From: Moraxellaceae bacterium
GTDB taxonomy: Bacteria > Pseudomonadota > Gammaproteobacteria > Pseudomonadales > Moraxellaceae
DNA: 64,000 nucleotides
NCBI GenBank assembly: GCA_020697295.1
Contig: JAJFBF010000005.1
Location: 13,994-77,993, forward strand
Reading direction: 5' to 3'
Shown here: piece after piece, positions 1 through 64,000 of the stretch
Layout of the letters: each line of letters begins with the position of its first letter
Position numbering within the stretch: position 1 is the stretch's first letter
Notes under the pieces: generated by a model
What the model saw: the letters and a program-made list of their open reading frames with translations, nothing else
What the model was told of the DNA's origin: nothing
The model's database searches: none
Position numbers and translations under genes: made by a program

Positions 1-20
1 ATTCCCCAGGGGTTCTGAAA

Positions 21-1007
21 GTGTCGTGGTTTGTGCTCGTGCTTCTATGCGCGGGATTTATGACGTTTCTGGTGACTTTTGCGATTTTTTTCGAACATTG
101 GCAGAGTCAGATTCTGCCTCTTTTCGTGTTTTTTGCAGTATTTACCCGTTACGCTTACCTAAAGCTGAAGTCGGCAAAGGCCGGATATCTTCTCGACGAT
201 AATTGGGTTGACGGGTTCATCTTTCGCATCCTTGATAGGCTTTCACCGGCCAATTGGCCTGTACTGCCTGTGCTGGTCGGTTGCTTGGCCTGGATCGGAG
301 TTGGGTATGCCTTTGCGGAGTCTGGCTCATTCTCATTCGTTTTGGGGCAGGCCTTTGCTTATGGGGCACCTGCTGGTCTTACGATTCTGGTTTTGGCTGG
401 CATACTCTCATTTATTCCGTATGTTCAGGAGAATCTAGATGTAAAGTGGATGGTGATCCTGTTCTCTGCTGCCGGCGTAGTTTTTTTTCAGCTACGTGAT
501 CACCTTGCTGTAGAGAAGTTGGAAGAGCGACAAGCAGAGGTGGCTTCTTCATTGCCTCATGTTTCAGGGGATAGTAGTCGGTCGCCTATCAATAGCGGTC
601 ATAATGCTCTCACAGACTACGATACTATGTTGGGTGAGCTTGAGCGAAAGCATCCTGCTATTAATCCTGATTCTCCTCGGTTTGATCCTGCAGTTACTGA
701 AAAAGTCGCCAACGCGATGAGCGTTTGGCAGGCCAGAGGTCTCCCTAAAGAGCAGGCTCTTAGGATGGCGGTTGACGAGGTTATCTACGGCGCGGGACTG
801 AAGAGGGAGCAGGCAGGTGCTCGTACCGAAGTTACGCAGTCAGCAGTTCAGCAGGGTGGCAATCGGAAAGGTAGGGGCGCGGAAGACAGCGCTCAGTATT
901 CGGGTGGTGGGTCAACTTACCCTGATTGTGAATTCAAGAATGTGATGACTAACGAAGACTGGATCAAGTGTGGTAGAACGCCGCCGTCGTATGACTATGC
1001 CAAGTGA
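21..1007 (+). CDS. hypothetical membrane protein (multi-TM N-terminus, soluble C-terminus)
   Basis: 328-aa ORF with a GTG start and AGGGG upstream. Hydrophobic segments FVLVLLCAGFMTFLVTFAIFF, ILPLFVFFAVF, VLPVLVGCLAWIGVGYAF, GLTILVLAGILSFI, MVILFSAAGVVFF. AT-richer than its neighbours. Confidence 0.5.
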   Translation: MSWFVLVLLCAGFMTFLVTFAIFFEHWQSQILPLFVFFAVFTRYAYLKLKSAKAGYLLDDNWVDGFIFRILDRLSPANWPVLPVLVGCLAWIGVGYAFAESGSFSFVLGQAFAYGAPAGLTILVLAGILSFIPYVQENLDVKWMVILFSAAGVVFFQLRDHLAVEKLEERQAEVASSLPHVSGDSSRSPINSGHNALTDYDTMLGELERKHPAINPDSPRFDPAVTEKVANAMSVWQARGLPKEQALRMAVDEVIYGAGLKREQAGARTEVTQSAVQQGGNRKGRGAEDSAQYSGGGSTYPDCEFKNVMTNEDWIKCGRTPPSYDYAK

Positions 1008-1168
1008 TCGGGCACCGCCTTGATGCTCTTGGAGGGATGAGCCGGCGAGGCCTGTTGAATTGCCCCCAAAACTGGCCCACTTCAGGGCCTGAAACGTGTT
1101 GGGCGGGGGCATAATGGCTCCATCCTCACAACGGTTGGAGCTTCCGCGATACCCGGGGCGGCTCAAGG

Positions 1169-4100
1169 TCATGTCGGGGGCTCCAGCTTTATCAGGCTGC
1201 TCTCTACCAGTTTGGCCAGCTGAGTTTCGTCCAGGTGGGTTCCCAGACAGGCCAGCAAGTCCTCCTGGCGAGGCTGTGCAAAGGCCAATCGGTAGAGCGA
1301 CAGGCCGCGCTTCAGGGCGTGATACCTCCCTGTGTCACGACTGAAGGGCATGTCAAAGATCTGGCGCTGTACCTTGCTTCCCTCCGGTACATCATAAATC
1401 CAGTACGGGATCAGGTCTGTGCTGTCGGCAGGCTTGTCCCGATTGGCTTGTTCAAAGACATATCGCCAGGGGTCCTGCTCAGGCCCCACTTCTGCAAGTC
1501 TGTCGCTATAACGCAGGGCCACGTTCTTGCGCACCGCATGTCCCTTATATCGATGCACGCGACCTTCACGCTGTTCCATGTCCACGGGATTTGATGGCAG
1601 GTTCCAGTGGACCACTGAATGACACCAGTGGTGAAAATCCAGGCCCTCCTGTCCCACCGATGTGGACGTCAGTACAAAGGGACGAAAGGGCGAATTGAAG
1701 GCTTCCTTTACTGCCCCCTTGCGAGCGACAGCCTTGTTGTCTTCGGAGAACTCGCCCAGCCGCAGGGCGAAATGGCAGCGAATGGAGTGGGGCTCGAAGT
1801 CGATCCGGTCACCTTCCACCTTGATTATGTCCGGCATGACTTTGACCGTTCGCAGGGAGAGTGCCTCGAACATGGCATCCGCAACCTTGGCTGCGGTCGC
1901 CCCCGTGCTGATACTTCCCAGACTGCAGCGCTCTGCCAGCATGTGCGCATATTCGTCCAGGACAGCCTGGAGATTGCCCTCTATCCCGTAGCGCAGTACG
2001 CGCTGCCAGTACGCATCCGCATCACTGGTCTTCAGCAGCGCGGTGGCCAAGGGATGGTTGAACTGGCTTCTCAGGCCTTCGGCACCGCGAACGGCGGCGT
2101 CCAGTACGTCCCAGTCATCCAGCTTTGCATGCTCAATGCTCCGCCGCAGTGACCGCAGCATGCAGGTCCCATGGCCTGCAAGAGCCAGGTCCGCCACGAC
2201 CTCGGCCAGGTCGTCAGGTACGCGTCCGAGGTTCGGCACCGGGGTGTCCCAACACTCCACCCAGTGTGCTACGTGTGCATCGAACGACGTTTCCTGTCCG
2301 TCGTCGGGGTCAACTCCATCCTTCTCATCGGCGCGGGGGGCGGCCGCCCATCGGTGGCGGCACCACTCCACGAGACGAGGCTGATGCCGTTGCTCAAGGC
2401 GGATAAGGGCGAGCCAGTACCAGCGTCGGTCAGGGGCCCCCGTAGCCGTCGGGGCATCCACCACGGGGGCCAGCAAGGCCTGAGCGCGCTGGATGGCTAC
2501 TTCGCGCACTCTGGTCAGGGTTGGCTGGGGCCCCAGGGAAGAGGCAATCGACAGAGGATCGATCTCCGCCGCCAGGGTAGGGGAGGGAAACATTAATGCC
2601 AGCGTCGACATGCTCGCTGCGCGCTCCTTGTCCTGCATCCGGAAGCGAAGGTGCTGGCCCAGTCGCTTGGGCATGTCGTGATAGTTGCCGGCATAGCCGG
2701 CTTCTTGCACGAGTCTGCGCTCGACCTGATAGGAAATCAGCGCAGAGACAGCATCCGGCACCAGGTTCCAGGCGGAGAAAAGCAGGCGTTTGACGGCGCC
2801 CTTGGCAGTGGCGAAAGCCCCTTCCTGCTGCCAGTACGGCATCGAGGGAGGTAGCCAAAGCAGCTGCCACAGGCCGGACTGCTCGATTTCATCCCAGAGG
2901 GCGCGCAGGCGTGGATTCCCCACTTCCACGTCCCGGTAGTGATCGAAGGCAGAGGAATCCAGCAATAGACGTTCGTTGCTCCGCAGGAGCTGGGCTAGCT
3001 CGGGCGCCCGGCGGGCCGCCCGTTTCCGGAGGTCCTGCTTCAGCTGGTAGTCCTTCATGAAGTTCAGCACATAGGAGCCGGACTTCCAGTATTCCATGAC
3101 GTCCTGGCGCTGCTCGAGGTCGCTGGCGACGCGGTCCACGAGGCGGAATGCCTCCAGGTCCCGGGGGCTGAGGCGCGGCCTGATCAGCTGCTCGGCCACC
3201 ATGCCGTCCCGGCTGTCGGTATGGCCGATGCGTTCGGTTCGGCACATGATCGATAACAGCTTCTGCTCCACCCTTTTGCGAATTTCGGGAAGGCCGGCGA
3301 GCGCGTCGGCATCGTTGTTGACCCGAAGCATGGCACGGCGGTAGTCCTTGAGGTCCCGCTCCAGGGCACTCAGGTCGTCATCGTGGCGAAACAGGAAGCG
3401 GGCTGTCTGGATGAAGTCCTTGTAGTGGTCCTCTGCTTCGGAGTCCTGTACGTACATTTTGTAGGGCGTCGCTGACAGCAGCAGCATCCGTACCTTGCCG
3501 TAATTGAAAAGCGCGTGGGCCAGCTCGGCTTCAGGACTATCTTCGGGGTTCCGAAGCAGATCCCGAAAGCGCTGAAATTCATCCAGGATCACCAGGTCGG
3601 GCTCCAGAGCACTCAAGCATTCCTTGGCAAGTGTCTGCCGCAGTTTGCCGATCAGCGACAGGCAGCGATTCCGGTCCTCCGATGAGATGCTTCGCAATTT
3701 GCGGCCGTCATGATATCGATCCGATAGCCATTCCAGCTCCATGCGGAGGGAGGCATTTTTTTGAATGGCTAGAAGGAAATCGCTGGCAATGTCTGGGTCG
3801 AAGCCAATCTCTTCTTCGACATAGTTAAACCAGCCGTCACCCGCCGGCCCCTGCAATGCGTTGACCAGGGCACGTTTTTTGAGCCATGGCAGCGAACACA
3901 GCATCTTGTAAAGCAGCCGGCGCTCTTCCTTGTGGCCGGAGCGGTGACCTTGGTCAAACGTTGTGCCAGGGGTAAAGCTGATCAGGTTTACCTTGCGCTT
4001 ACGCATGCCGTGAATATGCAGGGGCAGCAGGGTGAGCCGGGTTGCCATGGCAAATGGATCCATGCCGGGGAGCTTCAGGCTGTTAACATTCTGCTGGGCA

Positions 4101-4345
4101 ATGTCCGCATTTGAGCAGACATAGATCACGTCAATGCGAGGTTCGATATCCTGAAGATGCTCGATCGTCTTTGCCAGCAGTCCGCGGGCGATCATGGTTT
4201 TGCCCATGCCAACTTCGTCAGCCACCAGAAAGCGGCGCGTCTGCTGTTCGTCTACGAACAGTCGATGAAAGGCATAATCAACAGTTCGCTTCTGGAAGTC
4301 CTTGAGAGACGCCAGCGTATCGGTCGCACTGAACCGGTTCATCAT
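1169..4345 (-). CDS. SNF2-family (SF2) helicase
   Basis: Motifs LVADEVGMGKTMIARG (I), VILDEFQRF (II), LLLSATPYKM (III), TSVGQEGLDF...NLPSNPVDMEQREGRVHRYKG (V/VI). ATG at 4345 overlaps the upstream stop (ATGA). The ORF track start at 4384 is probably too long. Confidence 0.9.
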   Translation of the reverse strand: MMNRFSATDTLASLKDFQKRTVDYAFHRLFVDEQQTRRFLVADEVGMGKTMIARGLLAKTIEHLQDIEPRIDVIYVCSNADIAQQNVNSLKLPGMDPFAMATRLTLLPLHIHGMRKRKVNLISFTPGTTFDQGHRSGHKEERRLLYKMLCSLPWLKKRALVNALQGPAGDGWFNYVEEEIGFDPDIASDFLLAIQKNASLRMELEWLSDRYHDGRKLRSISSEDRNRCLSLIGKLRQTLAKECLSALEPDLVILDEFQRFRDLLRNPEDSPEAELAHALFNYGKVRMLLLSATPYKMYVQDSEAEDHYKDFIQTARFLFRHDDDLSALERDLKDYRRAMLRVNNDADALAGLPEIRKRVEQKLLSIMCRTERIGHTDSRDGMVAEQLIRPRLSPRDLEAFRLVDRVASDLEQRQDVMEYWKSGSYVLNFMKDYQLKQDLRKRAARRAPELAQLLRSNERLLLDSSAFDHYRDVEVGNPRLRALWDEIEQSGLWQLLWLPPSMPYWQQEGAFATAKGAVKRLLFSAWNLVPDAVSALISYQVERRLVQEAGYAGNYHDMPKRLGQHLRFRMQDKERAASMSTLALMFPSPTLAAEIDPLSIASSLGPQPTLTRVREVAIQRAQALLAPVVDAPTATGAPDRRWYWLALIRLEQRHQPRLVEWCRHRWAAAPRADEKDGVDPDDGQETSFDAHVAHWVECWDTPVPNLGRVPDDLAEVVADLALAGHGTCMLRSLRRSIEHAKLDDWDVLDAAVRGAEGLRSQFNHPLATALLKTSDADAYWQRVLRYGIEGNLQAVLDEYAHMLAERCSLGSISTGATAAKVADAMFEALSLRTVKVMPDIIKVEGDRIDFEPHSIRCHFALRLGEFSEDNKAVARKGAVKEAFNSPFRPFVLTSTSVGQEGLDFHHWCHSVVHWNLPSNPVDMEQREGRVHRYKGHAVRKNVALRYSDRLAEVGPEQDPWRYVFEQANRDKPADSTDLIPYWIYDVPEGSKVQRQIFDMPFSRDTGRYHALKRGLSLYRLAFAQPRQEDLLACLGTHLDETQLAKLVESSLIKLEPPT

Positions 4346-6144
4346 TCCTTGCTCTCCCGGCCAGCACTCGCTACTACTTGCCACAGGGCCTCGAATTCTT
4401 CCGGCACAATGTCACCCTCGGCCACCTTGTCCTGCCGAAGGCGCACCATCACCGATTCGATGTAGTCCAGCTTTCCTGGATCGCGGGCATAGGCGCGTGC
4501 CAGCATTTCGAAGAGCGACTCATTTGTGCCTGCTTCTGCATTCCAGCCGCCCTTGCCCTTACCTTGCTTGTCAGGCTTCTCGAGGTCAGGCCCCTGCTTA
4601 CCCAGCAACAGCAGCATGTAGCGGAGGAATCCCTCCCGGTTCTCCAGAATGCCCCGCATCACATCGGCATCCCGGCCAGCCGGCGGGTTGATCAGAGGGA
4701 TCTCCAGGCCAAAGTTCAGCTCCACCTCATTGAGCCGCAGGCGAAAGCCCACCAAAGACGTGACATCCCGCAAGGACAAGCGTGGCATGGTGGGCTCAGG
4801 AGGCGTGGCGCCCCGGTTAACTGCGGTGGCAGCGGTTGCGGGCACGGTGAGCGGCCACACGGCAAGCTCAAGGGTGGCCGGCCCCGGCAGCGAGAGGCCC
4901 TTCAATGTCAGTGTCCAGCCGTCTTCGGTTTGGTCGCATGCCAGAGAGAGGGACTGCATTGCAATACTGCGCCGGGCATCGTCCAGTAGCTGCTGGTCCC
5001 GAATCGTGGCCGCGTCTTCCGCCGGCACTTCGCTGCGCTGATAGGGCTCCAGAATGTCTCCGATGCCCGCGCTGCTGATCCAGTCGGACGGCAGGCCAGC
5101 CTTGCGTTTGCCCGTCAGCTCGACCATGAACTCGACATTTTTACCCGCCATCAGTGCGGCATCTGTTGCGTTGGCCGACCCGACAAACAGATGCGTATCC
5201 CATCCGGCCTGTCCGATATAGGCCTTGGCATGCAAGCCCGTGAGCCGGTCTGATTCGGTGCCCCCGGTCTCTAACTGGTCTGCTCCGTCGCGCATGACAA
5301 GTACCTGCTGAAACGCGCCAAAAGCTCTCTCGGGGAGGCGGTCGAGTTCCTCCGCCCGTGATACCAGGAAGAGGGGGGTATGGCTGCATTCGGCCAGTTG
5401 CCGCAACGCCCCTTCACCTATAAACGGCGAGATCACGCCTAGCTCATCCCAGCGCCGGTCGAGCCGGGCTGGCAGCCACGGAGCTGGCTGTTTGCCAAGG
5501 CCCAGTGCATGGAACTCAATCTGCTCAAATTTGCCGGGCAATTCCCACTCCGCAGCCGAGGCGTCCAAAATCAGGGTATCCAGATCGGATGCCCGCCGTT
5601 TGGACATATCCTTATGCTTCAGCCCCGCCACGCTTTTCAGGAAGGCTGCCAGCTTGTCCTGGCGCCGGTGTTTCTTGCCTACCGGGCCCTCCAGGCATAC
5701 CGAGAGATCCCAGGATCCGTCGTCCGTGAGATTGCGGGACATTACCAGCAGCCGTAGAAATGGCGGGTCGCCGCCTTCTTCGGGTTTGAATCGCATCAGC
5801 CAGACCTTGGGGTGAAATGCGCCGCCATGGGGCGCGACCACTTCATGCACCATGGTTTCCAGCAGGGACAGCAAGGGGCTGGCGGCGCGCGGCACCTGTA
5901 ACCGTCCCCGCTCACTGAATACGGTGAAACGCTCGGCGACCCGGCGCAGGCCTTCCAGGGCAAGGACCGGGTCCAGGTTGTCGGGAGTGTCGTCGCCGGT
6001 CGCAAGCCACGCCATATGAAGAGGCATTGCTAGCAGGGTGACCAGGTCGAGCGAGAATGTGGTGGCAACCCCGCAATCAAAGACATGACCGGGAGGCGGA
6101 GTGAGCGCATCGCTCAGCAGCAGGCGGGTCTCGGGACTGATCAT
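4342..6144 (-). CDS. phospholipase D-like (single HKD motif) nuclease-family protein
   Basis: 600-aa ORF with HKD motif GLHAKAYIGQAGWDTHLFVGSANATDAAL. ATGA overlaps at both ends (6141-6144, 4342-4345). Confidence 0.88.
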   Translation of the reverse strand: MISPETRLLLSDALTPPPGHVFDCGVATTFSLDLVTLLAMPLHMAWLATGDDTPDNLDPVLALEGLRRVAERFTVFSERGRLQVPRAASPLLSLLETMVHEVVAPHGGAFHPKVWLMRFKPEEGGDPPFLRLLVMSRNLTDDGSWDLSVCLEGPVGKKHRRQDKLAAFLKSVAGLKHKDMSKRRASDLDTLILDASAAEWELPGKFEQIEFHALGLGKQPAPWLPARLDRRWDELGVISPFIGEGALRQLAECSHTPLFLVSRAEELDRLPERAFGAFQQVLVMRDGADQLETGGTESDRLTGLHAKAYIGQAGWDTHLFVGSANATDAALMAGKNVEFMVELTGKRKAGLPSDWISSAGIGDILEPYQRSEVPAEDAATIRDQQLLDDARRSIAMQSLSLACDQTEDGWTLTLKGLSLPGPATLELAVWPLTVPATAATAVNRGATPPEPTMPRLSLRDVTSLVGFRLRLNEVELNFGLEIPLINPPAGRDADVMRGILENREGFLRYMLLLLGKQGPDLEKPDKQGKGKGGWNAEAGTNESLFEMLARAYARDPGKLDYIESVMVRLRQDKVAEGDIVPEEFEALWQVVASAGRESKE

Positions 6145-7343
6145 TGCTGATAGCCCTCAAACCATTCCTGGAGGAAGCGCTGGGTGATATTCCAACGATA
6201 ATTGAGAAGGCCGAGGCCTGCCGAACCGCTCCATTGCCGCAGCGCGGCCGGACTGGCGAATCGGGAGCGCGCCTTCTTCAATACGCCCTCGCGCCGCTGG
6301 ATCAGTTGCCGGGCGTCGTTCAGGGCCGCGACTTTGTTGCCTGCGTTCCGGGACAATTCCAGCCAGGACTGTACAAAGTCCCGTGTTGATTTGTCCGGCG
6401 GACTGCCATGCTGGCCCAATATGGCCCACAGATCGGTTGGCACCCAGTCAGCCAGGAGGTCCTGGTTTTCGCGCGCGCGGTCGCTTAGCTGCTGCCGGTA
6501 GTCCTCTACCAGCTGCTCTCGTCCGGACCGCTCTGCCAGCTGCAGGTTGTAGAGCAGGGCGGCAGCCTTTACGAGGTAGGCAAAGCGGTGGGCGTGCCCT
6601 ACCAGAACAAGCAGGGCGGGCGGAAAGTCTACTTGGCGCGGGTGCAGCCAGATCTCGTCGACCGGGTCCAGTTGCTGCCGATCGGCCGTGTCCTGCGCCA
6701 GCCAGTTCAGCAAAGAACCCTTCGGCCCCTTGCCCCACAGATCAAGTAGCAGCTCTGCCTCTGCACGCTCAATGCTCATGGTGGCGCCTTTTGGATAGCC
6801 ATCCGGCATCAGCTTCAGGACTTGTTGGTGCCAGGTACTGGCAGTCCCGAACCCTTCCTCGTCATCATCCGCGGCCTTGCGATGGGCTCGACGTTCCAGA
6901 TAGAGATCATCCATGGCAGCGAAATAGCGCGACTGCGCACCGCTGAACAACCGGAATCCCCATGCCTCAAGGCCCGCCCAGTAGACGGAGCTTGGCAGCC
7001 GCTTCAGGCTGCTGCCGGCGTCGCTGCCGATGTAGTCCGACTCTCCGCTTGCCTGAAAGGCCTCCATCAACTGAATTTCGGCGCGACGTGAAGCGGCAGG
7101 TAGCTCGCGGGAACTTATCCTCCGGTCCTCCAGCTGCGCCATTAGCCAGGGAATGTGAAACATATAGCGAAGGCGTGTCTGGATGGTCGATGTGCCGGGA
7201 AACAGGATGTCAGCAATGGCGTCACGAACGCCGCCAATGCCGAGTTCGTCACGGGACTCTGGCGCGTTAAATGAGGAGATCAGCTGCAGGCTGCGCTGTC
7301 GCGCCGTACTGTCCCGGTCCACCCAGGCAATTGAAGAACCCAT
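6141..7343 (-). CDS. hypothetical protein, first gene of the helicase/PLD operon
   Basis: 400-aa ORF with protein-like composition, translationally coupled to the PLD gene. No motif I can name. Confidence 0.75.
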   Translation of the reverse strand: MGSSIAWVDRDSTARQRSLQLISSFNAPESRDELGIGGVRDAIADILFPGTSTIQTRLRYMFHIPWLMAQLEDRRISSRELPAASRRAEIQLMEAFQASGESDYIGSDAGSSLKRLPSSVYWAGLEAWGFRLFSGAQSRYFAAMDDLYLERRAHRKAADDDEEGFGTASTWHQQVLKLMPDGYPKGATMSIERAEAELLLDLWGKGPKGSLLNWLAQDTADRQQLDPVDEIWLHPRQVDFPPALLVLVGHAHRFAYLVKAAALLYNLQLAERSGREQLVEDYRQQLSDRARENQDLLADWVPTDLWAILGQHGSPPDKSTRDFVQSWLELSRNAGNKVAALNDARQLIQRREGVLKKARSRFASPAALRQWSGSAGLGLLNYRWNITQRFLQEWFEGYQQ

Positions 7344-7795
7344 TTTATGTCAGCATCTCGGCGTAAGTTATTATTGTTGGCGCGGCTATAGACGTTCTTC
7401 GCGCGGGGCCTGGCTTACGCAATCTAGAGGCCCTCGTTGGCGGGGGCAAGCTGCGGGAAATACCTATGTCCGGCTGGCTTCCTGAGGCCTGGGCTCCCTT
7501 CTGCAGGGAGGTTGGCCTCCCTTTGGCCGGTTGCTGGCATCTTCTGTCAATATTACGTGCGTCGAGCGACAGAATGTGTCGTGCCATGGGCCAGGGTTTT
7601 CCCCGATTTCAGGGCCAGCTCGAATTTCCCCTTTCATCTCGGGCAGGTGCCTTGGGGGTAGGGAGGGCAGGGGGGCGTCGGGGAGGTCTAAGGCGGGCGG
7701 CTTGTAGGGGAATGAGAACGGCATTAACCTCAACTCACATCGCAGGGGTCCACATTGGACATACTGCATTCCTTGGTCTCCGATTGCCCTCCCTA

Positions 7796-8221
7796 ATGTC
7801 GACACGTCTTGACCTGCCCCCCGTTCCCCAGCTGCGTGAGCTTCTCCTGACGGAGTTTGGTGAGAAGGCGAATTGCTTTGAGCTTCGCGCTTTCGCCATG
7901 ACCAATCTGGCGGGAGACGAGTTTGCCAGGACGAAGCGACCTGGCATTTATGTGTTTTGGCATGAGGACGTTGGCTATCTGAAGATAGGAAAGAGCCAGA
8001 CCAACGCCTCGAAGCGGGCGCTTGAGCATGTACGTGATAACACTCGCACGAAGGATGGGGCTGCCGTTCAGATTCATATGACGGACATGCGGGAGTGCCC
8101 GAAGTGTCATCTTATCCTTGTGAACCTGGATTCGCCCCGCAACATGCACTGGGTGCTCGCCCTGGAGCATTACCTGGAAAATACGTTGAACCCCCGGATT
8201 CGATCGGCGCGTAATGGCTAA
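7796..8221 (+). CDS. GIY-YIG nuclease-domain protein (stand-alone)
   Basis: PGIYVFWHEDVGYLKIGKS...KRALEH...LALEHYLENTLNP fits the GIY-YIG / R / E / N pattern. Internal ATG at 7796 chosen, because the upstream 110 codons of the ORF look non-coding. Confidence 0.6.
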   Translation: MSTRLDLPPVPQLRELLLTEFGEKANCFELRAFAMTNLAGDEFARTKRPGIYVFWHEDVGYLKIGKSQTNASKRALEHVRDNTRTKDGAAVQIHMTDMRECPKCHLILVNLDSPRNMHWVLALEHYLENTLNPRIRSARNG

Positions 8222-8649
8222 AGCAAACCGGGTAGGCTACGGCAGGGTGGTGACCGTTTCGAGTAATTGTTGGGGCGCAGTGTCTAAGCTAACGGGGTTG
8301 CTCTTGATCGAAAATGCATCCCTCGGCTTCCGTTCAAGGAAGTAATCCTCTCTGCGTTTGCACCTGATGGGTGGGGAATGCCATCCAGGATACGGATAGG
8401 ATCCACCACGCCTTGCCCGGCGGGCCAGTGCATCCTTGCCACTGGAACAGCTTCGGCGGTGGTACTCCTATCTCCGGATGCTTCTGGAGATCGAGGGTCT
8501 ATTACTAGGTAAATGGTTCCTTCATGACCATATCCTGATTGATATGCTGACTCCATGTGGTTCCGTAAGTCATCAAATTCATGCAGTAGGTTTCGCTTAA
8601 TAATGGGTGTGATATGGTTTATGCAGTTATCAGTTGAGGGAGATCTCGA

Positions 8650-9507
8650 ATGGGTTATGTACTGAAAGCGGATCAGCTAAAGTTTGCTATTGCGGAAACG
8701 AGTTCTTTCGACTCCCAGCCGCCATATGAATTCATGCCGGGTGATGAGGAGTTAACCCGGGAAATTCTTGAGTCTCCTAGTATATTGGCACTACTTCCGA
8801 GTGGTGATGGCGGAGCCTTGCCTCCTAGTGGAGCAGACGGAGAGATGGTGCTTGAGTCACCAGATGGGCGGCGATATTTCGTGCCTCCGCGATATCAGCC
8901 CCTTGTAAGTATTGTGGCGCTACACTCGGGTGCGTTTGCGCAAGATGCCTCTCTCCAGATACTTCAGAAATTTTTCGATTATTTGCGGGATCTGCTTGGC
9001 TGGATAATGACCCGGAAAGCCTCACTGCGTACGCAAGTTGAGGATATTCTTAAGGATGCCGACTCGATCTATGAAAGTTTTCGTCTCCAAGTTCATGGAA
9101 TGCAAAAGCAGCATGACGACCATATTATTAGCCTTGTTCTGCTGATTCCGGACTTATTTGTATATCTTTGCAGGCTTTTTGCTGACAAGGATGTTGATCG
9201 TCGCGCAAAGGGTGAGCTGATTCTCGCACTTGTGTATCTCGTTTCTCCCGTGGATATCCTCCCGGAGGCCATAATTCCTCCGCCATACGGTTTCCTGGAC
9301 GACATCGGGATTGTTCTTTACTTTTTGAGGAGATCCATGCGGGATGGGTATGTCGACAGGGCGGCGTTTGAGCGAAATTGGCCTGGTGATCCTGGGTTTC
9401 TTGATGCGATGGAGGAGTGGTGGCAGACCATCCTGACTGTTTTGGATGAGCATTTTATTGAAAGTATTGTTAAGGCCGTGCGAGGCCGTACCAAAAAAGG
9501 CAAATAA
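8650..9507 (+). CDS. DUF1232 (YkvA-like) domain protein
   Basis: ALVYLVSPVDILPEAIIPPPYGFLDDIGIVLYFL matches the DUF1232 signature as I recall it. GAGGGAG SD. Lies in an AT-richer patch. Confidence 0.6.
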   Translation: MGYVLKADQLKFAIAETSSFDSQPPYEFMPGDEELTREILESPSILALLPSGDGGALPPSGADGEMVLESPDGRRYFVPPRYQPLVSIVALHSGAFAQDASLQILQKFFDYLRDLLGWIMTRKASLRTQVEDILKDADSIYESFRLQVHGMQKQHDDHIISLVLLIPDLFVYLCRLFADKDVDRRAKGELILALVYLVSPVDILPEAIIPPPYGFLDDIGIVLYFLRRSMRDGYVDRAAFERNWPGDPGFLDAMEEWWQTILTVLDEHFIESIVKAVRGRTKKGK

Positions 9508-9605
9508 GGCGAACTTTGCAGGATTAATTTGAAGGTGTCTTTCGGCTTAAGGAGAGCCCGATCCCCAATGTCACGAATGCAATGCCCTCATTGGAATGCT
9601 GCCTC

Positions 9606-10250
9606 TTAGCCATCAATAAATCGACCATTCTCAAACATTATAATTTCAATAGCGCGCAGGGATGTTACCGGATACCCAATTTTCGCATTTACCTTGCGAT
9701 GAAAATCGCTGAACTCCGCTCTGGCAGCAATTTCCTTAAGGGAGCTGAGATATTGAATATATAGCGTAGGGTTATTTACCTGATAGTGGTGCGGCTTCTT
9801 TCCATAAAGGAAGAAGTAAATGCGAGAATCCCAGATGGCATAGTTTTCGGGGGCGCAAAAATGGAGCAGCTTTGATGCGCCAACCATTGAGTTGTTTACG
9901 AGGCCCGAAAGACGAACCAGCTTCTCCTTGCAAAGAGGATGTCCAGCGCGCGCTTGCTCCAGCATGTCTGCTGCCTCTGAGGCCGTCGCCCTATCTTTGC
10001 CTTGGCCGAGCTCTAGGATTGTCGGCATCCAGCCATATACCATGTGGCAAGCTCTGACTACATCGCCTTCGCTGATGCGCTGAAGGCTGCTGAGGAGGCC
10101 AAGAAGATGTTTGTAGGAGATGATATACGACGATGTGCAGTCGATAGTTGTTTCATCAATGAGGGCGAGGATGTCGCGCATATCTTTCCCTGAGGGCTGA
10201 TGCAGAGCATGCGAGGCTGCAAATTGAACTGTGTAACTGCCTTCTGGCAC
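9606..10250 (-). CDS. hypothetical protein (last gene of the GTPase operon?)
   Basis: 214-aa ORF, co-oriented and 68 nt downstream of the 518-aa GTPase. AT-richer. No recognisable motif. Confidence 0.5.
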   Translation of the reverse strand: MPEGSYTVQFAASHALHQPSGKDMRDILALIDETTIDCTSSYIISYKHLLGLLSSLQRISEGDVVRACHMVYGWMPTILELGQGKDRATASEAADMLEQARAGHPLCKEKLVRLSGLVNNSMVGASKLLHFCAPENYAIWDSRIYFFLYGKKPHHYQVNNPTLYIQYLSSLKEIAARAEFSDFHRKVNAKIGYPVTSLRAIEIIMFENGRFIDG

Positions 10251-10318
10251 ACTGCGGCGTGGGCCGCAGAGTCTGGCTGCATGTGGACCTGCCAGACCCA
10301 GCGTCCCGCGTGACCTGT

Positions 10319-11875
10319 TCAGGCATCAGTTGCCGGCATGATGTGCTTAGAGAGCATCAGGCGGAGGTCAAGCAGAGTCTCCCGATCTGCTGCCAACGCA
10401 CTGAGGCCGGATCGAAGCTCGTCTTGGTGCCGTCTCAATCGGGCCAGGTCATCGGCAAACAGTGACGTCACCACGGTATCGACCTGCTCTGCGAGGCTCT
10501 GCTCAAGCTGTTCCGCCAAGGCGCCGGCCTGTTGGTGGCAGTGCAAGGCGCGGCGTTGCTCCATCTCGTTCTGCCGGGCCTGTTGATTCTGCGCAAGGAA
10601 GACCTCAAAGACGGCGGCAAGGCCGCGGATCAGTGGACCGAAGCGCTTCAGCCATTCTCGCGAGCTCTTCAGAAAGGGCTGCAGCCACTTGAGATTGGCG
10701 AGCGTCTTGGGGATAAGCGTGTGGTCGACGCCCTTTGCAAACTCAACCGCCTGCCGCGCAAGGCCTGCGCCGCCATCCTTGCCGGCCCCGCCTTGAAGTT
10801 CGCTGGCGAGCTGCTGCCAGTCCAGGCTGCTCTCGAGTACCAGGCTTCCTCCACTCTTGATATCGCTAGTCAGCCACTCTTCCACCTGGCGCGCAGCGTC
10901 GGTGCAAGCTGACACAATCCGGTCTTCGACCGATTCGCCGGCCATGGCAGCCTCCACTGCTGCGCGCAGCGGGCCGCGCTGAATGTTCACGGCACGAGTC
11001 ACTTGGTTGCGAGCGGCGAGATGCAACAGGTTGCTGCTCGTCTCGATGCCGGCCATCGCGCGCGTCGCCTCGTCCAGCTTCTTATTGGCATCATTGCCGA
11101 TGTGGCTTTCAATGGCGGTCAGGGCGGGCGTTACCAGACGGCCTTCGACCTGCTGGCAGTAGGCCGCTAAACGTTGCTGCTCGCCCTTGTAGCGCTGCAG
11201 CCAATTTCCGAATGTGACAAGAAAAGCCTCATAGCCCGAGTGCGTCAGAAGCGCTGGCTTATTGCCGAGTCGTGCGCGCATGGCCGAATCAGCGTTCACC
11301 GTAATCACGGGTAGCTCTTCCAGGATGGCGCTACTGACGTTGGCGCTATTGGCGCTGGCGAGCAGCAGGGAGTTGGTTCGGTCGAGAACCCGCGCGACGT
11401 CATCAGCGTCGGTGCTGCGCGGGTTGATGACGAGGAATACCTTCTTACCAGACTTCACCAAGTCCAGAAGGCGGACATAGACGTCCTGTACATCCTGGTC
11501 TTCGTCCGAGATGACGCAGAGGATGAGGTCACTGCGCTCGATTTCCGCCTGGGTAGCCCTTTCGTGCTCGATCGGGGCGTTGACGCCTGGCGAATCCAGC
11601 AGCACATGGCCGTTCCAGTCATAACGGTCAATGCGATCCGTCGTGGGAATGTCGCCGACCCGGGCCTCATCTCGGCCGAGCAGCGCGTTGATCAAGGTGC
11701 TCTTGCCGGCATTGTAGGCGCCGAACACCAGGACATTGAGTCGCTGTTCCTGGCTGCGCGTGTGAAGATCGGCAAGAGTTACCTCCGCCTGTGAGCCCAA
11801 GGCGCGCTGGAACAGCGGTGCCAATTCCACGAGTTGGGTGTCGATCTTCTCAAAGGGACTATTCATGTAGGGCAT
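10319..11875 (-). CDS. dynamin-like P-loop GTPase
   Basis: G1 VFGAYNAGKSTLINALLG, G3 LLDSPGV, long helical C-terminus. Start at 11875 or ATG at 11866, either of which overlaps the upstream gene end. Confidence 0.85.
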   Translation of the reverse strand: MPYMNSPFEKIDTQLVELAPLFQRALGSQAEVTLADLHTRSQEQRLNVLVFGAYNAGKSTLINALLGRDEARVGDIPTTDRIDRYDWNGHVLLDSPGVNAPIEHERATQAEIERSDLILCVISDEDQDVQDVYVRLLDLVKSGKKVFLVINPRSTDADDVARVLDRTNSLLLASANSANVSSAILEELPVITVNADSAMRARLGNKPALLTHSGYEAFLVTFGNWLQRYKGEQQRLAAYCQQVEGRLVTPALTAIESHIGNDANKKLDEATRAMAGIETSSNLLHLAARNQVTRAVNIQRGPLRAAVEAAMAGESVEDRIVSACTDAARQVEEWLTSDIKSGGSLVLESSLDWQQLASELQGGAGKDGGAGLARQAVEFAKGVDHTLIPKTLANLKWLQPFLKSSREWLKRFGPLIRGLAAVFEVFLAQNQQARQNEMEQRRALHCHQQAGALAEQLEQSLAEQVDTVVTSLFADDLARLRRHQDELRSGLSALAADRETLLDLRLMLSKHIMPATDA

Positions 11876-13547
11876 CCTTCGCCTTCTTCAGGCGCTCTTC
11901 AAATGTTGTGATGTGCTCGTTCAGTTCGGCGGCATGGCCTCTCAAGCGATCGATTGATTCGATACAGTTGTCGATGACGCGGTTGACCTCCTTCGGCACA
12001 ATCGTCTCGAGAAGCGACTGGACGCGCTCCAGAATTTCCTCAGAGGTCACGCCAACCACCTTGGTTTCCCATCGCTCTTCGACAAACCGATCGCCTACCT
12101 TGCTCCCCAGCCAACCTCCGACTAGGCCGCCGACGAAGGTTCCGATGACGGGAATAGGCACCAGAGTGCCGACGGCAGCCCCTAGCATCGCGCCTGCGCC
12201 GGCCGCCGCGGCACGGCTTCCGCTGCCGCTGACCACACGGATGTCGTAACTGTTCTCTGTGAAGCTGCCGATGTCGGCGCTGGAGAGATCGACCAGGATC
12301 TGGTCGATGTTCTTCAGGTACTGGGAGAGGGTTTCCTGCAGCCGTTTGTTGATGCTCTCGACAAGAACATTAGAAATGGCGTGACGAAGCGTGACCACAT
12401 CCTGTTGACCCTTCGTCTTTTCGATAAGCATCGGAAGAGACGCCAGAACATCCGCCATGACTTGTCGGGCCACCGTCTTGCGTTGATGATCAAGCGCCTT
12501 GACTTGTTCACTGGCTTGGCGGGAGAGGTCGGCGATGCGCGGCTGCAGTTGATCATGGATGGTGCCAAGCACCTGGTTTTCCAGATAATTAATCACCTGC
12601 CGCGTGGCCTTGGTCGCCTTGTAGGTCTGCGCGTCGGCAACGCGGTTGGCCAGTTGGGCGAATAGAAGGTCCATGCCGCTGTCTGCAAATCGGCCATCGC
12701 GTTCCGGGTTGCGACGGCAGTAGCGGACGGATATCGATACCGGCGACATGAGGGAGGTGGCGTGCGCGCCGAGCTTGGCGCTGGCACGAGCATGCACATC
12801 GGCCTCCTGGCCGGCCCGACGCGTCTCAGACTTGAGCTCCAGCACCGAAATGATAGCGCCATCGACCTCGTCTTCAACATTGACGTCGCTTTTGGTTATT
12901 ACGGGTAGCAGCGGCTTTCCACGCTCAATCTCGTCCTTGAGGTCGTCAAGCTCCTGCACCTGTCCGGGAGCGACAGAGCTCGTTACCCATAGCACTACGT
13001 CGGCGCTATCGGTAAAGCGGCGAGTGAGGTCGCCATTCTCGCTGGTCACTGAGTGCAAGCCAGGGGAGTCCAGCAGGACTAGTCGCTGTCCGAGGCGAAC
13101 CCCCTGGATGCGAGCAGTGGTTTCAGTGGCACCCTCTGCAAACTCTTCTTCAGTGTCAATGAGCTTTCCATTTTCCAGATAAAAGTACTGGACTTTTTCT
13201 TGTGTAAACTGCCGGGCAACAAAGTTGCCGAATGAGCTCTTTCCGCAGTTAACCTTTCCAAAGACGAGAATGATGACCTGGTCGCCGAAGGTGGAAGAAA
13301 GTTCGCGCATGGGTGCGGCAGCATCCCATCTGCCAACGACTTCTTCAATAATAGTGGTAATGTTACGACCAACTTCCCGCGCCAATTTTCCCAGTTCGTT
13401 GTCATCCGCGAGGCGGCTGGTCGAAGTGGTTTTTCGAAGACCCTGTATCAGCTCCTCCCGGAGTGGAATCAGGCGGGCCTCGGCAGCACCAATATCATCA
13501 AAACGTGCGGTGAAGCTGGAAAGTGCCTCAATAAATGCCGCTCTCAC
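11859..13547 (-). CDS. dynamin-like GTPase with C-terminal glycine-zipper membrane hairpin
   Basis: G1 VFGKVNCGKSSFGN, G3 LLDSPGL, G4 ITKSD. Hydrophobic segment GAGAMLGAAVGTLVPIPVIGTFVGGLVGGWLG. GTG at 13547 is preceded by GGAGGA. The ORF track start is 13601. Confidence 0.85.
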   Translation of the reverse strand: MRAAFIEALSSFTARFDDIGAAEARLIPLREELIQGLRKTTSTSRLADDNELGKLAREVGRNITTIIEEVVGRWDAAAPMRELSSTFGDQVIILVFGKVNCGKSSFGNFVARQFTQEKVQYFYLENGKLIDTEEEFAEGATETTARIQGVRLGQRLVLLDSPGLHSVTSENGDLTRRFTDSADVVLWVTSSVAPGQVQELDDLKDEIERGKPLLPVITKSDVNVEDEVDGAIISVLELKSETRRAGQEADVHARASAKLGAHATSLMSPVSISVRYCRRNPERDGRFADSGMDLLFAQLANRVADAQTYKATKATRQVINYLENQVLGTIHDQLQPRIADLSRQASEQVKALDHQRKTVARQVMADVLASLPMLIEKTKGQQDVVTLRHAISNVLVESINKRLQETLSQYLKNIDQILVDLSSADIGSFTENSYDIRVVSGSGSRAAAAGAGAMLGAAVGTLVPIPVIGTFVGGLVGGWLGSKVGDRFVEERWETKVVGVTSEEILERVQSLLETIVPKEVNRVIDNCIESIDRLRGHAAELNEHITTFEERLKKAKDALHE

Positions 13548-13917
13548 GGAGATCCTCCAGGAATTTAATGGCTGCGTTCTCACGCTCGGCCAGGGTTGCA
13601 AGACTGCTTATTTCTGCCTGCTGCTCGGCTCTTTCTGGGAGTGCCAGATAGGCAGCATGAAGTTGGCTCTCAAAGCGGTCAGGGTTATGAATCAAGGATT
13701 CTGCGCTAAAGCCGGCGGCAGGGACCTGGTATGACGCCAGCAATGCGGTCAGGTGCAGGCTGAGTTCGTCGACTACGGCTCGCCTGCGAGCCGCATGGCC
13801 CTCATCTTCCAGGCAGAAGGCGACACGAAGCTCCGTCATGACGTCCTGAAGATCACTGTTCGCTTTAACCCGCGGAATCCCCTGCAAAGTATCGAGAACT
13901 AGTCGAGCGAATGTCAT
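13528..13917 (-). CDS. small helical hypothetical protein
   Basis: 129-aa ORF. Its start forms an ATGA overlap with the upstream GTPase stop (13914-13917). Confidence 0.6.
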   Translation of the reverse strand: MTFARLVLDTLQGIPRVKANSDLQDVMTELRVAFCLEDEGHAARRRAVVDELSLHLTALLASYQVPAAGFSAESLIHNPDRFESQLHAAYLALPERAEQQAEISSLATLAERENAAIKFLEDLRESGIY

Positions 13918-14738
13918 AGCGCCGCCACCTTTTTGCGCGTCTCAAGGAGTAGCTCCGTTACTTGCAGCTGGAATCCGAGTTTTTTGAGGGCAAAAGACGA
14001 CTCGACGACCTCTAGGCGTGTCCGATGCAGCGAAAGGTTGGTGCTAAGCCGATCCAGCAATTGTGTGCGTAGGCGCTGAATTTCAGCTTTCTTGTTGTCG
14101 GCATGACCCTCCAGCCAGACTGCAATCTGTGCTTTGAGCGGCACGAAGCCTGAAGCTTCGGACAGACGTTGCTTACCTTCGATCTTGCCGCGGACATACC
14201 GAGTGGAAGAGACCTCCATTATTGGAATGCTGAGTGAGCCCACCTGACGGGAAATAACCTGGAGCGTCTGCGTCAGCGCTCCTTCATCGACGTTGTCGAC
14301 GCAGCTGATGACAAGCAGTGCTCGGTCGGTTCGGCCGGCAGCAGCAAGGGCACGCAGAAAATCTGCTTCGCACTGGTCAAGTTCGCCGTCGACGGCGCTA
14401 TGAACGACCAACAGGGCATCCGCTCCCGTATATGCAACCTGGCGCGCAAGATGGTCATCATGCCCAGCCACGTCAGCGTCCAGCCCGGGTGTATCGATCC
14501 AGGTGATTCCATTGGATTCATATCGGCGCACCTCCGTGGTTTCACGCTTGTCAGATGCCTTGAAAACATCCTTGCCTATCAGGGCATTGAGAAGTGAGCT
14601 CTTGCCATGGTTGTACTTTCCAACTACGGCAATCCGTGGAACAGAGGCATCTTCCACAAGCTGACGCAGTTGATCTACCTGGTCGGCCTCGTCTGGTAAA
14701 AGGTCTTCTAGCTCACCATAGGGATCGGTCTGTCTCAT
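13914..14738 (-). CDS. small P-loop GTPase (dynamin/Era-like G domain)
   Basis: G1 VVGKYNHGKSSLLNALIG, G3 IDTPGLD. ATGA overlap with the upstream gene (14735-14738). Confidence 0.85.
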   Translation of the reverse strand: MRQTDPYGELEDLLPDEADQVDQLRQLVEDASVPRIAVVGKYNHGKSSLLNALIGKDVFKASDKRETTEVRRYESNGITWIDTPGLDADVAGHDDHLARQVAYTGADALLVVHSAVDGELDQCEADFLRALAAAGRTDRALLVISCVDNVDEGALTQTLQVISRQVGSLSIPIMEVSSTRYVRGKIEGKQRLSEASGFVPLKAQIAVWLEGHADNKKAEIQRLRTQLLDRLSTNLSLHRTRLEVVESSFALKKLGFQLQVTELLLETRKKVAAL

Positions 14739-15196
14739 ACGAGATCTTCCTCAAGATTTGTCAGAAATGCCTCGGCAGCCTCAAGGCGGCGGATGCGCAG
14801 ACGCAGTTGCCGCCGCCCACGGTCAATGGCCTTCATGGCGGGAGTCTCAAGGTAGTCCTCTACAAGAATGGCCTCTGCAGCCCAAGGATCACCCAGTAGC
14901 ATGCTGACGTCATGCCGGCATTCGCCCATTTCATGCCCGGCGAGGAGGGCAGTTAGTCTGGGACTTAGGTGATTCAGCAGGTTACGGGCATGGGCTTCCC
15001 TTCGGGCCCTGGCATTGGTGGCGCGTGCGCGACGTCTTGCTTTTTCTTCCTCAGCATCATCATCATCATCGCTGCCAGAGGCAGCTGCAGCGGTCAGTAG
15101 TGCAGCAACCCCCGCACCAATAAGCCAGAACGGCAATGGCATGTCCTTTTGCTCCTGTGAGAAACCTCCTAAAGAGGTCAGTCGATAAGACGACAT
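14735..15196 (-). CDS. small single-pass membrane protein
   Basis: 153-aa ORF with TM segment LPFWLIGAGVAALLTAAAA followed by DDDDDAEEE and an Arg-rich helix. An alternative ATG at 15142 has AGGAG upstream. Confidence 0.6.
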   Translation of the reverse strand: MSSYRLTSLGGFSQEQKDMPLPFWLIGAGVAALLTAAAASGSDDDDDAEEEKARRRARATNARARREAHARNLLNHLSPRLTALLAGHEMGECRHDVSMLLGDPWAAEAILVEDYLETPAMKAIDRGRRQLRLRIRRLEAAEAFLTNLEEDLV

Positions 15197-15412
15197 ATCC
15201 GCGACATTTTGTGTCGCTTGTGATCTTCGCGAGATAGCTAAGCTCGTCTGATACTATTTTTGCATCTAGGTTACAGTACTGGTGACTTCAAGCTATGGGG
15301 TGTGGCTTGGCTGGGTTTTAGCCGGCAATCCGTATTATCCGCAAGGCAAAAAAGGCCGTGGTCCTGTTGACGGGAAAAGTTGGCAGTCATGGGCGTGAGC
15401 CGTAAGGTCTAA

Positions 15413-17134
15413 TCAATGTGACTGAGCCGCATACCGCCCAATCGCCACCCCCGCCGCCCCCGTATGCAACACATCCAGACTGAACGTCGCCCGCGTCATC
15501 CCGCAATACAGTAGGTTCCGAGTCCGCTCCGTGATCTCCTCAAAATCCAGGTCAATCAGGATCACGGCCTTCGCCTGCTGCCCCTTGAACCGGAACAGGG
15601 TTTCGCAGCGCAGCTCACCTTCGGAAAACACGGGCTGGCCATTCGCCTCGTAGGTGCCGGTAAAGGTCTTCACCCGCAGGCCGGCCACGGTGTCATCGCC
15701 CAGAGCGCTCTTGCCGCGTCCCTTCAAGCTCACAATGGCCAGGTCTTCCGGCGCAAAACGCGCAAGCTGCTCCTGCACCACCCGTTGCAGGGTCTCGTGG
15801 AAAGTGTCGCCGTTATGCTGGTGAAAGCGCGGTTCTTCCCCGGCAATCGGGTTGGCCGCGGTCATGCCCGGCAGGTGTAGGAGAGGCGACAAGAGTTCGG
15901 CAATGCGGCGCGGTGAACGGTAGTTCCGGTCCAGGTGAAGGTGGACGGTGCCGGCGTGCTGATAGTCCCGCTCCTGCAGGCGCTGGTAAGGATCTTCCAG
16001 CCAAATCAGTTCGCCGCCCTCGCGCAGGAAATGGCGGGCGGTGGCGGCCATCTCCGCATCAAAGTCCTGGCCTTCGTCCACAATCAGCACGTCAAAGCGC
16101 CAGTCTTCCGGCAGCGGATGGGCGAGTACGGCCTGCCGCAATTCCATGAAGAAGTCCGGGCCCTGTTCGCCAAAGGCCGGCAGCTCGCCGCGGGCCTCCA
16201 GCACTTCGCGCACCAGATGGTCGAGGTTGGCGACATGGCAGCCTGCCGGGAAGAAAGGCCGCAATGCATCGGCCAGCGGACGGTTGAAGCAGGTGTAGAG
16301 CGGGCGCAGGCCGCGGGACAGGGCCCGCTGCGCCAGGTGCCGGGCGAGCTGGGTCTTGCCGGAGCCGGCGCAACCGGTGACATGCAGCGACCAGGGCTGG
16401 AAGGACAGTCGATCCACCCACTCGCCAAGCTCGGTGGCAAAGCCGCGATAGACGGCCTGCTGGCGCTCCATGGAGGCGCCGAGGTCGGGCGCCAGGTCGA
16501 GTTCGCCCAGGAGGAAATTGACGACGTCGCTGACATGGTCGGGGGAGGTGGGCTTGTCGGCATGGATCTCCTGCACGATCTCGCCCAGACGCTCCATCTG
16601 CGTGCTGTCGATGATGCGCTGGGGATTGAGCTGCAGGCCCTGGTAGGAGCGCAGGTGATAGTCCGGGCAGACGAGCAGGTAGTCGACGGCAATCGAGCTA
16701 CGGCCCTGGTAACGGTACTTCAGGGCATTCTTCACCACTGACACCGAGTTCATGATCTGCTGGCCCACATCCTTGCCCGGGTTCTCCGCGTAGCTTTTCA
16801 GCAGGCGGCCTTGCTCGTCGACCATGAGGCCGCCGTTCTTCTGCTCGATGATGATGAGGTCGCCGGAAGGGGCGACGATGCAGAAGTCGATCTCGCCGAA
16901 CTTGCTCTTGCGCTTGCTGGAGAGGGTGACCCAGCTCAGGTTGGGGAAGATGGCGTAGCGGTCGGGGAGGGCGGCGGCGAGGCGGTCCAGCATGTCGCGC
17001 TCGGCGTCGTGCATGAAGGCGGCGCGCAGTTCCTGCCAGTTTTCGGGGTAGATGGTGGCCATGAGTCCCTTCGGGCGGCTGTCCTTGTTGTTATTGAACC
17101 CCGCCGTAGAGCCGTTCTTTGGCAGGGGCTTCAT
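15413..17134 (-). CDS. NERD-domain / UvrD-like SF1 helicase fusion
   Basis: NERD: FGEIDFCIVAPSGDLIIIEQKNG. Helicase: VTGCAGSGKTQLA, LIVDEGQDF, C-terminal FKGQQAKAVILID...LLYCGMTRA. Start ATG at 17134 with GGGAG SD. The ORF track start at 17323 is probably too long. Confidence 0.85.
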   Translation of the reverse strand: MKPLPKNGSTAGFNNNKDSRPKGLMATIYPENWQELRAAFMHDAERDMLDRLAAALPDRYAIFPNLSWVTLSSKRKSKFGEIDFCIVAPSGDLIIIEQKNGGLMVDEQGRLLKSYAENPGKDVGQQIMNSVSVVKNALKYRYQGRSSIAVDYLLVCPDYHLRSYQGLQLNPQRIIDSTQMERLGEIVQEIHADKPTSPDHVSDVVNFLLGELDLAPDLGASMERQQAVYRGFATELGEWVDRLSFQPWSLHVTGCAGSGKTQLARHLAQRALSRGLRPLYTCFNRPLADALRPFFPAGCHVANLDHLVREVLEARGELPAFGEQGPDFFMELRQAVLAHPLPEDWRFDVLIVDEGQDFDAEMAATARHFLREGGELIWLEDPYQRLQERDYQHAGTVHLHLDRNYRSPRRIAELLSPLLHLPGMTAANPIAGEEPRFHQHNGDTFHETLQRVVQEQLARFAPEDLAIVSLKGRGKSALGDDTVAGLRVKTFTGTYEANGQPVFSEGELRCETLFRFKGQQAKAVILIDLDFEEITERTRNLLYCGMTRATFSLDVLHTGAAGVAIGRYAAQSH

Positions 17135-17228
17135 CGTATGACTCCCTCGAAGGGAGTACACCTTGCGGCCGACGATTGCCCGTTTGGGGCCGCTGGACTG
17201 CAGGGGGGCATGCATATGTATTCGATGG

Positions 17229-17735
17229 CTACATGTCCGCCTGGAGGCTCTCGTCGCCGGACAGGGAAAGGCTTTGCGCCCAGTCGGCGGAATCCGGCTC
17301 GGCCAACCAGCAGAGGCTGTCATGCCGGCTGCCCGCCACTCCCTGCCAGCCTTCCGCCGTCAGAATGGGCGGAGCGACAAACCATTCGCGCACCTCGCCG
17401 TCGGGATTGACCGTCAAGGCGCATCTGTCTGCCGCCAGCGCTATCCGTAAGCCGCGAATGACCTGTGGCCGGTGCCGGAAGCCGTTGTCGTCCAGACAGT
17501 CCGGGCCGGTGACGCCCTGTAGCTGCCAGCAGTCGTCAAGCGGCGTGGCCTGACCGATGATGAAGTGCTGGCCGCGCACGTCCCAATGCGCCATGCCCTT
17601 GTCATCTTCCTGCAGGCGCGGCTTGTCCTCGCAGGCGATAACCTGACCCTGGGGCTGGTAGGTGATCCAGTTCACCCATAGTGGCAGCTTCTGGATAACG
17701 TCGGCGACCAGGAGGCGTGGGTGCTCGATTTTCAT
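17229..17735 (-). CDS. hypothetical protein upstream of the NERD helicase
   Basis: 169 aa from ATG at 17735 (AGGAA SD). The longer ORF (to 18161) has an Arg/Pro-rich, non-coding-looking N-terminus. Confidence 0.5.
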   Translation of the reverse strand: MKIEHPRLLVADVIQKLPLWVNWITYQPQGQVIACEDKPRLQEDDKGMAHWDVRGQHFIIGQATPLDDCWQLQGVTGPDCLDDNGFRHRPQVIRGLRIALAADRCALTVNPDGEVREWFVAPPILTAEGWQGVAGSRHDSLCWLAEPDSADWAQSLSLSGDESLQADM

Positions 17736-17920
17736 AGGGATTTCCTGGCGCAGATTGCTGCGCAGTTTTATAAGCGGCAATCTCGGACTGTCTGCCCGGG
17801 ATGCGACAACATGCGCCGTATTGGCCGGGAACCAGGAGGCAAGGGCAGGCTGGATAAGCGACAAATACTGACGCATGGCCATGTTGTGATTGTCACCTGC
17901 TCTCCACCTCCGGAATTTCC

Positions 17921-18379
17921 ATGACCGATGCCGGTTCCACACACACCCTGCACTGGCGAAGCTATTGGCGCCGGGCGCCCCTATCCCTGCAGGCCATGCT
18001 GGGCGACCGCGAGGAGGAGGGGCTGGCCGAGGTACTGGCCCTGCTGCGCGAACGCCCCGCTGCCGCATTTGTTGTGCAGCAGCCATCGGTGGCCGCCGGG
18101 TTGCAGGCAAGGATTCGTGATGGCGGCTTCGGCCTGGTTCGCCTGGAGGCTGCGTTGGCATCCGCCCCGGCAGCGGGAAAGGCCGGGCCGACAGTGGTCA
18201 CTGTGCTGCTGCTCGTGGGGCCGGCTGATGTTGCCGTTGCGACGGCCGTGGAAGCGGCGGCCCTCGGTATTGCGCGTGCCTGCGGGCAGCCCTGGATCAG
18301 GCTCAATCCCGGCGACGACACTACCACGCGCCTCGATGCGCTGGCCCGCCAGGTGCTGGACGCTCCGGCCCCCAACTAG
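17921..18379 (+). CDS. hypothetical protein
   Basis: 152-aa ORF with Ala-rich beta-alpha-beta-like segments (VVTVLLLVGPADVAVATAVEAAALGIARACG). A competing overlapping frame exists, so this is weak. Confidence 0.35.
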   Translation: MTDAGSTHTLHWRSYWRRAPLSLQAMLGDREEEGLAEVLALLRERPAAAFVVQQPSVAAGLQARIRDGGFGLVRLEAALASAPAAGKAGPTVVTVLLLVGPADVAVATAVEAAALGIARACGQPWIRLNPGDDTTTRLDALARQVLDAPAPN

Positions 18380-18434
18380 TCCGCTCCACTGCCAATAACC
18401 TGCCCGGCAGCTCGCGATTCCCTCCGACTAACCT

Positions 18435-18462
18435 CCTGTAGGTCGGGATTCATCCCGACAAA
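18435..18462. repeat. REP-like palindromic element, copy 1
   Basis: cctgtagGTCGGGATTCATCCCGACaaa. Perfect 7-bp arms, intergenic. Confidence 0.7.
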
Positions 18463-18507
18463 CACCTCGCCGGGCTGCCCACCGGGCCAGGCTCTCAGCA
18501 TGCAGCG

Positions 18508-20385
18508 CTACTCCGTATGGCGTCCCGGATACGGCCGCACCTCGTTTTCCATCTTGGGCGGGTCCGCATTAAAGGCTCGCGAGAAGTCGGCGATGCCCAG
18601 GCGCAGGAGCTGTCCCATCATCTCGAAATCAGACGCGATAATCGCGTTGAAGCGCCCCTTCAGCTGCTCCTGCTCCCAGCGCTTCGACCAGCCGCGGCGC
18701 AGCTCCATCGTGGCGATGCGCAGCTTGCCCCAGCGAATGCTCACGATATGGCACTCCCCGGCCTGGCATTCCGACGCATAACTGTCCACGCAGTGCCGCA
18801 TCTCCATGGCTTCTTCCATCAGCTCCGCTTCGTGCTCCAGGGTCAGGAAACGAAAATCCTGCCAGGCGTGCTCGCGCAGCGGAACACGCCAGCGATGCGC
18901 CACCGTACGCTTTGCCTTTGTCGGCCGGGGTCCCGGTGGCTGTGCCTGTAGCCCCTGCGCTTGTTGACGTTGCTGCTCTTGCTGCAGTTGCTGCAGGCGC
19001 GCGGCCTGCTCCCCGCGTTCGCGTTCCGCGCACATCCGTTCATGCCATTGCCGCGACTGCCGGAGCAGGGCCGGCACTTCTCCCTTGAAGGCCTGGGGCG
19101 GCAGCAGGGGGCTGCAGGCGCGGAACCAGTCGATCAGGTCGCTGAGGTCTTCGCGGTGCCGCGCCATGGCTTCCGGCGTGGCTGAATGCAGCAGGTGGCG
19201 GGCGATGGCGGTGAGCAGCAGGTCGGTTTTCTTGACCTGCTCCGGCGGTAGCTCGGCGCCGGGTACCACTCCATTGAGCACCCGCAGCGAGGCGCTGCGT
19301 CGTTGCAGGCGATACCACTGCTGGCGTTCGCCGCAAACCGGCGCTCGCAGGCCCGTGCGCAGGGCGGTGAGGCGGGAGGGAATGTCGCTGACGATCTCCG
19401 GCAACTGGTGGCGCCAGGCGCGGTAAAAGCGCGTGCAGGGGCCAAGCCGCGACAGCAGGAAGCCGAGTGCCGGCAGGAAGTCGGCCAGCCGTCCCTCGGC
19501 CTGCCAGTGGCCGAGCGTAAGGCCCAGGTCGCGCAACTGCGGCAGCGGGACCTGGTGCAACCGTGCCCACGCGTTGCGCGGCAGGCCCTGAGCGCGCAAG
19601 GCGGCGCGGACGTCGTCGATGCGCAACGAGCCGATAAGGCCCGCCTCGCGCAGGGGCAGCGCCAGCCACACCAGCTTGCGGGCGCGGCGCGGCCAGCGGC
19701 GCAAGGTCTCCCACTCGGCGAGCAGGCAGCCGATCTCCGCCGGCGTGGGGTGCGGCGTGCCGCGCCCGAGTTCGCGCAGGTAGCACTGCAGGAAACCGGA
19801 GGGATAGCCGATCCGACGCAACAGCAGTGCCTTCAGTAGCGGCCCTTCGCCTTCAAGGGTGCGTCGCACGACAGTGGCGAGGGTGCGTGGCAGCTCGTGG
19901 CGCTCGACGGGCCACAGATCCTCGAACCATGGCTGCAGCAACAGCCACTGTCCGGTCCATCCCCGCAGCAGTGGCCCCAGCGCCACGATCCACTCGGCAT
20001 TGTTGAGCGGCTCTTGCAGCTGCCGCTCCGGCTGCCAGTCGCCGGTTTGCCAATAGCCGATGGCCTGGCCCTGCGTATTGAGGCGCACCTGCAGCCGGCA
20101 ATCGCCAATCCGGATCGCGCGCTGATCGCCATTGTCCTGCACCTGCACCATGAGGCGCACCAGATGCAGCGAGAGTGCCGCGGCATCGAGGGGCACCGTC
20201 GCCGGATCGGAAAACGCCGACCCGGCCTGGGTCATCTCGGACCGGACCATTCTGGACAGCGCCATCGCCAGCTGGGCGGCAAGCGCCTGCTCCAGGTCAT
20301 CGGGCTCTGGCGTGTCAAGAAGCAGCGCGCGCAGCGACGCAATATCCGCGGGGTCACAGGCGGCGGGCTGGAAGGCTTTGCTCAT
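18508..20385 (-). CDS. PcfJ-like domain protein
   Basis: C-terminal core LEHEAELMEEAMEMRHCVDSYASECQAGECHIVSI resembles the PcfJ-like family signature (EG..M.HCV..Y) as I recall it. ATG at 20385. Confidence 0.75.
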   Translation of the reverse strand: MSKAFQPAACDPADIASLRALLLDTPEPDDLEQALAAQLAMALSRMVRSEMTQAGSAFSDPATVPLDAAALSLHLVRLMVQVQDNGDQRAIRIGDCRLQVRLNTQGQAIGYWQTGDWQPERQLQEPLNNAEWIVALGPLLRGWTGQWLLLQPWFEDLWPVERHELPRTLATVVRRTLEGEGPLLKALLLRRIGYPSGFLQCYLRELGRGTPHPTPAEIGCLLAEWETLRRWPRRARKLVWLALPLREAGLIGSLRIDDVRAALRAQGLPRNAWARLHQVPLPQLRDLGLTLGHWQAEGRLADFLPALGFLLSRLGPCTRFYRAWRHQLPEIVSDIPSRLTALRTGLRAPVCGERQQWYRLQRRSASLRVLNGVVPGAELPPEQVKKTDLLLTAIARHLLHSATPEAMARHREDLSDLIDWFRACSPLLPPQAFKGEVPALLRQSRQWHERMCAERERGEQAARLQQLQQEQQRQQAQGLQAQPPGPRPTKAKRTVAHRWRVPLREHAWQDFRFLTLEHEAELMEEAMEMRHCVDSYASECQAGECHIVSIRWGKLRIATMELRRGWSKRWEQEQLKGRFNAIIASDFEMMGQLLRLGIADFSRAFNADPPKMENEVRPYPGRHTE

Positions 20386-20406
20386 GTGCAATTTCGCCCG
20401 GCTGGC

Positions 20407-21201
20407 CTAGCACACGAACACATAAAGACCGGATGGCAGGGCATCGGTATTCGGCAGGGCAATCACCACCGCGCAATCAGCCTCGCAATGCTGGCTCAGG
20501 TGGTCGCCGACCTCGGTAAAGTCGGCCAGCGTGCAGGTCTCCGGCATGACCATCACGGCCCAGAGCGTGTGCCGTCCCCGAAAATCGTCCAGCTGCGACA
20601 GCATGGCGCGCATGCGCTCCGGGCCCTCCTGTCGCAACGGCGCCCACAGCAGGCACCCCTCGCCGGTCAGGTTGTTGCGCAGGTCGCCGTAGTCGATGCC
20701 GACCACGCCTTGGCACATCACGCTGCTCCAGATCACCTCGGCGGCGAGCAGTGGCGGCAGGGAGGGTGGGCACTTGCAAAGAAAACCCATCGCCGCGAGC
20801 AGGGCGGCCCGTTCTGCGGGCGGCAGCGACGGATCCTCGGGCATGAAGGCCATGACATCTCGCCCGCGGCTCTTGACGTGCGCGCCGATCGCCGTGGCCA
20901 GCGCACGAGACTCTGCAGACTCGCCGATGACCAGCAACAGCCACTCGGCCTCAGACATCATGGCGTCGATGGCCGCGCCATCTTCCGGAGAAAGCCCGGC
21001 GGCAGCGGCCGGCGGAAATACCGCTGGCACTGAATGAAGGCGGATCCCGGGAAGCTGGCCCTGTGGCCCGCCGCTGGCCGTCAGGGCCTGGTAGCAGCGG
21101 AGGAGTTCGACTGGGAAGTGGGTCGTTCTGGGCTCGTGGCGCAAAGGTGCGCAAATCACGAGGCGGACGAGGTCAACGGGCGAAAAGTCGGTATCTGGCA
21201 T
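20407..21201 (-). CDS. degenerate FtsZ/tubulin-like protein
   Basis: Colinear with FtsZ: LVRLVICAPLRHE / LLLVIGESAESRALATAIGAHVKSRGRDVMAFM / VVGIDYGDLRNNL (T7-like) / LWAVMVMPETCTLADFTEVGDHL...AVVIALPNTD...LYVFV. The glycine GTP loops are lost. AGGAG SD. Confidence 0.6.
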   Translation of the reverse strand: MPDTDFSPVDLVRLVICAPLRHEPRTTHFPVELLRCYQALTASGGPQGQLPGIRLHSVPAVFPPAAAAGLSPEDGAAIDAMMSEAEWLLLVIGESAESRALATAIGAHVKSRGRDVMAFMPEDPSLPPAERAALLAAMGFLCKCPPSLPPLLAAEVIWSSVMCQGVVGIDYGDLRNNLTGEGCLLWAPLRQEGPERMRAMLSQLDDFRGRHTLWAVMVMPETCTLADFTEVGDHLSQHCEADCAVVIALPNTDALPSGLYVFVC

Positions 21202-21310
21202 GGCAGGTGCTCCTGGACCTGCCCAGCTTGACGGTGGGGTGCGTCAGGACGTGTCGGATGGCGCCTGGTGCCAGATGCCCTGGCTCCGGGGATTCACGGC
21301 ACGGCTGGCG

Positions 21311-21760
21311 TCAGTGCGACACAAGAAGTCGCACCTCCCTGTTAGCCTCTATCCACACCACGGCGTTCTGCCCGAATTCCCGCCCCAGCTGGATGGCGTT
21401 GCTCTCTGTCACGCCCAACACCAGCAAGGAGGCCTCGGGATCCCAGGCCGTATCGGTGCCCAGGCCGGCGCCCCCGCAGTAGCGAAAACCGCGGTTCTGG
21501 AGTTGCAGTCGCAGACTGCGCTGCCGGTCCAGGTTGTGTTCCGGCGCCAGATCCGGCCCGTGTTGGGGATTGTAGGCCGTGATGAACACGGCAGCCGAAA
21601 CGGCGCTGCGCTCGAGCAGCCGCGCGGTCACGCCGTCAGGGCGCTGGCCCACGCGGATGACGCCAATGGCCTCGTGATCGCGGAACACGAACACGGTGTC
21701 GGCATAGGCCTGCCACAGGCCGTCGGGAATCAGCCCGGGGGCAGGGGATCGAAGCTTCAT
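21311..21760 (-). CDS. DUF3293-like protein
   Basis: AAVFITAYNPQHG...NLDRQRSLRLQLQNRG...EASLLVLGV..AIQLGREFGQNAVVW resembles DUF3293 as I recall it. ATG at 21760 with GGGAG SD. Confidence 0.6.
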   Translation of the reverse strand: MKLRSPAPGLIPDGLWQAYADTVFVFRDHEAIGVIRVGQRPDGVTARLLERSAVSAAVFITAYNPQHGPDLAPEHNLDRQRSLRLQLQNRGFRYCGGAGLGTDTAWDPEASLLVLGVTESNAIQLGREFGQNAVVWIEANREVRLLVSH

Positions 21761-21895
21761 GCACCAACTCCCGGCGCGGGGCATGTCACCGATGCCCGGC
21801 GCGGTTCAAGAATTCAAGGGCTCGTGCCACAAGCCGGTCCGGCATACACCAAGTCCTCCGTCACGCCAGCGGGGGGCATACCGGAGGGACTCATC

Positions 21896-22519
21896 ATGGC
21901 TACCACGATTGAGCAAGTTTGCGGCTACCTGAACGACCTGGGGGTCAGTGTCAGTGAGGTGGACAGGGACAATGAGCAGATCCTGTTTTTTCTCAGTCCG
22001 CTCAACCTGTCGCTGCGTTGTTATATCAACCTGCGCAGCGAGGGGAAATACATTGTCGTCACCTGTTATCCGGAAATCGTCAACCAGGCGCCTCTGGCGC
22101 CGCTGCGTCGCGAGCAGGTGCTGGAGCGCCTGAATGCGTTCAACTGCGACTTCATTTACGGGCGCTGGGGACTGGGCGACAACGAGGAGCCGCGGGTCAC
22201 TTTTCCCTTGCACCTGGAAGATGCGGCGCTGACGCATCGGCAGATATGGTCGGTGATCTTTATCCTCAAGGATCTGGTCATCCTCCAGGCGCAAAGCCTG
22301 CAGTTGCTGATCGGCGCGGGTATCCAGGCGCCGGTGGAGGAGGCCTTGCTCTCCGGCATCGCCATCAGCGCGGCCCTGGGGCATCCCTCGCGCGTTGCCG
22401 AAATCGCCCATGTCCTGTGCCTGCAGCCGGCAGCGGCCCATGCCCTGCACGAACTGGTGGGCGAAACCGCGACGGTGCAGGACGAGGAGGTGGAGTGCCC
22501 AAGGCTGCTGCTCAACTAG
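21896..22519 (+). CDS. YbjN-like (T3SS-chaperone-like fold) protein, tentative
   Basis: 207 aa from ATG at 21896 (GGAGGGA SD). The N-terminal 120 aa has the YbjN-like pattern (IEQVCGYLNDLG..ILFFLS..LRCYINL..GKYIVVTCYPEI). Confidence 0.55.
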   Translation: MATTIEQVCGYLNDLGVSVSEVDRDNEQILFFLSPLNLSLRCYINLRSEGKYIVVTCYPEIVNQAPLAPLRREQVLERLNAFNCDFIYGRWGLGDNEEPRVTFPLHLEDAALTHRQIWSVIFILKDLVILQAQSLQLLIGAGIQAPVEEALLSGIAISAALGHPSRVAEIAHVLCLQPAAAHALHELVGETATVQDEEVECPRLLLN

Positions 22520-22608
22520 GCACTGGTGCGCTGGCGGCAGTTTCCGCGGGGCGGTGCATTCCAGCGGCAGGGCTTTCGTCAGGCAGGTTTTTTCACAGGA
22601 GGGAGCGG

Positions 22609-23118
22609 ATGGATTTCGATGTGACTTCCACATTATGGGCCGGGCAGGATCCCGCGCCCTTCTTTCATGGCCTGCAGATCCGGCACCGTGTCCAGAAGGG
22701 CGGAACCTGCGTTTCCACGGGGCTGAGCCTGCTGACCCGCGAGGCCCCGGCCACGATCCGCCGCCGGATCAACACCCAGGACCCGGTGTCGTGGTCGCAT
22801 TATCTGCAGGCACATGGCATGCGCCTGGCCTATTGCCCCACGGATTTCCGGCGACTCCAGCATTATGTCGACGACCTGCTGGCCCTCGATGACCTCTTTA
22901 CCCTGAGCACCTATTCGCCGGAAATGGCGCAGCGCATTGGCGCCGAGCCCGATGACTCCGGGTGGATCTGCTCCTCGCACTTCGTCATCCTGCACCGGGA
23001 TGTCGTGTATGACACTGTGTACGCTGAACCGGTGCTGTTGCGGGACTATGACGACCTGCAGCGGTATGTGAAGCGGATTTTCCGCGTCGTGCCAGCCACC
23101 CACGACCGCGGCCTTTGA
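22609..23118 (+). CDS. papain-fold cysteine peptidase-like protein, tentative
   Basis: 169 aa with AGGAGGGAG SD. Q-x4-C (QKGGTCVSTGLSLL) and a later SSHFVILHRDVVYD (His/Asp) give a Q-C-H-D order. Confidence 0.5.
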   Translation: MDFDVTSTLWAGQDPAPFFHGLQIRHRVQKGGTCVSTGLSLLTREAPATIRRRINTQDPVSWSHYLQAHGMRLAYCPTDFRRLQHYVDDLLALDDLFTLSTYSPEMAQRIGAEPDDSGWICSSHFVILHRDVVYDTVYAEPVLLRDYDDLQRYVKRIFRVVPATHDRGL

Positions 23119-23128
23119 GGATATTCCC

Positions 23129-24058
23129 ATGACCACAGCAAGCCCAGCCAGGGATGCGCTCCAGGCCGAATTCCCGCTCCGCGCGCGCGGGGCGCTTTAC
23201 GGGCTGATCCTGGGCGACATCATCGGCGCCTATTTCGAATTCTCCTCCCGCGGGCGCAAGGAGCTTCCCACCCTGGGTGATCTGGCGGGGAAGACCAACG
23301 TCTTCGGCATCCGCTTTGGCTATACCGACGACAGCATCCTGGCACTGCTCGGCATGGAAAGCCTGGTGGACTGCGCGGGGCGCTGGGACACTGCCAGCCA
23401 GCGTGACCATGCCCGCCGCTACATGAACGGCGAGACCGCCTGGAGTCCGAATGGCCGCTGCTTCGATATCGGGATCTCTACGCTGCGCTCGCTGCGGGAT
23501 GGCGAATGGGCCGGCAAGCGAGACGCCCGCAGCGCTGGCAACGGCGTACTCATGAAGCACCTGCCGTTTGTGATTGGCCGTTGCCTGCATCCGGACCAGG
23601 AACCCGTGGAGTACTACCGGCAGGTCGCCGACCTAACGCATGGCTGTCCGAGTACGGTGACTACCGCAAGGGAAATGGGCCTGCTGCTGGAGCGCCTGCT
23701 GCAAGGCCTGCCCTGGAGCGATGCCCATGCGGGGCTGGACACGGCGATACGCCACGAGACACTTTCGGTCGAGCGGACCTACAGCGGCTTTTGCGAGGAT
23801 TCCTGGGTGCTGGCCCTGCAACTGGTGCAGCGTCGTTTCAAGGACGACCTGGACTGGACGCGTGGCATCCAGTGCATCATGGACCTGGGCGGTGATACCG
23901 ACACCAATGCCGCCATCTATGGTCAGCTATACGGGGCGCTGTTTCCGGCCGAGATCATCGCGCAGTACGAGGCCGTCCGCGCGCATGTCCACCGCGCGGA
24001 GGATATTGATGCGTTACTGGAGCGCTTGCTGGCGACGGGGGAAGGCGTCGCGGCATAA
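23129..24058 (+). CDS. ADP-ribosylglycohydrolase family protein
   Basis: LYGLILGDIIGAYFEF, GYTDDSILAL, LGGDTDTNAAIYGQLYGA are canonical ARH/DraG motifs. Confidence 0.85.
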   Translation: MTTASPARDALQAEFPLRARGALYGLILGDIIGAYFEFSSRGRKELPTLGDLAGKTNVFGIRFGYTDDSILALLGMESLVDCAGRWDTASQRDHARRYMNGETAWSPNGRCFDIGISTLRSLRDGEWAGKRDARSAGNGVLMKHLPFVIGRCLHPDQEPVEYYRQVADLTHGCPSTVTTAREMGLLLERLLQGLPWSDAHAGLDTAIRHETLSVERTYSGFCEDSWVLALQLVQRRFKDDLDWTRGIQCIMDLGGDTDTNAAIYGQLYGALFPAEIIAQYEAVRAHVHRAEDIDALLERLLATGEGVAA

Positions 24059-24095
24059 GCCGCTGGCAAGCCAGGGCGGGCCGCGAAAGCTGGTG

Positions 24096-24542
24096 TCAGC
24101 TGATGGGGAAGAGCGCAATTTCGGCTTTCTGAAGGCGTGCCAGCGTGTCACCCGTTTCGAAGCACCACCCCTCGGGCATTTCGCTCTTCAGGTTGAGTCC
24201 CGCTTTTCCGTCAAGACGGGCGGCTTCATTTTTGGAGATATGAGCGATTCGCCAGTGTTTGGCGAGGAGGGCGGCAATGGTGGTGTCCGGTACTCCAGCT
24301 TCGATTAGCCGGCATGACTCCCGGATCAGGACGGCGCAGGGCACGACATGCTCCGGATGAATGGGCTCTTCGTCGATAACGGCACGAGAGCGCCCGATCA
24401 GGGTCAGGCTTTGCTCGGGATGCAGGATGATGGAAAAGATACGGGAGTGAATGCCCAGTACCCCCTTGTTCTCCAGGCGCTGCTTGAAGTGCTGCACGAG
24501 CAGTAGCGAGGTTTTGTAGAGAATATCGTCGTTGGCATTCAT
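24096..24542 (-). CDS. small hypothetical protein (possible His-Me/HNH-like)
   Basis: 148 aa from ATG at 24542. IHPEHVVPC ... HWRIAHISKNEAARLD is loosely HNH/DUF1524-like. Lies 54 nt downstream of the WYL gene. Confidence 0.45.
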   Translation of the reverse strand: MNANDDILYKTSLLLVQHFKQRLENKGVLGIHSRIFSIILHPEQSLTLIGRSRAVIDEEPIHPEHVVPCAVLIRESCRLIEAGVPDTTIAALLAKHWRIAHISKNEAARLDGKAGLNLKSEMPEGWCFETGDTLARLQKAEIALFPIS

Positions 24543-24595
24543 CAGTAATTGATCTTTCCTTCTCGGGCGCACATGGCCATCTGTTTTGACAAAAA

Positions 24596-25849
24596 CTAGG
24601 AATAGCGCGCCAGCATGCCGCGCGCCGCATGATGCATGCGCTCGCGCAAATGCACGGGGCCGTCCACGCGCACGTTGGCGCCAAAGCCCAGCAGCCACCA
24701 CAGCAGCTGTTCGGTTTCGCGAAGCCTGGCCTGGATCCGGTGCTGGCCTGCGGCGATCGGCGTGATGACCTGCTTGTCCGCGAGCGGGCTCTCGGCCAGG
24801 TGCAGGCCCGCGCCCTCGAAGAACGTGACATCGAGATCAATCAGGCCGTGCTCGCCGGGGAAGTCCAGGCCCTGCTGTTCATGCACATAGCTATCGAGAT
24901 CGAAGCCGGGGATGGTGCGGCCCGCCTCGTCCTCCAGCAGCGTGGTTTTCTGGAAGCGGTGCAGGGCATAGAGACGCACGTCGTCATAGTCGAATACCGT
25001 GGCCACCAGGTAGGTGACGTGGCCGCGGATGACCAGTCCCAGCGGGTTGAACACATGGTCCTTGCGCAGGGTGCCGTCCTTGAGGCGGTAACTGCCCTGG
25101 AAGCGTGCATTGAGCGCCAGTGCGGAATAGACCACGTCGCGGATGTTGCGCGGGGTCACCGGGCTTTGCAGCGGCTGCGTGGGCGGCACCGCCAGGATCT
25201 TCTTTTGCCAGCTGCTCAGTTGCTGATGGCTGAGGACGCCGTTGAGGCGCTGCTCGGCCTGTTCGAACTGCGGCTTGAGGGCCTCCACCACGAGCGTCGG
25301 CAGCATCTGCACCAGATGCCGCTTCACCATGAGCAGGGTGAGGGCCTCGGCCTGGTTCATCGCAGGCGCCATGCGCTGGCGGGCATCGGTCGGCCAGGCC
25401 CAGCCATGGGGCTTGCTGTCATCGAAGCACTGGATGCCGAAGGCTTGGGAAAGCTCCTTGATGTTGCGCTCGATGGTGCGGCGATTCACCTTGTAGCCCT
25501 GTATTTCCATGCGCTGGTCGATCTGGCTGGTGGTGACCTTCTCGGGGTAGCGCGGAATCATCGCCAGCATGTCGATATAGCGGAGGGCCAGGCTGATGCC
25601 GTCGGCTTTCGGGCTGGTTTTGGCGGCGGCTTTGGCCGGCGCGGGCCGGCGCGTGGCCGTTGCATTGGCCGGCGTATTGGCGGGCGCAGCGGGGCGTTTT
25701 TTTGCAGCGGTCGCGCTGGCGGCGGCCTTTGCCGGCGTGCCGGGGGCGGAGGCTTTTTTTGCACTGCCCCTGGAGGGGCGGGAGGCGGGTGCGACGGGCT
25801 GGGTGGGCATCGGTTTCTTGTTTTTTGGGGGAGCCATCGGGCCGGTCAT
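24596..25849 (-). CDS. WYL-domain transcriptional regulator with Ala/Lys/Pro-rich N-terminal tail
   Basis: HTH (TTSQIDQRMEIQGYKVNRRTIERNIKEL), WYL core (RKDHVFNPLGLVIRGHVTYLVATVFDYDDVRLYALHRF) and an 85-aa tail (AKKASAPGTPAKAAA...AKAAAKTSPK). Confidence 0.8.
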   Translation of the reverse strand: MTGPMAPPKNKKPMPTQPVAPASRPSRGSAKKASAPGTPAKAAASATAAKKRPAAPANTPANATATRRPAPAKAAAKTSPKADGISLALRYIDMLAMIPRYPEKVTTSQIDQRMEIQGYKVNRRTIERNIKELSQAFGIQCFDDSKPHGWAWPTDARQRMAPAMNQAEALTLLMVKRHLVQMLPTLVVEALKPQFEQAEQRLNGVLSHQQLSSWQKKILAVPPTQPLQSPVTPRNIRDVVYSALALNARFQGSYRLKDGTLRKDHVFNPLGLVIRGHVTYLVATVFDYDDVRLYALHRFQKTTLLEDEAGRTIPGFDLDSYVHEQQGLDFPGEHGLIDLDVTFFEGAGLHLAESPLADKQVITPIAAGQHRIQARLRETEQLLWWLLGFGANVRVDGPVHLRERMHHAARGMLARYS

Positions 25850-25914
25850 GAGAGCCGGGTCAGGGTCGAGGATAATTCGATTTGCGGGATTGGCCTATCC
25901 CGGCGCCGCGGGGC

Positions 25915-26316
25915 TCAGGAAAACCAGACCTTCAGCCAGTCGTCCGCGCTGCGGTCCTGCCAGGGCCGTTGACGGGCGGCGTCCACCGCCTCCTTCCTGG
26001 CCTGCGCCCGCTCGGCCGCATAAGCCTGCTCGCGTTCGGCGGCGGCGCGACGAAGCTGCTCCTCTTTCTCGCGACGTTGCCGTTCCAGGGTTTCCTGTTC
26101 CTTCTGCCAGATAAGCCAACCGCCGAGGAGGGCGCCGACCAGGACCAGCGCGGTCGCATAGCCGGCCAGCTCGCCATAGTGCGAGCCGATGGCCGCACTG
26201 ATCCCCATGATGACAATGCCGAGCAGCGCCAGGCCCCAGAGCATGATGATCGCCAGGTAGTAGGTGAACACCGCAAAGATGGCCACCAGGCCCAGCAGTA
26301 GCACCACGATCGTCAT
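25915..26316 (-). CDS. small membrane protein with coiled-coil tail
   Basis: TM segments IVVLLLGLVAIFAVFTYYLAIIMLWGLALLGIVIMGI and ATALVLVGALLGGWLIW, then an E/R/A-rich helix. ATG at 26316 forms an ATGA overlap with the upstream stop. Confidence 0.55.
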   Translation of the reverse strand: MTIVVLLLGLVAIFAVFTYYLAIIMLWGLALLGIVIMGISAAIGSHYGELAGYATALVLVGALLGGWLIWQKEQETLERQRREKEEQLRRAAAEREQAYAAERAQARKEAVDAARQRPWQDRSADDWLKVWFS

Positions 26317-26744
26317 GACGGCTCTCCCGGGTGGTCGCATCTACGTTCGAACCGGGCCACGGCTTCCGGCGCCAGCGGCGTCTGCAGTGCCGAGCGCAGC
26401 AGGTGATAGTGGCGATCCAGCAGCTCGGCTTCGTCAGCGCGCGCGTCATGCCAGGTCTCGGTGATGCCCTCGGCGGCCAGATGGCGCAGGTAGTCGTCCT
26501 CCAGCTCGCGAGCAATCTCCATGTCCTGCTCCAGGCGCAGGCGCGAGGCACGGCAGGTCATCTCCTGCACGAAGCCGGCTTGCTGCGGGTGCTGGCGCCG
26601 CAGGCCGTCCAGCCGTTGCAGCAGGCTTTCCCAGGCCATCAGCGGCAGGCGCCGGATCAGCAGTTGCCGGAGCTGGACCGCGCGCCGGCGCTGGCGGACC
26701 TGCTCCGGGGTGAGGTCGAGTAGCGGCGTTGAGGGCGGCGGCAT
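26313..26744 (-). CDS. hypothetical helical protein
   Basis: 143 aa (MPPPSTPLLDLTPEQVRQRR...). The rest of the 321-aa ORF upstream is Arg/Pro-rich and unlikely to be coding. Confidence 0.45.
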   Translation of the reverse strand: MPPPSTPLLDLTPEQVRQRRRAVQLRQLLIRRLPLMAWESLLQRLDGLRRQHPQQAGFVQEMTCRASRLRLEQDMEIARELEDDYLRHLAAEGITETWHDARADEAELLDRHYHLLRSALQTPLAPEAVARFERRCDHPGEPS

Positions 26745-27065
26745 GGGGCTCTCCTGGCGGGGGCGCGGAGCGGGCGGCCGGTGGGGCGCCCGCCTGGCGC
26801 GACAGCCACAGCATGCCGGCTGCATGCGACGGAATATGTCGCATGTATGCCGGACGGGAAGGCTCGCTGCAAGCCCCGGCGGCCCGCGCGACCAGTCGGC
26901 ATGTCGTCTTTCCAGGCGCGTTTCTTGCGACACAAGATGACGGTTGCCTGCGTAATACTGACGGTCGACTGCAACCGCCCGCGGAGGCCTCATGCCCGAT
27001 CTCGACCTGCTCCCTGACTGGGCAACTGGTGAAATGGCGCAGGACAAGGCGCTCAACGAACGCAT

Positions 27066-27917
27066 ATGGGAGAAATATCCGGGATGGTGATGTTCACGAC
27101 ACTGGACGCGTCCGGGCGCGGTCCTTTCGGGCCGGCGGCGTGTTTTGACTTTCATGACGGATTGAACGTCATCGTTGGCGGCAACGGCACCGGCAAGACC
27201 ACGGTGTTTCAATTGCTGCGGAAATGCGCCGCCCACGAGCTTCTGCCGATTACTGCGGTGGAAGAGCTGCAGGAGCAACAGCTCCCGGATCCCGTCCCTG
27301 TAGGTCGGGATTCATCCCGACAAAAAAATGAAACCGCCAACAATACCCCCGCGCCCGCCGACCTGCTCTCCAGCCTCGTATTCCTGACTGATGGAGATCG
27401 CATGCGTTGGGAGGGCGGCAGCGCGTCCGGACTTTGCTTGCTTGCGACCTGGCCGGGCATCGACCGTCCTCGCCTGGAAGCCGACCTGACCGCCTGGGTC
27501 CGACGCTTGTTCGGCGCCGAGGGAAGCTGGGCCACGCGCGCCGGCGCGCTGCAGGTCACGCTGGCGCCCGGGGGTGGTCTTGAGCTTTCCGTGGCGGGCG
27601 AACGCGTCTGCCACACCGTCTTCGCGGCGGGAGAGCAGACGTTGCTGCACCTGGCGCTGGTGGCCGCGTTGCGTGCGCAGCTGGATCCTGCGCATCACTG
27701 GCCCCTGGTCGTCGACAGCCCCTTCGGATCGCTCGATAGCTCCTTTCGCGCCTGCGTCGCCACGGTGCTGCCGGAGCTGGCGAAGCAGGTGATTGTGTTG
27801 CTGCCCCCTCGGGAGCTGCCGGAGGCTGGCTGGCAGCCGGATTACGAGCTTGTCTATGAAGGCCAACCCCAGGGCGTCACTCGCGTAGTCGCGATTGCGC
27901 CCGGGGCCGGCGCCTAG
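27066..27917 (+). CDS. minimal ABC/SMC-head-like P-loop ATPase (paralog A)
   Basis: Walker A VIVGGNGTGKTTVF, signature-like FAAGEQTLL, Walker B PLVVDSPFGSLD. The true start may be ATG at 27084 or 27090. Carries an in-frame REP-like insert at 27297-27325. Confidence 0.65.
   Translation: MGEISGMVMFTTLDASGRGPFGPAACFDFHDGLNVIVGGNGTGKTTVFQLLRKCAAHELLPITAVEELQEQQLPDPVPVGRDSSRQKNETANNTPAPADLLSSLVFLTDGDRMRWEGGSASGLCLLATWPGIDRPRLEADLTAWVRRLFGAEGSWATRAGALQVTLAPGGGLELSVAGERVCHTVFAAGEQTLLHLALVAALRAQLDPAHHWPLVVDSPFGSLDSSFRACVATVLPELAKQVIVLLPPRELPEAGWQPDYELVYEGQPQGVTRVVAIAPGAGA
27297..27325. repeat. REP-like palindromic element, copy 2 (inside a CDS)
   Basis: cctgtagGTCGGGATTCATCCCGACaaaa, identical to copy 1. 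Translated in frame as VGRDSSRQ within 27066-27917. Confidence 0.7.
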
Positions 27918-28435
27918 TCTTCCGCGAGCGGGATCTCTGCAAATACCGCTATCTCCATGCTAATCACCGCATGGCGGCACTCGAGGCGGTCCAGTGCGGT
28001 AGTGGCGCGGAGGCTGGAGCGGACCGATTGCGGCACCAGATGCAGCGTGAGCAGCGCCTGGTACACGCCCTCGACCGAGTCAGCCTGCAGCGGCTGGCTT
28101 TCGCTCGCGCCGATGCCCTGGGCCAGCTGCGTCATCAGCGGGCGCAGGGTGTCCTCGGGACAGTCCTCATCGGCGAGCTTGAGCGGATCCTGGCGACGGT
28201 AGATTCCGGCGGGCATCTTGAGCCAGGTGGCGGCTTTGCCTGCCAGGTAGGCGAAGGCGGAAGGGGCGTTATTGTCCAGGGGAGCCTCCCGGCGCCCGTC
28301 GGGCAAGAAGCCACGGGCGCATGGTCCGGTTGATGTTGGCGTCAGCATGCGCTGTCGTTGCGACAGGTTATGTCGTATCGCCGCGAGAGGATGTACTGGG
28401 TCCGGCGAGCTGCTGGAAGCAGTTGCACCCGTCAC
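27914..28435 (-). CDS. hypothetical protein
   Basis: 173-aa ORF, convergent with the ATPase and sharing CTAG stop overlap. No motif. Confidence 0.4.
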   Translation of the reverse strand: MTGATASSSSPDPVHPLAAIRHNLSQRQRMLTPTSTGPCARGFLPDGRREAPLDNNAPSAFAYLAGKAATWLKMPAGIYRRQDPLKLADEDCPEDTLRPLMTQLAQGIGASESQPLQADSVEGVYQALLTLHLVPQSVRSSLRATTALDRLECRHAVISMEIAVFAEIPLAED

Positions 28436-28454
28436 CCGTAATTGAAAAAGGAAA

Positions 28455-28604
28455 ATGAAGATGAGCGGATTTTACCCGGCGCCCCCGTATTTCTTTGTCT
28501 GCAAGGACTGCGGCCACCGCTACCGGCGCGACATCAAGCTGGCCTTGTTCTGCCCGCAGTGCAAATCGTTCCGGGTGGCGTCGGATCCTTCGGTTCTGAA
28601 GTGA
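28455..28604 (+). CDS. small zinc-ribbon protein (49 aa, below the ORF-track cutoff)
   Basis: Hand translation: MKMSGFYPAPPYFFVCKDCGHRYRRDIKLALFCPQCKSFRVASDPSVLK. Two CxxC pairs, AAAGGAAA SD. Confidence 0.45.
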   Translation: MKMSGFYPAPPYFFVCKDCGHRYRRDIKLALFCPQCKSFRVASDPSVLK

Positions 28605-28628
28605 GCGACGGCGATTCCAATGGGCCGG

Positions 28629-29222
28629 CTAGCTCACGCGGTAGCCACCATTTTCCGCCGCCATCTGATTGAAGAGCGCCCACTTCCGGATCCAGGCAGC
28701 CGCTGCCTCCGGCGCCATGCCGCTGCGGACATAAGGAGCGTGCAGGGCGCTCTCCTGCCGCGCCAGCCCTGCCAGAAGGCCGCTGGCAATCCATTGGCAC
28801 TCCTCCGGCCAGACATACCACGATCGCTGCGAACTGAACTTGCACGACAGCACCTTGCCGGGCTGATCGCTGCGGCGCGTCAGGATGGCGTTGGTGGCGA
28901 GCGCCCATGCATCAAAAAGACGCTCCTCCCGGCTCGTCATCTGGTCCGTGCAGTCGTGGCCGATGAGGCCTTCGGCGCCCTCCACGCAGAATACGGCGCC
29001 GAGTGTGTCGACCCGCTTCTGCGAAATGCCCTTGGGCGGCCAGGCCGGAAAGTCTTCGGGGACGGCCGTGGTATCCATGACGGCGGCGGCCACCATCACC
29101 GCCACCATGTCGTCCATCGCGTGGTTGGAGCAGAGGAAGCGGTCTTCGTATCCCGGTAGTGGCGGGACATAGCCGGCAACCACATCGTCGGGCGGGAACG
29201 CCATCTGCATGTCATAGCCCAT
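28629..29222 (-). CDS. hypothetical protein downstream of DUF2779
   Basis: 197-aa ORF, 39 nt after the DUF2779 gene on the same strand. Trp/Cys-containing globular composition. Confidence 0.55.
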   Translation of the reverse strand: MGYDMQMAFPPDDVVAGYVPPLPGYEDRFLCSNHAMDDMVAVMVAAAVMDTTAVPEDFPAWPPKGISQKRVDTLGAVFCVEGAEGLIGHDCTDQMTSREERLFDAWALATNAILTRRSDQPGKVLSCKFSSQRSWYVWPEECQWIASGLLAGLARQESALHAPYVRSGMAPEAAAAWIRKWALFNQMAAENGGYRVS

Positions 29223-29261
29223 GTTGCCGGCTCCTGGGGGGCGGGGAGAGCAGTGCCGCTC

Positions 29262-30761
29262 TCAGGCCGGGGACGGGGAGCGGGCCGGACTCCGGCGTGA
29301 TGCCTTGCGCCGCCCTTCAAAGAACTTCGCCAGCTCCACCATCGCCTGCGTGTCGCGCCCGCAATATTCCACCAGCGCTGCGCGCACCTGCAGCGCCCTT
29401 GCCGGATCCGTTTCCGGCGACAGCAGCTCCAGAAAGGCCTCCTGCGCCATGCCGCCGTCACCGACCTCCAGTTCGCTGTAATCCAGCTCGGGCGCCACCG
29501 TGGGTAGCACCGCCTTGATCGACCAGGAGCCGCGCATGTCCGGGTGGTAATAGTGGTCTCGCGCAATCACCAGCAGGTCCACCATGCGGTTGATGATGGA
29601 CTGCAATGCCTCCGCGTGTTCGGGGAAGGCCACCGCCATTTCCTGCAGCCGGCTGCGCTCGAAGGACGCGTTCCAGACCAGCACGCTGCCGCGCGGCCCG
29701 ATCGCCGCCAGCAATGTCTCCACGAATTCGCGGCGCGGATCCTCAAGGCCTTCGGCCAGCCAGCCGCGCTCGCGCAAGGTGCCGGTGTGCGACTCCACAT
29801 GACAGGACCACTGGAAGGGCACCTGCTGGTAGGGGCGCGTGCCGGCCCAGATGGGCGCGGCAAAACTGATCGTCTCGAAGTCCATGTAGTAGCGCGGCCA
29901 GGCCAGCGTACTCATGGCCGCGGCGACTTCCTTGCGCAGGACAGGCTTGCCCTTTTGCAGCGAGTCCCAGACCAGCAGGTGGCTGTCGTTGCGCAGGCGA
30001 TCGCGCGGCAGCTCGCGGATGTCGTCGTAGCCCTCGGCGCGCAGGGCGTCGGCCTGCTTGCCGATGCGCGGCAACTCCTCCACGGGATAGGCCTCCGGAT
30101 CCGCCGCCGGATGGCAGTAGCCAATGAAGGGGCATTCATAGGGATCAGTGCACTGCGCGCCCGTTTCGACCCGCGGCTCCTTGCCTTTGAGCGTCTTTTG
30201 CGCCGCCTTGATCCAGCCCGGCACCTCGGGCTGCAGGTCGCGGGCCTGCGAGGTGACGTCCACCGTGGTGAACAGGCCCTGGTAGTCCTCATTGCCGGGG
30301 TACACGAACTGGTTGTTGATGTGCACGACCGAGATCCGCTTGACCTTGACGCCGCAGGCCTCCGCCACGTGCGCCTGGATGGCCACGTCCTGCAGATGGT
30401 AGGACTTCACGCTGGTGGAGGACTTCACCTCGGCGAGGTGATAGCCGCCGCGCTCTGGCAGCAGCAGGTCATTGCGCACCAGCACGCTGTCGGCGTTGAA
30501 GGTGGCCTCGAACACCGGCACCCGTTTGGGTTTGGCCAGCAGCGCCTCCGTGTCCTTCAATGCCTGGGACAGACTGCCGCCATCGATCAGGATGCCCCCC
30601 GGGTGCAGTTGCCGGGCAATGTCACCCACGACGTTGCCGGCATCCATGCGGGACTGCTGGGAAGCGTCCACCACGGTCAGTTCCGGCTTGTTCATCTGCA
30701 GCCACAGGCGCTTGGGGCACTGCAGGTGGGCAATCAGGCGAGACTTGGACAGACCGGCCAT
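29262..30761 (-). CDS. DUF2779-family protein (PD-(D/E)XK / Cas4-like nuclease fold)
   Basis: N-terminus LSKSRLIAHLQCPKRLWL and YMDFETISFAAPIWAGTRPYQQVPFQWSCHV match the DUF2779 family pattern as I recall it. Confidence 0.8.
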   Translation of the reverse strand: MAGLSKSRLIAHLQCPKRLWLQMNKPELTVVDASQQSRMDAGNVVGDIARQLHPGGILIDGGSLSQALKDTEALLAKPKRVPVFEATFNADSVLVRNDLLLPERGGYHLAEVKSSTSVKSYHLQDVAIQAHVAEACGVKVKRISVVHINNQFVYPGNEDYQGLFTTVDVTSQARDLQPEVPGWIKAAQKTLKGKEPRVETGAQCTDPYECPFIGYCHPAADPEAYPVEELPRIGKQADALRAEGYDDIRELPRDRLRNDSHLLVWDSLQKGKPVLRKEVAAAMSTLAWPRYYMDFETISFAAPIWAGTRPYQQVPFQWSCHVESHTGTLRERGWLAEGLEDPRREFVETLLAAIGPRGSVLVWNASFERSRLQEMAVAFPEHAEALQSIINRMVDLLVIARDHYYHPDMRGSWSIKAVLPTVAPELDYSELEVGDGGMAQEAFLELLSPETDPARALQVRAALVEYCGRDTQAMVELAKFFEGRRKASRRSPARSPSPA

Positions 30762-30914
30762 GGTCGGCTCCTTATTGTTGTTTTTCGGGGCTTGGTGGTA
30801 GCGGGCACTCCACGCTACAAGTTAAAAGTAATACAACACTGCGACAACATAAGTCGCGATCAGCGCGGCTGAAGAGCTGGAATGGCCGTTTAACGGCCAG
30901 ACAGGGGAGGGCGC

Positions 30915-31289
30915 ATGACGCCAGCGCCAACATTGAGCGTGGGGATCTTCTGGTGGGTGGAGGGGGCGCTGCTGCTCGACCAGGCGCCGCTGGCGCAGGC
31001 CGAGCCTTATGGGCCGGCCCTGCAGCATGGCGGACACTGGGAATTCCATGAGGGGCTGACGCCCCGCACCTTGCGCGAGGAGCGCTTCCAGCAGCAGCCC
31101 TATGACGTGAACCCCCGCGGCCGGGTGGTGTATTTCACGGCCCAGGGCGTAGCCGTGGTGTATATCGACCGCTGCCTGAATGCCCCGGCCATCCGGGCGG
31201 TGATTACGGAGGCCTTTGGCCTGGCCGGGGAGATCCGGTTCGCCCTGGATCCGCATTATCGCTGCCCCGGCTGCGGTAGCCTGTACTAG
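30915..31289 (+). CDS. hypothetical small protein
   Basis: 124 aa with GGGGAGGG SD. C-terminal CPGC. Confidence 0.5.
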   Translation: MTPAPTLSVGIFWWVEGALLLDQAPLAQAEPYGPALQHGGHWEFHEGLTPRTLREERFQQQPYDVNPRGRVVYFTAQGVAVVYIDRCLNAPAIRAVITEAFGLAGEIRFALDPHYRCPGCGSLY

Positions 31290-31400
31290 CAGCGGAGCTG
31301 TAAAGATCATTTAGGCGGATGATGCGCGACTAAGGGCTTCCTTTGCCCGCCGCTTGTCGTGCGGCGCCATTTGCACCGCAATTCCCTGCAAGAGTCTTTT

Positions 31401-32162
31401 TCAGAGATATTCCGTGGTGCCGGGGGCTACCACCGTATATCCATGGACGTCCTCGGCCTTCATGCAGTGGCTGACCGCAATATCCGGCACCAGGGTACTT
31501 GGCCTCCCGATGACGATCACCTGTCGTGAGATGGCCCGCAGGAGTTGCGACAGGTTATCGAGGAGAAGGCTGTCCATCGCCCCCAATTGATCATCGATGA
31601 CAAACGGAAAAATCTGTCCGCCCGGGATCCTCCTGCGAAGGGCCCAATTCAGGGCCAGGTAGATGGCACAGCGTTCAGTATGGGACGAGAGGACTCCGGT
31701 CACGGCGTTCCCGGTGACCGCATTGGTCAGTTCGAGCTGACCGGCCTCGGATACCGCGTACCGAAACTCAGGGAAGGAGTCAGCACCCCCATAGGCACCG
31801 GACAAGACAGCGTTCCTGTCGGAGAGAACCTGCTCGAAGGCAAACTGGAAGTCACTGGCCAGTTGCTCACGGTCAATCCGCAGGGGTTGGATGAGGTCGG
31901 CAAGGGGCGGGTATGGCCGCCAGAACATCGGAAGATCGCAATGATCGGACCAGAACATCAGCGGTTCGGGAGGGGCGAGACGGGCAGCTGTGTCCTCGGC
32001 CGCCAGGAAGGCCAAAGCGGAAGCGCGTAGTTGCTCGAACAGCCGGGTCTTCCCGGACAGATGTTCGCCGCTGACCTGGTTGACCCCGTTCTTGAAGGCA
32101 ATGCGGGCGCCGGGCTGGAAGGGCCACACGGCTGACAAGTCCAGTTCATAAAATGAAAACAT
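31401..32162 (-). CDS. minimal ABC/SMC-head-like P-loop ATPase (paralog B)
   Basis: Walker A VSGEHLSGKTRLF, signature-like LSSHTERCAIYL, Walker B PFVIDDQLGAMD. Same layout as 27066-27917. Confidence 0.65.
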   Translation of the reverse strand: MFSFYELDLSAVWPFQPGARIAFKNGVNQVSGEHLSGKTRLFEQLRASALAFLAAEDTAARLAPPEPLMFWSDHCDLPMFWRPYPPLADLIQPLRIDREQLASDFQFAFEQVLSDRNAVLSGAYGGADSFPEFRYAVSEAGQLELTNAVTGNAVTGVLSSHTERCAIYLALNWALRRRIPGGQIFPFVIDDQLGAMDSLLLDNLSQLLRAISRQVIVIGRPSTLVPDIAVSHCMKAEDVHGYTVVAPGTTEYL

Positions 32163-32201
32163 GCATGCCGCTCCTCTGGCCGGGAGTTTCAGTACGCCGC
32201 T

Positions 32202-32756
32202 TCAGGTGCCCGGTCGCTCACGCAATAGCGTTTCCTGCAGAGCCAGCTGCACTTTTTTGAGTGCCTCATTCATGCTCACCTTGCCTTCGCAGTAGTCGGA
32301 GCAATTGACGATGGATAATCGTCTGGCGGGATCGGTCTTGTCGGAAACCCATGACCGCAGGCTCTCCAGATCCTCAAGGGCAGGTAACCAGCCGCTGTCA
32401 AAGGAGAACGGCAGGATGACGTGAAGATGGCAATCAGCGAGCTCTCCCGCATTGGCCATCTCACGCAGCCTGCGGCCCCCTTTTCCTCCCAGGGCCGCAA
32501 TGACATGAGATCGGGCAGGGATGCCAAACGGTTCGGGCGTGACATTTATCTCGAATTCGGCGCCGTCCAGATTGGCGCGGCTAAGCGCTGCATTCGTGTA
32601 AAGGTCAGGCAGGGAGAACTCGTTGAAGATCCAGCGCCGTATTTCCTTGGCTTCAAGCTGGGGTCGTATGGCCGAATCAGCCCAGATGCGAGCCAGGGTG
32701 GCCGATCCATAGGTTCCGATGGCGACCACTGCGGTAGCGGGGGAAAGCGGAGTCAT
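32202..32756 (-). CDS. small Rossmann-like protein with glycine loop (FtsZ-N-like or SLOG-like)
   Basis: VVAIGTYGSATLARI ... HVIAALGGKGGRRLREMANAGELADCHLHVILPFSFDSG ... RLSIVNCSDY. Colinear with the FtsZ N-domain (GGGTGTG region, KPFxFEG), and also reminiscent of LOG/SLOG PGGxGTxxE. Confidence 0.55.
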   Translation of the reverse strand: MTPLSPATAVVAIGTYGSATLARIWADSAIRPQLEAKEIRRWIFNEFSLPDLYTNAALSRANLDGAEFEINVTPEPFGIPARSHVIAALGGKGGRRLREMANAGELADCHLHVILPFSFDSGWLPALEDLESLRSWVSDKTDPARRLSIVNCSDYCEGKVSMNEALKKVQLALQETLLRERPGT

Positions 32757-33319
32757 GACCTCTCCTTGCGACGGGCCGTTTGAGTCAATGCCTTAACAGC
32801 GGGGGCTTGGGGCATAGTTTTAAAGGCCGCGAAGATTGGAGAATATCGTCCTGTTGCGACAGGATGTGTCGGATTCATCGCCTCTAAAAACCTGATCAAC
32901 GCAGGGCGTGGCAATCTCTGCCAACAGTCAGACTAATCCGCCTCATCTGTAGTGATTAAAGAACACCCGCCATGTCAGGCTGGTTGTCGCGTCATCTGAA
33001 TCTTAACCCCTTGGCGAGCGGCTGGACGTGATGCGTCCCGCTGGGCGCGCTCTGAAATTCGGCAGTTGCACAGTTGGTTTGACAGTCTCTGAATGACACT
33101 CGGTATGAGCAGCCGGTACAGTTGAAGGACGACGAGGAGTAGTCTCGCTACGTCAATCCATCCTCCGGCTTCTCCCGCACAGCCGGCCCCTTGGCATTGA
33201 GAAAGTCAGCAGGAAGGCGATCAGCGTTCCTGTTATCCATCACTCACCGCAGGTGCGACTGTCGCAGGCCAGCTTTCCTCTGCTGGCGACAGCTCCCCAT
33301 GATGTGAAGGCGACACCCT

Positions 33320-33673
33320 ATGACCCTGTCCATAAATGCGCTGCTGCGGCGGCGTGCCCTTTTTTATGCCATGGATGCCCAGGAGCATACGGCGGAAACG
33401 ATTTATTGGGCCGTACATGCTTTTCTTGAGCATCCTGTGGCGGAGCGCCCTGCCGGGAGTGCTCCGCCGCTTCCTGTACCGCCCGGCTCCCGTACTTGCG
33501 GCGAGCGCGAGCCGGTGGAGCTGGATGAGCCCTTGCTGGTCCGGCTTCCGGTCGTGGCGGAGGCGCTGGGCATTTCTGCGGAGTCAGTGGTGGATCTCGC
33601 GGTGGAGCGGGCCTGCCCGCCGCTGGGCATGGCGCTCGACCCCCAGTGGTTCATTGCTGGATTGGGGCCGTGA
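33320..33673 (+). CDS. questionable small ORF upstream of the hipA-like gene
   Basis: 117-aa ORF. The C-terminal LLVRLPVVAEALGISAESVVDLAVE could be a DNA-binding helix pair. Coding status is uncertain. Confidence 0.25.
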   Translation: MTLSINALLRRRALFYAMDAQEHTAETIYWAVHAFLEHPVAERPAGSAPPLPVPPGSRTCGEREPVELDEPLLVRLPVVAEALGISAESVVDLAVERACPPLGMALDPQWFIAGLGP

Positions 33674-33815
33674 TTCACGAGCACGAAGCCGATCGTCGCT
33701 CAGCCAGGCATTGGAGCAGGGGCACGAGCGGCTATTGGTGCAGCCGGCATAAATCTATTCAGGTTATCTGGGTGCCAATATCTCAACGCATTGAAAATAA
33801 AGCTCTTATATATTT

Positions 33816-33848
33816 AATATCCATTAAATATCTATTCATATAGTATTC
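33816..33848 (+). promoter_or_regulatory. three tandem 11-bp units (candidate operator) 5 nt upstream of the hipA-like ATG
   Basis: AATATCCATTA AATATCTATTC ATATAGTATTC. The same unit occurs at 53369-53390. Confidence 0.45.
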
Positions 33849-33853
33849 AGATC

Positions 33854-35194
33854 ATGTCTGATACCAGCCCCGATCTCCTGCATGCCCTCGCCACCGGCGC
33901 CCGCAACGGCGCCGAGCTGCAGGCGCGCCTGGGCGTCAGCCAGCCCACGGTTTCCCGCCTGGTGCGGGCCGCTGGCAACGAGGTGATCGTGATCGGGCGT
34001 GCCCGCGCCACCCACTATGCCCGGCGCCGCCGGATCCCCGAAGTTGGCGATGACCTGCCGCTCTACCGCATCGACCCCCAGGGCGACGTCCACCGCTTCG
34101 GGCATCTCTATCCGCTGGTGGCCGGGGAGTTCGCCTGTGCCTTCGAGGGCCAGGCGTCGGTGCTGCATCCGGGATTGCCGTGGTTCCTGCAGGACATGCG
34201 GCCACAGGGCTTCATGGGCCGCGCCTTTGCCCGGCATTTCGCGACCTCCCTCAATCTCCCCGGCCGTCTGCCGGACTGGGATGACGACGCCCATCTCATC
34301 GCCATGGCGCTGTACGGCGAGGACCTCGCCGGCAACCTGATCGTCGGCGACGCCTCCCTCGAGCGCTTCTATCGGCGGGCCCTCGCCGGGGATGCCATTC
34401 CCGAGGCGGGGCGGGCCGCGGCCTATCCACGGCTGGCCGAAGCCTTTCTCGACGAGCAGCCCGGTTCGAGCGCGGGCGGCGAACAACCCAAGTTCACCGC
34501 CCGACTGGCGACGCCTGGCGGGGGCATTCGTTCCGTCATCGTGAAATTCAGCCCCACCGGCAATGACGCCGCCGCTGTGCGGTGGCGGGATCTGCTGCGT
34601 GCCGAGCAGGCGGCGCTGGCCTGGCTGCGCGAGCAGGGTATTCCTGCGGCCGCGAGCCAGCTGGTCGAGGCGGGCGGGCGCCTGTTCCTGGAGGTCGAGC
34701 GCTTCGATCGGGTGGGAGAGCGGGGGCGGCGCGGACTGCTGTCGCTGGCGGCAATCGATGACCATCACTTCGGGCTGCGCGGGAACTGGTCGGCAATGGC
34801 CGCGCGGCTGCAGCAGCAGCGCATGGTCACGCCCGGCGAGGCCAGGACCATGCGCCTGCTGGATGTGTTCGGGGCCCTGATTGCCAACAGCGATCGTCAC
34901 TTCGGCAATCTCTCGCTGTTCGTGGACGACTTCACGCATGCCCTGGCGCCGGCCTATGACTTGTTGCCGATGGCCTGCCGGCCGACGGATCAGGGCGAGG
35001 TGCGCGCGCCGGACTTCCTCCCGCCGCTGCCCTCCGCCGCCAACGCGGACGTGTGGGACGAGGCCCTGGCGCTCGCGCGCGAATACTGGCGCCGGCTCAC
35101 GGATCTTCCGGCGTTGTCCGCCGACTTTCGCGCCATTGCCGCCGGGAATGCCCGGCGTCTCGCCAGCCTGGAGGCGATCCGGCCGCCGCAGTGA
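33854..35194 (+). CDS. HipA-family Ser/Thr kinase with fused N-terminal HTH (YjjJ/HipH-like)
   Basis: N-terminus NGAELQARLGVSQPTVSRLV (HTH). GGEQPKF and LIANSDRHFGNLSLF are HipA catalytic-core motifs. Confidence 0.85.
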   Translation: MSDTSPDLLHALATGARNGAELQARLGVSQPTVSRLVRAAGNEVIVIGRARATHYARRRRIPEVGDDLPLYRIDPQGDVHRFGHLYPLVAGEFACAFEGQASVLHPGLPWFLQDMRPQGFMGRAFARHFATSLNLPGRLPDWDDDAHLIAMALYGEDLAGNLIVGDASLERFYRRALAGDAIPEAGRAAAYPRLAEAFLDEQPGSSAGGEQPKFTARLATPGGGIRSVIVKFSPTGNDAAAVRWRDLLRAEQAALAWLREQGIPAAASQLVEAGGRLFLEVERFDRVGERGRRGLLSLAAIDDHHFGLRGNWSAMAARLQQQRMVTPGEARTMRLLDVFGALIANSDRHFGNLSLFVDDFTHALAPAYDLLPMACRPTDQGEVRAPDFLPPLPSAANADVWDEALALAREYWRRLTDLPALSADFRAIAAGNARRLASLEAIRPPQ

Positions 35195-35354
35195 GGGCGG
35201 GACAGGGCCAGCGCTTCCCGCCTCCGTAATCACCGCAATATTGAAGCCGACACATTCTGTCGCTTCTTCCCCCTAGCATGACTTCCCACGGCAGCACACG
35301 ACTGCCGGCTTTATAACAACACCGCTCCATTGCGAGCGGTCAGGGAAGAACACC

Positions 35355-35783
35355 ATGCGCCTCATCCGCCTGCCTTTGCTGGCCGGCAGCCTCCTGCTGC
35401 TGTCCGCCTGCCAGTCCCGCCCCGCCCCGGAGTTCCTGATACAGGAACCCGCGGTCGACCTGCACACCCAGCCCGGCCAGGTGGCCGTGATCCAGCCCGC
35501 CTCGCGCGTGGTCGGCAGCGCCAACGCCATCCAGGTGATCGGCCTCAAGACCATCACCGACGGCAGCCGCCTGCTCGTCGAGGCCACGCTGCGCAACGAT
35601 CGCGGCCGTCGCGACATCGTCTATTACCGGCTGCGCTGGCTCGACAGCGCCGGCGTCATGCTGGGCCAGTACGAGCCCTGGGCCACCGAGTCCCTGGACG
35701 GCCTGCAGCAGGCCGTCATCACCGCCACTTCTCCCTATCCCCACGCGGTGGACTTCCGGCTGGAAATCCGCAGCAAGGATTGA
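35355..35783 (+). CDS. YcfL/DUF1425-like lipoprotein
   Basis: Lipobox LLLLSAC. 142 aa with beta-rich pattern (LLVEATLRNDRGRRDIVYYRLRWLD). Confidence 0.65.
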   Translation: MRLIRLPLLAGSLLLLSACQSRPAPEFLIQEPAVDLHTQPGQVAVIQPASRVVGSANAIQVIGLKTITDGSRLLVEATLRNDRGRRDIVYYRLRWLDSAGVMLGQYEPWATESLDGLQQAVITATSPYPHAVDFRLEIRSKD

Positions 35784-35812
35784 CCTCACGTTTGACTCCA
35801 AGGATCTCGACC

Positions 35813-36292
35813 ATGCGTATCAAGGCTTGCCTTGCCGGCGTTGCCGGCCTTTTCCTGACCGCCTGCGCCGCCACCCCGGAAGCGCCGGGGGATTTTGCGC
35901 GCGCGGATTCCAATGGCGACGGCCATGTCTCCCTTAACGAGTGGAAGCAGTCCGGCGGGCGCGAGCTCGCCTTCCTGGCGGCCGACACGCAGAAGAAGGG
36001 CCGGCTCGATGAAAGCGCCTTCTACGCGGCGCAGCGCCTGGACCGCACCGCGGGTGCCGACGCCGAGTCGGCGCGCCAGGCCGGTGATGCCCAGATCACG
36101 CAGGACATTCGCGCCGCGCTGGGTGCGCGCCGCGAGATCAATGGCCATGCCATCCGCGTCGAAACCTACCAGGGCACGGTGCAGCTCTCCGGCAGCGTGC
36201 GCAGCGACCGCGAGAAGCGCGCCGCCGAGGACACCGCCGCCTCCGTCCGTGGCGTGCGCCAGGTCTTCAATTCCATCGTCATCCAGAACTGA
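35813..36292 (+). CDS. lipoprotein with EF-hand-like loop and BON domain
   Basis: Lipobox LFLTAC. DSNGDGHVSLNE (EF-hand loop). BON-like IRVETYQGTVQLSGSVRSDREKRAAEDTAASVRGVRQV. Confidence 0.75.
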   Translation: MRIKACLAGVAGLFLTACAATPEAPGDFARADSNGDGHVSLNEWKQSGGRELAFLAADTQKKGRLDESAFYAAQRLDRTAGADAESARQAGDAQITQDIRAALGARREINGHAIRVETYQGTVQLSGSVRSDREKRAAEDTAASVRGVRQVFNSIVIQN

Positions 36293-36306
36293 TCCGGGAA
36301 TTCATC

Positions 36307-37887
36307 ATGATTGCTCGCAAGACCCTGCTGGCCGCGCTGCTTGGCCTGGCCGCCGCGCCGGCCCTGGCCGTTGAACTGATCATCCAGGGCGAGGGCGCCG
36401 CCCCCATCACCGCGGACATCGCCCTGACGCGCGAATCGTCGCAGATGGCCGCCAAGAAAAACGCGGTGCTGGCCGCCATCCGCAAGATCAATGGCGCCAC
36501 TGCCGGCGACGACCCCAAGGTGATGGCCGCGCTCGAGGAGATCGTGCGCCAGGTCGGCAACGAGTCGATCCGCGACATCAGCACGCGCCGCGATGCCGGC
36601 AACAACTTCGTCACCTCGCTCAAGCTGGTGATGGACGACAAGGATTTCCGCAAGCTGGTGAGCGATGCCGGCATTGGCGTCAAGACGGCGAACAGCTATC
36701 CAGTGCTGGTGGTGATGGACGAGTACTTCACCACGCCCACCGACACCGCCAAGCCCTTGCGTGAAGTGGTGGAGTTCTTCTCCGACAAGAGCACGCATCA
36801 CAAGGAAGACCTGGCGGCTACGGCCTCGGCCAGTGCCTCGGCTTCCGCCTCCGATTCCGCCTCCGAGCGCAGCCAGGCCTCGGCCTCGGGCGCCAGCAGC
36901 GCGAGCGCCAGCGAGCGCGCCTATGTGAATACCTATAACGGCACGGGCTCGGCCAGTGGCCAGTATGCGGCGAACAGCCGTCATGCCAGCGCGGCATCCT
37001 CGGCCTCCGCGTCGGCGTCGGAATCGCAGTCGCAGTCGGCGGAGAACGCCTCGCTCAACCACAGCATCGATGCCGGGCAGAAGGACGTGCAGTCCTACCG
37101 GAAGCTGGTGGAATACCAGCCGCAGCAGACCACGCCCTCGGACCGCAGCTACACCTACGAGGCCATCCTGCGCGAAGCCGCCAGCTACGATCTCAATATC
37201 CTCGACAACAGCCTGTTCCGCAGCCGCTACTTCACCGGCAAGCCGCTGACCCTGCAGGAGCTGCAGGCCGGTCCCGAGCTGGCCCGCTATGTCCAGGCCG
37301 CCCGTGACGAGCTGCAGGCCGATTACTTCATGATGGGCAGCGCCATCATTTACGACCTGGGCAAGGACCCGGCCACCGGCGCCTCCCGTTGCGACGGCGT
37401 GGTGACGCTGAAGGCGTTCTCCACGGCCGAGAGCAAGGTGCTGGCCACCGACGCCCGCTCCGAATCAGCTTCCGGCAACTCCCCCGACCAGTGCCGCGTC
37501 AATGTCGCCAACAAGCTGGCGGTGTTCACCGGCAGCGTGGTCAGCACGCAGATTGCCGAGTACTGGAAGAACCGCAATATGTACGGCCAGCAGTACTCGG
37601 TGAAGCTGATCAGCCTGCTCGGGCAGCTGGGCTTCCAGCCCAAGAACAATTTCCGCAAGGTGCTGGAGCAGGTGAAGGGCGTGAAGGAGGTGCCGGTGCA
37701 GCGCAAGAGCGGCAATGCCGAGCTCGAGTACAGCCTGCAGTACGGCGGTGACACGCCCATTGCCGACGCCATTGGCGAACTCATTGCCGCCAATCCGGCC
37801 TTTGGCGCCTATCCCAACTTTGATGTCTCGACCAATGGCACGACGGTGCGCGTCTGCCTCGAGTCGTCCTGCCCGCCGGCTCGCTGA
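36307..37887 (+). CDS. secreted protein with Ser/Ala low-complexity linker
   Basis: Signal peptide LLAALLGLAAAPALA. SASASASASDSAS...SSASASASESQSQS region (about 36810-37060). Confidence 0.75.
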   Translation: MIARKTLLAALLGLAAAPALAVELIIQGEGAAPITADIALTRESSQMAAKKNAVLAAIRKINGATAGDDPKVMAALEEIVRQVGNESIRDISTRRDAGNNFVTSLKLVMDDKDFRKLVSDAGIGVKTANSYPVLVVMDEYFTTPTDTAKPLREVVEFFSDKSTHHKEDLAATASASASASASDSASERSQASASGASSASASERAYVNTYNGTGSASGQYAANSRHASAASSASASASESQSQSAENASLNHSIDAGQKDVQSYRKLVEYQPQQTTPSDRSYTYEAILREAASYDLNILDNSLFRSRYFTGKPLTLQELQAGPELARYVQAARDELQADYFMMGSAIIYDLGKDPATGASRCDGVVTLKAFSTAESKVLATDARSESASGNSPDQCRVNVANKLAVFTGSVVSTQIAEYWKNRNMYGQQYSVKLISLLGQLGFQPKNNFRKVLEQVKGVKEVPVQRKSGNAELEYSLQYGGDTPIADAIGELIAANPAFGAYPNFDVSTNGTTVRVCLESSCPPAR

Positions 37888-37898
37888 GGAACGCTCCC

Positions 37899-39986
37899 AT
37901 GCTGCGATATGCGTTGCTGGTGATGATGTGGCTGGGACTGCCGGTGCTGGCAGCGGCCGAGGCGGCCGCCAAGCCGCCGGCCTTGCTGCTGGTGCCGGCC
38001 ATCTACGGCCTCAAAAGTGATGCCGGGACCGGCAAGCCGGCCCATATCCATGACGATTTCCTGCGTGCCATCGGCGCCAGCGCGACCACTCGGCCTGAGG
38101 CTGTCATCGCCCGCCTGCGCGCCCGTTTCGACGAGGCCTTTGCCCTCGAGAAGGTGGAGCGCATCACGCCCGCCAACAAATACCGCACCTATGCGGTGTC
38201 GCTGGAGGTGCTGCGCGCCGACCAGTACCAGGTGAGCCGGCCGGACGGGACTGTCGATATCTATCTGCCGGTGTCGCTACGCCTGTACGTGACCAGCCTG
38301 CTTAGCGGCGAGGTGCTTTACAGTCGCGCCCTGACCAGCTATCGCAACCGCAACGAGCTGAAGGAGGACTTGCTGAGCGGGGCGGCGGCGACTCGCATCG
38401 ATGCCGACTATCTCCACAATGTGCTCGAGCTGGTGGACCGGGTGATTGCCGAGACGCGCCAGCAGTTCCAGCCCTTCCAGGTGCGCGCGACGGTGGTGGG
38501 GCGTCCCCTCGGCCTGTATGTGGTCGACCGTGGCATGGATGCGGGCATCGGCAAGGGCACCGAGCTGGTCAACGCCAGTGGCGCCGGCATCCGCATCCTG
38601 CATACCGGCAAGACCTATGCGGTGGGCGAGGCCACGCTGGGCGATATCCAGTCCGGCGAGGAGCTGGCCATGTATTCCACCGCCGCCGCGGCCGACATCG
38701 TGAAGCCGCGCGCCCTGGTGATGAATGCCGACACGCCGGCGGACCTGCCGGGGGCCTATGCGGCCGTGCAGTTCGCGGAAAACCTGGGCAATCGCGTGGC
38801 CTTCACCGTGGTGCCGGTAAATCCGGATTTCCAGTCGGTGCTGCAGTTTGTGGCCACCACCGAGGGCGTGCAGCAGGCCGAGGTCACGCAAAAGCGCGTG
38901 CTGCCCGACTATTTTGTCCGCATCAAGATTCCCGAGCCCGAGATCTACCAGTTGCCGACCTCGAAGGGCTTCAGCAAGGTCCGCGTGCTGGTCGGTAGCG
39001 CCTGGGCCGAGCTGCTCGACCGTCAGGGGCGGGTGGTCTATGTGACGCAGGCCAGCGAGCAGATCGAGGACCAGATACTGGAAGGCGGCATTGCCTTCGA
39101 GAGTGCTGACCGGCGCAAGGTGCTCTATGGCAACCTGCTCAAGACCCTGGGCGAGCAATTCATTCGTGACGTGAGCTTCCGCCAGGACTCCCTGACGGTG
39201 ACCACCGCGGGCGAGCAGGTGCAGGTGGCCGATCCGCAGCGCTCCGTCAGCGCCGGCCAGAGCCTGCGCCTGTACCGGCCGCTGACGCTCGCACCGGTGA
39301 CGGAGCCGGTGCTGGTGCCGGTATGGGACATGACTGCGCAGGCCCCGGTCGCCGGCATGGTGGCCCTGGAGCGGCAGCTGCCGGTGGCGCAGCCGGAAGA
39401 AAAGATCCGCAAGGGCGACGTGGTCCTGCTGCAGGTTTCCGGCGCCGGCAGTGGCGAGGCGCAGGCGGCGGCCTTGTGTCCCACCTTGCAGGACAAGGGC
39501 GCCATTGCCCTCAGGGATGTGCGCGCGCTGGCCTATTTCGCCATTGGCAGCGGCAGTCGACTGCCCTTCCTGGGCGGCGACACCAGTCTCTCCTATGCCT
39601 TTCCGACCTTGTCGTCGGAGCGCGACCGCCTGCAGCGCAGCGGCTTTGCCAGTCCGCTCGCCGGCACTGTCGCCAGCCCGGCGCTGTGCTACCAGCCCCT
39701 GATCAAGATCGACGAACTCTCGCGCCGGTGTGACGACGGCAGCGGCCTCTGCGAGGTCGAGTTGCAGATCGCCGCCGGCGTCAATCTCCTGCACCAGGGT
39801 CAGCCCGCGGGCCGCAAGATCCTGCAGGCGAAGAGCCAGCTCAGGAACGTACCGCAGGCGGACAGTGCCACCTTTATCCAGATTCAGGCCAGCCAGAAGC
39901 TCTATCCGCTGCTGGTCGACAGTGTTCGCCAGTTGGCCCTTCCGGCCGCTGACGCGCTTACCCAACCCACCGCACAAGGAAATTAA
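37899..39986 (+). CDS. secreted hypothetical protein (695 aa)
   Basis: Signal peptide LVMMWLGLPVLAAAEA. Starts 12 nt after the previous gene. Confidence 0.75.
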   Translation: MLRYALLVMMWLGLPVLAAAEAAAKPPALLLVPAIYGLKSDAGTGKPAHIHDDFLRAIGASATTRPEAVIARLRARFDEAFALEKVERITPANKYRTYAVSLEVLRADQYQVSRPDGTVDIYLPVSLRLYVTSLLSGEVLYSRALTSYRNRNELKEDLLSGAAATRIDADYLHNVLELVDRVIAETRQQFQPFQVRATVVGRPLGLYVVDRGMDAGIGKGTELVNASGAGIRILHTGKTYAVGEATLGDIQSGEELAMYSTAAAADIVKPRALVMNADTPADLPGAYAAVQFAENLGNRVAFTVVPVNPDFQSVLQFVATTEGVQQAEVTQKRVLPDYFVRIKIPEPEIYQLPTSKGFSKVRVLVGSAWAELLDRQGRVVYVTQASEQIEDQILEGGIAFESADRRKVLYGNLLKTLGEQFIRDVSFRQDSLTVTTAGEQVQVADPQRSVSAGQSLRLYRPLTLAPVTEPVLVPVWDMTAQAPVAGMVALERQLPVAQPEEKIRKGDVVLLQVSGAGSGEAQAAALCPTLQDKGAIALRDVRALAYFAIGSGSRLPFLGGDTSLSYAFPTLSSERDRLQRSGFASPLAGTVASPALCYQPLIKIDELSRRCDDGSGLCEVELQIAAGVNLLHQGQPAGRKILQAKSQLRNVPQADSATFIQIQASQKLYPLLVDSVRQLALPAADALTQPTAQGN

Positions 39987-39987
39987 A

Positions 39988-40698
39988 ATGATGCTGCGTA
40001 AATCCGTTCTCGCCACAGGGGTGGCACTGGTGCTTTGCTCGGGCGTGTCCTGGGGTTTTGGCCTGCCCAAGATGCCGGGCGTCCCGGCGGCTCCGGCTGC
40101 CGACAATGGCGGCGTGACTGCCGATGCCGTAGACCAGTTCATCGTCGCCGGCCAGGCCAGCAACGCCGCGATTGGTGCTGCCCGCGAGATGCTGGCGGCG
40201 GCGCTGTCCACCAAGGAAGAGCGCGCCAAGCTGATCAGTCAGCGCGAGCAGCTCCAGAAGGGGTTGGATGCCAAGGACAAGAAAGCCCAGGAAGAGGCCC
40301 GGGCCATCATTGCCTCCCAGGATGCCAAACTGAAGACGGACCTGGCTGACCAACAGAAACTCGATAGCCTCAAGTCGCTCAGCGCCGACCAGCGCAAGGC
40401 CGTCGCCAATTCCGCGCTCAACCTGGGCTATAGCATCCTGCTGCAGAAGGAGCAGGTGGCGGTGGGGCAGGGCATGATCTCGCAGATCGCGTCCAATCCG
40501 AGGCTGGCGACCAAGCTGCCCGCCATCAAGGACACGGTGGCGGCGATGGCTTCCAACCTGTCCGGCACGGCCGGCTACCTCACCAGCGTGCCCAAGCTCT
40601 TCAGTGCACTGGGCGTGCAGGCCAAGCTGCCGACATCGAAGGATGAAAAGCCGGCCGATGCCACTGCCAATCTGGCGGATGTGTTCGCTGAAAAATGA
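39988..40698 (+). CDS. secreted helical hypothetical protein
   Basis: 236 aa from ATG at 39988 (2 nt after the upstream stop). Signal peptide VLATGVALVLCSGVSWG. K/E/Q-rich helices. Confidence 0.7.
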   Translation: MMLRKSVLATGVALVLCSGVSWGFGLPKMPGVPAAPAADNGGVTADAVDQFIVAGQASNAAIGAAREMLAAALSTKEERAKLISQREQLQKGLDAKDKKAQEEARAIIASQDAKLKTDLADQQKLDSLKSLSADQRKAVANSALNLGYSILLQKEQVAVGQGMISQIASNPRLATKLPAIKDTVAAMASNLSGTAGYLTSVPKLFSALGVQAKLPTSKDEKPADATANLADVFAEK

Positions 40699-40707
40699 TC
40701 GTCTGCT

Positions 40708-40736
40708 GCGGACGGGGCGGGTGCCGCCCCGTCTGC
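40708..40736. terminator. GC-rich hairpin between convergent genes
   Basis: GCGGACGGGGCGGgtgCCGCCCCGTCTGC, a 13-bp stem with one mismatch and no clear U-tract. Confidence 0.45.
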
Positions 40737-40764
40737 GGTAGTTCGGGTGCTGGCCGGGCTTTAT

Positions 40765-41463
40765 TCAGGCCGGTTCCCCGAGGTTGAACCCCGCCGGCAG
40801 GAGGGAGGGTGCTTCCTGTAACTCCACCTGCCGGATTTCTCGCAAGCTGATCTTTAGCGGAGCTGCATAAGCCTCGTGCGCAGCCACCAGGCTTATGCAT
40901 TTTTCATCGATGACCAGCCCCAGCGGGCTGACCTTCTCCAGGTATCGTTCCCCGTCCGACTCGCCGCTATCGAAGCGCAGCGAGATCGTCTGTCCTGTCT
41001 TGACCGCTTCCTTGAGTGTCACCAGGTGGTTGATGGACTCCATCGGCAAGTCTTTGCCGGCACTGGTGGGCAGCTCCACTTCGTCGAGGGCCGACAGGAA
41101 TTCCTTGTTATGGCTCTGGCGCAGCGCAAGATCAGCCTTCCGGAAAAGCGGCTGCAATTCGTCGAGGAAGTCGGATGGCAGCAAGGGCGACATGTAGCGT
41201 TGCATCAACTTGACGGCGGCTGCCGCCCGACCGCTCATCCATTTCACTTCGATCGCGGGAATCTGCTCGCGAGTTTGCCACCGCGGATTGCGGCTGCGGT
41301 CCTGGCTGATCTGCTGGATACGCCCTTCCAGGGCCAGTTGCTCGATATCGCGCTCGATGGAGCGCGCCGACACCCGCGGAAAGCGGGCCTTGATGTCGAG
41401 CGAGGAGCGGGGGCTTTCCTGCAGCATCCTGATGATGAGCTTGAGTCTTTCGCGACGGTCCAT
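40765..41463 (-). CDS. HTH + WYL-like transcriptional regulator
   Basis: 232 aa from ATG at 41463. VSARSIERDIEQLALEGRI (HTH). ISLRFDSG...KVSPLGLVIDEKCISLVAAHE...LREIRQV is WYL-like. Confidence 0.6.
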   Translation of the reverse strand: MDRRERLKLIIRMLQESPRSSLDIKARFPRVSARSIERDIEQLALEGRIQQISQDRSRNPRWQTREQIPAIEVKWMSGRAAAAVKLMQRYMSPLLPSDFLDELQPLFRKADLALRQSHNKEFLSALDEVELPTSAGKDLPMESINHLVTLKEAVKTGQTISLRFDSGESDGERYLEKVSPLGLVIDEKCISLVAAHEAYAAPLKISLREIRQVELQEAPSLLPAGFNLGEPA

Positions 41464-41671
41464 GGAAAGCGTTACAAGTGAGTGGATTCCGCTATAAATC
41501 ACACTATGGCGACAGTATGTGTCGTTTGGCGAAGGGCTGGCGGTCACCCTCTCCGCGCGCCACTTCAACCCCCCCAGTGATCCGCACTCAGGATATCCAG
41601 ATGGGTACGCAGGCGGTCTCGTTCCGCGTTCACGGCCTGGGTCTTCTGTGCCGCCTCCTTCCTGATTTGCG

Positions 41672-42910
41672 CTAGACGGCCCAGCGCTCCCCATCGGCGT
41701 GCCACTCGACCTTGTCATAGAGGCCGCTGAATTCCTGCGGATTGAAGCTGTGAATGGGTACTAGCCGCTCCGGAGCCAGGCCAGTCACAAATCGACGCAG
41801 CGTCGGGACATCCGCATGACCGGAAGTATGGATGGAATGACGCGGTATTCCCTGAGCCTCCAGCCAGTTCTTCAGGTCGTCATAGCTGCCGCTCTCCCAG
41901 TAGCCTTGCCACTGTGAGTAGACATAAGCCGCGCCCTTGAGGCAGGCGGCACGCTCAAGGTCATTGGAATGCAACGGCCGGAACAGCAGCGCATAGCGCC
42001 CGGGATCCGCCGCCAGTGCTTCGGCGTAGATTCGCTTGGACTGGTGTCGGGCAAGCAGGTCAAAGCAGCCCTGGCGCTTTATCTGCAGGCGTTGGCGGAA
42101 GGGGACGTAGAGGGCGACCCCTTCCCAGTCGGACTGCGGCAGTCGCTTGCCGCCGGCGGCCTCCAGGATGGCGGCGGCATACAGGTCGATGACCAGCGTG
42201 CGGCCACTTTTTTTGGCGGCGCGGAAGAGGGTCACCACGCGGTCGATGTTCTGCGCCGAGGCATGCACCATGACCAGGCCCGCGGTATCGCGGCAACAGG
42301 TGGTGAGCTCCGCCTCCAGTTCCGACTCTGTCGGGTAGGCGGGCGATTCCTCATTGCGGCCGAGTGACGTCCCTTCCATCAACAGGGCATGGATGGGCGA
42401 GGGCGGCGCCGCCAGCAGGCGGTCCAATAGCGCTGACTTGCGGCCGTGTCCGCGGAAATCGCCGCTGTAGAAGATCCGTCGACCGCCGGCTTCCACCATG
42501 AGCGCATAGGCGTCGTAGGCCGAGTGATCGACCAGGAAAGGGGTGATGCGGAACGGGCCGACCTGCAACGGTACGCGGTCCACGAGTTCGGGGCCCTCGA
42601 GGCCGGGCAGCACCTGGCCGGTGAAGGGCGCCGCCGCCTGCACGATGCGGCGCGCGGCCTTGCCCATCACGACGGGGATGCCGGACGGCAGGTGGTGCAG
42701 CAAGCCGTAGTGGTCCTGGTGCGGGTGCGACACGACCACGGCGCAGGGTGCCAGGCCGTTCAGGTCGAGGCTGGCGGGAAGCCGTTCGCGGGAATTGTCG
42801 GGGGCGTCGAGCGGCAGTCCGAGGTCGATGATCAGGCGCTGGCCTTCGTGTTCGAGCTCGACACAGGAGCCACCGATCTGGGTGGCGCCACGATGGATGC
42901 AGGCGTGCAT
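41672..42910 (-). CDS. MBL-fold (beta-CASP / RNase J-like) metallo-hydrolase
   Basis: VVVSHPHQDHYG (HxHxDH) and C-terminal HTSGHA motif. ATG at 42910. Confidence 0.8.
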   Translation of the reverse strand: MHACIHRGATQIGGSCVELEHEGQRLIIDLGLPLDAPDNSRERLPASLDLNGLAPCAVVVSHPHQDHYGLLHHLPSGIPVVMGKAARRIVQAAAPFTGQVLPGLEGPELVDRVPLQVGPFRITPFLVDHSAYDAYALMVEAGGRRIFYSGDFRGHGRKSALLDRLLAAPPSPIHALLMEGTSLGRNEESPAYPTESELEAELTTCCRDTAGLVMVHASAQNIDRVVTLFRAAKKSGRTLVIDLYAAAILEAAGGKRLPQSDWEGVALYVPFRQRLQIKRQGCFDLLARHQSKRIYAEALAADPGRYALLFRPLHSNDLERAACLKGAAYVYSQWQGYWESGSYDDLKNWLEAQGIPRHSIHTSGHADVPTLRRFVTGLAPERLVPIHSFNPQEFSGLYDKVEWHADGERWAV

Positions 42911-43123
42911 GGGAGTTCTCCGGGCGGTGTGGTTGCGTACTTGGGGAATCGTTGCGTATGAGTCCGGGCATCCCGTCTGGCGGTCTGCGGTGTCCATTAT
43001 GGTCCGCACCAGCGACGGAATGCGTCGCGGTCAATTCGGCGACCTCCGGGCCGGCTTGCGACGCAAGATGACGCACGCGCGTGTGCTAATGGCAGCCTCG
43101 GACACTTCGCCTGGAGCCAGTGC

Positions 43124-44005
43124 ATGCAGCAGATTCCCCGGCAACAGTTGCGCCGCTGGTGCTGGTACGCCGGCCGCGGCCGGAACGGCAATGTCGGGAT
43201 GTGGAATGGCGAGGAGTTCCTGGTGCTGACCGCCACGTTGCGGCCCTCGATCAAGCAGGAACCCTATTTCGACGTTGACGGCGGTTGCTTCCAGCCGTTC
43301 CTGCGCATTGAGGAGGGCGTGGTCCGCGAGCCCTTTGTGGAGCAGGGGATGGAGACGCGGTATGCCGTGGAGATGGCCTACGGCGTGGAATGCGCAGATG
43401 ACTTCACGGCGCTCCTGGCAGATGCCGCTACGCTCCCCGTCATCGTCGGTGGCAGCAGTGCGCTGTCGCTGTTCCTGGACCAGAGGCCCTGGCCGGCAGA
43501 GGTGTGGTTGCTGGCAGGCACGACCGGCGCGGATGACGTCGTGCGGCAACTGGGATCTGATGTCCACGCAGGGGCAGGAGGAGCCATCGTCCGTGCCTCA
43601 CGGGGCCGACTGGAGATATGCGTTAGGATCGTTCCCGACGAGGTCCTCGGGGCCCTGTATGGGATGTCGGCAAGATCCCTGCCGTGGCAGGTCACTACCT
43701 TGTCGCCGTCGGGCGTGCTTTGCGGCTGCCTGTGGGAAAGCTCGCAGGACGAGAGCCCGCGGCAATCTGCGGAATCGGTGGCCCTCGATGCCCTGGACTG
43801 CCTGGCGGAGGCGGACGTGGTGGCGGTGGAGGCCTTCCTGGCCGGCCGCCTCTGGCCGCTGGCCGATGCCCTACTGGCGGAGTGGAAGGAGCAGGCCCGG
43901 CGGCGCCGCTGGAGCTGGAGCGAGGTGGTGCTCGAGCGGCGCCGGCTCCAGGCGGGGCGATTCGAGGATGGGAATTTCAGCCCTTCAGCAGGTAGCCATT
44001 TTTGA
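43124..44005 (+). CDS. hypothetical protein
   Basis: 293-aa ORF with no recognisable motif. Its 3' end overlaps the convergent gene by 29 nt. Confidence 0.45.
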   Translation: MQQIPRQQLRRWCWYAGRGRNGNVGMWNGEEFLVLTATLRPSIKQEPYFDVDGGCFQPFLRIEEGVVREPFVEQGMETRYAVEMAYGVECADDFTALLADAATLPVIVGGSSALSLFLDQRPWPAEVWLLAGTTGADDVVRQLGSDVHAGAGGAIVRASRGRLEICVRIVPDEVLGALYGMSARSLPWQVTTLSPSGVLCGCLWESSQDESPRQSAESVALDALDCLAEADVVAVEAFLAGRLWPLADALLAEWKEQARRRRWSWSEVVLERRRLQAGRFEDGNFSPSAGSHF

Positions 44006-44987
44006 TTAGGCCGCTGAAAGCGGCAATGTCCAGCAGGGTGCTCGCGTGCATGGCGTAGCCTGCGAAGTTGGACACGAAGAACCTGACGTCGAAACCAGGA
44101 TCCTCATTTCCGAGGATGGATTCCAGCTCTGCGATCTCGCGTCTTAGCGCGCTGCTGCGGGGATTGGCATTGGCAATTACAAAAAGGATAATTGGCCGCT
44201 GTTCAATAGATGCCTGCAGCTGCATGTTAGTGTTGGCGATTTTTATTAGCTTTAGCGCTTGAAGCTGGGAAAGTTGGTAATTGACCGTATCCACCAGCTC
44301 CTGACGGCAATTCACGAGGAATTTTTGCATGTCTTTGAAGTGCTTGGTCATGCCTGATTTTTTTTCTGTTAGTGAATTATCGCCGTATTTAACTTCGACG
44401 ATAACTGGCCGGCAGAGGCGAGCGCTCTTGTGATTGCGATCCTCTGAAAGCCACTCTACTCCTAGCATGTCAAAGCGAAAGCTGTTCTTCTTGCCGCTCA
44501 GGCCTTGTAGCGGCGATGTATTTTTATCGACATTAATTGGGCTGGCATATTCGATATCCGTGAAGAAGTACTCGGTCTTGTTGGACAGGCGAGAGAAGTT
44601 GTTCTCACGGAAAATCAATTGCTGGAACTCTCGCTCGTCCTTGGAGGTTCTTGCCATGGATAGGTCCATCTCCTGCTTAAGTTCGGCGAATTTATCCACC
44701 CATTGTTTGGCGGCATCGACTGTAGCTAGCGGGAGGACATTTGCTGTCAGCCAGGTTTTTAGCGTTGCATTTTCCTGGCGGATGTAGTTTTCATCGAATT
44801 CGGGAATATAGTGGCGTATGCCGCCGGCCTTGGTGAGCTGGAGCAGGTTTCCTCCGCGATAATAGATATTGATGTAGTCCTCTCGAATGGCCAGCATGAG
44901 AGTATGGTCATTCTGCACCCGCGTGAGAATGGGGTTGAGGAATCCACTCTTGAGGTCTTCCATGAATTGCACATCTAGCCGTCGCAT
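43977..44987 (-). CDS. PD-(D/E)XK-like hypothetical protein (low GC)
   Basis: 336 aa from ATG at 44987 (AAGGAG SD). FRFDMLGV ... PVIVEVKYG gives a D...E-x-K arrangement. Markedly AT-richer than its surroundings. Confidence 0.6.
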   Translation of the reverse strand: MRRLDVQFMEDLKSGFLNPILTRVQNDHTLMLAIREDYINIYYRGGNLLQLTKAGGIRHYIPEFDENYIRQENATLKTWLTANVLPLATVDAAKQWVDKFAELKQEMDLSMARTSKDEREFQQLIFRENNFSRLSNKTEYFFTDIEYASPINVDKNTSPLQGLSGKKNSFRFDMLGVEWLSEDRNHKSARLCRPVIVEVKYGDNSLTEKKSGMTKHFKDMQKFLVNCRQELVDTVNYQLSQLQALKLIKIANTNMQLQASIEQRPIILFVIANANPRSSALRREIAELESILGNEDPGFDVRFFVSNFAGYAMHASTLLDIAAFSGLIKNGYLLKG

Positions 44988-45256
44988 CGGATATCTCCTT
45001 GTTGTTATTTGATATAGCGGCTTTCGGTCTTTGCCGATTGCGTCAGGTGCATTTCGGGTTGATCCGGCGCTGCATTTGGCGAGCATAGTTGTCAGGCCCA
45101 GGAAGGGGGGCAAATCGATGCCTTCATTGTCGCCCAGCAGTGCCGGCTGACCTTACTGGTACGCTTACATGTACTGCAAGGCAGGCAGAGGCTACTGTAT
45201 CCGAAAGGACTCCTCCGTACCGTAGATGCGGCTGGCTGTTCCGCCAGTCGGGTGTC

Positions 45257-47023
45257 TCATTCGTCTTCCGGCCCTGATTCCGAGCAATCCATGAGATTTG
45301 ACAGCGCGTCCCGCAGCGACTGCTGCCGCTGCAAGTCGCCCAAGGAAAATGATCGGCGGGCGCCCGCCGGCGAAGCACTGTCGGCAAGGCGGACAAAACG
45401 GAGCGAGGCGCCCGGATCCGGGCAATAGGGGACGCAGGCGGCCACCTCCGGGCTATCAGGATGCAAGTACACCATCAGCTCCTGCAGCACGGTCTCGCCC
45501 TCGCGGGCAGCGAAGCTGTCGGCATCACGCAGCCGGTGGAGCAGCTCGTCGGTCATGGCCAAGCGTTCCCAGCGCGCGATGCGTTCCGGCAAGTGCAGCT
45601 GAATGGACGGGTCGGGCATCGCCTGAGTGATAAGCGACGTCGCTTCATCAAAGCCTGATGGCTCAAACTCATCTTCCGGATGGGGTGGTTGGACAGCGTC
45701 CAGATACGTCCAGTAGGCGGCGAAGGGCATCCTGTCCTGTGGGCACAAATAGAAGTAGGGCGGCTCGAAGGGGCCCTCGGGCATGCAGCCCTCCAGCCAG
45801 GCCAAGATGATGTCGATGGTCGCCTGCCGGGGTGGCTGATTGGCATAGGTCCTTGCCTCCCGCAGGATCCAGCCCGGCAGCGATTGCTCGAGCAGTACGG
45901 TGCAGCGCTCGGGCCAGGCCATGATATAGGCGGCCATCTCGCCGCCCTGAAGGCTGGCTTGGTAGCGGGCGATGCAGTTCTGCATGTAGATGCCTTCGAA
46001 TACCAGCCGGCCAATGGTCCGGATTGGCGTCAGCCAGGGCACGGCCGGAAGTGCAGGAGATGGAAAGTCGGCAGCGTCGGCCTGCGCGTCTGGCAAGACT
46101 CCCCTGGCCATGCGTGACTTGAATCGCCGCTCCATCCGGCGGAGTTGCCTCTCAAGCCATCTCACGTTCGGAGCCGCCTTCACGAGTCCCTTCAAGCCGC
46201 CCTTGCCCTGGAGCTGGCACTGGTAATCGAGCCGCTCAAGCGTCAGCACGAAAGTGTTCGGCCGTAATTTCTCGCCGGTCTTGAGGCAGCGATGGAAGAG
46301 AGGGGCGAGATCCTGTCCCCTGAGGTAGGTGCGGTCCAGGGCGAGCGCAAACGCCTGAAGGGTCACGAGCCGCTTCCGAAAAGGCCGGGATGACTGGAGG
46401 AAAGCGGGCAACAGCGGAGCGTAATTACGCATCTTGCCGTGGTCGAGCAATTCCAGGCGGTCAGCAAAGCGGCCGGGGAAGCAGGCGGCGAAATCCAGCA
46501 TGAGCCTGCCGTATTTGCGGGCGTCCAGTGGCGCAGGCCGAGCGTCGGCATCGTACCAGAACAGTTCCCGGCGAGGCCGTGACAGGAGTTCGCGTACGTG
46601 CAGCTGCGCCGCCGCCAGGCCCTTCAGCCTAAGCAGTTGCAGCCACTCCGCCACGTGTTGCCGGAAGCACGAAGGAAATGCCAGCAGTCCCTCCAGCTCT
46701 GGATGATGGCGCAGCAGGAACAGCACCTGAAGCTGGTCGAGATCGTCGCGACGCAGCCGTTCCAGCAGTCCGGCCGGAAATTGCGACCGCCACGCAGTCA
46801 GGTGGCTTGGGAGGCTCGCTTCCTCCAGATCCCTGATGCCCAGCGTCCATAGCCCGGCGTGCTGCCGGACGAGTGCATCCTGTCCCTCCACTGTGGCGTG
46901 CTCATCATTTTCCGCCGGGTACAGCCCGGCGTTCCAGCTGCCGAGGAGTGGTGGCAGCCGGATGCCCCGGCATGAGCTGACGTTGAAGCGGAGGCAGGCA
47001 TTGGTCGTGCTGGTCAGGTGCAC
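45257..47023 (-). CDS. PcfJ-like domain protein with C-terminal extension
   Basis: Core RLVFEGIYMQNCIARYQASLQGGEMAAYIM. GTG at 47023 is preceded by AAGGAG. The ORF track start at 47119 (TTG) is less likely. Confidence 0.7.
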   Translation of the reverse strand: MHLTSTTNACLRFNVSSCRGIRLPPLLGSWNAGLYPAENDEHATVEGQDALVRQHAGLWTLGIRDLEEASLPSHLTAWRSQFPAGLLERLRRDDLDQLQVLFLLRHHPELEGLLAFPSCFRQHVAEWLQLLRLKGLAAAQLHVRELLSRPRRELFWYDADARPAPLDARKYGRLMLDFAACFPGRFADRLELLDHGKMRNYAPLLPAFLQSSRPFRKRLVTLQAFALALDRTYLRGQDLAPLFHRCLKTGEKLRPNTFVLTLERLDYQCQLQGKGGLKGLVKAAPNVRWLERQLRRMERRFKSRMARGVLPDAQADAADFPSPALPAVPWLTPIRTIGRLVFEGIYMQNCIARYQASLQGGEMAAYIMAWPERCTVLLEQSLPGWILREARTYANQPPRQATIDIILAWLEGCMPEGPFEPPYFYLCPQDRMPFAAYWTYLDAVQPPHPEDEFEPSGFDEATSLITQAMPDPSIQLHLPERIARWERLAMTDELLHRLRDADSFAAREGETVLQELMVYLHPDSPEVAACVPYCPDPGASLRFVRLADSASPAGARRSFSLGDLQRQQSLRDALSNLMDCSESGPEDE

Positions 47024-47111
47024 GTGGGCTCCTTCTTGCTCTGGCCTCGGTGCCGGCCTGAGTGGCCGGCACGGTGGAATGCGATGGCGTTGGTCATCGG
47101 ATGCCTCCAGA

Positions 47112-49280
47112 TCAGACAAACCCCATCGACTGCTGCTGCCCGTCCTCCTTCAACGCACATTCCTCGCGCAGCCGTTGCAGCACCGCGCCCGGTGCGCCGA
47201 ACTTGCGGAAGCGGTGCTGCCGCGCCACCACCGCGAAATCCCCCGGCGTCAGCACTTTGAGACGGTCAATCTCAATGCGAAGCGATGCGTCAGGCGTATC
47301 CAGCGCCAGGCCTTCGCACAGCCGCTCGAACAGCGTCCACGCCTGCTCCGCCTGCAGATAGCCAAACTGCAGCTTCTCGTCGAAGCGCCGCAGCGCTGCC
47401 TGGTCCAGCCCCTGCATCAGGTTGGTGGAGGCGATGAAGATGCCCTCGAAGTTGTCCATCTGCGTCAGCATCTCGTTGACCCCGCTGACCTCCCAGGATT
47501 GCCTCGCGCCGCGCCGGTCCTGCAGGAAACTGTCGACCTCGTCGATCAGCAGGATGGACTTGGACTGCGACGCCTCGCGAAAGGCGGCCGCCAGGTTCTG
47601 CTCCGTGCCGCCGACATACATGTCGAGCAGGTCCGAGCACTTCTTGACCAGCAACGGCATGCCGAGCTGGTCCGCCAGCCAGCGCCCGTAGGCGCTCTTG
47701 CCTGTGCCCGGGGGGCCATACAGGCAAAGGCGGGCGTTCCGGTTCTCGCGCAGGCCCTCGGCCAGGGCCGTGAGGTCCGTGTCCACATTCACGAAGCGCG
47801 GGTCGTACCAGGCGGGCAGGGCGCCTTCGTGCTTGCGCACCGGCTCGTGGCCCTGGGCGGTCAGCGTGTTGTTGACCAGCAGCTCCATGGCGCTGCCGCG
47901 ACGGTCGGGGGAAAGGTCGTCACGCACGGCCGAGATCACGGCGGCGGCGCGCGCAATGACGGCGGGCGAGAGCGCCTCGGCGCTGGCGATGCGCGTGATG
48001 GTGCCTTCATCCAGCAGGTCGCCGGCATGGTCGCGGACGATGCGCTCGCGCTCCTGTCGGGGCGGCACGCCCAGCTCCATCACCATGTCGAAGCGGCGCA
48101 GGAAGGCCTGGTCCATGCAGCGGATGGAGTTCGTCAGCCACAGCGTGGGCACCGGGTTTTCTTCCAGCATCCGGTTGATCCAGGCCTTGCGCAGCTGCGC
48201 CGTGCTCTTGCGGCCCCAGGGGCCGTCGCCGTCGTTGAACACGTCCTCGATCTCGTCGAAGAGCAGCAGCGCGCGGTGGCTGACGAGCAGCGACTGCGCC
48301 GCATTGTAGGAGCGCAGACGGTTCTCTCCGCGCACCGGATCCCCTTCCTCGTCCTCGCTCGCCACCTCGAAGAGCTCGCTGCGAGTTTCGCTCGCCAGCA
48401 TCCGCACCATTTCGCTCTTGCCTGTCCCGGGCGGTCCGTAGATCAGCACATTCACGCCTGTCCTGTGCTGCTCCAGCGTGCGCTGCAAATAGGGCAGGAG
48501 GATCTCCAGTTCCCGGGCCGCATGCGGATAGTTGTCCCGCGCCAGGGTGCCGGGCCGGCTGAGAAAGACCGTGTCCCGGATCAGCTGCAGCGGATCCTGT
48601 TCCTCCGACTGCATGCGGTCGACGAAGCGCAGGGAAACGACGTCCAGCTTGCCCTTGAGCGGAGGGGAGGAGGAATTGATGTCGACCGTGACCAGTCCAC
48701 AGCGGGCGAGGCCGCCCTTGCTGGAGAGGGCGAATTTTACCGCCACCTCCGGCAGGTCGAGGACAATCGCCAGGACGCTGGACACGCGCCGGGTGGACAG
48801 CCCGCCCAGGAAGTCGGCGGCATCATCGAGCGAGCGTTCCGAGTGCAGCAACACCGTGAACTCCAGGATCCGGCGCTCGGCCTCATCCAGGCCGAGCTTG
48901 TCGGCCAGGCGACTCGCGTTGGCGCCCAGCGTCGCCGGAACTTCCCGGGTGGCGGCCGTCTTCTCCGCGCGGGCGTGCAGCCGCCGCAGTTTGGCCAGCG
49001 CGCTGCGCGGATTGTAGGTGCTCCCCTCCGCCGGCAGATCCTCGAACTCCGAGTCGCAGGAGGGAGAGGTCTGCAGGCCCAGGCTGATCGCCAGGTCGTC
49101 GTTGTTGTAGCCATGCGGGCTGAGGAAGCGCTGGTGGCCGGACAGGGAGATCAGCAGGCGCAGGATCCAGAGCTCGATGATGGGCTGCAGCACCTGCCCG
49201 GTGGGGTACAGGCTGTCCTGGAACAGCATGTTGAGTTCTTCAATGCTGTGCTGGGTGGACGGACGCTTCCGGCGGGGCAT
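47112..49280 (-). CDS. tandem AAA+ ATPase (two classical AAA modules)
   Basis: VLIYGPPGTGKSEM + LLLFDEIED + AFLRRFD. CLYGPPGTGKSAYG + ILLIDEVDSF + AALRRFD. ATG at 49280 with GAGGAG SD. Confidence 0.9.
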   Translation of the reverse strand: MPRRKRPSTQHSIEELNMLFQDSLYPTGQVLQPIIELWILRLLISLSGHQRFLSPHGYNNDDLAISLGLQTSPSCDSEFEDLPAEGSTYNPRSALAKLRRLHARAEKTAATREVPATLGANASRLADKLGLDEAERRILEFTVLLHSERSLDDAADFLGGLSTRRVSSVLAIVLDLPEVAVKFALSSKGGLARCGLVTVDINSSSPPLKGKLDVVSLRFVDRMQSEEQDPLQLIRDTVFLSRPGTLARDNYPHAARELEILLPYLQRTLEQHRTGVNVLIYGPPGTGKSEMVRMLASETRSELFEVASEDEEGDPVRGENRLRSYNAAQSLLVSHRALLLFDEIEDVFNDGDGPWGRKSTAQLRKAWINRMLEENPVPTLWLTNSIRCMDQAFLRRFDMVMELGVPPRQERERIVRDHAGDLLDEGTITRIASAEALSPAVIARAAAVISAVRDDLSPDRRGSAMELLVNNTLTAQGHEPVRKHEGALPAWYDPRFVNVDTDLTALAEGLRENRNARLCLYGPPGTGKSAYGRWLADQLGMPLLVKKCSDLLDMYVGGTEQNLAAAFREASQSKSILLIDEVDSFLQDRRGARQSWEVSGVNEMLTQMDNFEGIFIASTNLMQGLDQAALRRFDEKLQFGYLQAEQAWTLFERLCEGLALDTPDASLRIEIDRLKVLTPGDFAVVARQHRFRKFGAPGAVLQRLREECALKEDGQQQSMGFV

Positions 49281-49449
49281 GGCGGTCTCCTCTTGTTCTT
49301 GGGAGACCATGGTGCTCGCGTATTACGACAGGATGTGTCGCACCCGGTTGGGCCGGCGCTCGGGCTATGGGCCTCGGAACCTGGCGGCGCTTGCCCTGGC
49401 CTTGACCGGACTTTAGGGTTGTCGGCACCAGGCACCAGAAGGGCTCGAC

Positions 49450-49926
49450 ATGCTGGCAATCATTGAAGAATGGATCGATGCGACTCTCGCAAGCCACGCT
49501 GCCGAGAGAGTGTCGTGCGTGAGCCTGTCTCCGCATTTCGAAGGTTATTTTTCGCGGGAATTCCTTTCCCAAAGCTACTTTGTAGTGACGGATGAGCTTC
49601 CCAAGCCTGACTTCCCGGCGCTGCACGACCTGGGCCTGGGAGGATTCCTGGCCCTGGACGCCGATGGCATCACCTACAAGGACACCTATTTCATCCGGCC
49701 GGCCGTGGTCGATAAGGTCGATTTGCACTTTCACGAGCTGGTACATGTCGCCCAGTGGCGGCATCTGGGCGCCCCGGCCTTTATCGAGCGCTATGCCCGG
49801 GAATTGCTGCAATTCGGCTATGAGCGGGCGCCGCTCGAGGAGATGGCCTACTCGCTGCAGCGATATTTTTGCGCCGGCAACGGCAGGCCTGTGGATGTGC
49901 GGAAGTTTGTGCTGGCACGGTGTTGA
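49450..49926 (+). CDS. HExxH protein (DUF4157-like putative metallopeptidase)
   Basis: DLHFHELVHVAQWRHLG resembles the DUF4157 HExxHxxQ signature as I recall it. 158 aa. Confidence 0.55.
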   Translation: MLAIIEEWIDATLASHAAERVSCVSLSPHFEGYFSREFLSQSYFVVTDELPKPDFPALHDLGLGGFLALDADGITYKDTYFIRPAVVDKVDLHFHELVHVAQWRHLGAPAFIERYARELLQFGYERAPLEEMAYSLQRYFCAGNGRPVDVRKFVLARC

Positions 49927-50029
49927 GTCGGGCAGGCTAGACAGAAGGCTGCGTGCAGTGGCCGAAGCTGTAGTCGTGAATGCGCAAGTCCTAAGGTCGG
50001 AAGTATATGCACGATGTGCTTCTGGCCAA

Positions 50030-50854
50030 TCAGGCCAGAAAAATGTAGGCCCCGTAGGACAGTCCGCGAACCAGGGGGCAGGCCACTATCACCATGGCTT
50101 CTTCGCTGCAGAAGGGCGCCAGGTGTTCGCCGGCAATCGTGTACTCATCAAGTCCGATGGTCTCGGGCATCACCAGAACGCAGCAGAGCCATTTCCCGGC
50201 AAAGTAGGGAGGAAGGCTCGTCATCATGTCACGCATGCGGTCCTCGCCGGTGTCTGCGAGCGGCATCCACAGCACATGACCTTCTCCTGTGCCTCGCATG
50301 GTTGAGAAGTCTTCGAAGTCGATGCAGATTATTGTGGGGGCATTCACGGTGCTCCAGAGAGCCTGCGCCGCATCGAGGGCCCTCAAACCTGCGGCGGGAG
50401 GGAAAAGCTGGTCGACCTGGTCCAGCAAAGCTTGCCGCAGTGCGTGAGGTAGCGGGCCCGGGACATTCTGAAAGACCGTTACCAGGTTGCCCCTCGCCTT
50501 GGCGTGGCGCGCGATAACCAGGGCGATCAACAGCGAATCTGGCGGCGTCCCGATGACCAGGGTTACCCAGCCGATGCCGGACATTATCTCCGCCAGGGTT
50601 TGCTCGTTGGTGTCTATGACGTGATCTGCAGGCAGTGCTAGCGGGTCATCAGCGGTGCCGCCCGCAAGGCTTCTTGGCAGGGTAAGGCGGATGCAGGGCA
50701 GCCCGGCGCTCGGTTCGGCTCCGGGTGTAAGGGCCTGGTAGGCTGGAAGATCCTCCTGCCCGAATGCCAGCCCGGCAATGCCGGTCTCGGCCTCCCCGCA
50801 AATGATGAGGTTGGCGAACGGGGGGTATTCTTTAATTTCGAACACATCGGGCAT
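50030..50854 (-). CDS. degenerate FtsZ/tubulin-like protein (paralog of 20407-21201)
   Basis: ANLIICGEAETG / WVTLVIGTPPDSLLIALVIARHAKARGNLVTVF / IICIDFEDFSTMR / CCVLVMPETIGLDEYTIAGEHL...MVIVACPL...YIFL. ATG at 50854 with GGAG SD. Both paralogs start with MPD. Confidence 0.6.
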   Translation of the reverse strand: MPDVFEIKEYPPFANLIICGEAETGIAGLAFGQEDLPAYQALTPGAEPSAGLPCIRLTLPRSLAGGTADDPLALPADHVIDTNEQTLAEIMSGIGWVTLVIGTPPDSLLIALVIARHAKARGNLVTVFQNVPGPLPHALRQALLDQVDQLFPPAAGLRALDAAQALWSTVNAPTIICIDFEDFSTMRGTGEGHVLWMPLADTGEDRMRDMMTSLPPYFAGKWLCCVLVMPETIGLDEYTIAGEHLAPFCSEEAMVIVACPLVRGLSYGAYIFLA

Positions 50855-51324
50855 GGCACATCTCCGGTTGGCGGAGTGAGCATGTGCAGTACTTGCGACA
50901 GCCAATGTCGTGTTCCGGGGAAGGGCCATGCCTGCCTGCGACCAGAGAAGCCTGTCTGGATGGCGACTGCTGTCCGGCTGGATCGGCAGTCGCCATTTTC
51001 AGCTAGTGCTTCTAATTCAACGGCAGTCCAAGCATCCAGAGCACATGCAGGTGCCGGGGTGGCAGATACATCCATGATGTAACCCCGGCTGGGCACGAAG
51101 AGGGAAACCAGCTCCGGTTCCCGGTTGTAGACAATGCTGACCCGGTCGAAGCTGAAGGCTCCTTCCCGGTGCAGGCGGGCGCGAAGTACCCCGCGGACCT
51201 GGCTCACGTGGTAGTCCCGCTGCAAGACGAGGGGATGTCCGGGCAGTGTCGGAACCCAGGTAAATCCGGACTGAACCAGCCGGTCCTCCAGGTCAGGAAT
51301 GCGGGCCTCACTGACTGTTTCCAT
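50638..51324 (-). CDS. hypothetical protein, 3' part doubtful
   Basis: The first 125 codons or so look protein-like (METVSEARIPDLEDRLVQSGFTWV...). The last 100 codons or so are Pro/Arg/Gly-rich and overlap the FtsZ-like gene by 217 nt. Confidence 0.35.
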   Translation of the reverse strand: METVSEARIPDLEDRLVQSGFTWVPTLPGHPLVLQRDYHVSQVRGVLRARLHREGAFSFDRVSIVYNREPELVSLFVPSRGYIMDVSATPAPACALDAWTAVELEALAENGDCRSSRTAVAIQTGFSGRRQAWPFPGTRHWLSQVLHMLTPPTGDVPCPMCSKLKNTPRSPTSSFAGRPRPALPGWHSGRRIFQPTRPLHPEPNRAPGCPASALPCQEALRAAPLMTR

Positions 51325-51548
51325 GGCGATCCTCCGTTGTTGAGTTCACGCTAACCCGGATTCCGGATTCGTCAACGGCCTCTAACCCGCCGGCTCACTG
51401 CTCAGCAACGACGCGGGTTTCAGAGAGCTTCAGATGGAGGTTGGCGGATGATGGTCATACCACTTATTGAATTCAGTGAGACAGGTTCTGTCGCATGTGG
51501 CGCGTAGAATCCGCCGGCCCACCTGGATTACAGAAACGGAGCCTTCCC

Positions 51549-52136
51549 ATGGCGATACCCCCAGGCACACCTGGCGCATCAGGCCAGAAAGTCCGAACCA
51601 GCCAGTCGCATCCGCTCAGAATCGATGTATTGCCGGCGCCGTGGAGTCTTGGATTTATTGGTATGACCATTTGTCCGGGCAAGAAAGGCGAGTCGGTTTA
51701 CGGCGCCGCCTGGGACCGGGATCTGGCCACTGACCTCGACGCCATAGAGGCTTGGGGAGCGGAGTGCGTTGTCACCCTGATGGAGGACTTCGAGTTCGCC
51801 ATGCTGGGCATTCCTGACTTTCCTTCCGTCATGGCCGCGCAGTCCTTCGAGTGGCTGCACCTCGAGATTCGGGATGCTGACGTCCCGGATCACCGATTCG
51901 AGAGCGCCTGGCCATTGGCCCGGGAGAAGCTCCTGGCCGTACTGGAGCGAGGCGGGAGAGTGCTGGTCCATTGCCGGGGCGGTCTTGGCCGCACGGGTCT
52001 CATGGTGGCCCGGCTTCTGGTAGAACAGGGCATGGCTGCCGAGGAGGCAATCCGGCTGACCCGGTCAGTACGACAGGGAGCCATCGAGACAAAGGCGCAG
52101 GAGCGACATGTGCTGGCCCTGGTTCCACTGACCTGA
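51549..52136 (+). CDS. CX5R protein-tyrosine / dual-specificity phosphatase (CDKN3-like)
   Basis: Active site VLVHCRGGLGRTG. ATG at 51549. Confidence 0.8.
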   Translation: MAIPPGTPGASGQKVRTSQSHPLRIDVLPAPWSLGFIGMTICPGKKGESVYGAAWDRDLATDLDAIEAWGAECVVTLMEDFEFAMLGIPDFPSVMAAQSFEWLHLEIRDADVPDHRFESAWPLAREKLLAVLERGGRVLVHCRGGLGRTGLMVARLLVEQGMAAEEAIRLTRSVRQGAIETKAQERHVLALVPLT

Positions 52137-52601
52137 ACCACCTGCGAGCCGGATGATGGTCCGGTACCCGAGGGAGTCCTGGACCAACTGCGCAAGGCGG
52201 TGCCTCAGGACCAGGCCTCGAATGTCAGCAGTTCGCTATTCCTCAGGCATCGCTTCCGAACGATTCGCAGCGCGACTGATGGGGCTCCGCCCTTTAGAGC
52301 CGGTTGCCTCCGAACACCCTTGGAGGCAGTCATGGGCCTCCGGGCGTAGTGCATTTGCTGCTCAAAAAACGCTCAAAAATGACCCCTTCCTTATATAGGT
52401 AGGGGTCAGCCTGATTGCGCAGCGCAACTCGGCCGAGTGTCAGGTCTTGCCCGGCTGGGGCTCCTGCCGAGACTGACTCCCACCTTGTTTTTGAATCTCC
52501 CTGTTTGGAAAGCCGCGCCAGACCTGGGTTTGCGTGGGTATCCGGAGGGTAAGGCGGGGTAGGGTGGTAGTGTTTATTTCTTTGACATGGAATTCTCCGA
52601 A

Positions 52602-52639
52602 ACCCGCCGTCCGCAAGGACGGCGGGTTTTGTGCTTTTG
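52602..52639 (+). terminator. orphan rho-independent terminator
   Basis: CCCGCCGTCCgcaaGGACGGCGGG followed by TTTTGTGCTTTT. No convincing CDS within 460 nt upstream. Confidence 0.6.
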
Positions 52640-52736
52640 GGGGTCAGGCAATGAGCACTATTCTTATGGGCAGTATTGCCGGGAAGGGTGGCCAGAACGG
52701 CTGTCCCTCTGCCGCTGACCGGAAGGAGACTCTGGG

Positions 52737-53243
<507 letters not shown>

Positions 53244-53368
53244 TGGGCACTGTGCTGGGAGCAGGGCGGCAGGCCTCACGGGATGGCGATAAATTTCCGC
53301 AAGAAATCTATTCGGCAAATGGCCTTATCGGTTTGTAAGAAACTGAATTAGTTTAATAATTTCAATGA

Positions 53369-53390
53369 AATATCTATTCAATATCTATTC
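53369..53390 (+). promoter_or_regulatory. two perfect tandem 11-bp units (candidate operator) upstream of a WYL regulator gene
   Basis: AATATCTATTC AATATCTATTC in an AT-rich spacer, 230 nt upstream of 53620. Confidence 0.45.
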
Positions 53391-53619
53391 ATGCAGTCTA
53401 TGGGCCGCGCCTGTCCTCCCATCCTGCTCGGCCCCGCTCAGTGTTTCCCGAGCTATCTTCCTTCCCCCGCTTTGCTAACGTGCTGTCGTCAAAGCCGACA
53501 TGTCGATACTGGCCACAGGAACCGGTACACAATCGGAATATGTCGCATTTTCAGGCAGATGGTTCACCGCAAGGGGAGCCGATAGCCTTTGAGCCCGTCT
53601 TGGGATAAGGGGAAGGACC

Positions 53620-54489
53620 GTGGAAGACACCACCCGATCGGCATGGCCCGAGCGCTGGGATTTGCTGTTGCGCTATCGCCTGATCGAGATCATCGCGCTC
53701 TGGGAAGGGCGCCTGACCACCAATCACCTGACCCGCGCCTTCGGCATCGGCCGCCAGCAGGCCTCCAAGGACATCAACACCTATCTGGGCAAGACCGGCG
53801 GCAATCTCGTTTATGACAAGAACCTCAAGGGCTACAAGCCGGGCCCGGATTTTCGTCCGCGCTTCACGCGCGGGGTGGCCGATGAATACCTGCAATTGCT
53901 GGCCGCGCAAAATGACTTGGCGGAGAGCATCGGCGAGCTCAATGTCCGCCTGCCCAACACCGAGGTGATCGCGCCGCCGGCGCGCCTGATCCGCCCGCTG
54001 GTGCTGCAGCGCGTCGTGCGCGCCTGTCGCGAGAAGCTGCGCCTGGAGATCGTCTACGGCTCCATGGCCAATCCCGAGCCCGAGACGCGCGTCATCCAGC
54101 CGCATACCCTGGTGTACAACGGTTATCGCTGGCATGTGCGCGCCTGGTGCGAGAAAAACCGGGATTTCCGCGATTTCGTGCTGACGCGGATCTATGACGA
54201 GCCGGACTGGCTGACCGAGCAGACGATGCCCGTGGAAGCGGACGAGGCCTGGAACACCCGGGTCGATATCGAGGTAGTGGCCGATAGCCGTCTCACGCCG
54301 GCCCAGCAACGGCTGGTAGCGGAGGACTGGGGCTTCGAGCACGGCGTGCTGCGGATTCCGACGCGGGCGGCACTGGTGGCCTACAGCCTGCAGTTGTTCC
54401 GGCTGGCGCCGGGCATGCGCGATGCCACCGAACTGGAGCAGCCCCTGCATGTCCGTAACCTGGAGCAGTTGCAGCGCTGGGTGTTCTGA
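53620..54489 (+). CDS. HTH + WYL-domain transcriptional regulator
   Basis: RLTTNHLTRAFGIGRQQASKDINTYL (HTH). QPHTLVYNGYRWHVRAWCEKNRDFRDFVLTRI (WYL). GTG start with GGGGAAGGA. Confidence 0.8.
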   Translation: MEDTTRSAWPERWDLLLRYRLIEIIALWEGRLTTNHLTRAFGIGRQQASKDINTYLGKTGGNLVYDKNLKGYKPGPDFRPRFTRGVADEYLQLLAAQNDLAESIGELNVRLPNTEVIAPPARLIRPLVLQRVVRACREKLRLEIVYGSMANPEPETRVIQPHTLVYNGYRWHVRAWCEKNRDFRDFVLTRIYDEPDWLTEQTMPVEADEAWNTRVDIEVVADSRLTPAQQRLVAEDWGFEHGVLRIPTRAALVAYSLQLFRLAPGMRDATELEQPLHVRNLEQLQRWVF

Positions 54490-54958
54490 AGAGGCGCGCA
54501 GTTGAAAGGGTCGCCGGCAGAGGGCTTCAGGAACAATCGGCCAACTCCCTTTGGCTTGAGTCAATTGCCCCGTCTGGGCTGCCATTGGCGCAACGGGAGC
54601 CAGGAAGGGGGGAAATGACCGCTTCCGGCGGGTGGCGCCTGTCGGGGGCCAGGATCAGTCAGCAAGGGTGGCGGCTGGCGTCAGTCCACGGCCTGGAGCC
54701 CGGCTTTCCGGGAGGCGCCAGGCCCCGTGGCACGTGATCGGCACCAGTCTCCGTCGCCCATGTGGCAGGCTGCTACTCCCCCCGAGTGGGAAGGATTCCC
54801 GCCGGCGGGAGTGTCAACTACCCCCTGAGTCCGATACCCCCCCACGTTTTGCGGACGAACTGCACGTTTGGCTGCAAGGCCACGCGCTCCGGCGTGGCAT
54901 CATGGCTGAAATGGCCTTTAAGGGGCCTTTCCGTACTTCTTAATAGGTAGCCTGTTTG

Positions 54959-56284
54959 ATGATTCCCCATCCCGCCATCCTGGTCGTTGATGACCAGAGC
55001 AGCAATCTGATTGCCATGGAGGCGGTGTTCGAGGGCGAGCCGGTGGATCTGGTCAAGGCCAACTCGGGGGCCGAGGCCCTCAAGCTGATGCTGCAGCGCG
55101 ACTTCGCCCTGGTCCTGCTCGATGTGCAGATGCCCGAGCTGGATGGCTTTGAAGTGGCTGAAATCATGCGCAGCAACCCGCGCACCGAGTCGACGCCCAT
55201 CATCTTCCTGACGGCCCTCAGCAAGGAGCAGCGCTATATCTTCCGCGGCTATGAAACCGGTGCCGTCGACTATCTCTTCAAGCCCATCGATGCCTCCATT
55301 CTGCGCAGCAAGGTGCGGGTCTTCCTCGAGCTCGATCGCAAGAATCGCAGCCTGCGCGAGAGTCTGCGCCTGCTGCAGCAGGAGCGTGACCACAACCAGA
55401 CGCTGCTGCGCTCGCTGTCCGAAGGCCTGCTGGGCATCACCCAGAGCGGCAATGTCTTCTATGCCAACCCTACCGCCGAGGAGATGCTGGACAGTCCCTT
55501 GCGCGATCTCATCGGGCGTCGCCTGACCGAGATTTTCCAGCTCTACAACGAGAACGCCGAGCCAGTGGAATGGCCCTTGCCGGAGCTGCTGTCCTCCTGC
55601 GAGCGTGGCGAGCGCGTGCATCGCGATGATCTATTCATGAATCGCGATGGCCAGCAGATCGCCGTCGAGATTTCCGCCAATCCGCTCATGTCCGGCGATC
55701 CGGCACGTGCCGGCGTGGCCGGTGTGGTGGTGGTGTTCCGGGATGTCTCCTCGCGCCGCCAGAACGAGAAGGTGCTGACCCGCAAGGCCACGCTCGACAG
55801 CCTGACCGGTCTTTGCAACCGCGCTGAATTCGAGCGCCTGCTCGAGGAGCGCGTGGCCCAGGCCAATCGCAGCGAAACCAGCCTGGCGCTGCTCTACATC
55901 GACCTCGATCGCTTCAAGGCCATCAACGACACCCTCGGCCATCATGTCGGGGACCAGGTCCTGAAGGCGGCGGCCAAGCGCCTGCATGACAGCTCCCGCG
56001 CCACCGACCTTGTCGCCCGCCTGGGCGGCGACGAGTTTGTCATTGTCCTCGAAAGCACCGAGCCGCGCCGGGCCGCCAGCCTGGTTTCCGGCAAGGTGCT
56101 GCAGGCGTTCGCGCGAGTGGTGGACGTCGCTGACGGCAGCAAGCTGCAGATCGGCACCAGCGTCGGCATCGCCATCTACCCTGACGACTCCACCCATTCC
56201 GAAGACCTGCTCAAGTGCGCGGACAAGGCCATGTACCAGGCCAAGACCGCCGGCCGTAACACCTACCGCTTCTATCGCGGCTAA
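54959..56284 (+). CDS. response-regulator receiver / PAS / GGDEF diguanylate cyclase
   Basis: ILVVDDQSSN...LVLLDVQMPELDG (REC). PAS-like middle region. DSLTGLCNRAEF and RLGGDEFVIVL (GGDEF). Confidence 0.9.
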   Translation: MIPHPAILVVDDQSSNLIAMEAVFEGEPVDLVKANSGAEALKLMLQRDFALVLLDVQMPELDGFEVAEIMRSNPRTESTPIIFLTALSKEQRYIFRGYETGAVDYLFKPIDASILRSKVRVFLELDRKNRSLRESLRLLQQERDHNQTLLRSLSEGLLGITQSGNVFYANPTAEEMLDSPLRDLIGRRLTEIFQLYNENAEPVEWPLPELLSSCERGERVHRDDLFMNRDGQQIAVEISANPLMSGDPARAGVAGVVVVFRDVSSRRQNEKVLTRKATLDSLTGLCNRAEFERLLEERVAQANRSETSLALLYIDLDRFKAINDTLGHHVGDQVLKAAAKRLHDSSRATDLVARLGGDEFVIVLESTEPRRAASLVSGKVLQAFARVVDVADGSKLQIGTSVGIAIYPDDSTHSEDLLKCADKAMYQAKTAGRNTYRFYRG

Positions 56285-56286
56285 AA

Positions 56287-56340
56287 GCCTGTTTCAGCAG
56301 GGCAGCCGGCTTTTTGTCAGTCGGGATAATTCCCGATCCG
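56287..56340. repeat. REP-like composite element, copy 3 (inverted orientation)
   Basis: agcctgtttcagcagggcagccggctttttgtcagTCGGGATAATTCCCGAtc. Its reverse complement aligns with 62834-62886. Confidence 0.65.
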
Positions 56341-56542
56341 CCGGACCAGGCTTTAATCCGCCGCGCCGGCCCTTGTTTGCCTTCGCCCGCCTGCCCACTC
56401 GTCGGGCGTCGCAATCTTGTCGTGAAGTGTCAAAAACCCTGTCGTGATGTGTCCATACCGTTCCGGGCCGGCTCCCTAGACTTGCCCCACTTTGCCGTGC
56501 AGTACCCGGCTCCAGGAACCCACACGCTAAGGGAATAACAAT

Positions 56543-57478
56543 ATGAAGACCCCCGTCCTTGCCTGCCTCGCCTCCGCCGCCCTGCTGGCCACTGCCACTG
56601 ATGCCAGTGCCTGGAGCCAGGAAACCCATCGCCGTATCGCGATCGACGCCGTCAACTACATGAAGGCCAACCCGACCACCACGAATTACGCCAAGCTGCT
56701 CAATGGCGCTACCAAGGCCGGCTACACGATCGACCAGTTCGCCGCCGCCCTGGGCCAGGGCGCCTATGATGTGGACGAATTCGCCGACACCTACATCTGC
56801 GGCGCCACCACCGGCAACTGCCAGCTCGCTCCTGTCTGGGGACTGGGCGCCAGCATCGTCAAGTACACTTCCTACTGGCACTTCCAGAATCACACCCAGG
56901 GCGTGGACGCGCACGGCAACGACATCGGCGGCTACAACTACGCCAAGCTCACGACCTGGGGCACCATCGACACCATGGCTGCCAGTTGGCTGGTCGGTGA
57001 CTACCTGGATGACGGCGCCGGCAACCTGACGGGCTGGTTCTGGTCCGACAGCTCCAAGTACAACGCCTACGACAAGACCGAAAAGAACTACCGCCTGGGT
57101 GGCTATTCGACGCGCAGCATGTATGCGGACTACGAGAAGATGCCTTTCCAGCCGATCGACAACCTCGGCCAGTACTGGTTCTCGCAGTTCCTGGCGGCGC
57201 CGACTGTGCAGAAGCTGGGCTTCGTGCTGCACACCACCGACCTGCTGCAGCCGCACCACACCTGGACGACGGCCCTGAACAGCTTCACGCCCCTGTCGAC
57301 GACCGCCACCGACATCCGTCCGCTGCTGACCCAGGGTGGCCGTATCTCTTACAACCAGGGTGGCATCGTGCTCTCCAGCACTGACAGCACCGATCGCCTG
57401 AACACGGCCCGCGTCCTGATCCCCCACTCCATCGCCATGGCGGTGCGTGTCCTGAACCGCGCGGCTGATCGCTTCTGA
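56543..57478 (+). CDS. zinc-dependent phospholipase C / S1-P1 nuclease superfamily protein (copy 1)
   Basis: Signal peptide, then a predicted mature N-terminus WSQETHRRIAIDAVNYM (cf. Bacillus PC-PLC WSAEDKH...), and YWHFQNH. Confidence 0.75.
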   Translation: MKTPVLACLASAALLATATDASAWSQETHRRIAIDAVNYMKANPTTTNYAKLLNGATKAGYTIDQFAAALGQGAYDVDEFADTYICGATTGNCQLAPVWGLGASIVKYTSYWHFQNHTQGVDAHGNDIGGYNYAKLTTWGTIDTMAASWLVGDYLDDGAGNLTGWFWSDSSKYNAYDKTEKNYRLGGYSTRSMYADYEKMPFQPIDNLGQYWFSQFLAAPTVQKLGFVLHTTDLLQPHHTWTTALNSFTPLSTTATDIRPLLTQGGRISYNQGGIVLSSTDSTDRLNTARVLIPHSIAMAVRVLNRAADRF

Positions 57479-57822
57479 TCCCGTGCTGGCGGGCCTTGCC
57501 GGCCCGCCACGGCATCCTTCAACGACTGGCAAAGGGGCGGATCGCAAGGCCGCCCCTGGTCATTTCCGGCCGGATTCCTGCGGGCCGGCCAGGGTCCGAG
57601 GATCCTGGCGCGGCGATATCCCGCGGTCCATTCCGGCCTTGAGGCCGGCGGGCGAAGGGAAGGGCAGGCGTCGGCCTGACCGTTCGTCGCCACTTGACTG
57701 GTCAGAATATGTCCGGTTCATGTCCCTTTGTGTCCTTATGTAATTTGCTGGCGTCGCTAGACTGCATAGCAATCGCGGGAAGTATCGAGCCGCGCAAAAA
57801 AAGAAAATAAAGGGGTCCCAAC

Positions 57823-58857
57823 ATGAAGAACGTCGCTCGTACTCTCATCGCCGCTGCCGCCCTCACGGGTGTTTCCCTGGAAGCCTCCGCCTGGAGCCAG
57901 GAAGTCCACCGCCGTATCGCCATCGACGCCGTCAACTACATGAAGGCCAACCCGACCACCACGAATTACGCCAAGCTGCTCAATGGCGCCACCAAGTCCG
58001 GCTACACGATCGACCAGTTCGCCGCCGCCCTGGGCCAGGGCGCCTACGACGTGGATGACTTTGCCGACACCTACATCTGCGGCGCCACTACCGGCAACTG
58101 CCAGCTCGCTCCCGTCTGGGGCGCGGGTGCCAGCATCGTCAAGTACACCTCCTACTGGCACTTCCAGAACCACACCCAGGGCGCCGATGCCCACGGCAAT
58201 GACCTTGGCGGCTACAACTACGCCAAGCTGACCGTGTGGGGCGACATCGACAACATGGCCGCCAGCTGGCTGGTGGGCGACTACCTGGACGACGGTCCCG
58301 GCAACCTGACGGGCTGGTTCTGGTCCGACAGCTCCAAGTACAACGCCTACGACAAGACCGAAAAGAACTATCGTCAGGGCGGCTACTCCACCCGTTCCAT
58401 GTATGCCGATTTCGAGAAGATCCCCTTCCAGCCGATCGACAACCTGGGCCAGTACTGGTTCTCGCAGTTCCTGGCGGCGCCGACTGTGCAGAAGCTGGGC
58501 TTCGTGCTGCACACCACCGACCTGCTGCAGCCGCACCACACCTGGCACCACACCTGGACCACCTCCGCCCTGAACCACAGTGGCTGGGAAACCTGGGTCA
58601 ATGACTACTACTACACCTACCAGCTGAACAGCCAGCCCGCGGTCACCGCTGCGCTGAACAACCTGACGCCGATGGCTGCTACCGCCACTGACGTCCGTCC
58701 GCTGCTGACCCAGGGTGCCCGCGTGGCCTACACCCAGGGTGGCATCGTGCTCTCCAGCACCGATGATACCGATCGCCTGAACACGGCCCGCGTCATGATC
58801 CCGCACGCCATCGCCATGACCGTGCGCATCCTGAACCGTGCAGCTGATCGCTTCTGA
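57823..58857 (+). CDS. zinc-dependent phospholipase C / S1-P1 nuclease superfamily protein (copy 2)
   Basis: Near-identical to copy 1 over long stretches, with an extra 33 aa or so (HTWHHTWTTSALNHSGWETWVNDYYYTYQLN...). Confidence 0.75.
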   Translation: MKNVARTLIAAAALTGVSLEASAWSQEVHRRIAIDAVNYMKANPTTTNYAKLLNGATKSGYTIDQFAAALGQGAYDVDDFADTYICGATTGNCQLAPVWGAGASIVKYTSYWHFQNHTQGADAHGNDLGGYNYAKLTVWGDIDNMAASWLVGDYLDDGPGNLTGWFWSDSSKYNAYDKTEKNYRQGGYSTRSMYADFEKIPFQPIDNLGQYWFSQFLAAPTVQKLGFVLHTTDLLQPHHTWHHTWTTSALNHSGWETWVNDYYYTYQLNSQPAVTAALNNLTPMAATATDVRPLLTQGARVAYTQGGIVLSSTDDTDRLNTARVMIPHAIAMTVRILNRAADRF

Positions 58858-58910
58858 GTCCCGGAGGACGGTTCTGCCGTCCATCCTGATTCCGGTTTAA
58901 CTGTAGCTTT

Positions 58911-58942
58911 GGGGGCGTATCGTCAAGATCGCCCCCTTTTTT
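58911..58942 (+). terminator. rho-independent terminator after PLC-like copy 2
   Basis: GGGGGCG-12 nt loop-CGCCCCC followed by TTTTTT. Confidence 0.7.
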
Positions 58943-58956
58943 ATTGCGATCCCTTC

Positions 58957-60321
58957 ATGATGCCCATCCGCCATATCCTGCTCGCACTGGGGCTTTGCCT
59001 CATGGCACCGGCCCAGGCCGGGGTCCGTCACGACCTGGTTGACCCCGCGCTTGCCGCTACCGTCGACGGCGAGCCTCTCAGCAATCGCTTCGTCGATGTC
59101 ATGCACCGGATCGCCCTGCCGGGTGATCCGTCCATTACCCGTGCGGCCGTGGTGCAGGCCCTGGTCGACGACCGCCTGGTGGCCCGCCATGCCCGCGCCA
59201 CCGACCCTGACGGGCATCTGATCGAGGACAACAAGGTTGCCTTCAGTCCGGCCATGCAGATCGAGCAGGCCATGGTGTCCAATATCCAGGCCGGATTCCG
59301 CGACAAGCTGGAGGCACGCCTCAAGCGGGAAAAGGGCGGGATGCTCAACCAATTGATCATTGCCGAGGCGCAGCCTACGGGCCCGCAATGGAACAGTGTG
59401 TTTTCAGCAAAGCCCGGCTTGTTGCTGGAGTACGCCCTCGATGCCAAAGGGCGTGCCGCTGCCGCGAAAGTCGTGCTGCTGCGCTACCGCCTGGGCAAGG
59501 CGGCCCCGGCGCGCCTGACCCTGCTCGATGTCTATGATGCGCAGAACATCCAGGGGCGTAACGAGCTGCATGCGCGCAATGGCGACTTTGCCATCGAGCA
59601 GGCGCGCCTCTTGCTCAAGAACCGCTTTATCCTGGACTGGGCGCGCTCGCCCGCCGGCTTTGGCGAGGCAGATTTTGCGGTGTTCCGGCGCGCCATGGAG
59701 GACCGCCTCGTGCATGGCGGCTGGATGGCCCATCTGGGGGTCGCCGCCGACATCCATGACGACCCGCAGCATCTCAAGGATTTGCAGGCGAAGGTGACCC
59801 CCGAGGAAATTCGCGCCTACTACGACAGTCATCGCGATGAGTTCCGGCGCATCGAGAAGGTGAAGGCGCGCCACATCCGCGTGCAGGACGAAGCCACCGC
59901 CCGCAAGGTCGAGGAGCGCCTGAAGAAGGGAGAGGTTTTCGCGGCGCTGGTGACGGTGTTTTCGCTGGCGGCGGATGCCGCCAGCGGCGGTGAGCTGGGC
60001 TGGATCGTGCACGGCGAGAAGGCACATGGCTGGCTCGACAGCCTGGCCTTCCTGCAGCAGCCCGGCGTGCCGTCACGGCCGGTGCGCCTGCCGGGCGTTG
60101 CGGGCGAGGAGCCGGGCTGGGAAATCCTGGTCGTGGACGAGCGCGTGATGGGCTGGCAGCCTGTCGACAGCGAGTCCGTGCGCTACCTGGCCAGCCAGTC
60201 CATCGCCCGCGACAAGGCCCTGGCGGAATATCGCAGCGCCCTCGAGCGTGTGCGCCGCGAGGCGGACTTGCGTCTGCATCCTGAACTGTCGCCGCTGGCG
60301 CGCCCGCGGGAGAGCAAGTGA
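58957..60321 (+). CDS. periplasmic parvulin-type peptidyl-prolyl isomerase (SurA/PpiD-like)
   Basis: Signal peptide ILLALGLCLMAPAQA. PPIase core KARHIRVQDEATARKVEERLKKGEVFAALV...ASGGELGWI. A terminator at 58911-58942 argues against the longer ORF start. Confidence 0.8.
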   Translation: MMPIRHILLALGLCLMAPAQAGVRHDLVDPALAATVDGEPLSNRFVDVMHRIALPGDPSITRAAVVQALVDDRLVARHARATDPDGHLIEDNKVAFSPAMQIEQAMVSNIQAGFRDKLEARLKREKGGMLNQLIIAEAQPTGPQWNSVFSAKPGLLLEYALDAKGRAAAAKVVLLRYRLGKAAPARLTLLDVYDAQNIQGRNELHARNGDFAIEQARLLLKNRFILDWARSPAGFGEADFAVFRRAMEDRLVHGGWMAHLGVAADIHDDPQHLKDLQAKVTPEEIRAYYDSHRDEFRRIEKVKARHIRVQDEATARKVEERLKKGEVFAALVTVFSLAADAASGGELGWIVHGEKAHGWLDSLAFLQQPGVPSRPVRLPGVAGEEPGWEILVVDERVMGWQPVDSESVRYLASQSIARDKALAEYRSALERVRREADLRLHPELSPLARPRESK

Positions 60322-60917
60322 TGAATGCCAACCGCTGGATACTGGTCGGTCTTGCTGTGCTGGTGCTGGTCGTCATCGTGGGCGGTCGCCTGCTGTGGTC
60401 CTCCGAGGCACCGGCGCCCGATGCGGTGGCGCCGGCGGATGGGCAGGGCCTGCGCCCGCTGGGCTCCAGCCAGCTGCCGCCCCTGGATGCCGCCGGCATG
60501 GTGGCGCCTGCGCCCCCGGCCGGGACCGACTCGCCGCTGCTGCCCATGCCGGAGTCCACGGTCGACGCCGCCGAAACCATGAGCCATGCGCGCGAGCACG
60601 GTGACCCCTCGGCGCCGCCGGTCGTGCGTGATGCCCCGCCGCAGGCGGCCACCGCTGCCGAGCTGGCCGACCCCAAGGCTTACCAGCGCTACGAGGCGCG
60701 CCAGAACGAGCGCCTCTATAACCAGTACGTCAAGGCGGCCGACAGCGAAATTCCCCGCCTGCAGGCCGATATCGCGCGTGCCCGCGCCGCCGGCCTCCCG
60801 CCCGAGCAGATTGCCGAGGGCGAGGAGAAGCTGCGTCGCATCCAGGCCATGCGCGACCAGCTGCAGTCCGAGAAGGGCGCCACGCCAGCGGCCCCGACCG
60901 AGCCCGCCGCGCCCTGA
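60321..60917 (+). CDS. membrane-anchored hypothetical protein
   Basis: TM segment WILVGLAVLVLVVIVGG, Pro/Ala-rich linker, helical C-terminus. Its ATG overlaps the upstream TGA. Confidence 0.6.
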   Translation: MNANRWILVGLAVLVLVVIVGGRLLWSSEAPAPDAVAPADGQGLRPLGSSQLPPLDAAGMVAPAPPAGTDSPLLPMPESTVDAAETMSHAREHGDPSAPPVVRDAPPQAATAAELADPKAYQRYEARQNERLYNQYVKAADSEIPRLQADIARARAAGLPPEQIAEGEEKLRRIQAMRDQLQSEKGATPAAPTEPAAP

Positions 60918-61055
60918 GCCGCCGCGCCTTGCGGCAGCGGGCGGCGATGGCCGGCGGATCGCTGTGCTCTTTCCGTATTGGCGGGGAGGAGGGCATTGCA
61001 TACTATTGATGAGGCGCATGCATGCGCCGGCCCATAACAAGAAAATCATTCCCCC

Positions 61056-62114
61056 ATGACACAGCCAGTCGCGGAAAACCTCGGGTTCATTTCCGTTCCG
61101 GCCCTGCAGCAGTACCTGCGCAGTGCCGAGGCGTGCGGCCTCGTGCGCGAGAAGATGCTGGCCGAGGCCGACATTCCCGCCGAAGTCCTGCTCGACAACA
61201 ACGGTCGACTGCCCGGCGAGGTGCTGCTGAGGCTGCTGCAGTACATCCTGCCGCGCTGCGGCAATCCGCTGTTCGGCCTGCAGACTTCCCAGTACATCCA
61301 GCCTGGCTCCTACAGCGTCATGGGCTACATCGCCATGACCAGCAACACCCTGGCCGAGGCCGTGATGCGCATGCCGCAGTACGAGAAGCTGGTCGGCGAC
61401 ATGGGCATCTCGAGCGTGGAGCATGAGCCTGGCGCGGTCATCGTGCGCTGGGATTGCCGTTTCTCCGAACCACTGGCGCGTCGCCACATCATCGAGAACG
61501 TGCTCGCCTCGTGGACGACCTATTCGCGCTGGATGGCCGACAACCAGGAGCTGTCGCCGCTGGCCGTGCGCTTCGAGCACGACCCGCCCGCCGACCGTTC
61601 CCTGCTCAAGCACTACCAGTCCATCTTTCGCTGCCCGGTGTATTTCAATCAGCCCATGTCGGCGCTGCTGGCCTCGCCGCAGCTGTTCGAATATCCGCTG
61701 CGCAGCCCCGACGCGACCTTGCGTGAGACCCTGGAGCAACACGCCCAGTCCACGATGGCGGCGCTCAAGGAAAAATACTCGCTGGGTGACCAGGTGCGCT
61801 CGTTGCTGCGCGCCATGCTTTCCGATACCTCGCCGCGCAAGGAATTCGTGGCCGACCAGATGGGCATGAATGTGCGCACCCTGCACCGCAAGCTCGCGGA
61901 CGAGAACACTTCCTACCAGCAGATCCTCGATGAATTGCGCGCCGAGCTGGCGCGCAAGTACCTGCAGCAGTCCCTGCTCTCGGTGGAGGATATCGCCCGC
62001 AAGCTGGGCTTCACGGAAAGCCGGTCCTTTATCCGCTACTTCAAGGGCTATGTCGGGCTGACACCCGGTGAATTCCGGCAGACGCTCCGGGACGAGGCCC
62101 CGCCCGCGCCCTGA
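61056..62114 (+). CDS. AraC-family transcriptional regulator
   Basis: C-terminal dual HTH: VADQMGMNVRTLHRKL and VEDIARKLGFTESRSFIRYFKGYVGLTPGEFR. Confidence 0.9.
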   Translation: MTQPVAENLGFISVPALQQYLRSAEACGLVREKMLAEADIPAEVLLDNNGRLPGEVLLRLLQYILPRCGNPLFGLQTSQYIQPGSYSVMGYIAMTSNTLAEAVMRMPQYEKLVGDMGISSVEHEPGAVIVRWDCRFSEPLARRHIIENVLASWTTYSRWMADNQELSPLAVRFEHDPPADRSLLKHYQSIFRCPVYFNQPMSALLASPQLFEYPLRSPDATLRETLEQHAQSTMAALKEKYSLGDQVRSLLRAMLSDTSPRKEFVADQMGMNVRTLHRKLADENTSYQQILDELRAELARKYLQQSLLSVEDIARKLGFTESRSFIRYFKGYVGLTPGEFRQTLRDEAPPAP

Positions 62115-62182
62115 CACTGCTGGCGAGGTCCCGCGCCGGGGCTATAGTGCAAGGCCGGTTCCCTTGCCGCAGTCCTGTCGCC

Positions 62183-62809
62183 ATGACCCCGATTCCTCTC
62201 CTGGACGAAGCCCGCGCCTGCACCTTGTGCGCACCTTTCCTGCCGCAAGGCCCGCGCCCCATCTTCCAGCTCCATCCCGGGGCGCGCCTGCTCATCGCCA
62301 GCCAGGCGCCCGGTCGCCGCGCCCATGCCTCCGGCATCCCTTTCGACGACGCCAGCGGTGAGCGCCTGCGCGAGTGGCTGGGAATTTCACGCGAGACGTT
62401 CTACGACCCCTGCCAGGTGGCCATACTGCCCATGGGCCTTTGTTATCCGGGCCGGGGCAAAGGCGGCGACCTGCCGCCGCGCCCCGAGTGCGCACCGGTC
62501 TGGCGCGAACGCCTGCTGGCGCTGCTGCCGGCACTGGAGCTGACTCTGGTCATCGGCCAGTACGCCCAGGCCTGGCACCTGCCCGGGCGTCCCCCGACTC
62601 TCACGGAAACGGTACGCGCCTGGCCCGATGCCGGGCCCGGGCTCATGCCGCTGCCGCATCCCAGCCCGCTGAACAATGTCTGGCTGCGGCGCAATCCCTG
62701 GTTCGAGGCCGAGGTGCTGCCGCACTTGCGCGAGCGGGTGGGTAGGGTGCTGCGGCGGACGGAGCGGGTTGAAGCAGGTCAGTGCAGCGGGGACCGCGGC
62801 GAGCGCTGA
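62183..62809 (+). CDS. uracil-DNA glycosylase superfamily protein
   Basis: LLIASQAPGRRAHASGIPFDDASG (motif A-like) and PLPHPSPLN (motif B). ATG at 62183. Confidence 0.8.
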   Translation: MTPIPLLDEARACTLCAPFLPQGPRPIFQLHPGARLLIASQAPGRRAHASGIPFDDASGERLREWLGISRETFYDPCQVAILPMGLCYPGRGKGGDLPPRPECAPVWRERLLALLPALELTLVIGQYAQAWHLPGRPPTLTETVRAWPDAGPGLMPLPHPSPLNNVWLRRNPWFEAEVLPHLRERVGRVLRRTERVEAGQCSGDRGER

Positions 62810-62818
62810 CGCGCCAGG

Positions 62819-62886
62819 AGCCTGTTTCGGCAGGTCGGGATTTATCCCGACTGACAAGAGGCAAACGGCCCTGTTGAAACAGGCTC
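62819..62886. repeat. REP-like composite element, copy 4
   Basis: agcctgtttcggcagGTCGGGATTTATCCCGACtgacaagaggcaaacggccctgttgaaacaggct. Outer arms agcctgtttc / gaaacaggct. Confidence 0.65.
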
Positions 62887-62941
62887 TAACCGGCTAACCG
62901 GCTAACCGGCTAACCGGCTAACCGGCTAACCGGCTAACCGG
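62886..62941. repeat. octanucleotide tandem repeat (CTAACCGG)x7
   Basis: Seven perfect 8-bp units read directly from the sequence. Confidence 0.9.
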
Positions 62942-62994
62942 CGGAGTAGCGGAGTAGCGGAGTAGCGGAGTAGCGGAGTAGCGGAGTAGCGGAG
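62942..62994. repeat. octanucleotide tandem repeat (CGGAGTAG)x6.6
   Basis: Six perfect units plus a partial one, directly abutting the first array. Confidence 0.9.
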
Positions 62995-63039
62995 GTTCAT
63001 GCACGCACCGGCCGGCGGCAAGCCGCTCAGGCGGACATG

Positions 63040-63070
63040 AAAAAAGCCGGCATTGCCGGCTTCTTCAAAA
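63040..63070 (-). terminator. rho-independent terminator of the lpxL-like gene
   Basis: aaaaaGCCGGCAttGCCGGCttcttcaaaa. On the minus strand the hairpin is followed by TTTTTT. Confidence 0.7.
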
Positions 63071-63086
63071 AGTGTGCAAGCCCCCG

Positions 63087-64000
63087 TCAGTCGCGACGAT
63101 ACACGTCGGGCAGGTGCTCGCTCTTGCGGAAGCGCTTGTAGCTCCACTGGTACTGCACCGGATCGCGGCGGATCAGCGTTTCAATCGAGCGGTTCATGGC
63201 CGCGGTGGCAACGGCGACATCCTCGCTATAGACCTCCGGGTCCGGCTCGCTCAGGAAAATTTCGAAGCCGTCGCCACCCGGCCGGCGTACGCAGGCCATC
63301 ATGACTGCGGTGGCGCCGGTGCGGTGGATCAGCTTGGGGACCATCATGCCGGTCCAGGTGGAGATACCGAAGAAGGGCGAATACATGCCGCCGTTCTCGT
63401 GAGGCACATGGTCCGGCAGGATGGCGCAGAAGGCGTTCTGCTTCAGGCCCTTGAACACGGCCTTCACGCCGCGGTCATCAGCCGGAACCAGAGTGGCCTG
63501 CAGGCGGCTGCGCGCCTGGAGCACGAAGGTATCGACGCCTTTGTCCTTGCCCGGCTTGTACATGATGATGGCGCGGGTCAGCGAGTTCACCCAGGCGTTC
63601 ATGAACTCCCAGGTGCCGAAGTGCGGGACGATGCCGATGGTGCCGCGGCCGGAGGCAAGCGCATCCTCGAGCAGTTTCAGGTTATGCACCTGCTTGATCT
63701 GGCCCAGGCTGTATTCGGGCGGCATGCCCCAGGTCTTGGCGAATTCGAGGGCGGTCTGCGCCGTCGAGATCACGTTGGCGCGCAGGACCTGTTCGCGCCA
63801 CTCCGGCGTCTGTTCGGGAAAGCACAGCTCCAGGTTGCGGCGGATGGTGTGGGCGGTCTTGCTCTTGCCCCCCAAGGCCACGGCAATGACCGCGAGCAGG
63901 GCGGCCAGGCGCTGCAGGAAGCCCAGCGGCAGCCGGCTGAAGAAGCCCAGCAGCCTGAGCAGGAAGCGGTCCCGGCCGGAGAGTTCGGCACGGGGTGGGA
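63087..64000 (-). CDS. lipid A biosynthesis (LpxL/HtrB-type) acyltransferase, 5' end outside the window
   Basis: IGIVPHFGTWEFMNAW (HX4E/D acyltransferase motif) and RRNLELCFPE. The reading frame stays open to the window edge. Confidence 0.85.
   Translation of the reverse strand, partial: PPRAELSGRDRFLLRLLGFFSRLPLGFLQRLAALLAVIAVALGGKSKTAHTIRRNLELCFPEQTPEWREQVLRANVISTAQTALEFAKTWGMPPEYSLGQIKQVHNLKLLEDALASGRGTIGIVPHFGTWEFMNAWVNSLTRAIIMYKPGKDKGVDTFVLQARSRLQATLVPADDRGVKAVFKGLKQNAFCAILPDHVPHENGGMYSPFFGISTWTGMMVPKLIHRTGATAVMMACVRRPGGDGFEIFLSEPDPEVYSEDVAVATAAMNRSIETLIRRDPVQYQWSYKRFRKSEHLPDVYRRD

Follow-up and report, generated by a model that had tools for sequence, protein, structure and literature searches.

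The part of the window that lies at 45.2-54.8 kb (the window being the whole 64,000-nucleotide stretch of Moraxellaceae DNA analysed here, from contig JAJFBF010000005.1) is probably, judging from gene order in comparison loci (denoted below by L numbers), a mosaic of separate cassettes and not one system. One of its genes, together with a second copy elsewhere in the window, encodes a member of a family of FtsZ-fold proteins, which we call pseudo-FtsZ and which, from its motifs and a structural model, has very likely lost GTP binding. Our best overall explanation, combining the mosaic with GTP-dead FtsZ mimics that have PcfJ as partner, is put forward tentatively. The region closes a large defence island on its right-hand side; the island also contains Azaca and Eleos-like systems, and core genes restart at ~54.9 kb. 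Every gene that a first-pass annotation had described at 45257-51324 is present.

The two pseudo-FtsZ genes, and the two sites in pseudo-FtsZ-2 placed by alignment to FtsZ, are the following.

20407..21201, minus strand: pseudo-FtsZ-1, 264 aa, leading a conserved pseudo-FtsZ/PcfJ operon
50030..50854, minus strand: pseudo-FtsZ-2, a 274-aa FtsZ-fold protein with degenerate GTP-binding loops
50294..50332, minus strand: T7-like loop of pseudo-FtsZ-2 (I175-R187), IICIDFEDFSTMR
50528..50551, minus strand: position of the FtsZ T4 signature, with GTPPDSLL replacing GMGGGTGTG

Pseudo-FtsZ-2, which is identical in sequence to one annotated MAG protein, shares 34% identity with pseudo-FtsZ-1 over 261 aa (BLASTP, E 7e-37), well beyond chance, and both have the FtsZ fold; the paralogy claimed in the first pass is therefore sound, as is the common MPD start (MPDVFE and MPDTDF, respectively). 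Searches of four family libraries (Pfam, NCBIfam, PADLOC and PHROGs) gave no match for the family, not even to the two Pfam models that FtsZ itself matches (PF00091 and PF12327), and the family is very rare, a set of 1.84 billion proteins containing just 18 cluster representatives of it. The ORF at 50638-51324, implied by a proposed transcript 51324->50030, carries no coding signal.

In the AF2 model of pseudo-FtsZ-2 (pLDDT 82.6, pTM 0.84) helix H1 is missing and residues 57-80 are disordered. To reach this confidence, two bridging sequences closer to FtsZ had to be added to the alignment, the model from six sequences being poor (pLDDT 50). When compared with the PDB using Foldseek, all of the top 50 matches were FtsZ (E 2e-12, TM 0.56-0.74), the two-domain fold being shared over the entire length. 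The core family aligns with E. coli FtsZ in hhalign (probability 89.8%, E 1.8e-6), and a core-only profile reaches PDB FtsZ at just E 0.005. The nearest PDB sequences are the FtsZ proteins of Pseudomonas, E. coli and Klebsiella, and the family apparently originated from a gammaproteobacterial FtsZ.

The T7-like motif reported in the first pass is present, and IICIDFEDFSTMR aligns (HMMER and hhalign) with the FtsZ T7 loop LMNVDFADVRT, with D179 and D182 as counterparts of FtsZ D209 and D212. This D-x-x-D pair is retained in at least 75% of the core family members, the T7 residue N207 of FtsZ being unconserved, and Q47 of T2, H7, the L272 equivalent and the C-terminal subdomain are also kept. 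Unlike FtsZ, however, the family has lost the glycine-rich T1, T3, T4 (GGGTGTG, with no glycine-rich T4 in any member), helix H1 and the T6/early-H7 base contacts (H6/early H7 being deleted), as well as the C-terminal linker and the tail with its FtsA/ZipA-binding peptide (total length 264-276 aa), and its gene lies in a defence island instead of the dcw cluster. Divergent, non-division members of the FtsZ/tubulin superfamily that coexist with a normal FtsZ have been described before (FtsZl1 and FtsZl2; Makarova and Koonin 2010, PMC2875224). Both were detected via the GGGTG(S/T)G loop, which they keep. In FtsZl1, which has a link to GTPases, T6-H7 and the C-terminal domain are absent and a coiled coil is present; FtsZl2, for which there is no gene context, is enlarged by a region of ~300 aa. 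Pseudo-FtsZ follows the reverse pattern, since here the GTP loops are gone and H7, T7 and the C-terminal domain are retained.

Pseudo-FtsZ proteins are under purifying selection, with dN/dS of 0.23-0.5 at dS up to 1.3 (0.23-0.34 for pseudo-FtsZ-2) and ORFs intact in every contig. All of these contigs come from relatives of one lineage (flanking genes at 70-90% nucleotide identity), so the repeated contexts are not independent observations. Orthologs of pseudo-FtsZ-1 occur in L004, L005 and L012.

Two PcfJ-type genes, one of them beside pseudo-FtsZ-1, are found in the window.

18508..20391, minus strand: PcfJ1, 627 aa, with its PcfJ domain close to the C-terminus; begins 15 nt after pseudo-FtsZ-1
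17229..17735, minus strand: small conserved protein of ~168 aa, downstream of PcfJ1
45257..47023, minus strand: PcfJ2, 588 aa, a diverged PcfJ core followed by ~190 aa of C-terminal extension
45824..46039, minus strand: PcfJ core of PcfJ2 (residues ~329-400, by domain alignment), including FEGIYMQNCIARY

PcfJ1 passes the Pfam threshold for the PcfJ family (PF14284, named after pCF10 PcfJ), with 35.3 bits against a cut-off of 25 (E 1.2e-8). The gap that separates it from pseudo-FtsZ-1 is 16 nt in L005, adjacency is also seen in L004, the two proteins are 52-56% identical between the window and L005, and the operon is conserved at dS >1. The small protein downstream is 46% identical (tblastn) to L007:11663-12049, which there follows tandem pseudo-FtsZ genes. 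PcfJ2 has only five homologs (76-100% identity, confirming its start; dN/dS ~0.3) and scores below the Pfam threshold (13.5 bits, cut-off 25, E 0.064); it keeps the family core E-G-x-x-M-x-x-C-[IV]-x-x-Y ... T-[VLM]-x-L ... N and matches an annotated Marinomonas PcfJ-domain protein across that stretch (tblastn, E 1e-4). It departs from the family in its C-terminal extension, in K-G changed to R-T and in the M-x-H-C motif, which reads M-Q-N-C, the substituting N349 being invariant in 5/5 orthologs; both PcfJ proteins also have a long N-terminal region of their own. The sequence matches point to a weak but genuine PcfJ core, and the core-plus-extension layout attributed to this gene in the first pass is upheld. 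PcfJ1 and PcfJ2 have no BLASTP similarity to each other and align in hhalign over a 43-column core alone (probability 6.7%, E 0.005). Their best relatives among plasmid records differ (Sphingomonas and Marinomonas, respectively), which argues against duplication of a whole module.

On the Marinomonas algicola plasmid NZ_CP061942.1, next to a restriction system, the PcfJ gene whose product is the nearest plasmid-database relative of PcfJ2 overlaps a Tubulin/FtsZ-domain gene by 4 nt (WP_191603752 / WP_191603751). As in the pseudo-FtsZ-1/PcfJ1 operon, PcfJ is coupled in translation to an FtsZ-fold protein that is short (320 aa) and has no tail; in contrast, the gene order is reversed and this protein (Pfam Tubulin 112 bits) has T1 and T4 (GGGTGTG) intact and T7 altered to RIDFAH, being only marginally alignable to the pseudo-FtsZ family (hhalign E 0.0035). 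Its motifs indicate a GTP-competent protein crippled at T7, the opposite interface from that lost in pseudo-FtsZ. The gene neighbourhoods argue that FtsZ-like and PcfJ genes form a genuine recurring pair (window and L005, and independently Marinomonas), and a functional link between pseudo-FtsZ and PcfJ seems somewhat favoured. PcfJ does not adjoin pseudo-FtsZ at the second copy in the window, in L006 or in L008, and in L007 pseudo-FtsZ occurs instead as a tandem pair; in the inspected phage records PcfJ stands alone, and the gene next to the Pantoea piersonii PcfJ is not FtsZ-like.

What this pair does can be read in several ways. We regard as unlikely a decoy model, in which pseudo-FtsZ never touches host FtsZ and only imitates it in order to capture a protein that targets FtsZ. 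PcfJ domains, which are widespread among phages and conjugative plasmids, would then be FtsZ-binding effectors, the operon would be a toxin (PcfJ) with its mimic-antitoxin, and the solo pseudo-FtsZ copies, which do exist, would neutralise or sense incoming phage division inhibitors of the PcfJ or Kil type. The decay of the catalytic loops with selected surfaces kept fits such a binding-only role, both partners evolve fast (dN/dS ~0.3), the FtsZ-like gene comes first in a tightly coupled operon (the usual layout for an antitoxin), and PcfJ-domain proteins occur solo among the early/replication genes of the inspected phages and in a prophage-like region. The binding of FtsZ by PcfJ is, however, putative, our literature searches on PcfJ having found no functional study; moreover, the Marinomonas pair has its order reversed and its GTP motifs retained, and the conserved His of the PcfJ family is replaced in PcfJ2.

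We consider improbable a structural or membrane-remodelling role, with pseudo-FtsZ as a scaffold that needs no nucleotide (perhaps assembled from different paralogs as a hetero-oligomer) working with neighbouring dynamin-like GTPases and the NERD helicase rather than with FtsZ. Dynamin-like GTPases (window 10.3-14.7 kb; L008) and NERD-UvrD helicases (window, L005, L007) are indeed found repeatedly in the vicinity of pseudo-FtsZ, but these neighbours come from related genomes, in shuffled order and at variable distances, and the Marinomonas pair has neither. The tandem paralogs of L007 resemble BtubA/B, and a precedent exists in FtsZ-like families with links to GTPases and to membrane remodelling (PMC2875224); nevertheless, no membrane-targeting segment or tail is evident in pseudo-FtsZ.

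We give about as little credence to the first-pass model, in which pseudo-FtsZ-2, a double AAA+ ATPase, PcfJ2 and possibly an HExxH protein and a phosphatase are one functional system. In such a system the AAA+ unfoldase could, for instance, act on an FtsZ-like polymer in the way that katanin or spastin remodel tubulin. The genes that bear on it are listed below.

47112..49310, minus strand: double AAA+ ATPase, 732 aa, N-terminal domain, D1 and D2, classic AAA clade
29262..30761, minus strand: DUF2779 (Cas4-like) gene (Pfam E 3.7e-46), the usual AAA+ neighbour, here 16 kb off
49450..49926, plus strand: HExxH protein, 158 aa, HELVHVAQW, convergent with pseudo-FtsZ-2
51495..52136, plus strand: CX5R dual-specificity phosphatase, divergent from pseudo-FtsZ-2 and probably starting at 51549
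53620..54489, plus strand: BrxR-like WYL regulator (Pfam WYL E 1.4e-15, PADLOC WYL), divergent from pseudo-FtsZ-2
43977-44990, minus strand: 337-aa protein, travelling with PcfJ2 in close relatives (synteny, L012 and L013)
43124-44005, plus strand: 293-aa protein, travelling with PcfJ2 in the same relatives
41672-43009, minus strand: metallo-beta-lactamase/RMMBL protein (Pfam), travelling with PcfJ2 in the same relatives

The AAA+ protein was correctly described: GPPGTGKS (Walker A) and RRFD each occur twice, as does Walker B (Pfam AAA E 6.5e-46 over two stretches), and it matches phrog_10401 over its full length (E 3.5e-130). It resembles CDC48-type proteins in its tandem classic-clade domains with both Walker sets intact, but scores 72 against the cut-off of 803 of the CDC48 model. 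Across D2 only it is similar to IetA (PADLOC E 5.5e-41) of the IetAS system (IetA AAA+ plus IetS protease), from which it differs in its NCBIfam IteA score (119 bits, cut-off 510), in the absence of IetS, in its pair of AAA domains with an N-terminal domain of ~250 aa in front, and in its recurring partners, DUF2779 and WYL. One source calls it 'SpoVK/Ycf46/Vps4 family'. Homologs at 39-51% identity (Rhodoferax, Diaphorobacter and Pantoea plasmids, and a phage scaffold) adjoin WYL and/or DUF2779 genes, with no PcfJ or FtsZ-like neighbour, and DUF2779 directly follows AAA+ in L008 and on the Rhodoferax and Diaphorobacter plasmids. Gene order thereby assigns the double AAA+ to an AAA+/DUF2779/WYL unit, not to the FtsZ-like/PcfJ pair.

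The HELVHVAQW protein, found on the opposite strand as reported, belongs to a family of 174+ members (dN/dS ~0.1) that elsewhere sits beside SMODS or DUF2971 genes, with unrelated neighbours in L009, L010 and L011; it is probably an independent small zincin gene. It shares the HExxHxxQW motif with DUF4157/eCIS_core and Tox-MPTase4, which some family members match weakly (9/29, below threshold, best E 0.015, and 12/29, best E 0.003, respectively), whereas the window protein, a stand-alone 158 aa, has no Pfam match. As the first pass had noted when it suggested a link to contractile injection systems, sheath, tube and baseplate genes are lacking: none of the ~50 main window ORFs scanned matched such a family. 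The phosphatase carries HCRGGLGRTG, as claimed (Pfam PTP-SAK 47.2 bits, cut-off 27, E 3.2e-12), and is not found beside the FtsZ-like genes of L001, L003, L006 and L019.

A single system would be in keeping with the common strand of the FtsZ-like, AAA+ and PcfJ2 genes, with the AAA+/HExxH/FtsZ-like order retained in a second organism at 71-83% amino acid identity (L019, L020), with AAA+ followed by PcfJ2 in L012-L015, and with the classic-clade membership (and quoted family name) of the AAA+ protein. However, L012 keeps AAA+ and PcfJ2 without the whole block 49362-54830 (HExxH, FtsZ-like, phosphatase, RhuM fragment and WYL), and the AAA+ and HExxH neighbours differ elsewhere, as detailed above, so that the 'expanded module' is not supported; a single transcript would also be interrupted, because the HExxH gene is on the opposite strand. 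The mosaic that we prefer comprises a solo pseudo-FtsZ-2 divergent from the BrxR-like WYL regulator, with the phosphatase and the RhuM fragment inserted between them (in L006 an 88%-identical WYL ortholog and another pseudo-FtsZ gene form a directly divergent pair), the unrelated small HExxH protein, the double AAA+ ATPase, belonging with DUF2779 and WYL genes, and a cassette headed by PcfJ2.

That pseudo-FtsZ proteins are merely functionless, decaying ftsZ duplicates would explain their shortening and the loss of all GTP-binding signatures, but this is effectively refuted by the selection analysis, with 18 diverged clusters sharing conserved motifs and a confident fold, and is extremely improbable.

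We infer instead that pseudo-FtsZ proteins may be FtsZ mimics that need no GTP and serve as filament caps or as decoys, PcfJ being their partner. Unable to cycle GTP, they would work by protein-protein contact. Engineered FtsZ interface mutants act as dominant-negative filament caps. The retained T7 ('bottom') face of pseudo-FtsZ could bind a host FtsZ protofilament at the end that carries GTP, and its dead 'top' face could stop further growth, although capping specifically is doubtful. FtsZ is described as a target of phage lambda Kil (PMC3961180). Under this explanation, WYL repressors would control pseudo-FtsZ expression, a PcfJ-domain protein encoded adjacently, as in pseudo-FtsZ-1/PcfJ1, would serve as cognate partner (sensor or regulator), and the outcome would be sub-stoichiometric capping and division arrest, as an abortive-infection or toxin output.

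All the genes that the first-pass annotation had described in this region were found at their coordinates, and its label "FtsZ-like" proved right, but for a highly derived family (based on profile, hhalign and AF2/Foldseek comparisons). The two FtsZ-like proteins, here called pseudo-FtsZ-1 and pseudo-FtsZ-2, are indeed paralogs (264 aa, MPDTDF..., and 274 aa, MPDVFE..., respectively; 34% identity, E 7e-37). The window matches a MAG named "Moraxellaceae bacterium" (locus tags K0Q68_302, _331 and _334), in which the FtsZ-like and PcfJ-like genes are annotated as "hypothetical protein" and the ATPase as "AAA+ family ATPase". According to Pfam and PADLOC scans, a defence island fills nearly the entire window up to ~54.8 kb, also containing three WYL regulators, an ADP-ribosylglycohydrolase and a metallo-beta-lactamase, and from 54956 core genes follow (GGDEF response regulator, PPIase, AraC, UDG and lipid A acyltransferase). 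The features relevant to the analysis are the following.

Features of the island (coordinates in the window, strand, description)
1169-7343, minus: complete Azaca system, ZacABC (PADLOC)
1169-4384, minus: ZacC helicase (PADLOC E 0)
4342-6144, minus: ZacB (PADLOC E 3e-166)
6141-7343, minus: ZacA (PADLOC E 3e-108; also Pfam DUF6361)
10319-14738, minus: three dynamin-like GTPase genes, Eleos-like (match LeoA/LeoBC models)
15413-17323, same direction as the Eleos-like GTPases and the pseudo-FtsZ-1/PcfJ1 operon: NERD-UvrD helicase
18508-20391, minus: PcfJ1, 627 aa
20407-21201, minus: pseudo-FtsZ-1
24596-25849: WYL-WCX gene of the AAA+/DUF2779/WYL-WCX unit
29262-30761: DUF2779 (Cas4-like) gene of the same unit
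33854-35194, plus: HipA-like kinase with an N-terminal winged-helix/MarR-like segment, within the 30.8-41.7 kb segment missing from the related contig L012
43977-44990, minus: 337-aa gene downstream of PcfJ2, no family match
45257-47023, minus: PcfJ2, 588 aa, start backed by five homologs
47112-49310, minus: AAA+ gene of the AAA+/DUF2779/WYL-WCX unit, 732 aa, two complete AAA modules (Pfam AAA E 6.5e-46, two stretches), split from the other two genes by ~16 kb of inserted genes
49450-49926, plus: 158-aa protein with HELVHVAQW (HExxH protein)
50030-50854, minus: pseudo-FtsZ-2
51495-52136, plus: CX5R phosphatase with HCRGGLGRTG (Pfam PTP-SAK 47.2 bits vs 27, DSPc 35.7 vs 33.5)
52737-53243, plus: truncated RhuM-family gene (first 65 of 252 profile positions only), between the phosphatase and a BrxR-like WYL gene

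Neither pseudo-FtsZ copy of the window has a match in Pfam, NCBIfam, PADLOC or PHROGs, and for both copies and four other members the Pfam models Tubulin (PF00091) and FtsZ_C (PF12327) gave nothing at E up to 0.1; FtsZ_C is reached only by P0142 (33 bits), one of the FtsZ-nearer outliers recovered by the family profile. The family is small: five sequences came out of 5.8 billion proteins in a word-indexed search, an exhaustive HMMER profile search returned 18 of 1.84 billion cluster representatives (15 of them with E <= 1e-10), and no relatives appeared in GTDB genomes, JGI metagenomes or IMG/VR. Searches of the PDB with single proteins found no match, and the eight best sequences for a profile of 13 core members are all FtsZ (E 0.005-0.012), which are reached at E 1.7e-10 once P0140 (a further outlier) and P0142 are added. 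The core profile also aligns with E. coli FtsZ, a sequence entered by hand, over 189 columns (hhalign probability 89.8%, E 1.8e-6). An AF2 model based on 20 sequences (pLDDT 82.6, pTM 0.84) has FtsZ structures as all of its top 50 Foldseek matches in the PDB (probability 1.00, E down to 2e-12, ~300 columns, TM 0.56-0.74), with weaker matches in the viral library; its quality hinged on the presence of the FtsZ-nearer outliers in the alignment, and a first model built from six sequences was discarded (pLDDT 50). By fold and profile similarity, pseudo-FtsZ is a member of the FtsZ/tubulin superfamily; it lacks the nucleotide signatures that define the group and matches neither of the two Pfam models. 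Since the best-matching FtsZ sequences are gammaproteobacterial, the comparison suggests that the family was derived from the ftsZ of the host lineage itself. With dN/dS values of 0.23-0.5 (at dS 0.2-1.3), the selection signal indicates that the pseudo-FtsZ genes are functional. Among the distant matches of the profile, P0141 (670 aa) is built of two full FtsZ-like halves, each with Pfam Tubulin and FtsZ_C, and its T4 is modified (GGLGGGLCSGG).

GTP-driven polymerisation is the defining trait of FtsZ/tubulin proteins, and what pseudo-FtsZ has lost is mainly the nucleotide site. The modelled protein contains the two-domain FtsZ fold (a Rossmann-like N-domain, H7 and the C-terminal subdomain), in which the T4 signature GMGGGTGTG has become GESAESRA in copy 1 and GTPPDSLL in copy 2; the glycine-rich T4 (GGGTG(T/S)G) occurs in 0 of the 20 family sequences. 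T1 reads CGEAETG, compared with the glycine-rich T1 of FtsZ, H1 is missing, the T3 region is the least conserved part (and disordered in the AF2 model), and the H6/early-H7 segment with the guanine contacts, N165 and D187, is deleted. The sole nucleotide contact kept is the Q47 equivalent, located in the most conserved block (P-x-Y-Q-A-L). Also kept are H7, the L272 equivalent, the complete C-terminal subdomain and, in at least 75% of the members, both aspartates of the T7 motif N-x-D-x-x-D, with the Asn replaced (IDFED vs VDFAD in FtsZ); the protein stops at the last strand, without linker or tail. This separates it from Makarova and Koonin's FtsZl1 and FtsZl2 families, which, unlike pseudo-FtsZ, retain the GTP loop; FtsZl1 is moreover devoid of the T6-H7 region and the C-terminal domain (PMC2875224). 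We found no description of a conserved, purifying-selected family having the FtsZ fold and the T7/C-terminal face but no nucleotide site. The retention of the fold and of this face, together with the discarding of the nucleotide site, suggests a protein-mimicry role.

The first-pass annotation had also placed the two PcfJ-like proteins in a duplicated but non-identical architecture. Both of them carry a recognizable PcfJ core by sequence comparison; there is no BLASTP similarity between them, and hhalign aligns only a 43-column core (E 0.005, probability 6.7%). PcfJ1 is above the gathering threshold of Pfam PcfJ (PF14284; 35.3 bits vs 25, E 1.2e-8) and PcfJ2 is below it (13.5 bits vs 25, E 0.064). 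The core common to a five-sequence PcfJ alignment is E-G-x-x-M-x-[HN]-C-[VI]-x-x-Y ... T-x-x-L ... N, the His being replaced in PcfJ2 by an Asn that is invariant in 5 of 5 PcfJ2 orthologs. In tblastn, residues 320-411 of PcfJ2 match one plasmid record only, at an annotated PcfJ-domain protein of Marinomonas algicola (E 1e-4) which itself passes Pfam PcfJ; the single plasmid match of PcfJ1 is a different PcfJ protein, from a Sphingomonas plasmid record and located there in a prophage-like region. Given these different best relatives and the lack of similarity outside the core, PcfJ1 and PcfJ2 look like members of different subfamilies, not like the outcome of duplicating a single module. PcfJ2 has no NCBIfam, PADLOC or PHROGs match, PcfJ1 has no relatives in GTDB genomes, and a PcfJ-domain profile has no match in the PDB. 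Phages and conjugative plasmids commonly carry PcfJ, for which literature searches found no functional study.

The gene neighbourhoods were compared in related contigs, all of which come from relatives of the window organism (70-90% nucleotide identity in shared genes); apart from Marinomonas, the contexts are not phylogenetically independent. The pseudo-FtsZ-1/PcfJ1 pair is a conserved operon: the two genes lie 15 nt apart in the window (16 nt in L005, 103 nt in L004), at 52-56% amino acid identity (dS >1). In L007 (10001-11619), two pseudo-FtsZ genes (263 and 267 aa) stand in tandem with a 24-nt gap, with a NERD helicase and DUF726 before them and, after them, a homolog of the small protein encoded at 17229-17735; by analogy with BtubA/B, their products may form a heterodimer. 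Elsewhere, the order is WYL, dynamin-like GTPase, pseudo-FtsZ (L008), or a BrxR-like WYL gene directly divergent from pseudo-FtsZ, with sbcD after the latter (L006).

A second pairing is found in the Marinomonas algicola plasmid (NZ_CP061942.1, L021), where the PcfJ gene (5059-6681) overlaps by 4 nt a gene (6678-7640, adjoined by hsdR) for a 320-aa FtsZ-like protein, annotated as hypothetical (Pfam Tubulin/FtsZ GTPase E 3.9e-32). This protein keeps T1 (GIGGCGCS), NTD, T3 and GGGTGTG, has an altered T7 (RIDFAH, with N207 to R and D212 to H) and is devoid of a tail. Because its alignment with the pseudo-FtsZ family is only marginal (hhalign E 0.0035, in the correct register), we count it separately, as a short FtsZ with an altered interface that is paired with PcfJ. 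Three other genes tested as FtsZ-like were not so: a 256-aa gene upstream of the Marinomonas PcfJ, a 334-aa gene after the Pantoea piersonii PcfJ and a 237-aa gene after a Shewanella HExxH gene. The link is not universal, as shown by the Pantoea piersonii case and by the phages phiCD211 and Shewanella 1/4, in which PcfJ is solo among early/replication genes.

Pseudo-FtsZ-2, the double AAA+ ATPase, PcfJ2, the HExxH protein and the phosphatase had been described as one expanded second module, a view that the neighbourhoods of their homologs contradict. The convergent HExxH gene stays with pseudo-FtsZ-2 in L001, L002 and L019. Upstream, synteny is lost within 35 nt of the pseudo-FtsZ-2 start codon in every relative (with a JetD-like gene in L003, sbcC in L001 and a divergent 662-aa gene in L019), the 640-nt stretch 50855-51494 being the breakpoint. 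This stretch was treated as intergenic, since the ORF 50638-51324 has no GC3 coding signature and its database matches are an alternative frame of the FtsZ-like gene; the first 110 aa of this ORF are protein-like, yet without family match, and it may be a gene remnant. The double AAA+ gene is followed by PcfJ2 in close relatives only (L012-L015). In L008, DUF2779 comes immediately after it. The genes run AAA+, DUF2779, WYL in plasmids of Rhodoferax and Diaphorobacter, and AAA+, WYL in a Pantoea plasmid and in a phage scaffold that is unverified, whilst in Methylomonas and P. luteola the neighbours are others; no PcfJ, FtsZ-like or HExxH gene was found near the AAA+ homologs in the inspected plasmids, the phage scaffold, Methylomonas or P. 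luteola. In L012, the upstream flank of AAA+ is fused to the equivalent of window 54830-55113, and consequently this contig is without the HExxH, pseudo-FtsZ-2 and phosphatase genes, the RhuM fragment and the WYL gene; additionally, its equivalent of window 41.7 kb is joined straight to 30.8 kb. These differing companions show that the supposed module consists of juxtaposed cassettes at the island edge. The AAA+ gene belongs to the AAA+/DUF2779/WYL unit. This unit recurs on beta- and gammaproteobacterial plasmids, often with PLD-like and helicase genes after it (L016, L024, L025, L023), and may on its own constitute a defence-associated unit that has not been described before; the HExxH and phosphatase genes are apparently unrelated neighbours.

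Membership in two known systems was also considered. The suggestion of a contractile injection system (eCIS) fails, because Pfam finds no sheath, tube or baseplate genes among the ~50 main ORFs of the 64-kb window and because the expected DUF4157 protein is represented only by a below-threshold match of the HExxH family. This family (at least 174 members, mostly from marine Gammaproteobacteria, with SMODS and DUF2971 genes among the neighbours) likewise matches Tox-MPTase4 and eCIS_core below threshold only, and the 158-aa protein has no NCBIfam, PADLOC or PHROGs match. IetAS was rejected as well, given that the AAA+ protein scores 119 bits with NCBIfam IteA (cut-off 510) and that no protease gene adjoins it, unlike IetA with its neighbouring IetS serine protease. 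The AAA+ protein, the HExxH protein and the phosphatase are ordinary members or relatives of known families.

Concerning regulation, an imperfect 22-nt palindrome (53483-53518) lies ~100 nt upstream of the BrxR-like WYL gene and is possibly its operator; it has no copy upstream of pseudo-FtsZ-2, where a repeat search found no operator in common with the WYL gene, and the promoter and terminator scan did no better than on shuffled sequence. At the other end of the supposed module, the G+C content of the 337-aa gene (43977-44990) is noticeably reduced (0.56 in the 44-46 kb bin), and a D...E-V-K motif recognized by eye in its product (FDMLGVEW ... VIVEVKYG) is suggestive of a putative PD-(D/E)xK nuclease.

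In FtsZ, the H7/T7/C-terminal face is the part that enters the GTP pocket of the adjoining subunit, and dominant-negative caps are known for engineered FtsZ interface mutants. Having the FtsZ fold without the nucleotide site, pseudo-FtsZ should be unable to treadmill, and the most economical reading is that of a mimic acting by binding. In one variant, pseudo-FtsZ would bind host FtsZ filaments at their GTP-bearing end and cap them. The cap would bring division to a halt, as the output of abortive infection or of a toxin, and pseudo-FtsZ would be under WYL/BrxR control, with PcfJ as its partner. Alternatively, it could serve as a decoy that attracts FtsZ-binding proteins, perhaps including PcfJ; we prefer capping only slightly. 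It is also possible that pseudo-FtsZ works alongside the adjacent dynamin-like GTPases and helicase, and a dynamin-like GTPase related to the Eleos-like genes of the window is located directly upstream of a pseudo-FtsZ in L008. Phage-encoded FtsZ inhibitors, such as lambda Kil, exist (PMC3961180). Going back to capping or mimicry, the full proposal that a "half-dead" FtsZ is used as weapon or lure, forming with PcfJ a hitherto unrecognised two-gene conflict module directed at the division machinery of the host, seems to us rather unlikely.

The pseudo-FtsZ and PcfJ proteins have no PADLOC match, and the literature searches turned up no account of either FtsZ-like proteins or PcfJ in defence islands. 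We regard the GTP-site-less FtsZ family and the PcfJ/FtsZ-fold gene pair as a new form of an already known kind. Besides correcting the annotation logic of the locus, with the AAA+ gene assigned to the AAA+/DUF2779/WYL unit, the analysis finds PcfJ coupled to FtsZ-fold proteins in two unrelated forms (in the window lineage and in the Marinomonas plasmid), which provides a first testable hypothesis for PcfJ, namely FtsZ interaction or cell-division control. If the weapon-or-lure proposal is true, the PcfJ domain would receive its first predicted function, as an FtsZ-interacting domain. Should the pair be confirmed, it would bring to the known defence and conflict systems a mechanism directed at the cytoskeleton.
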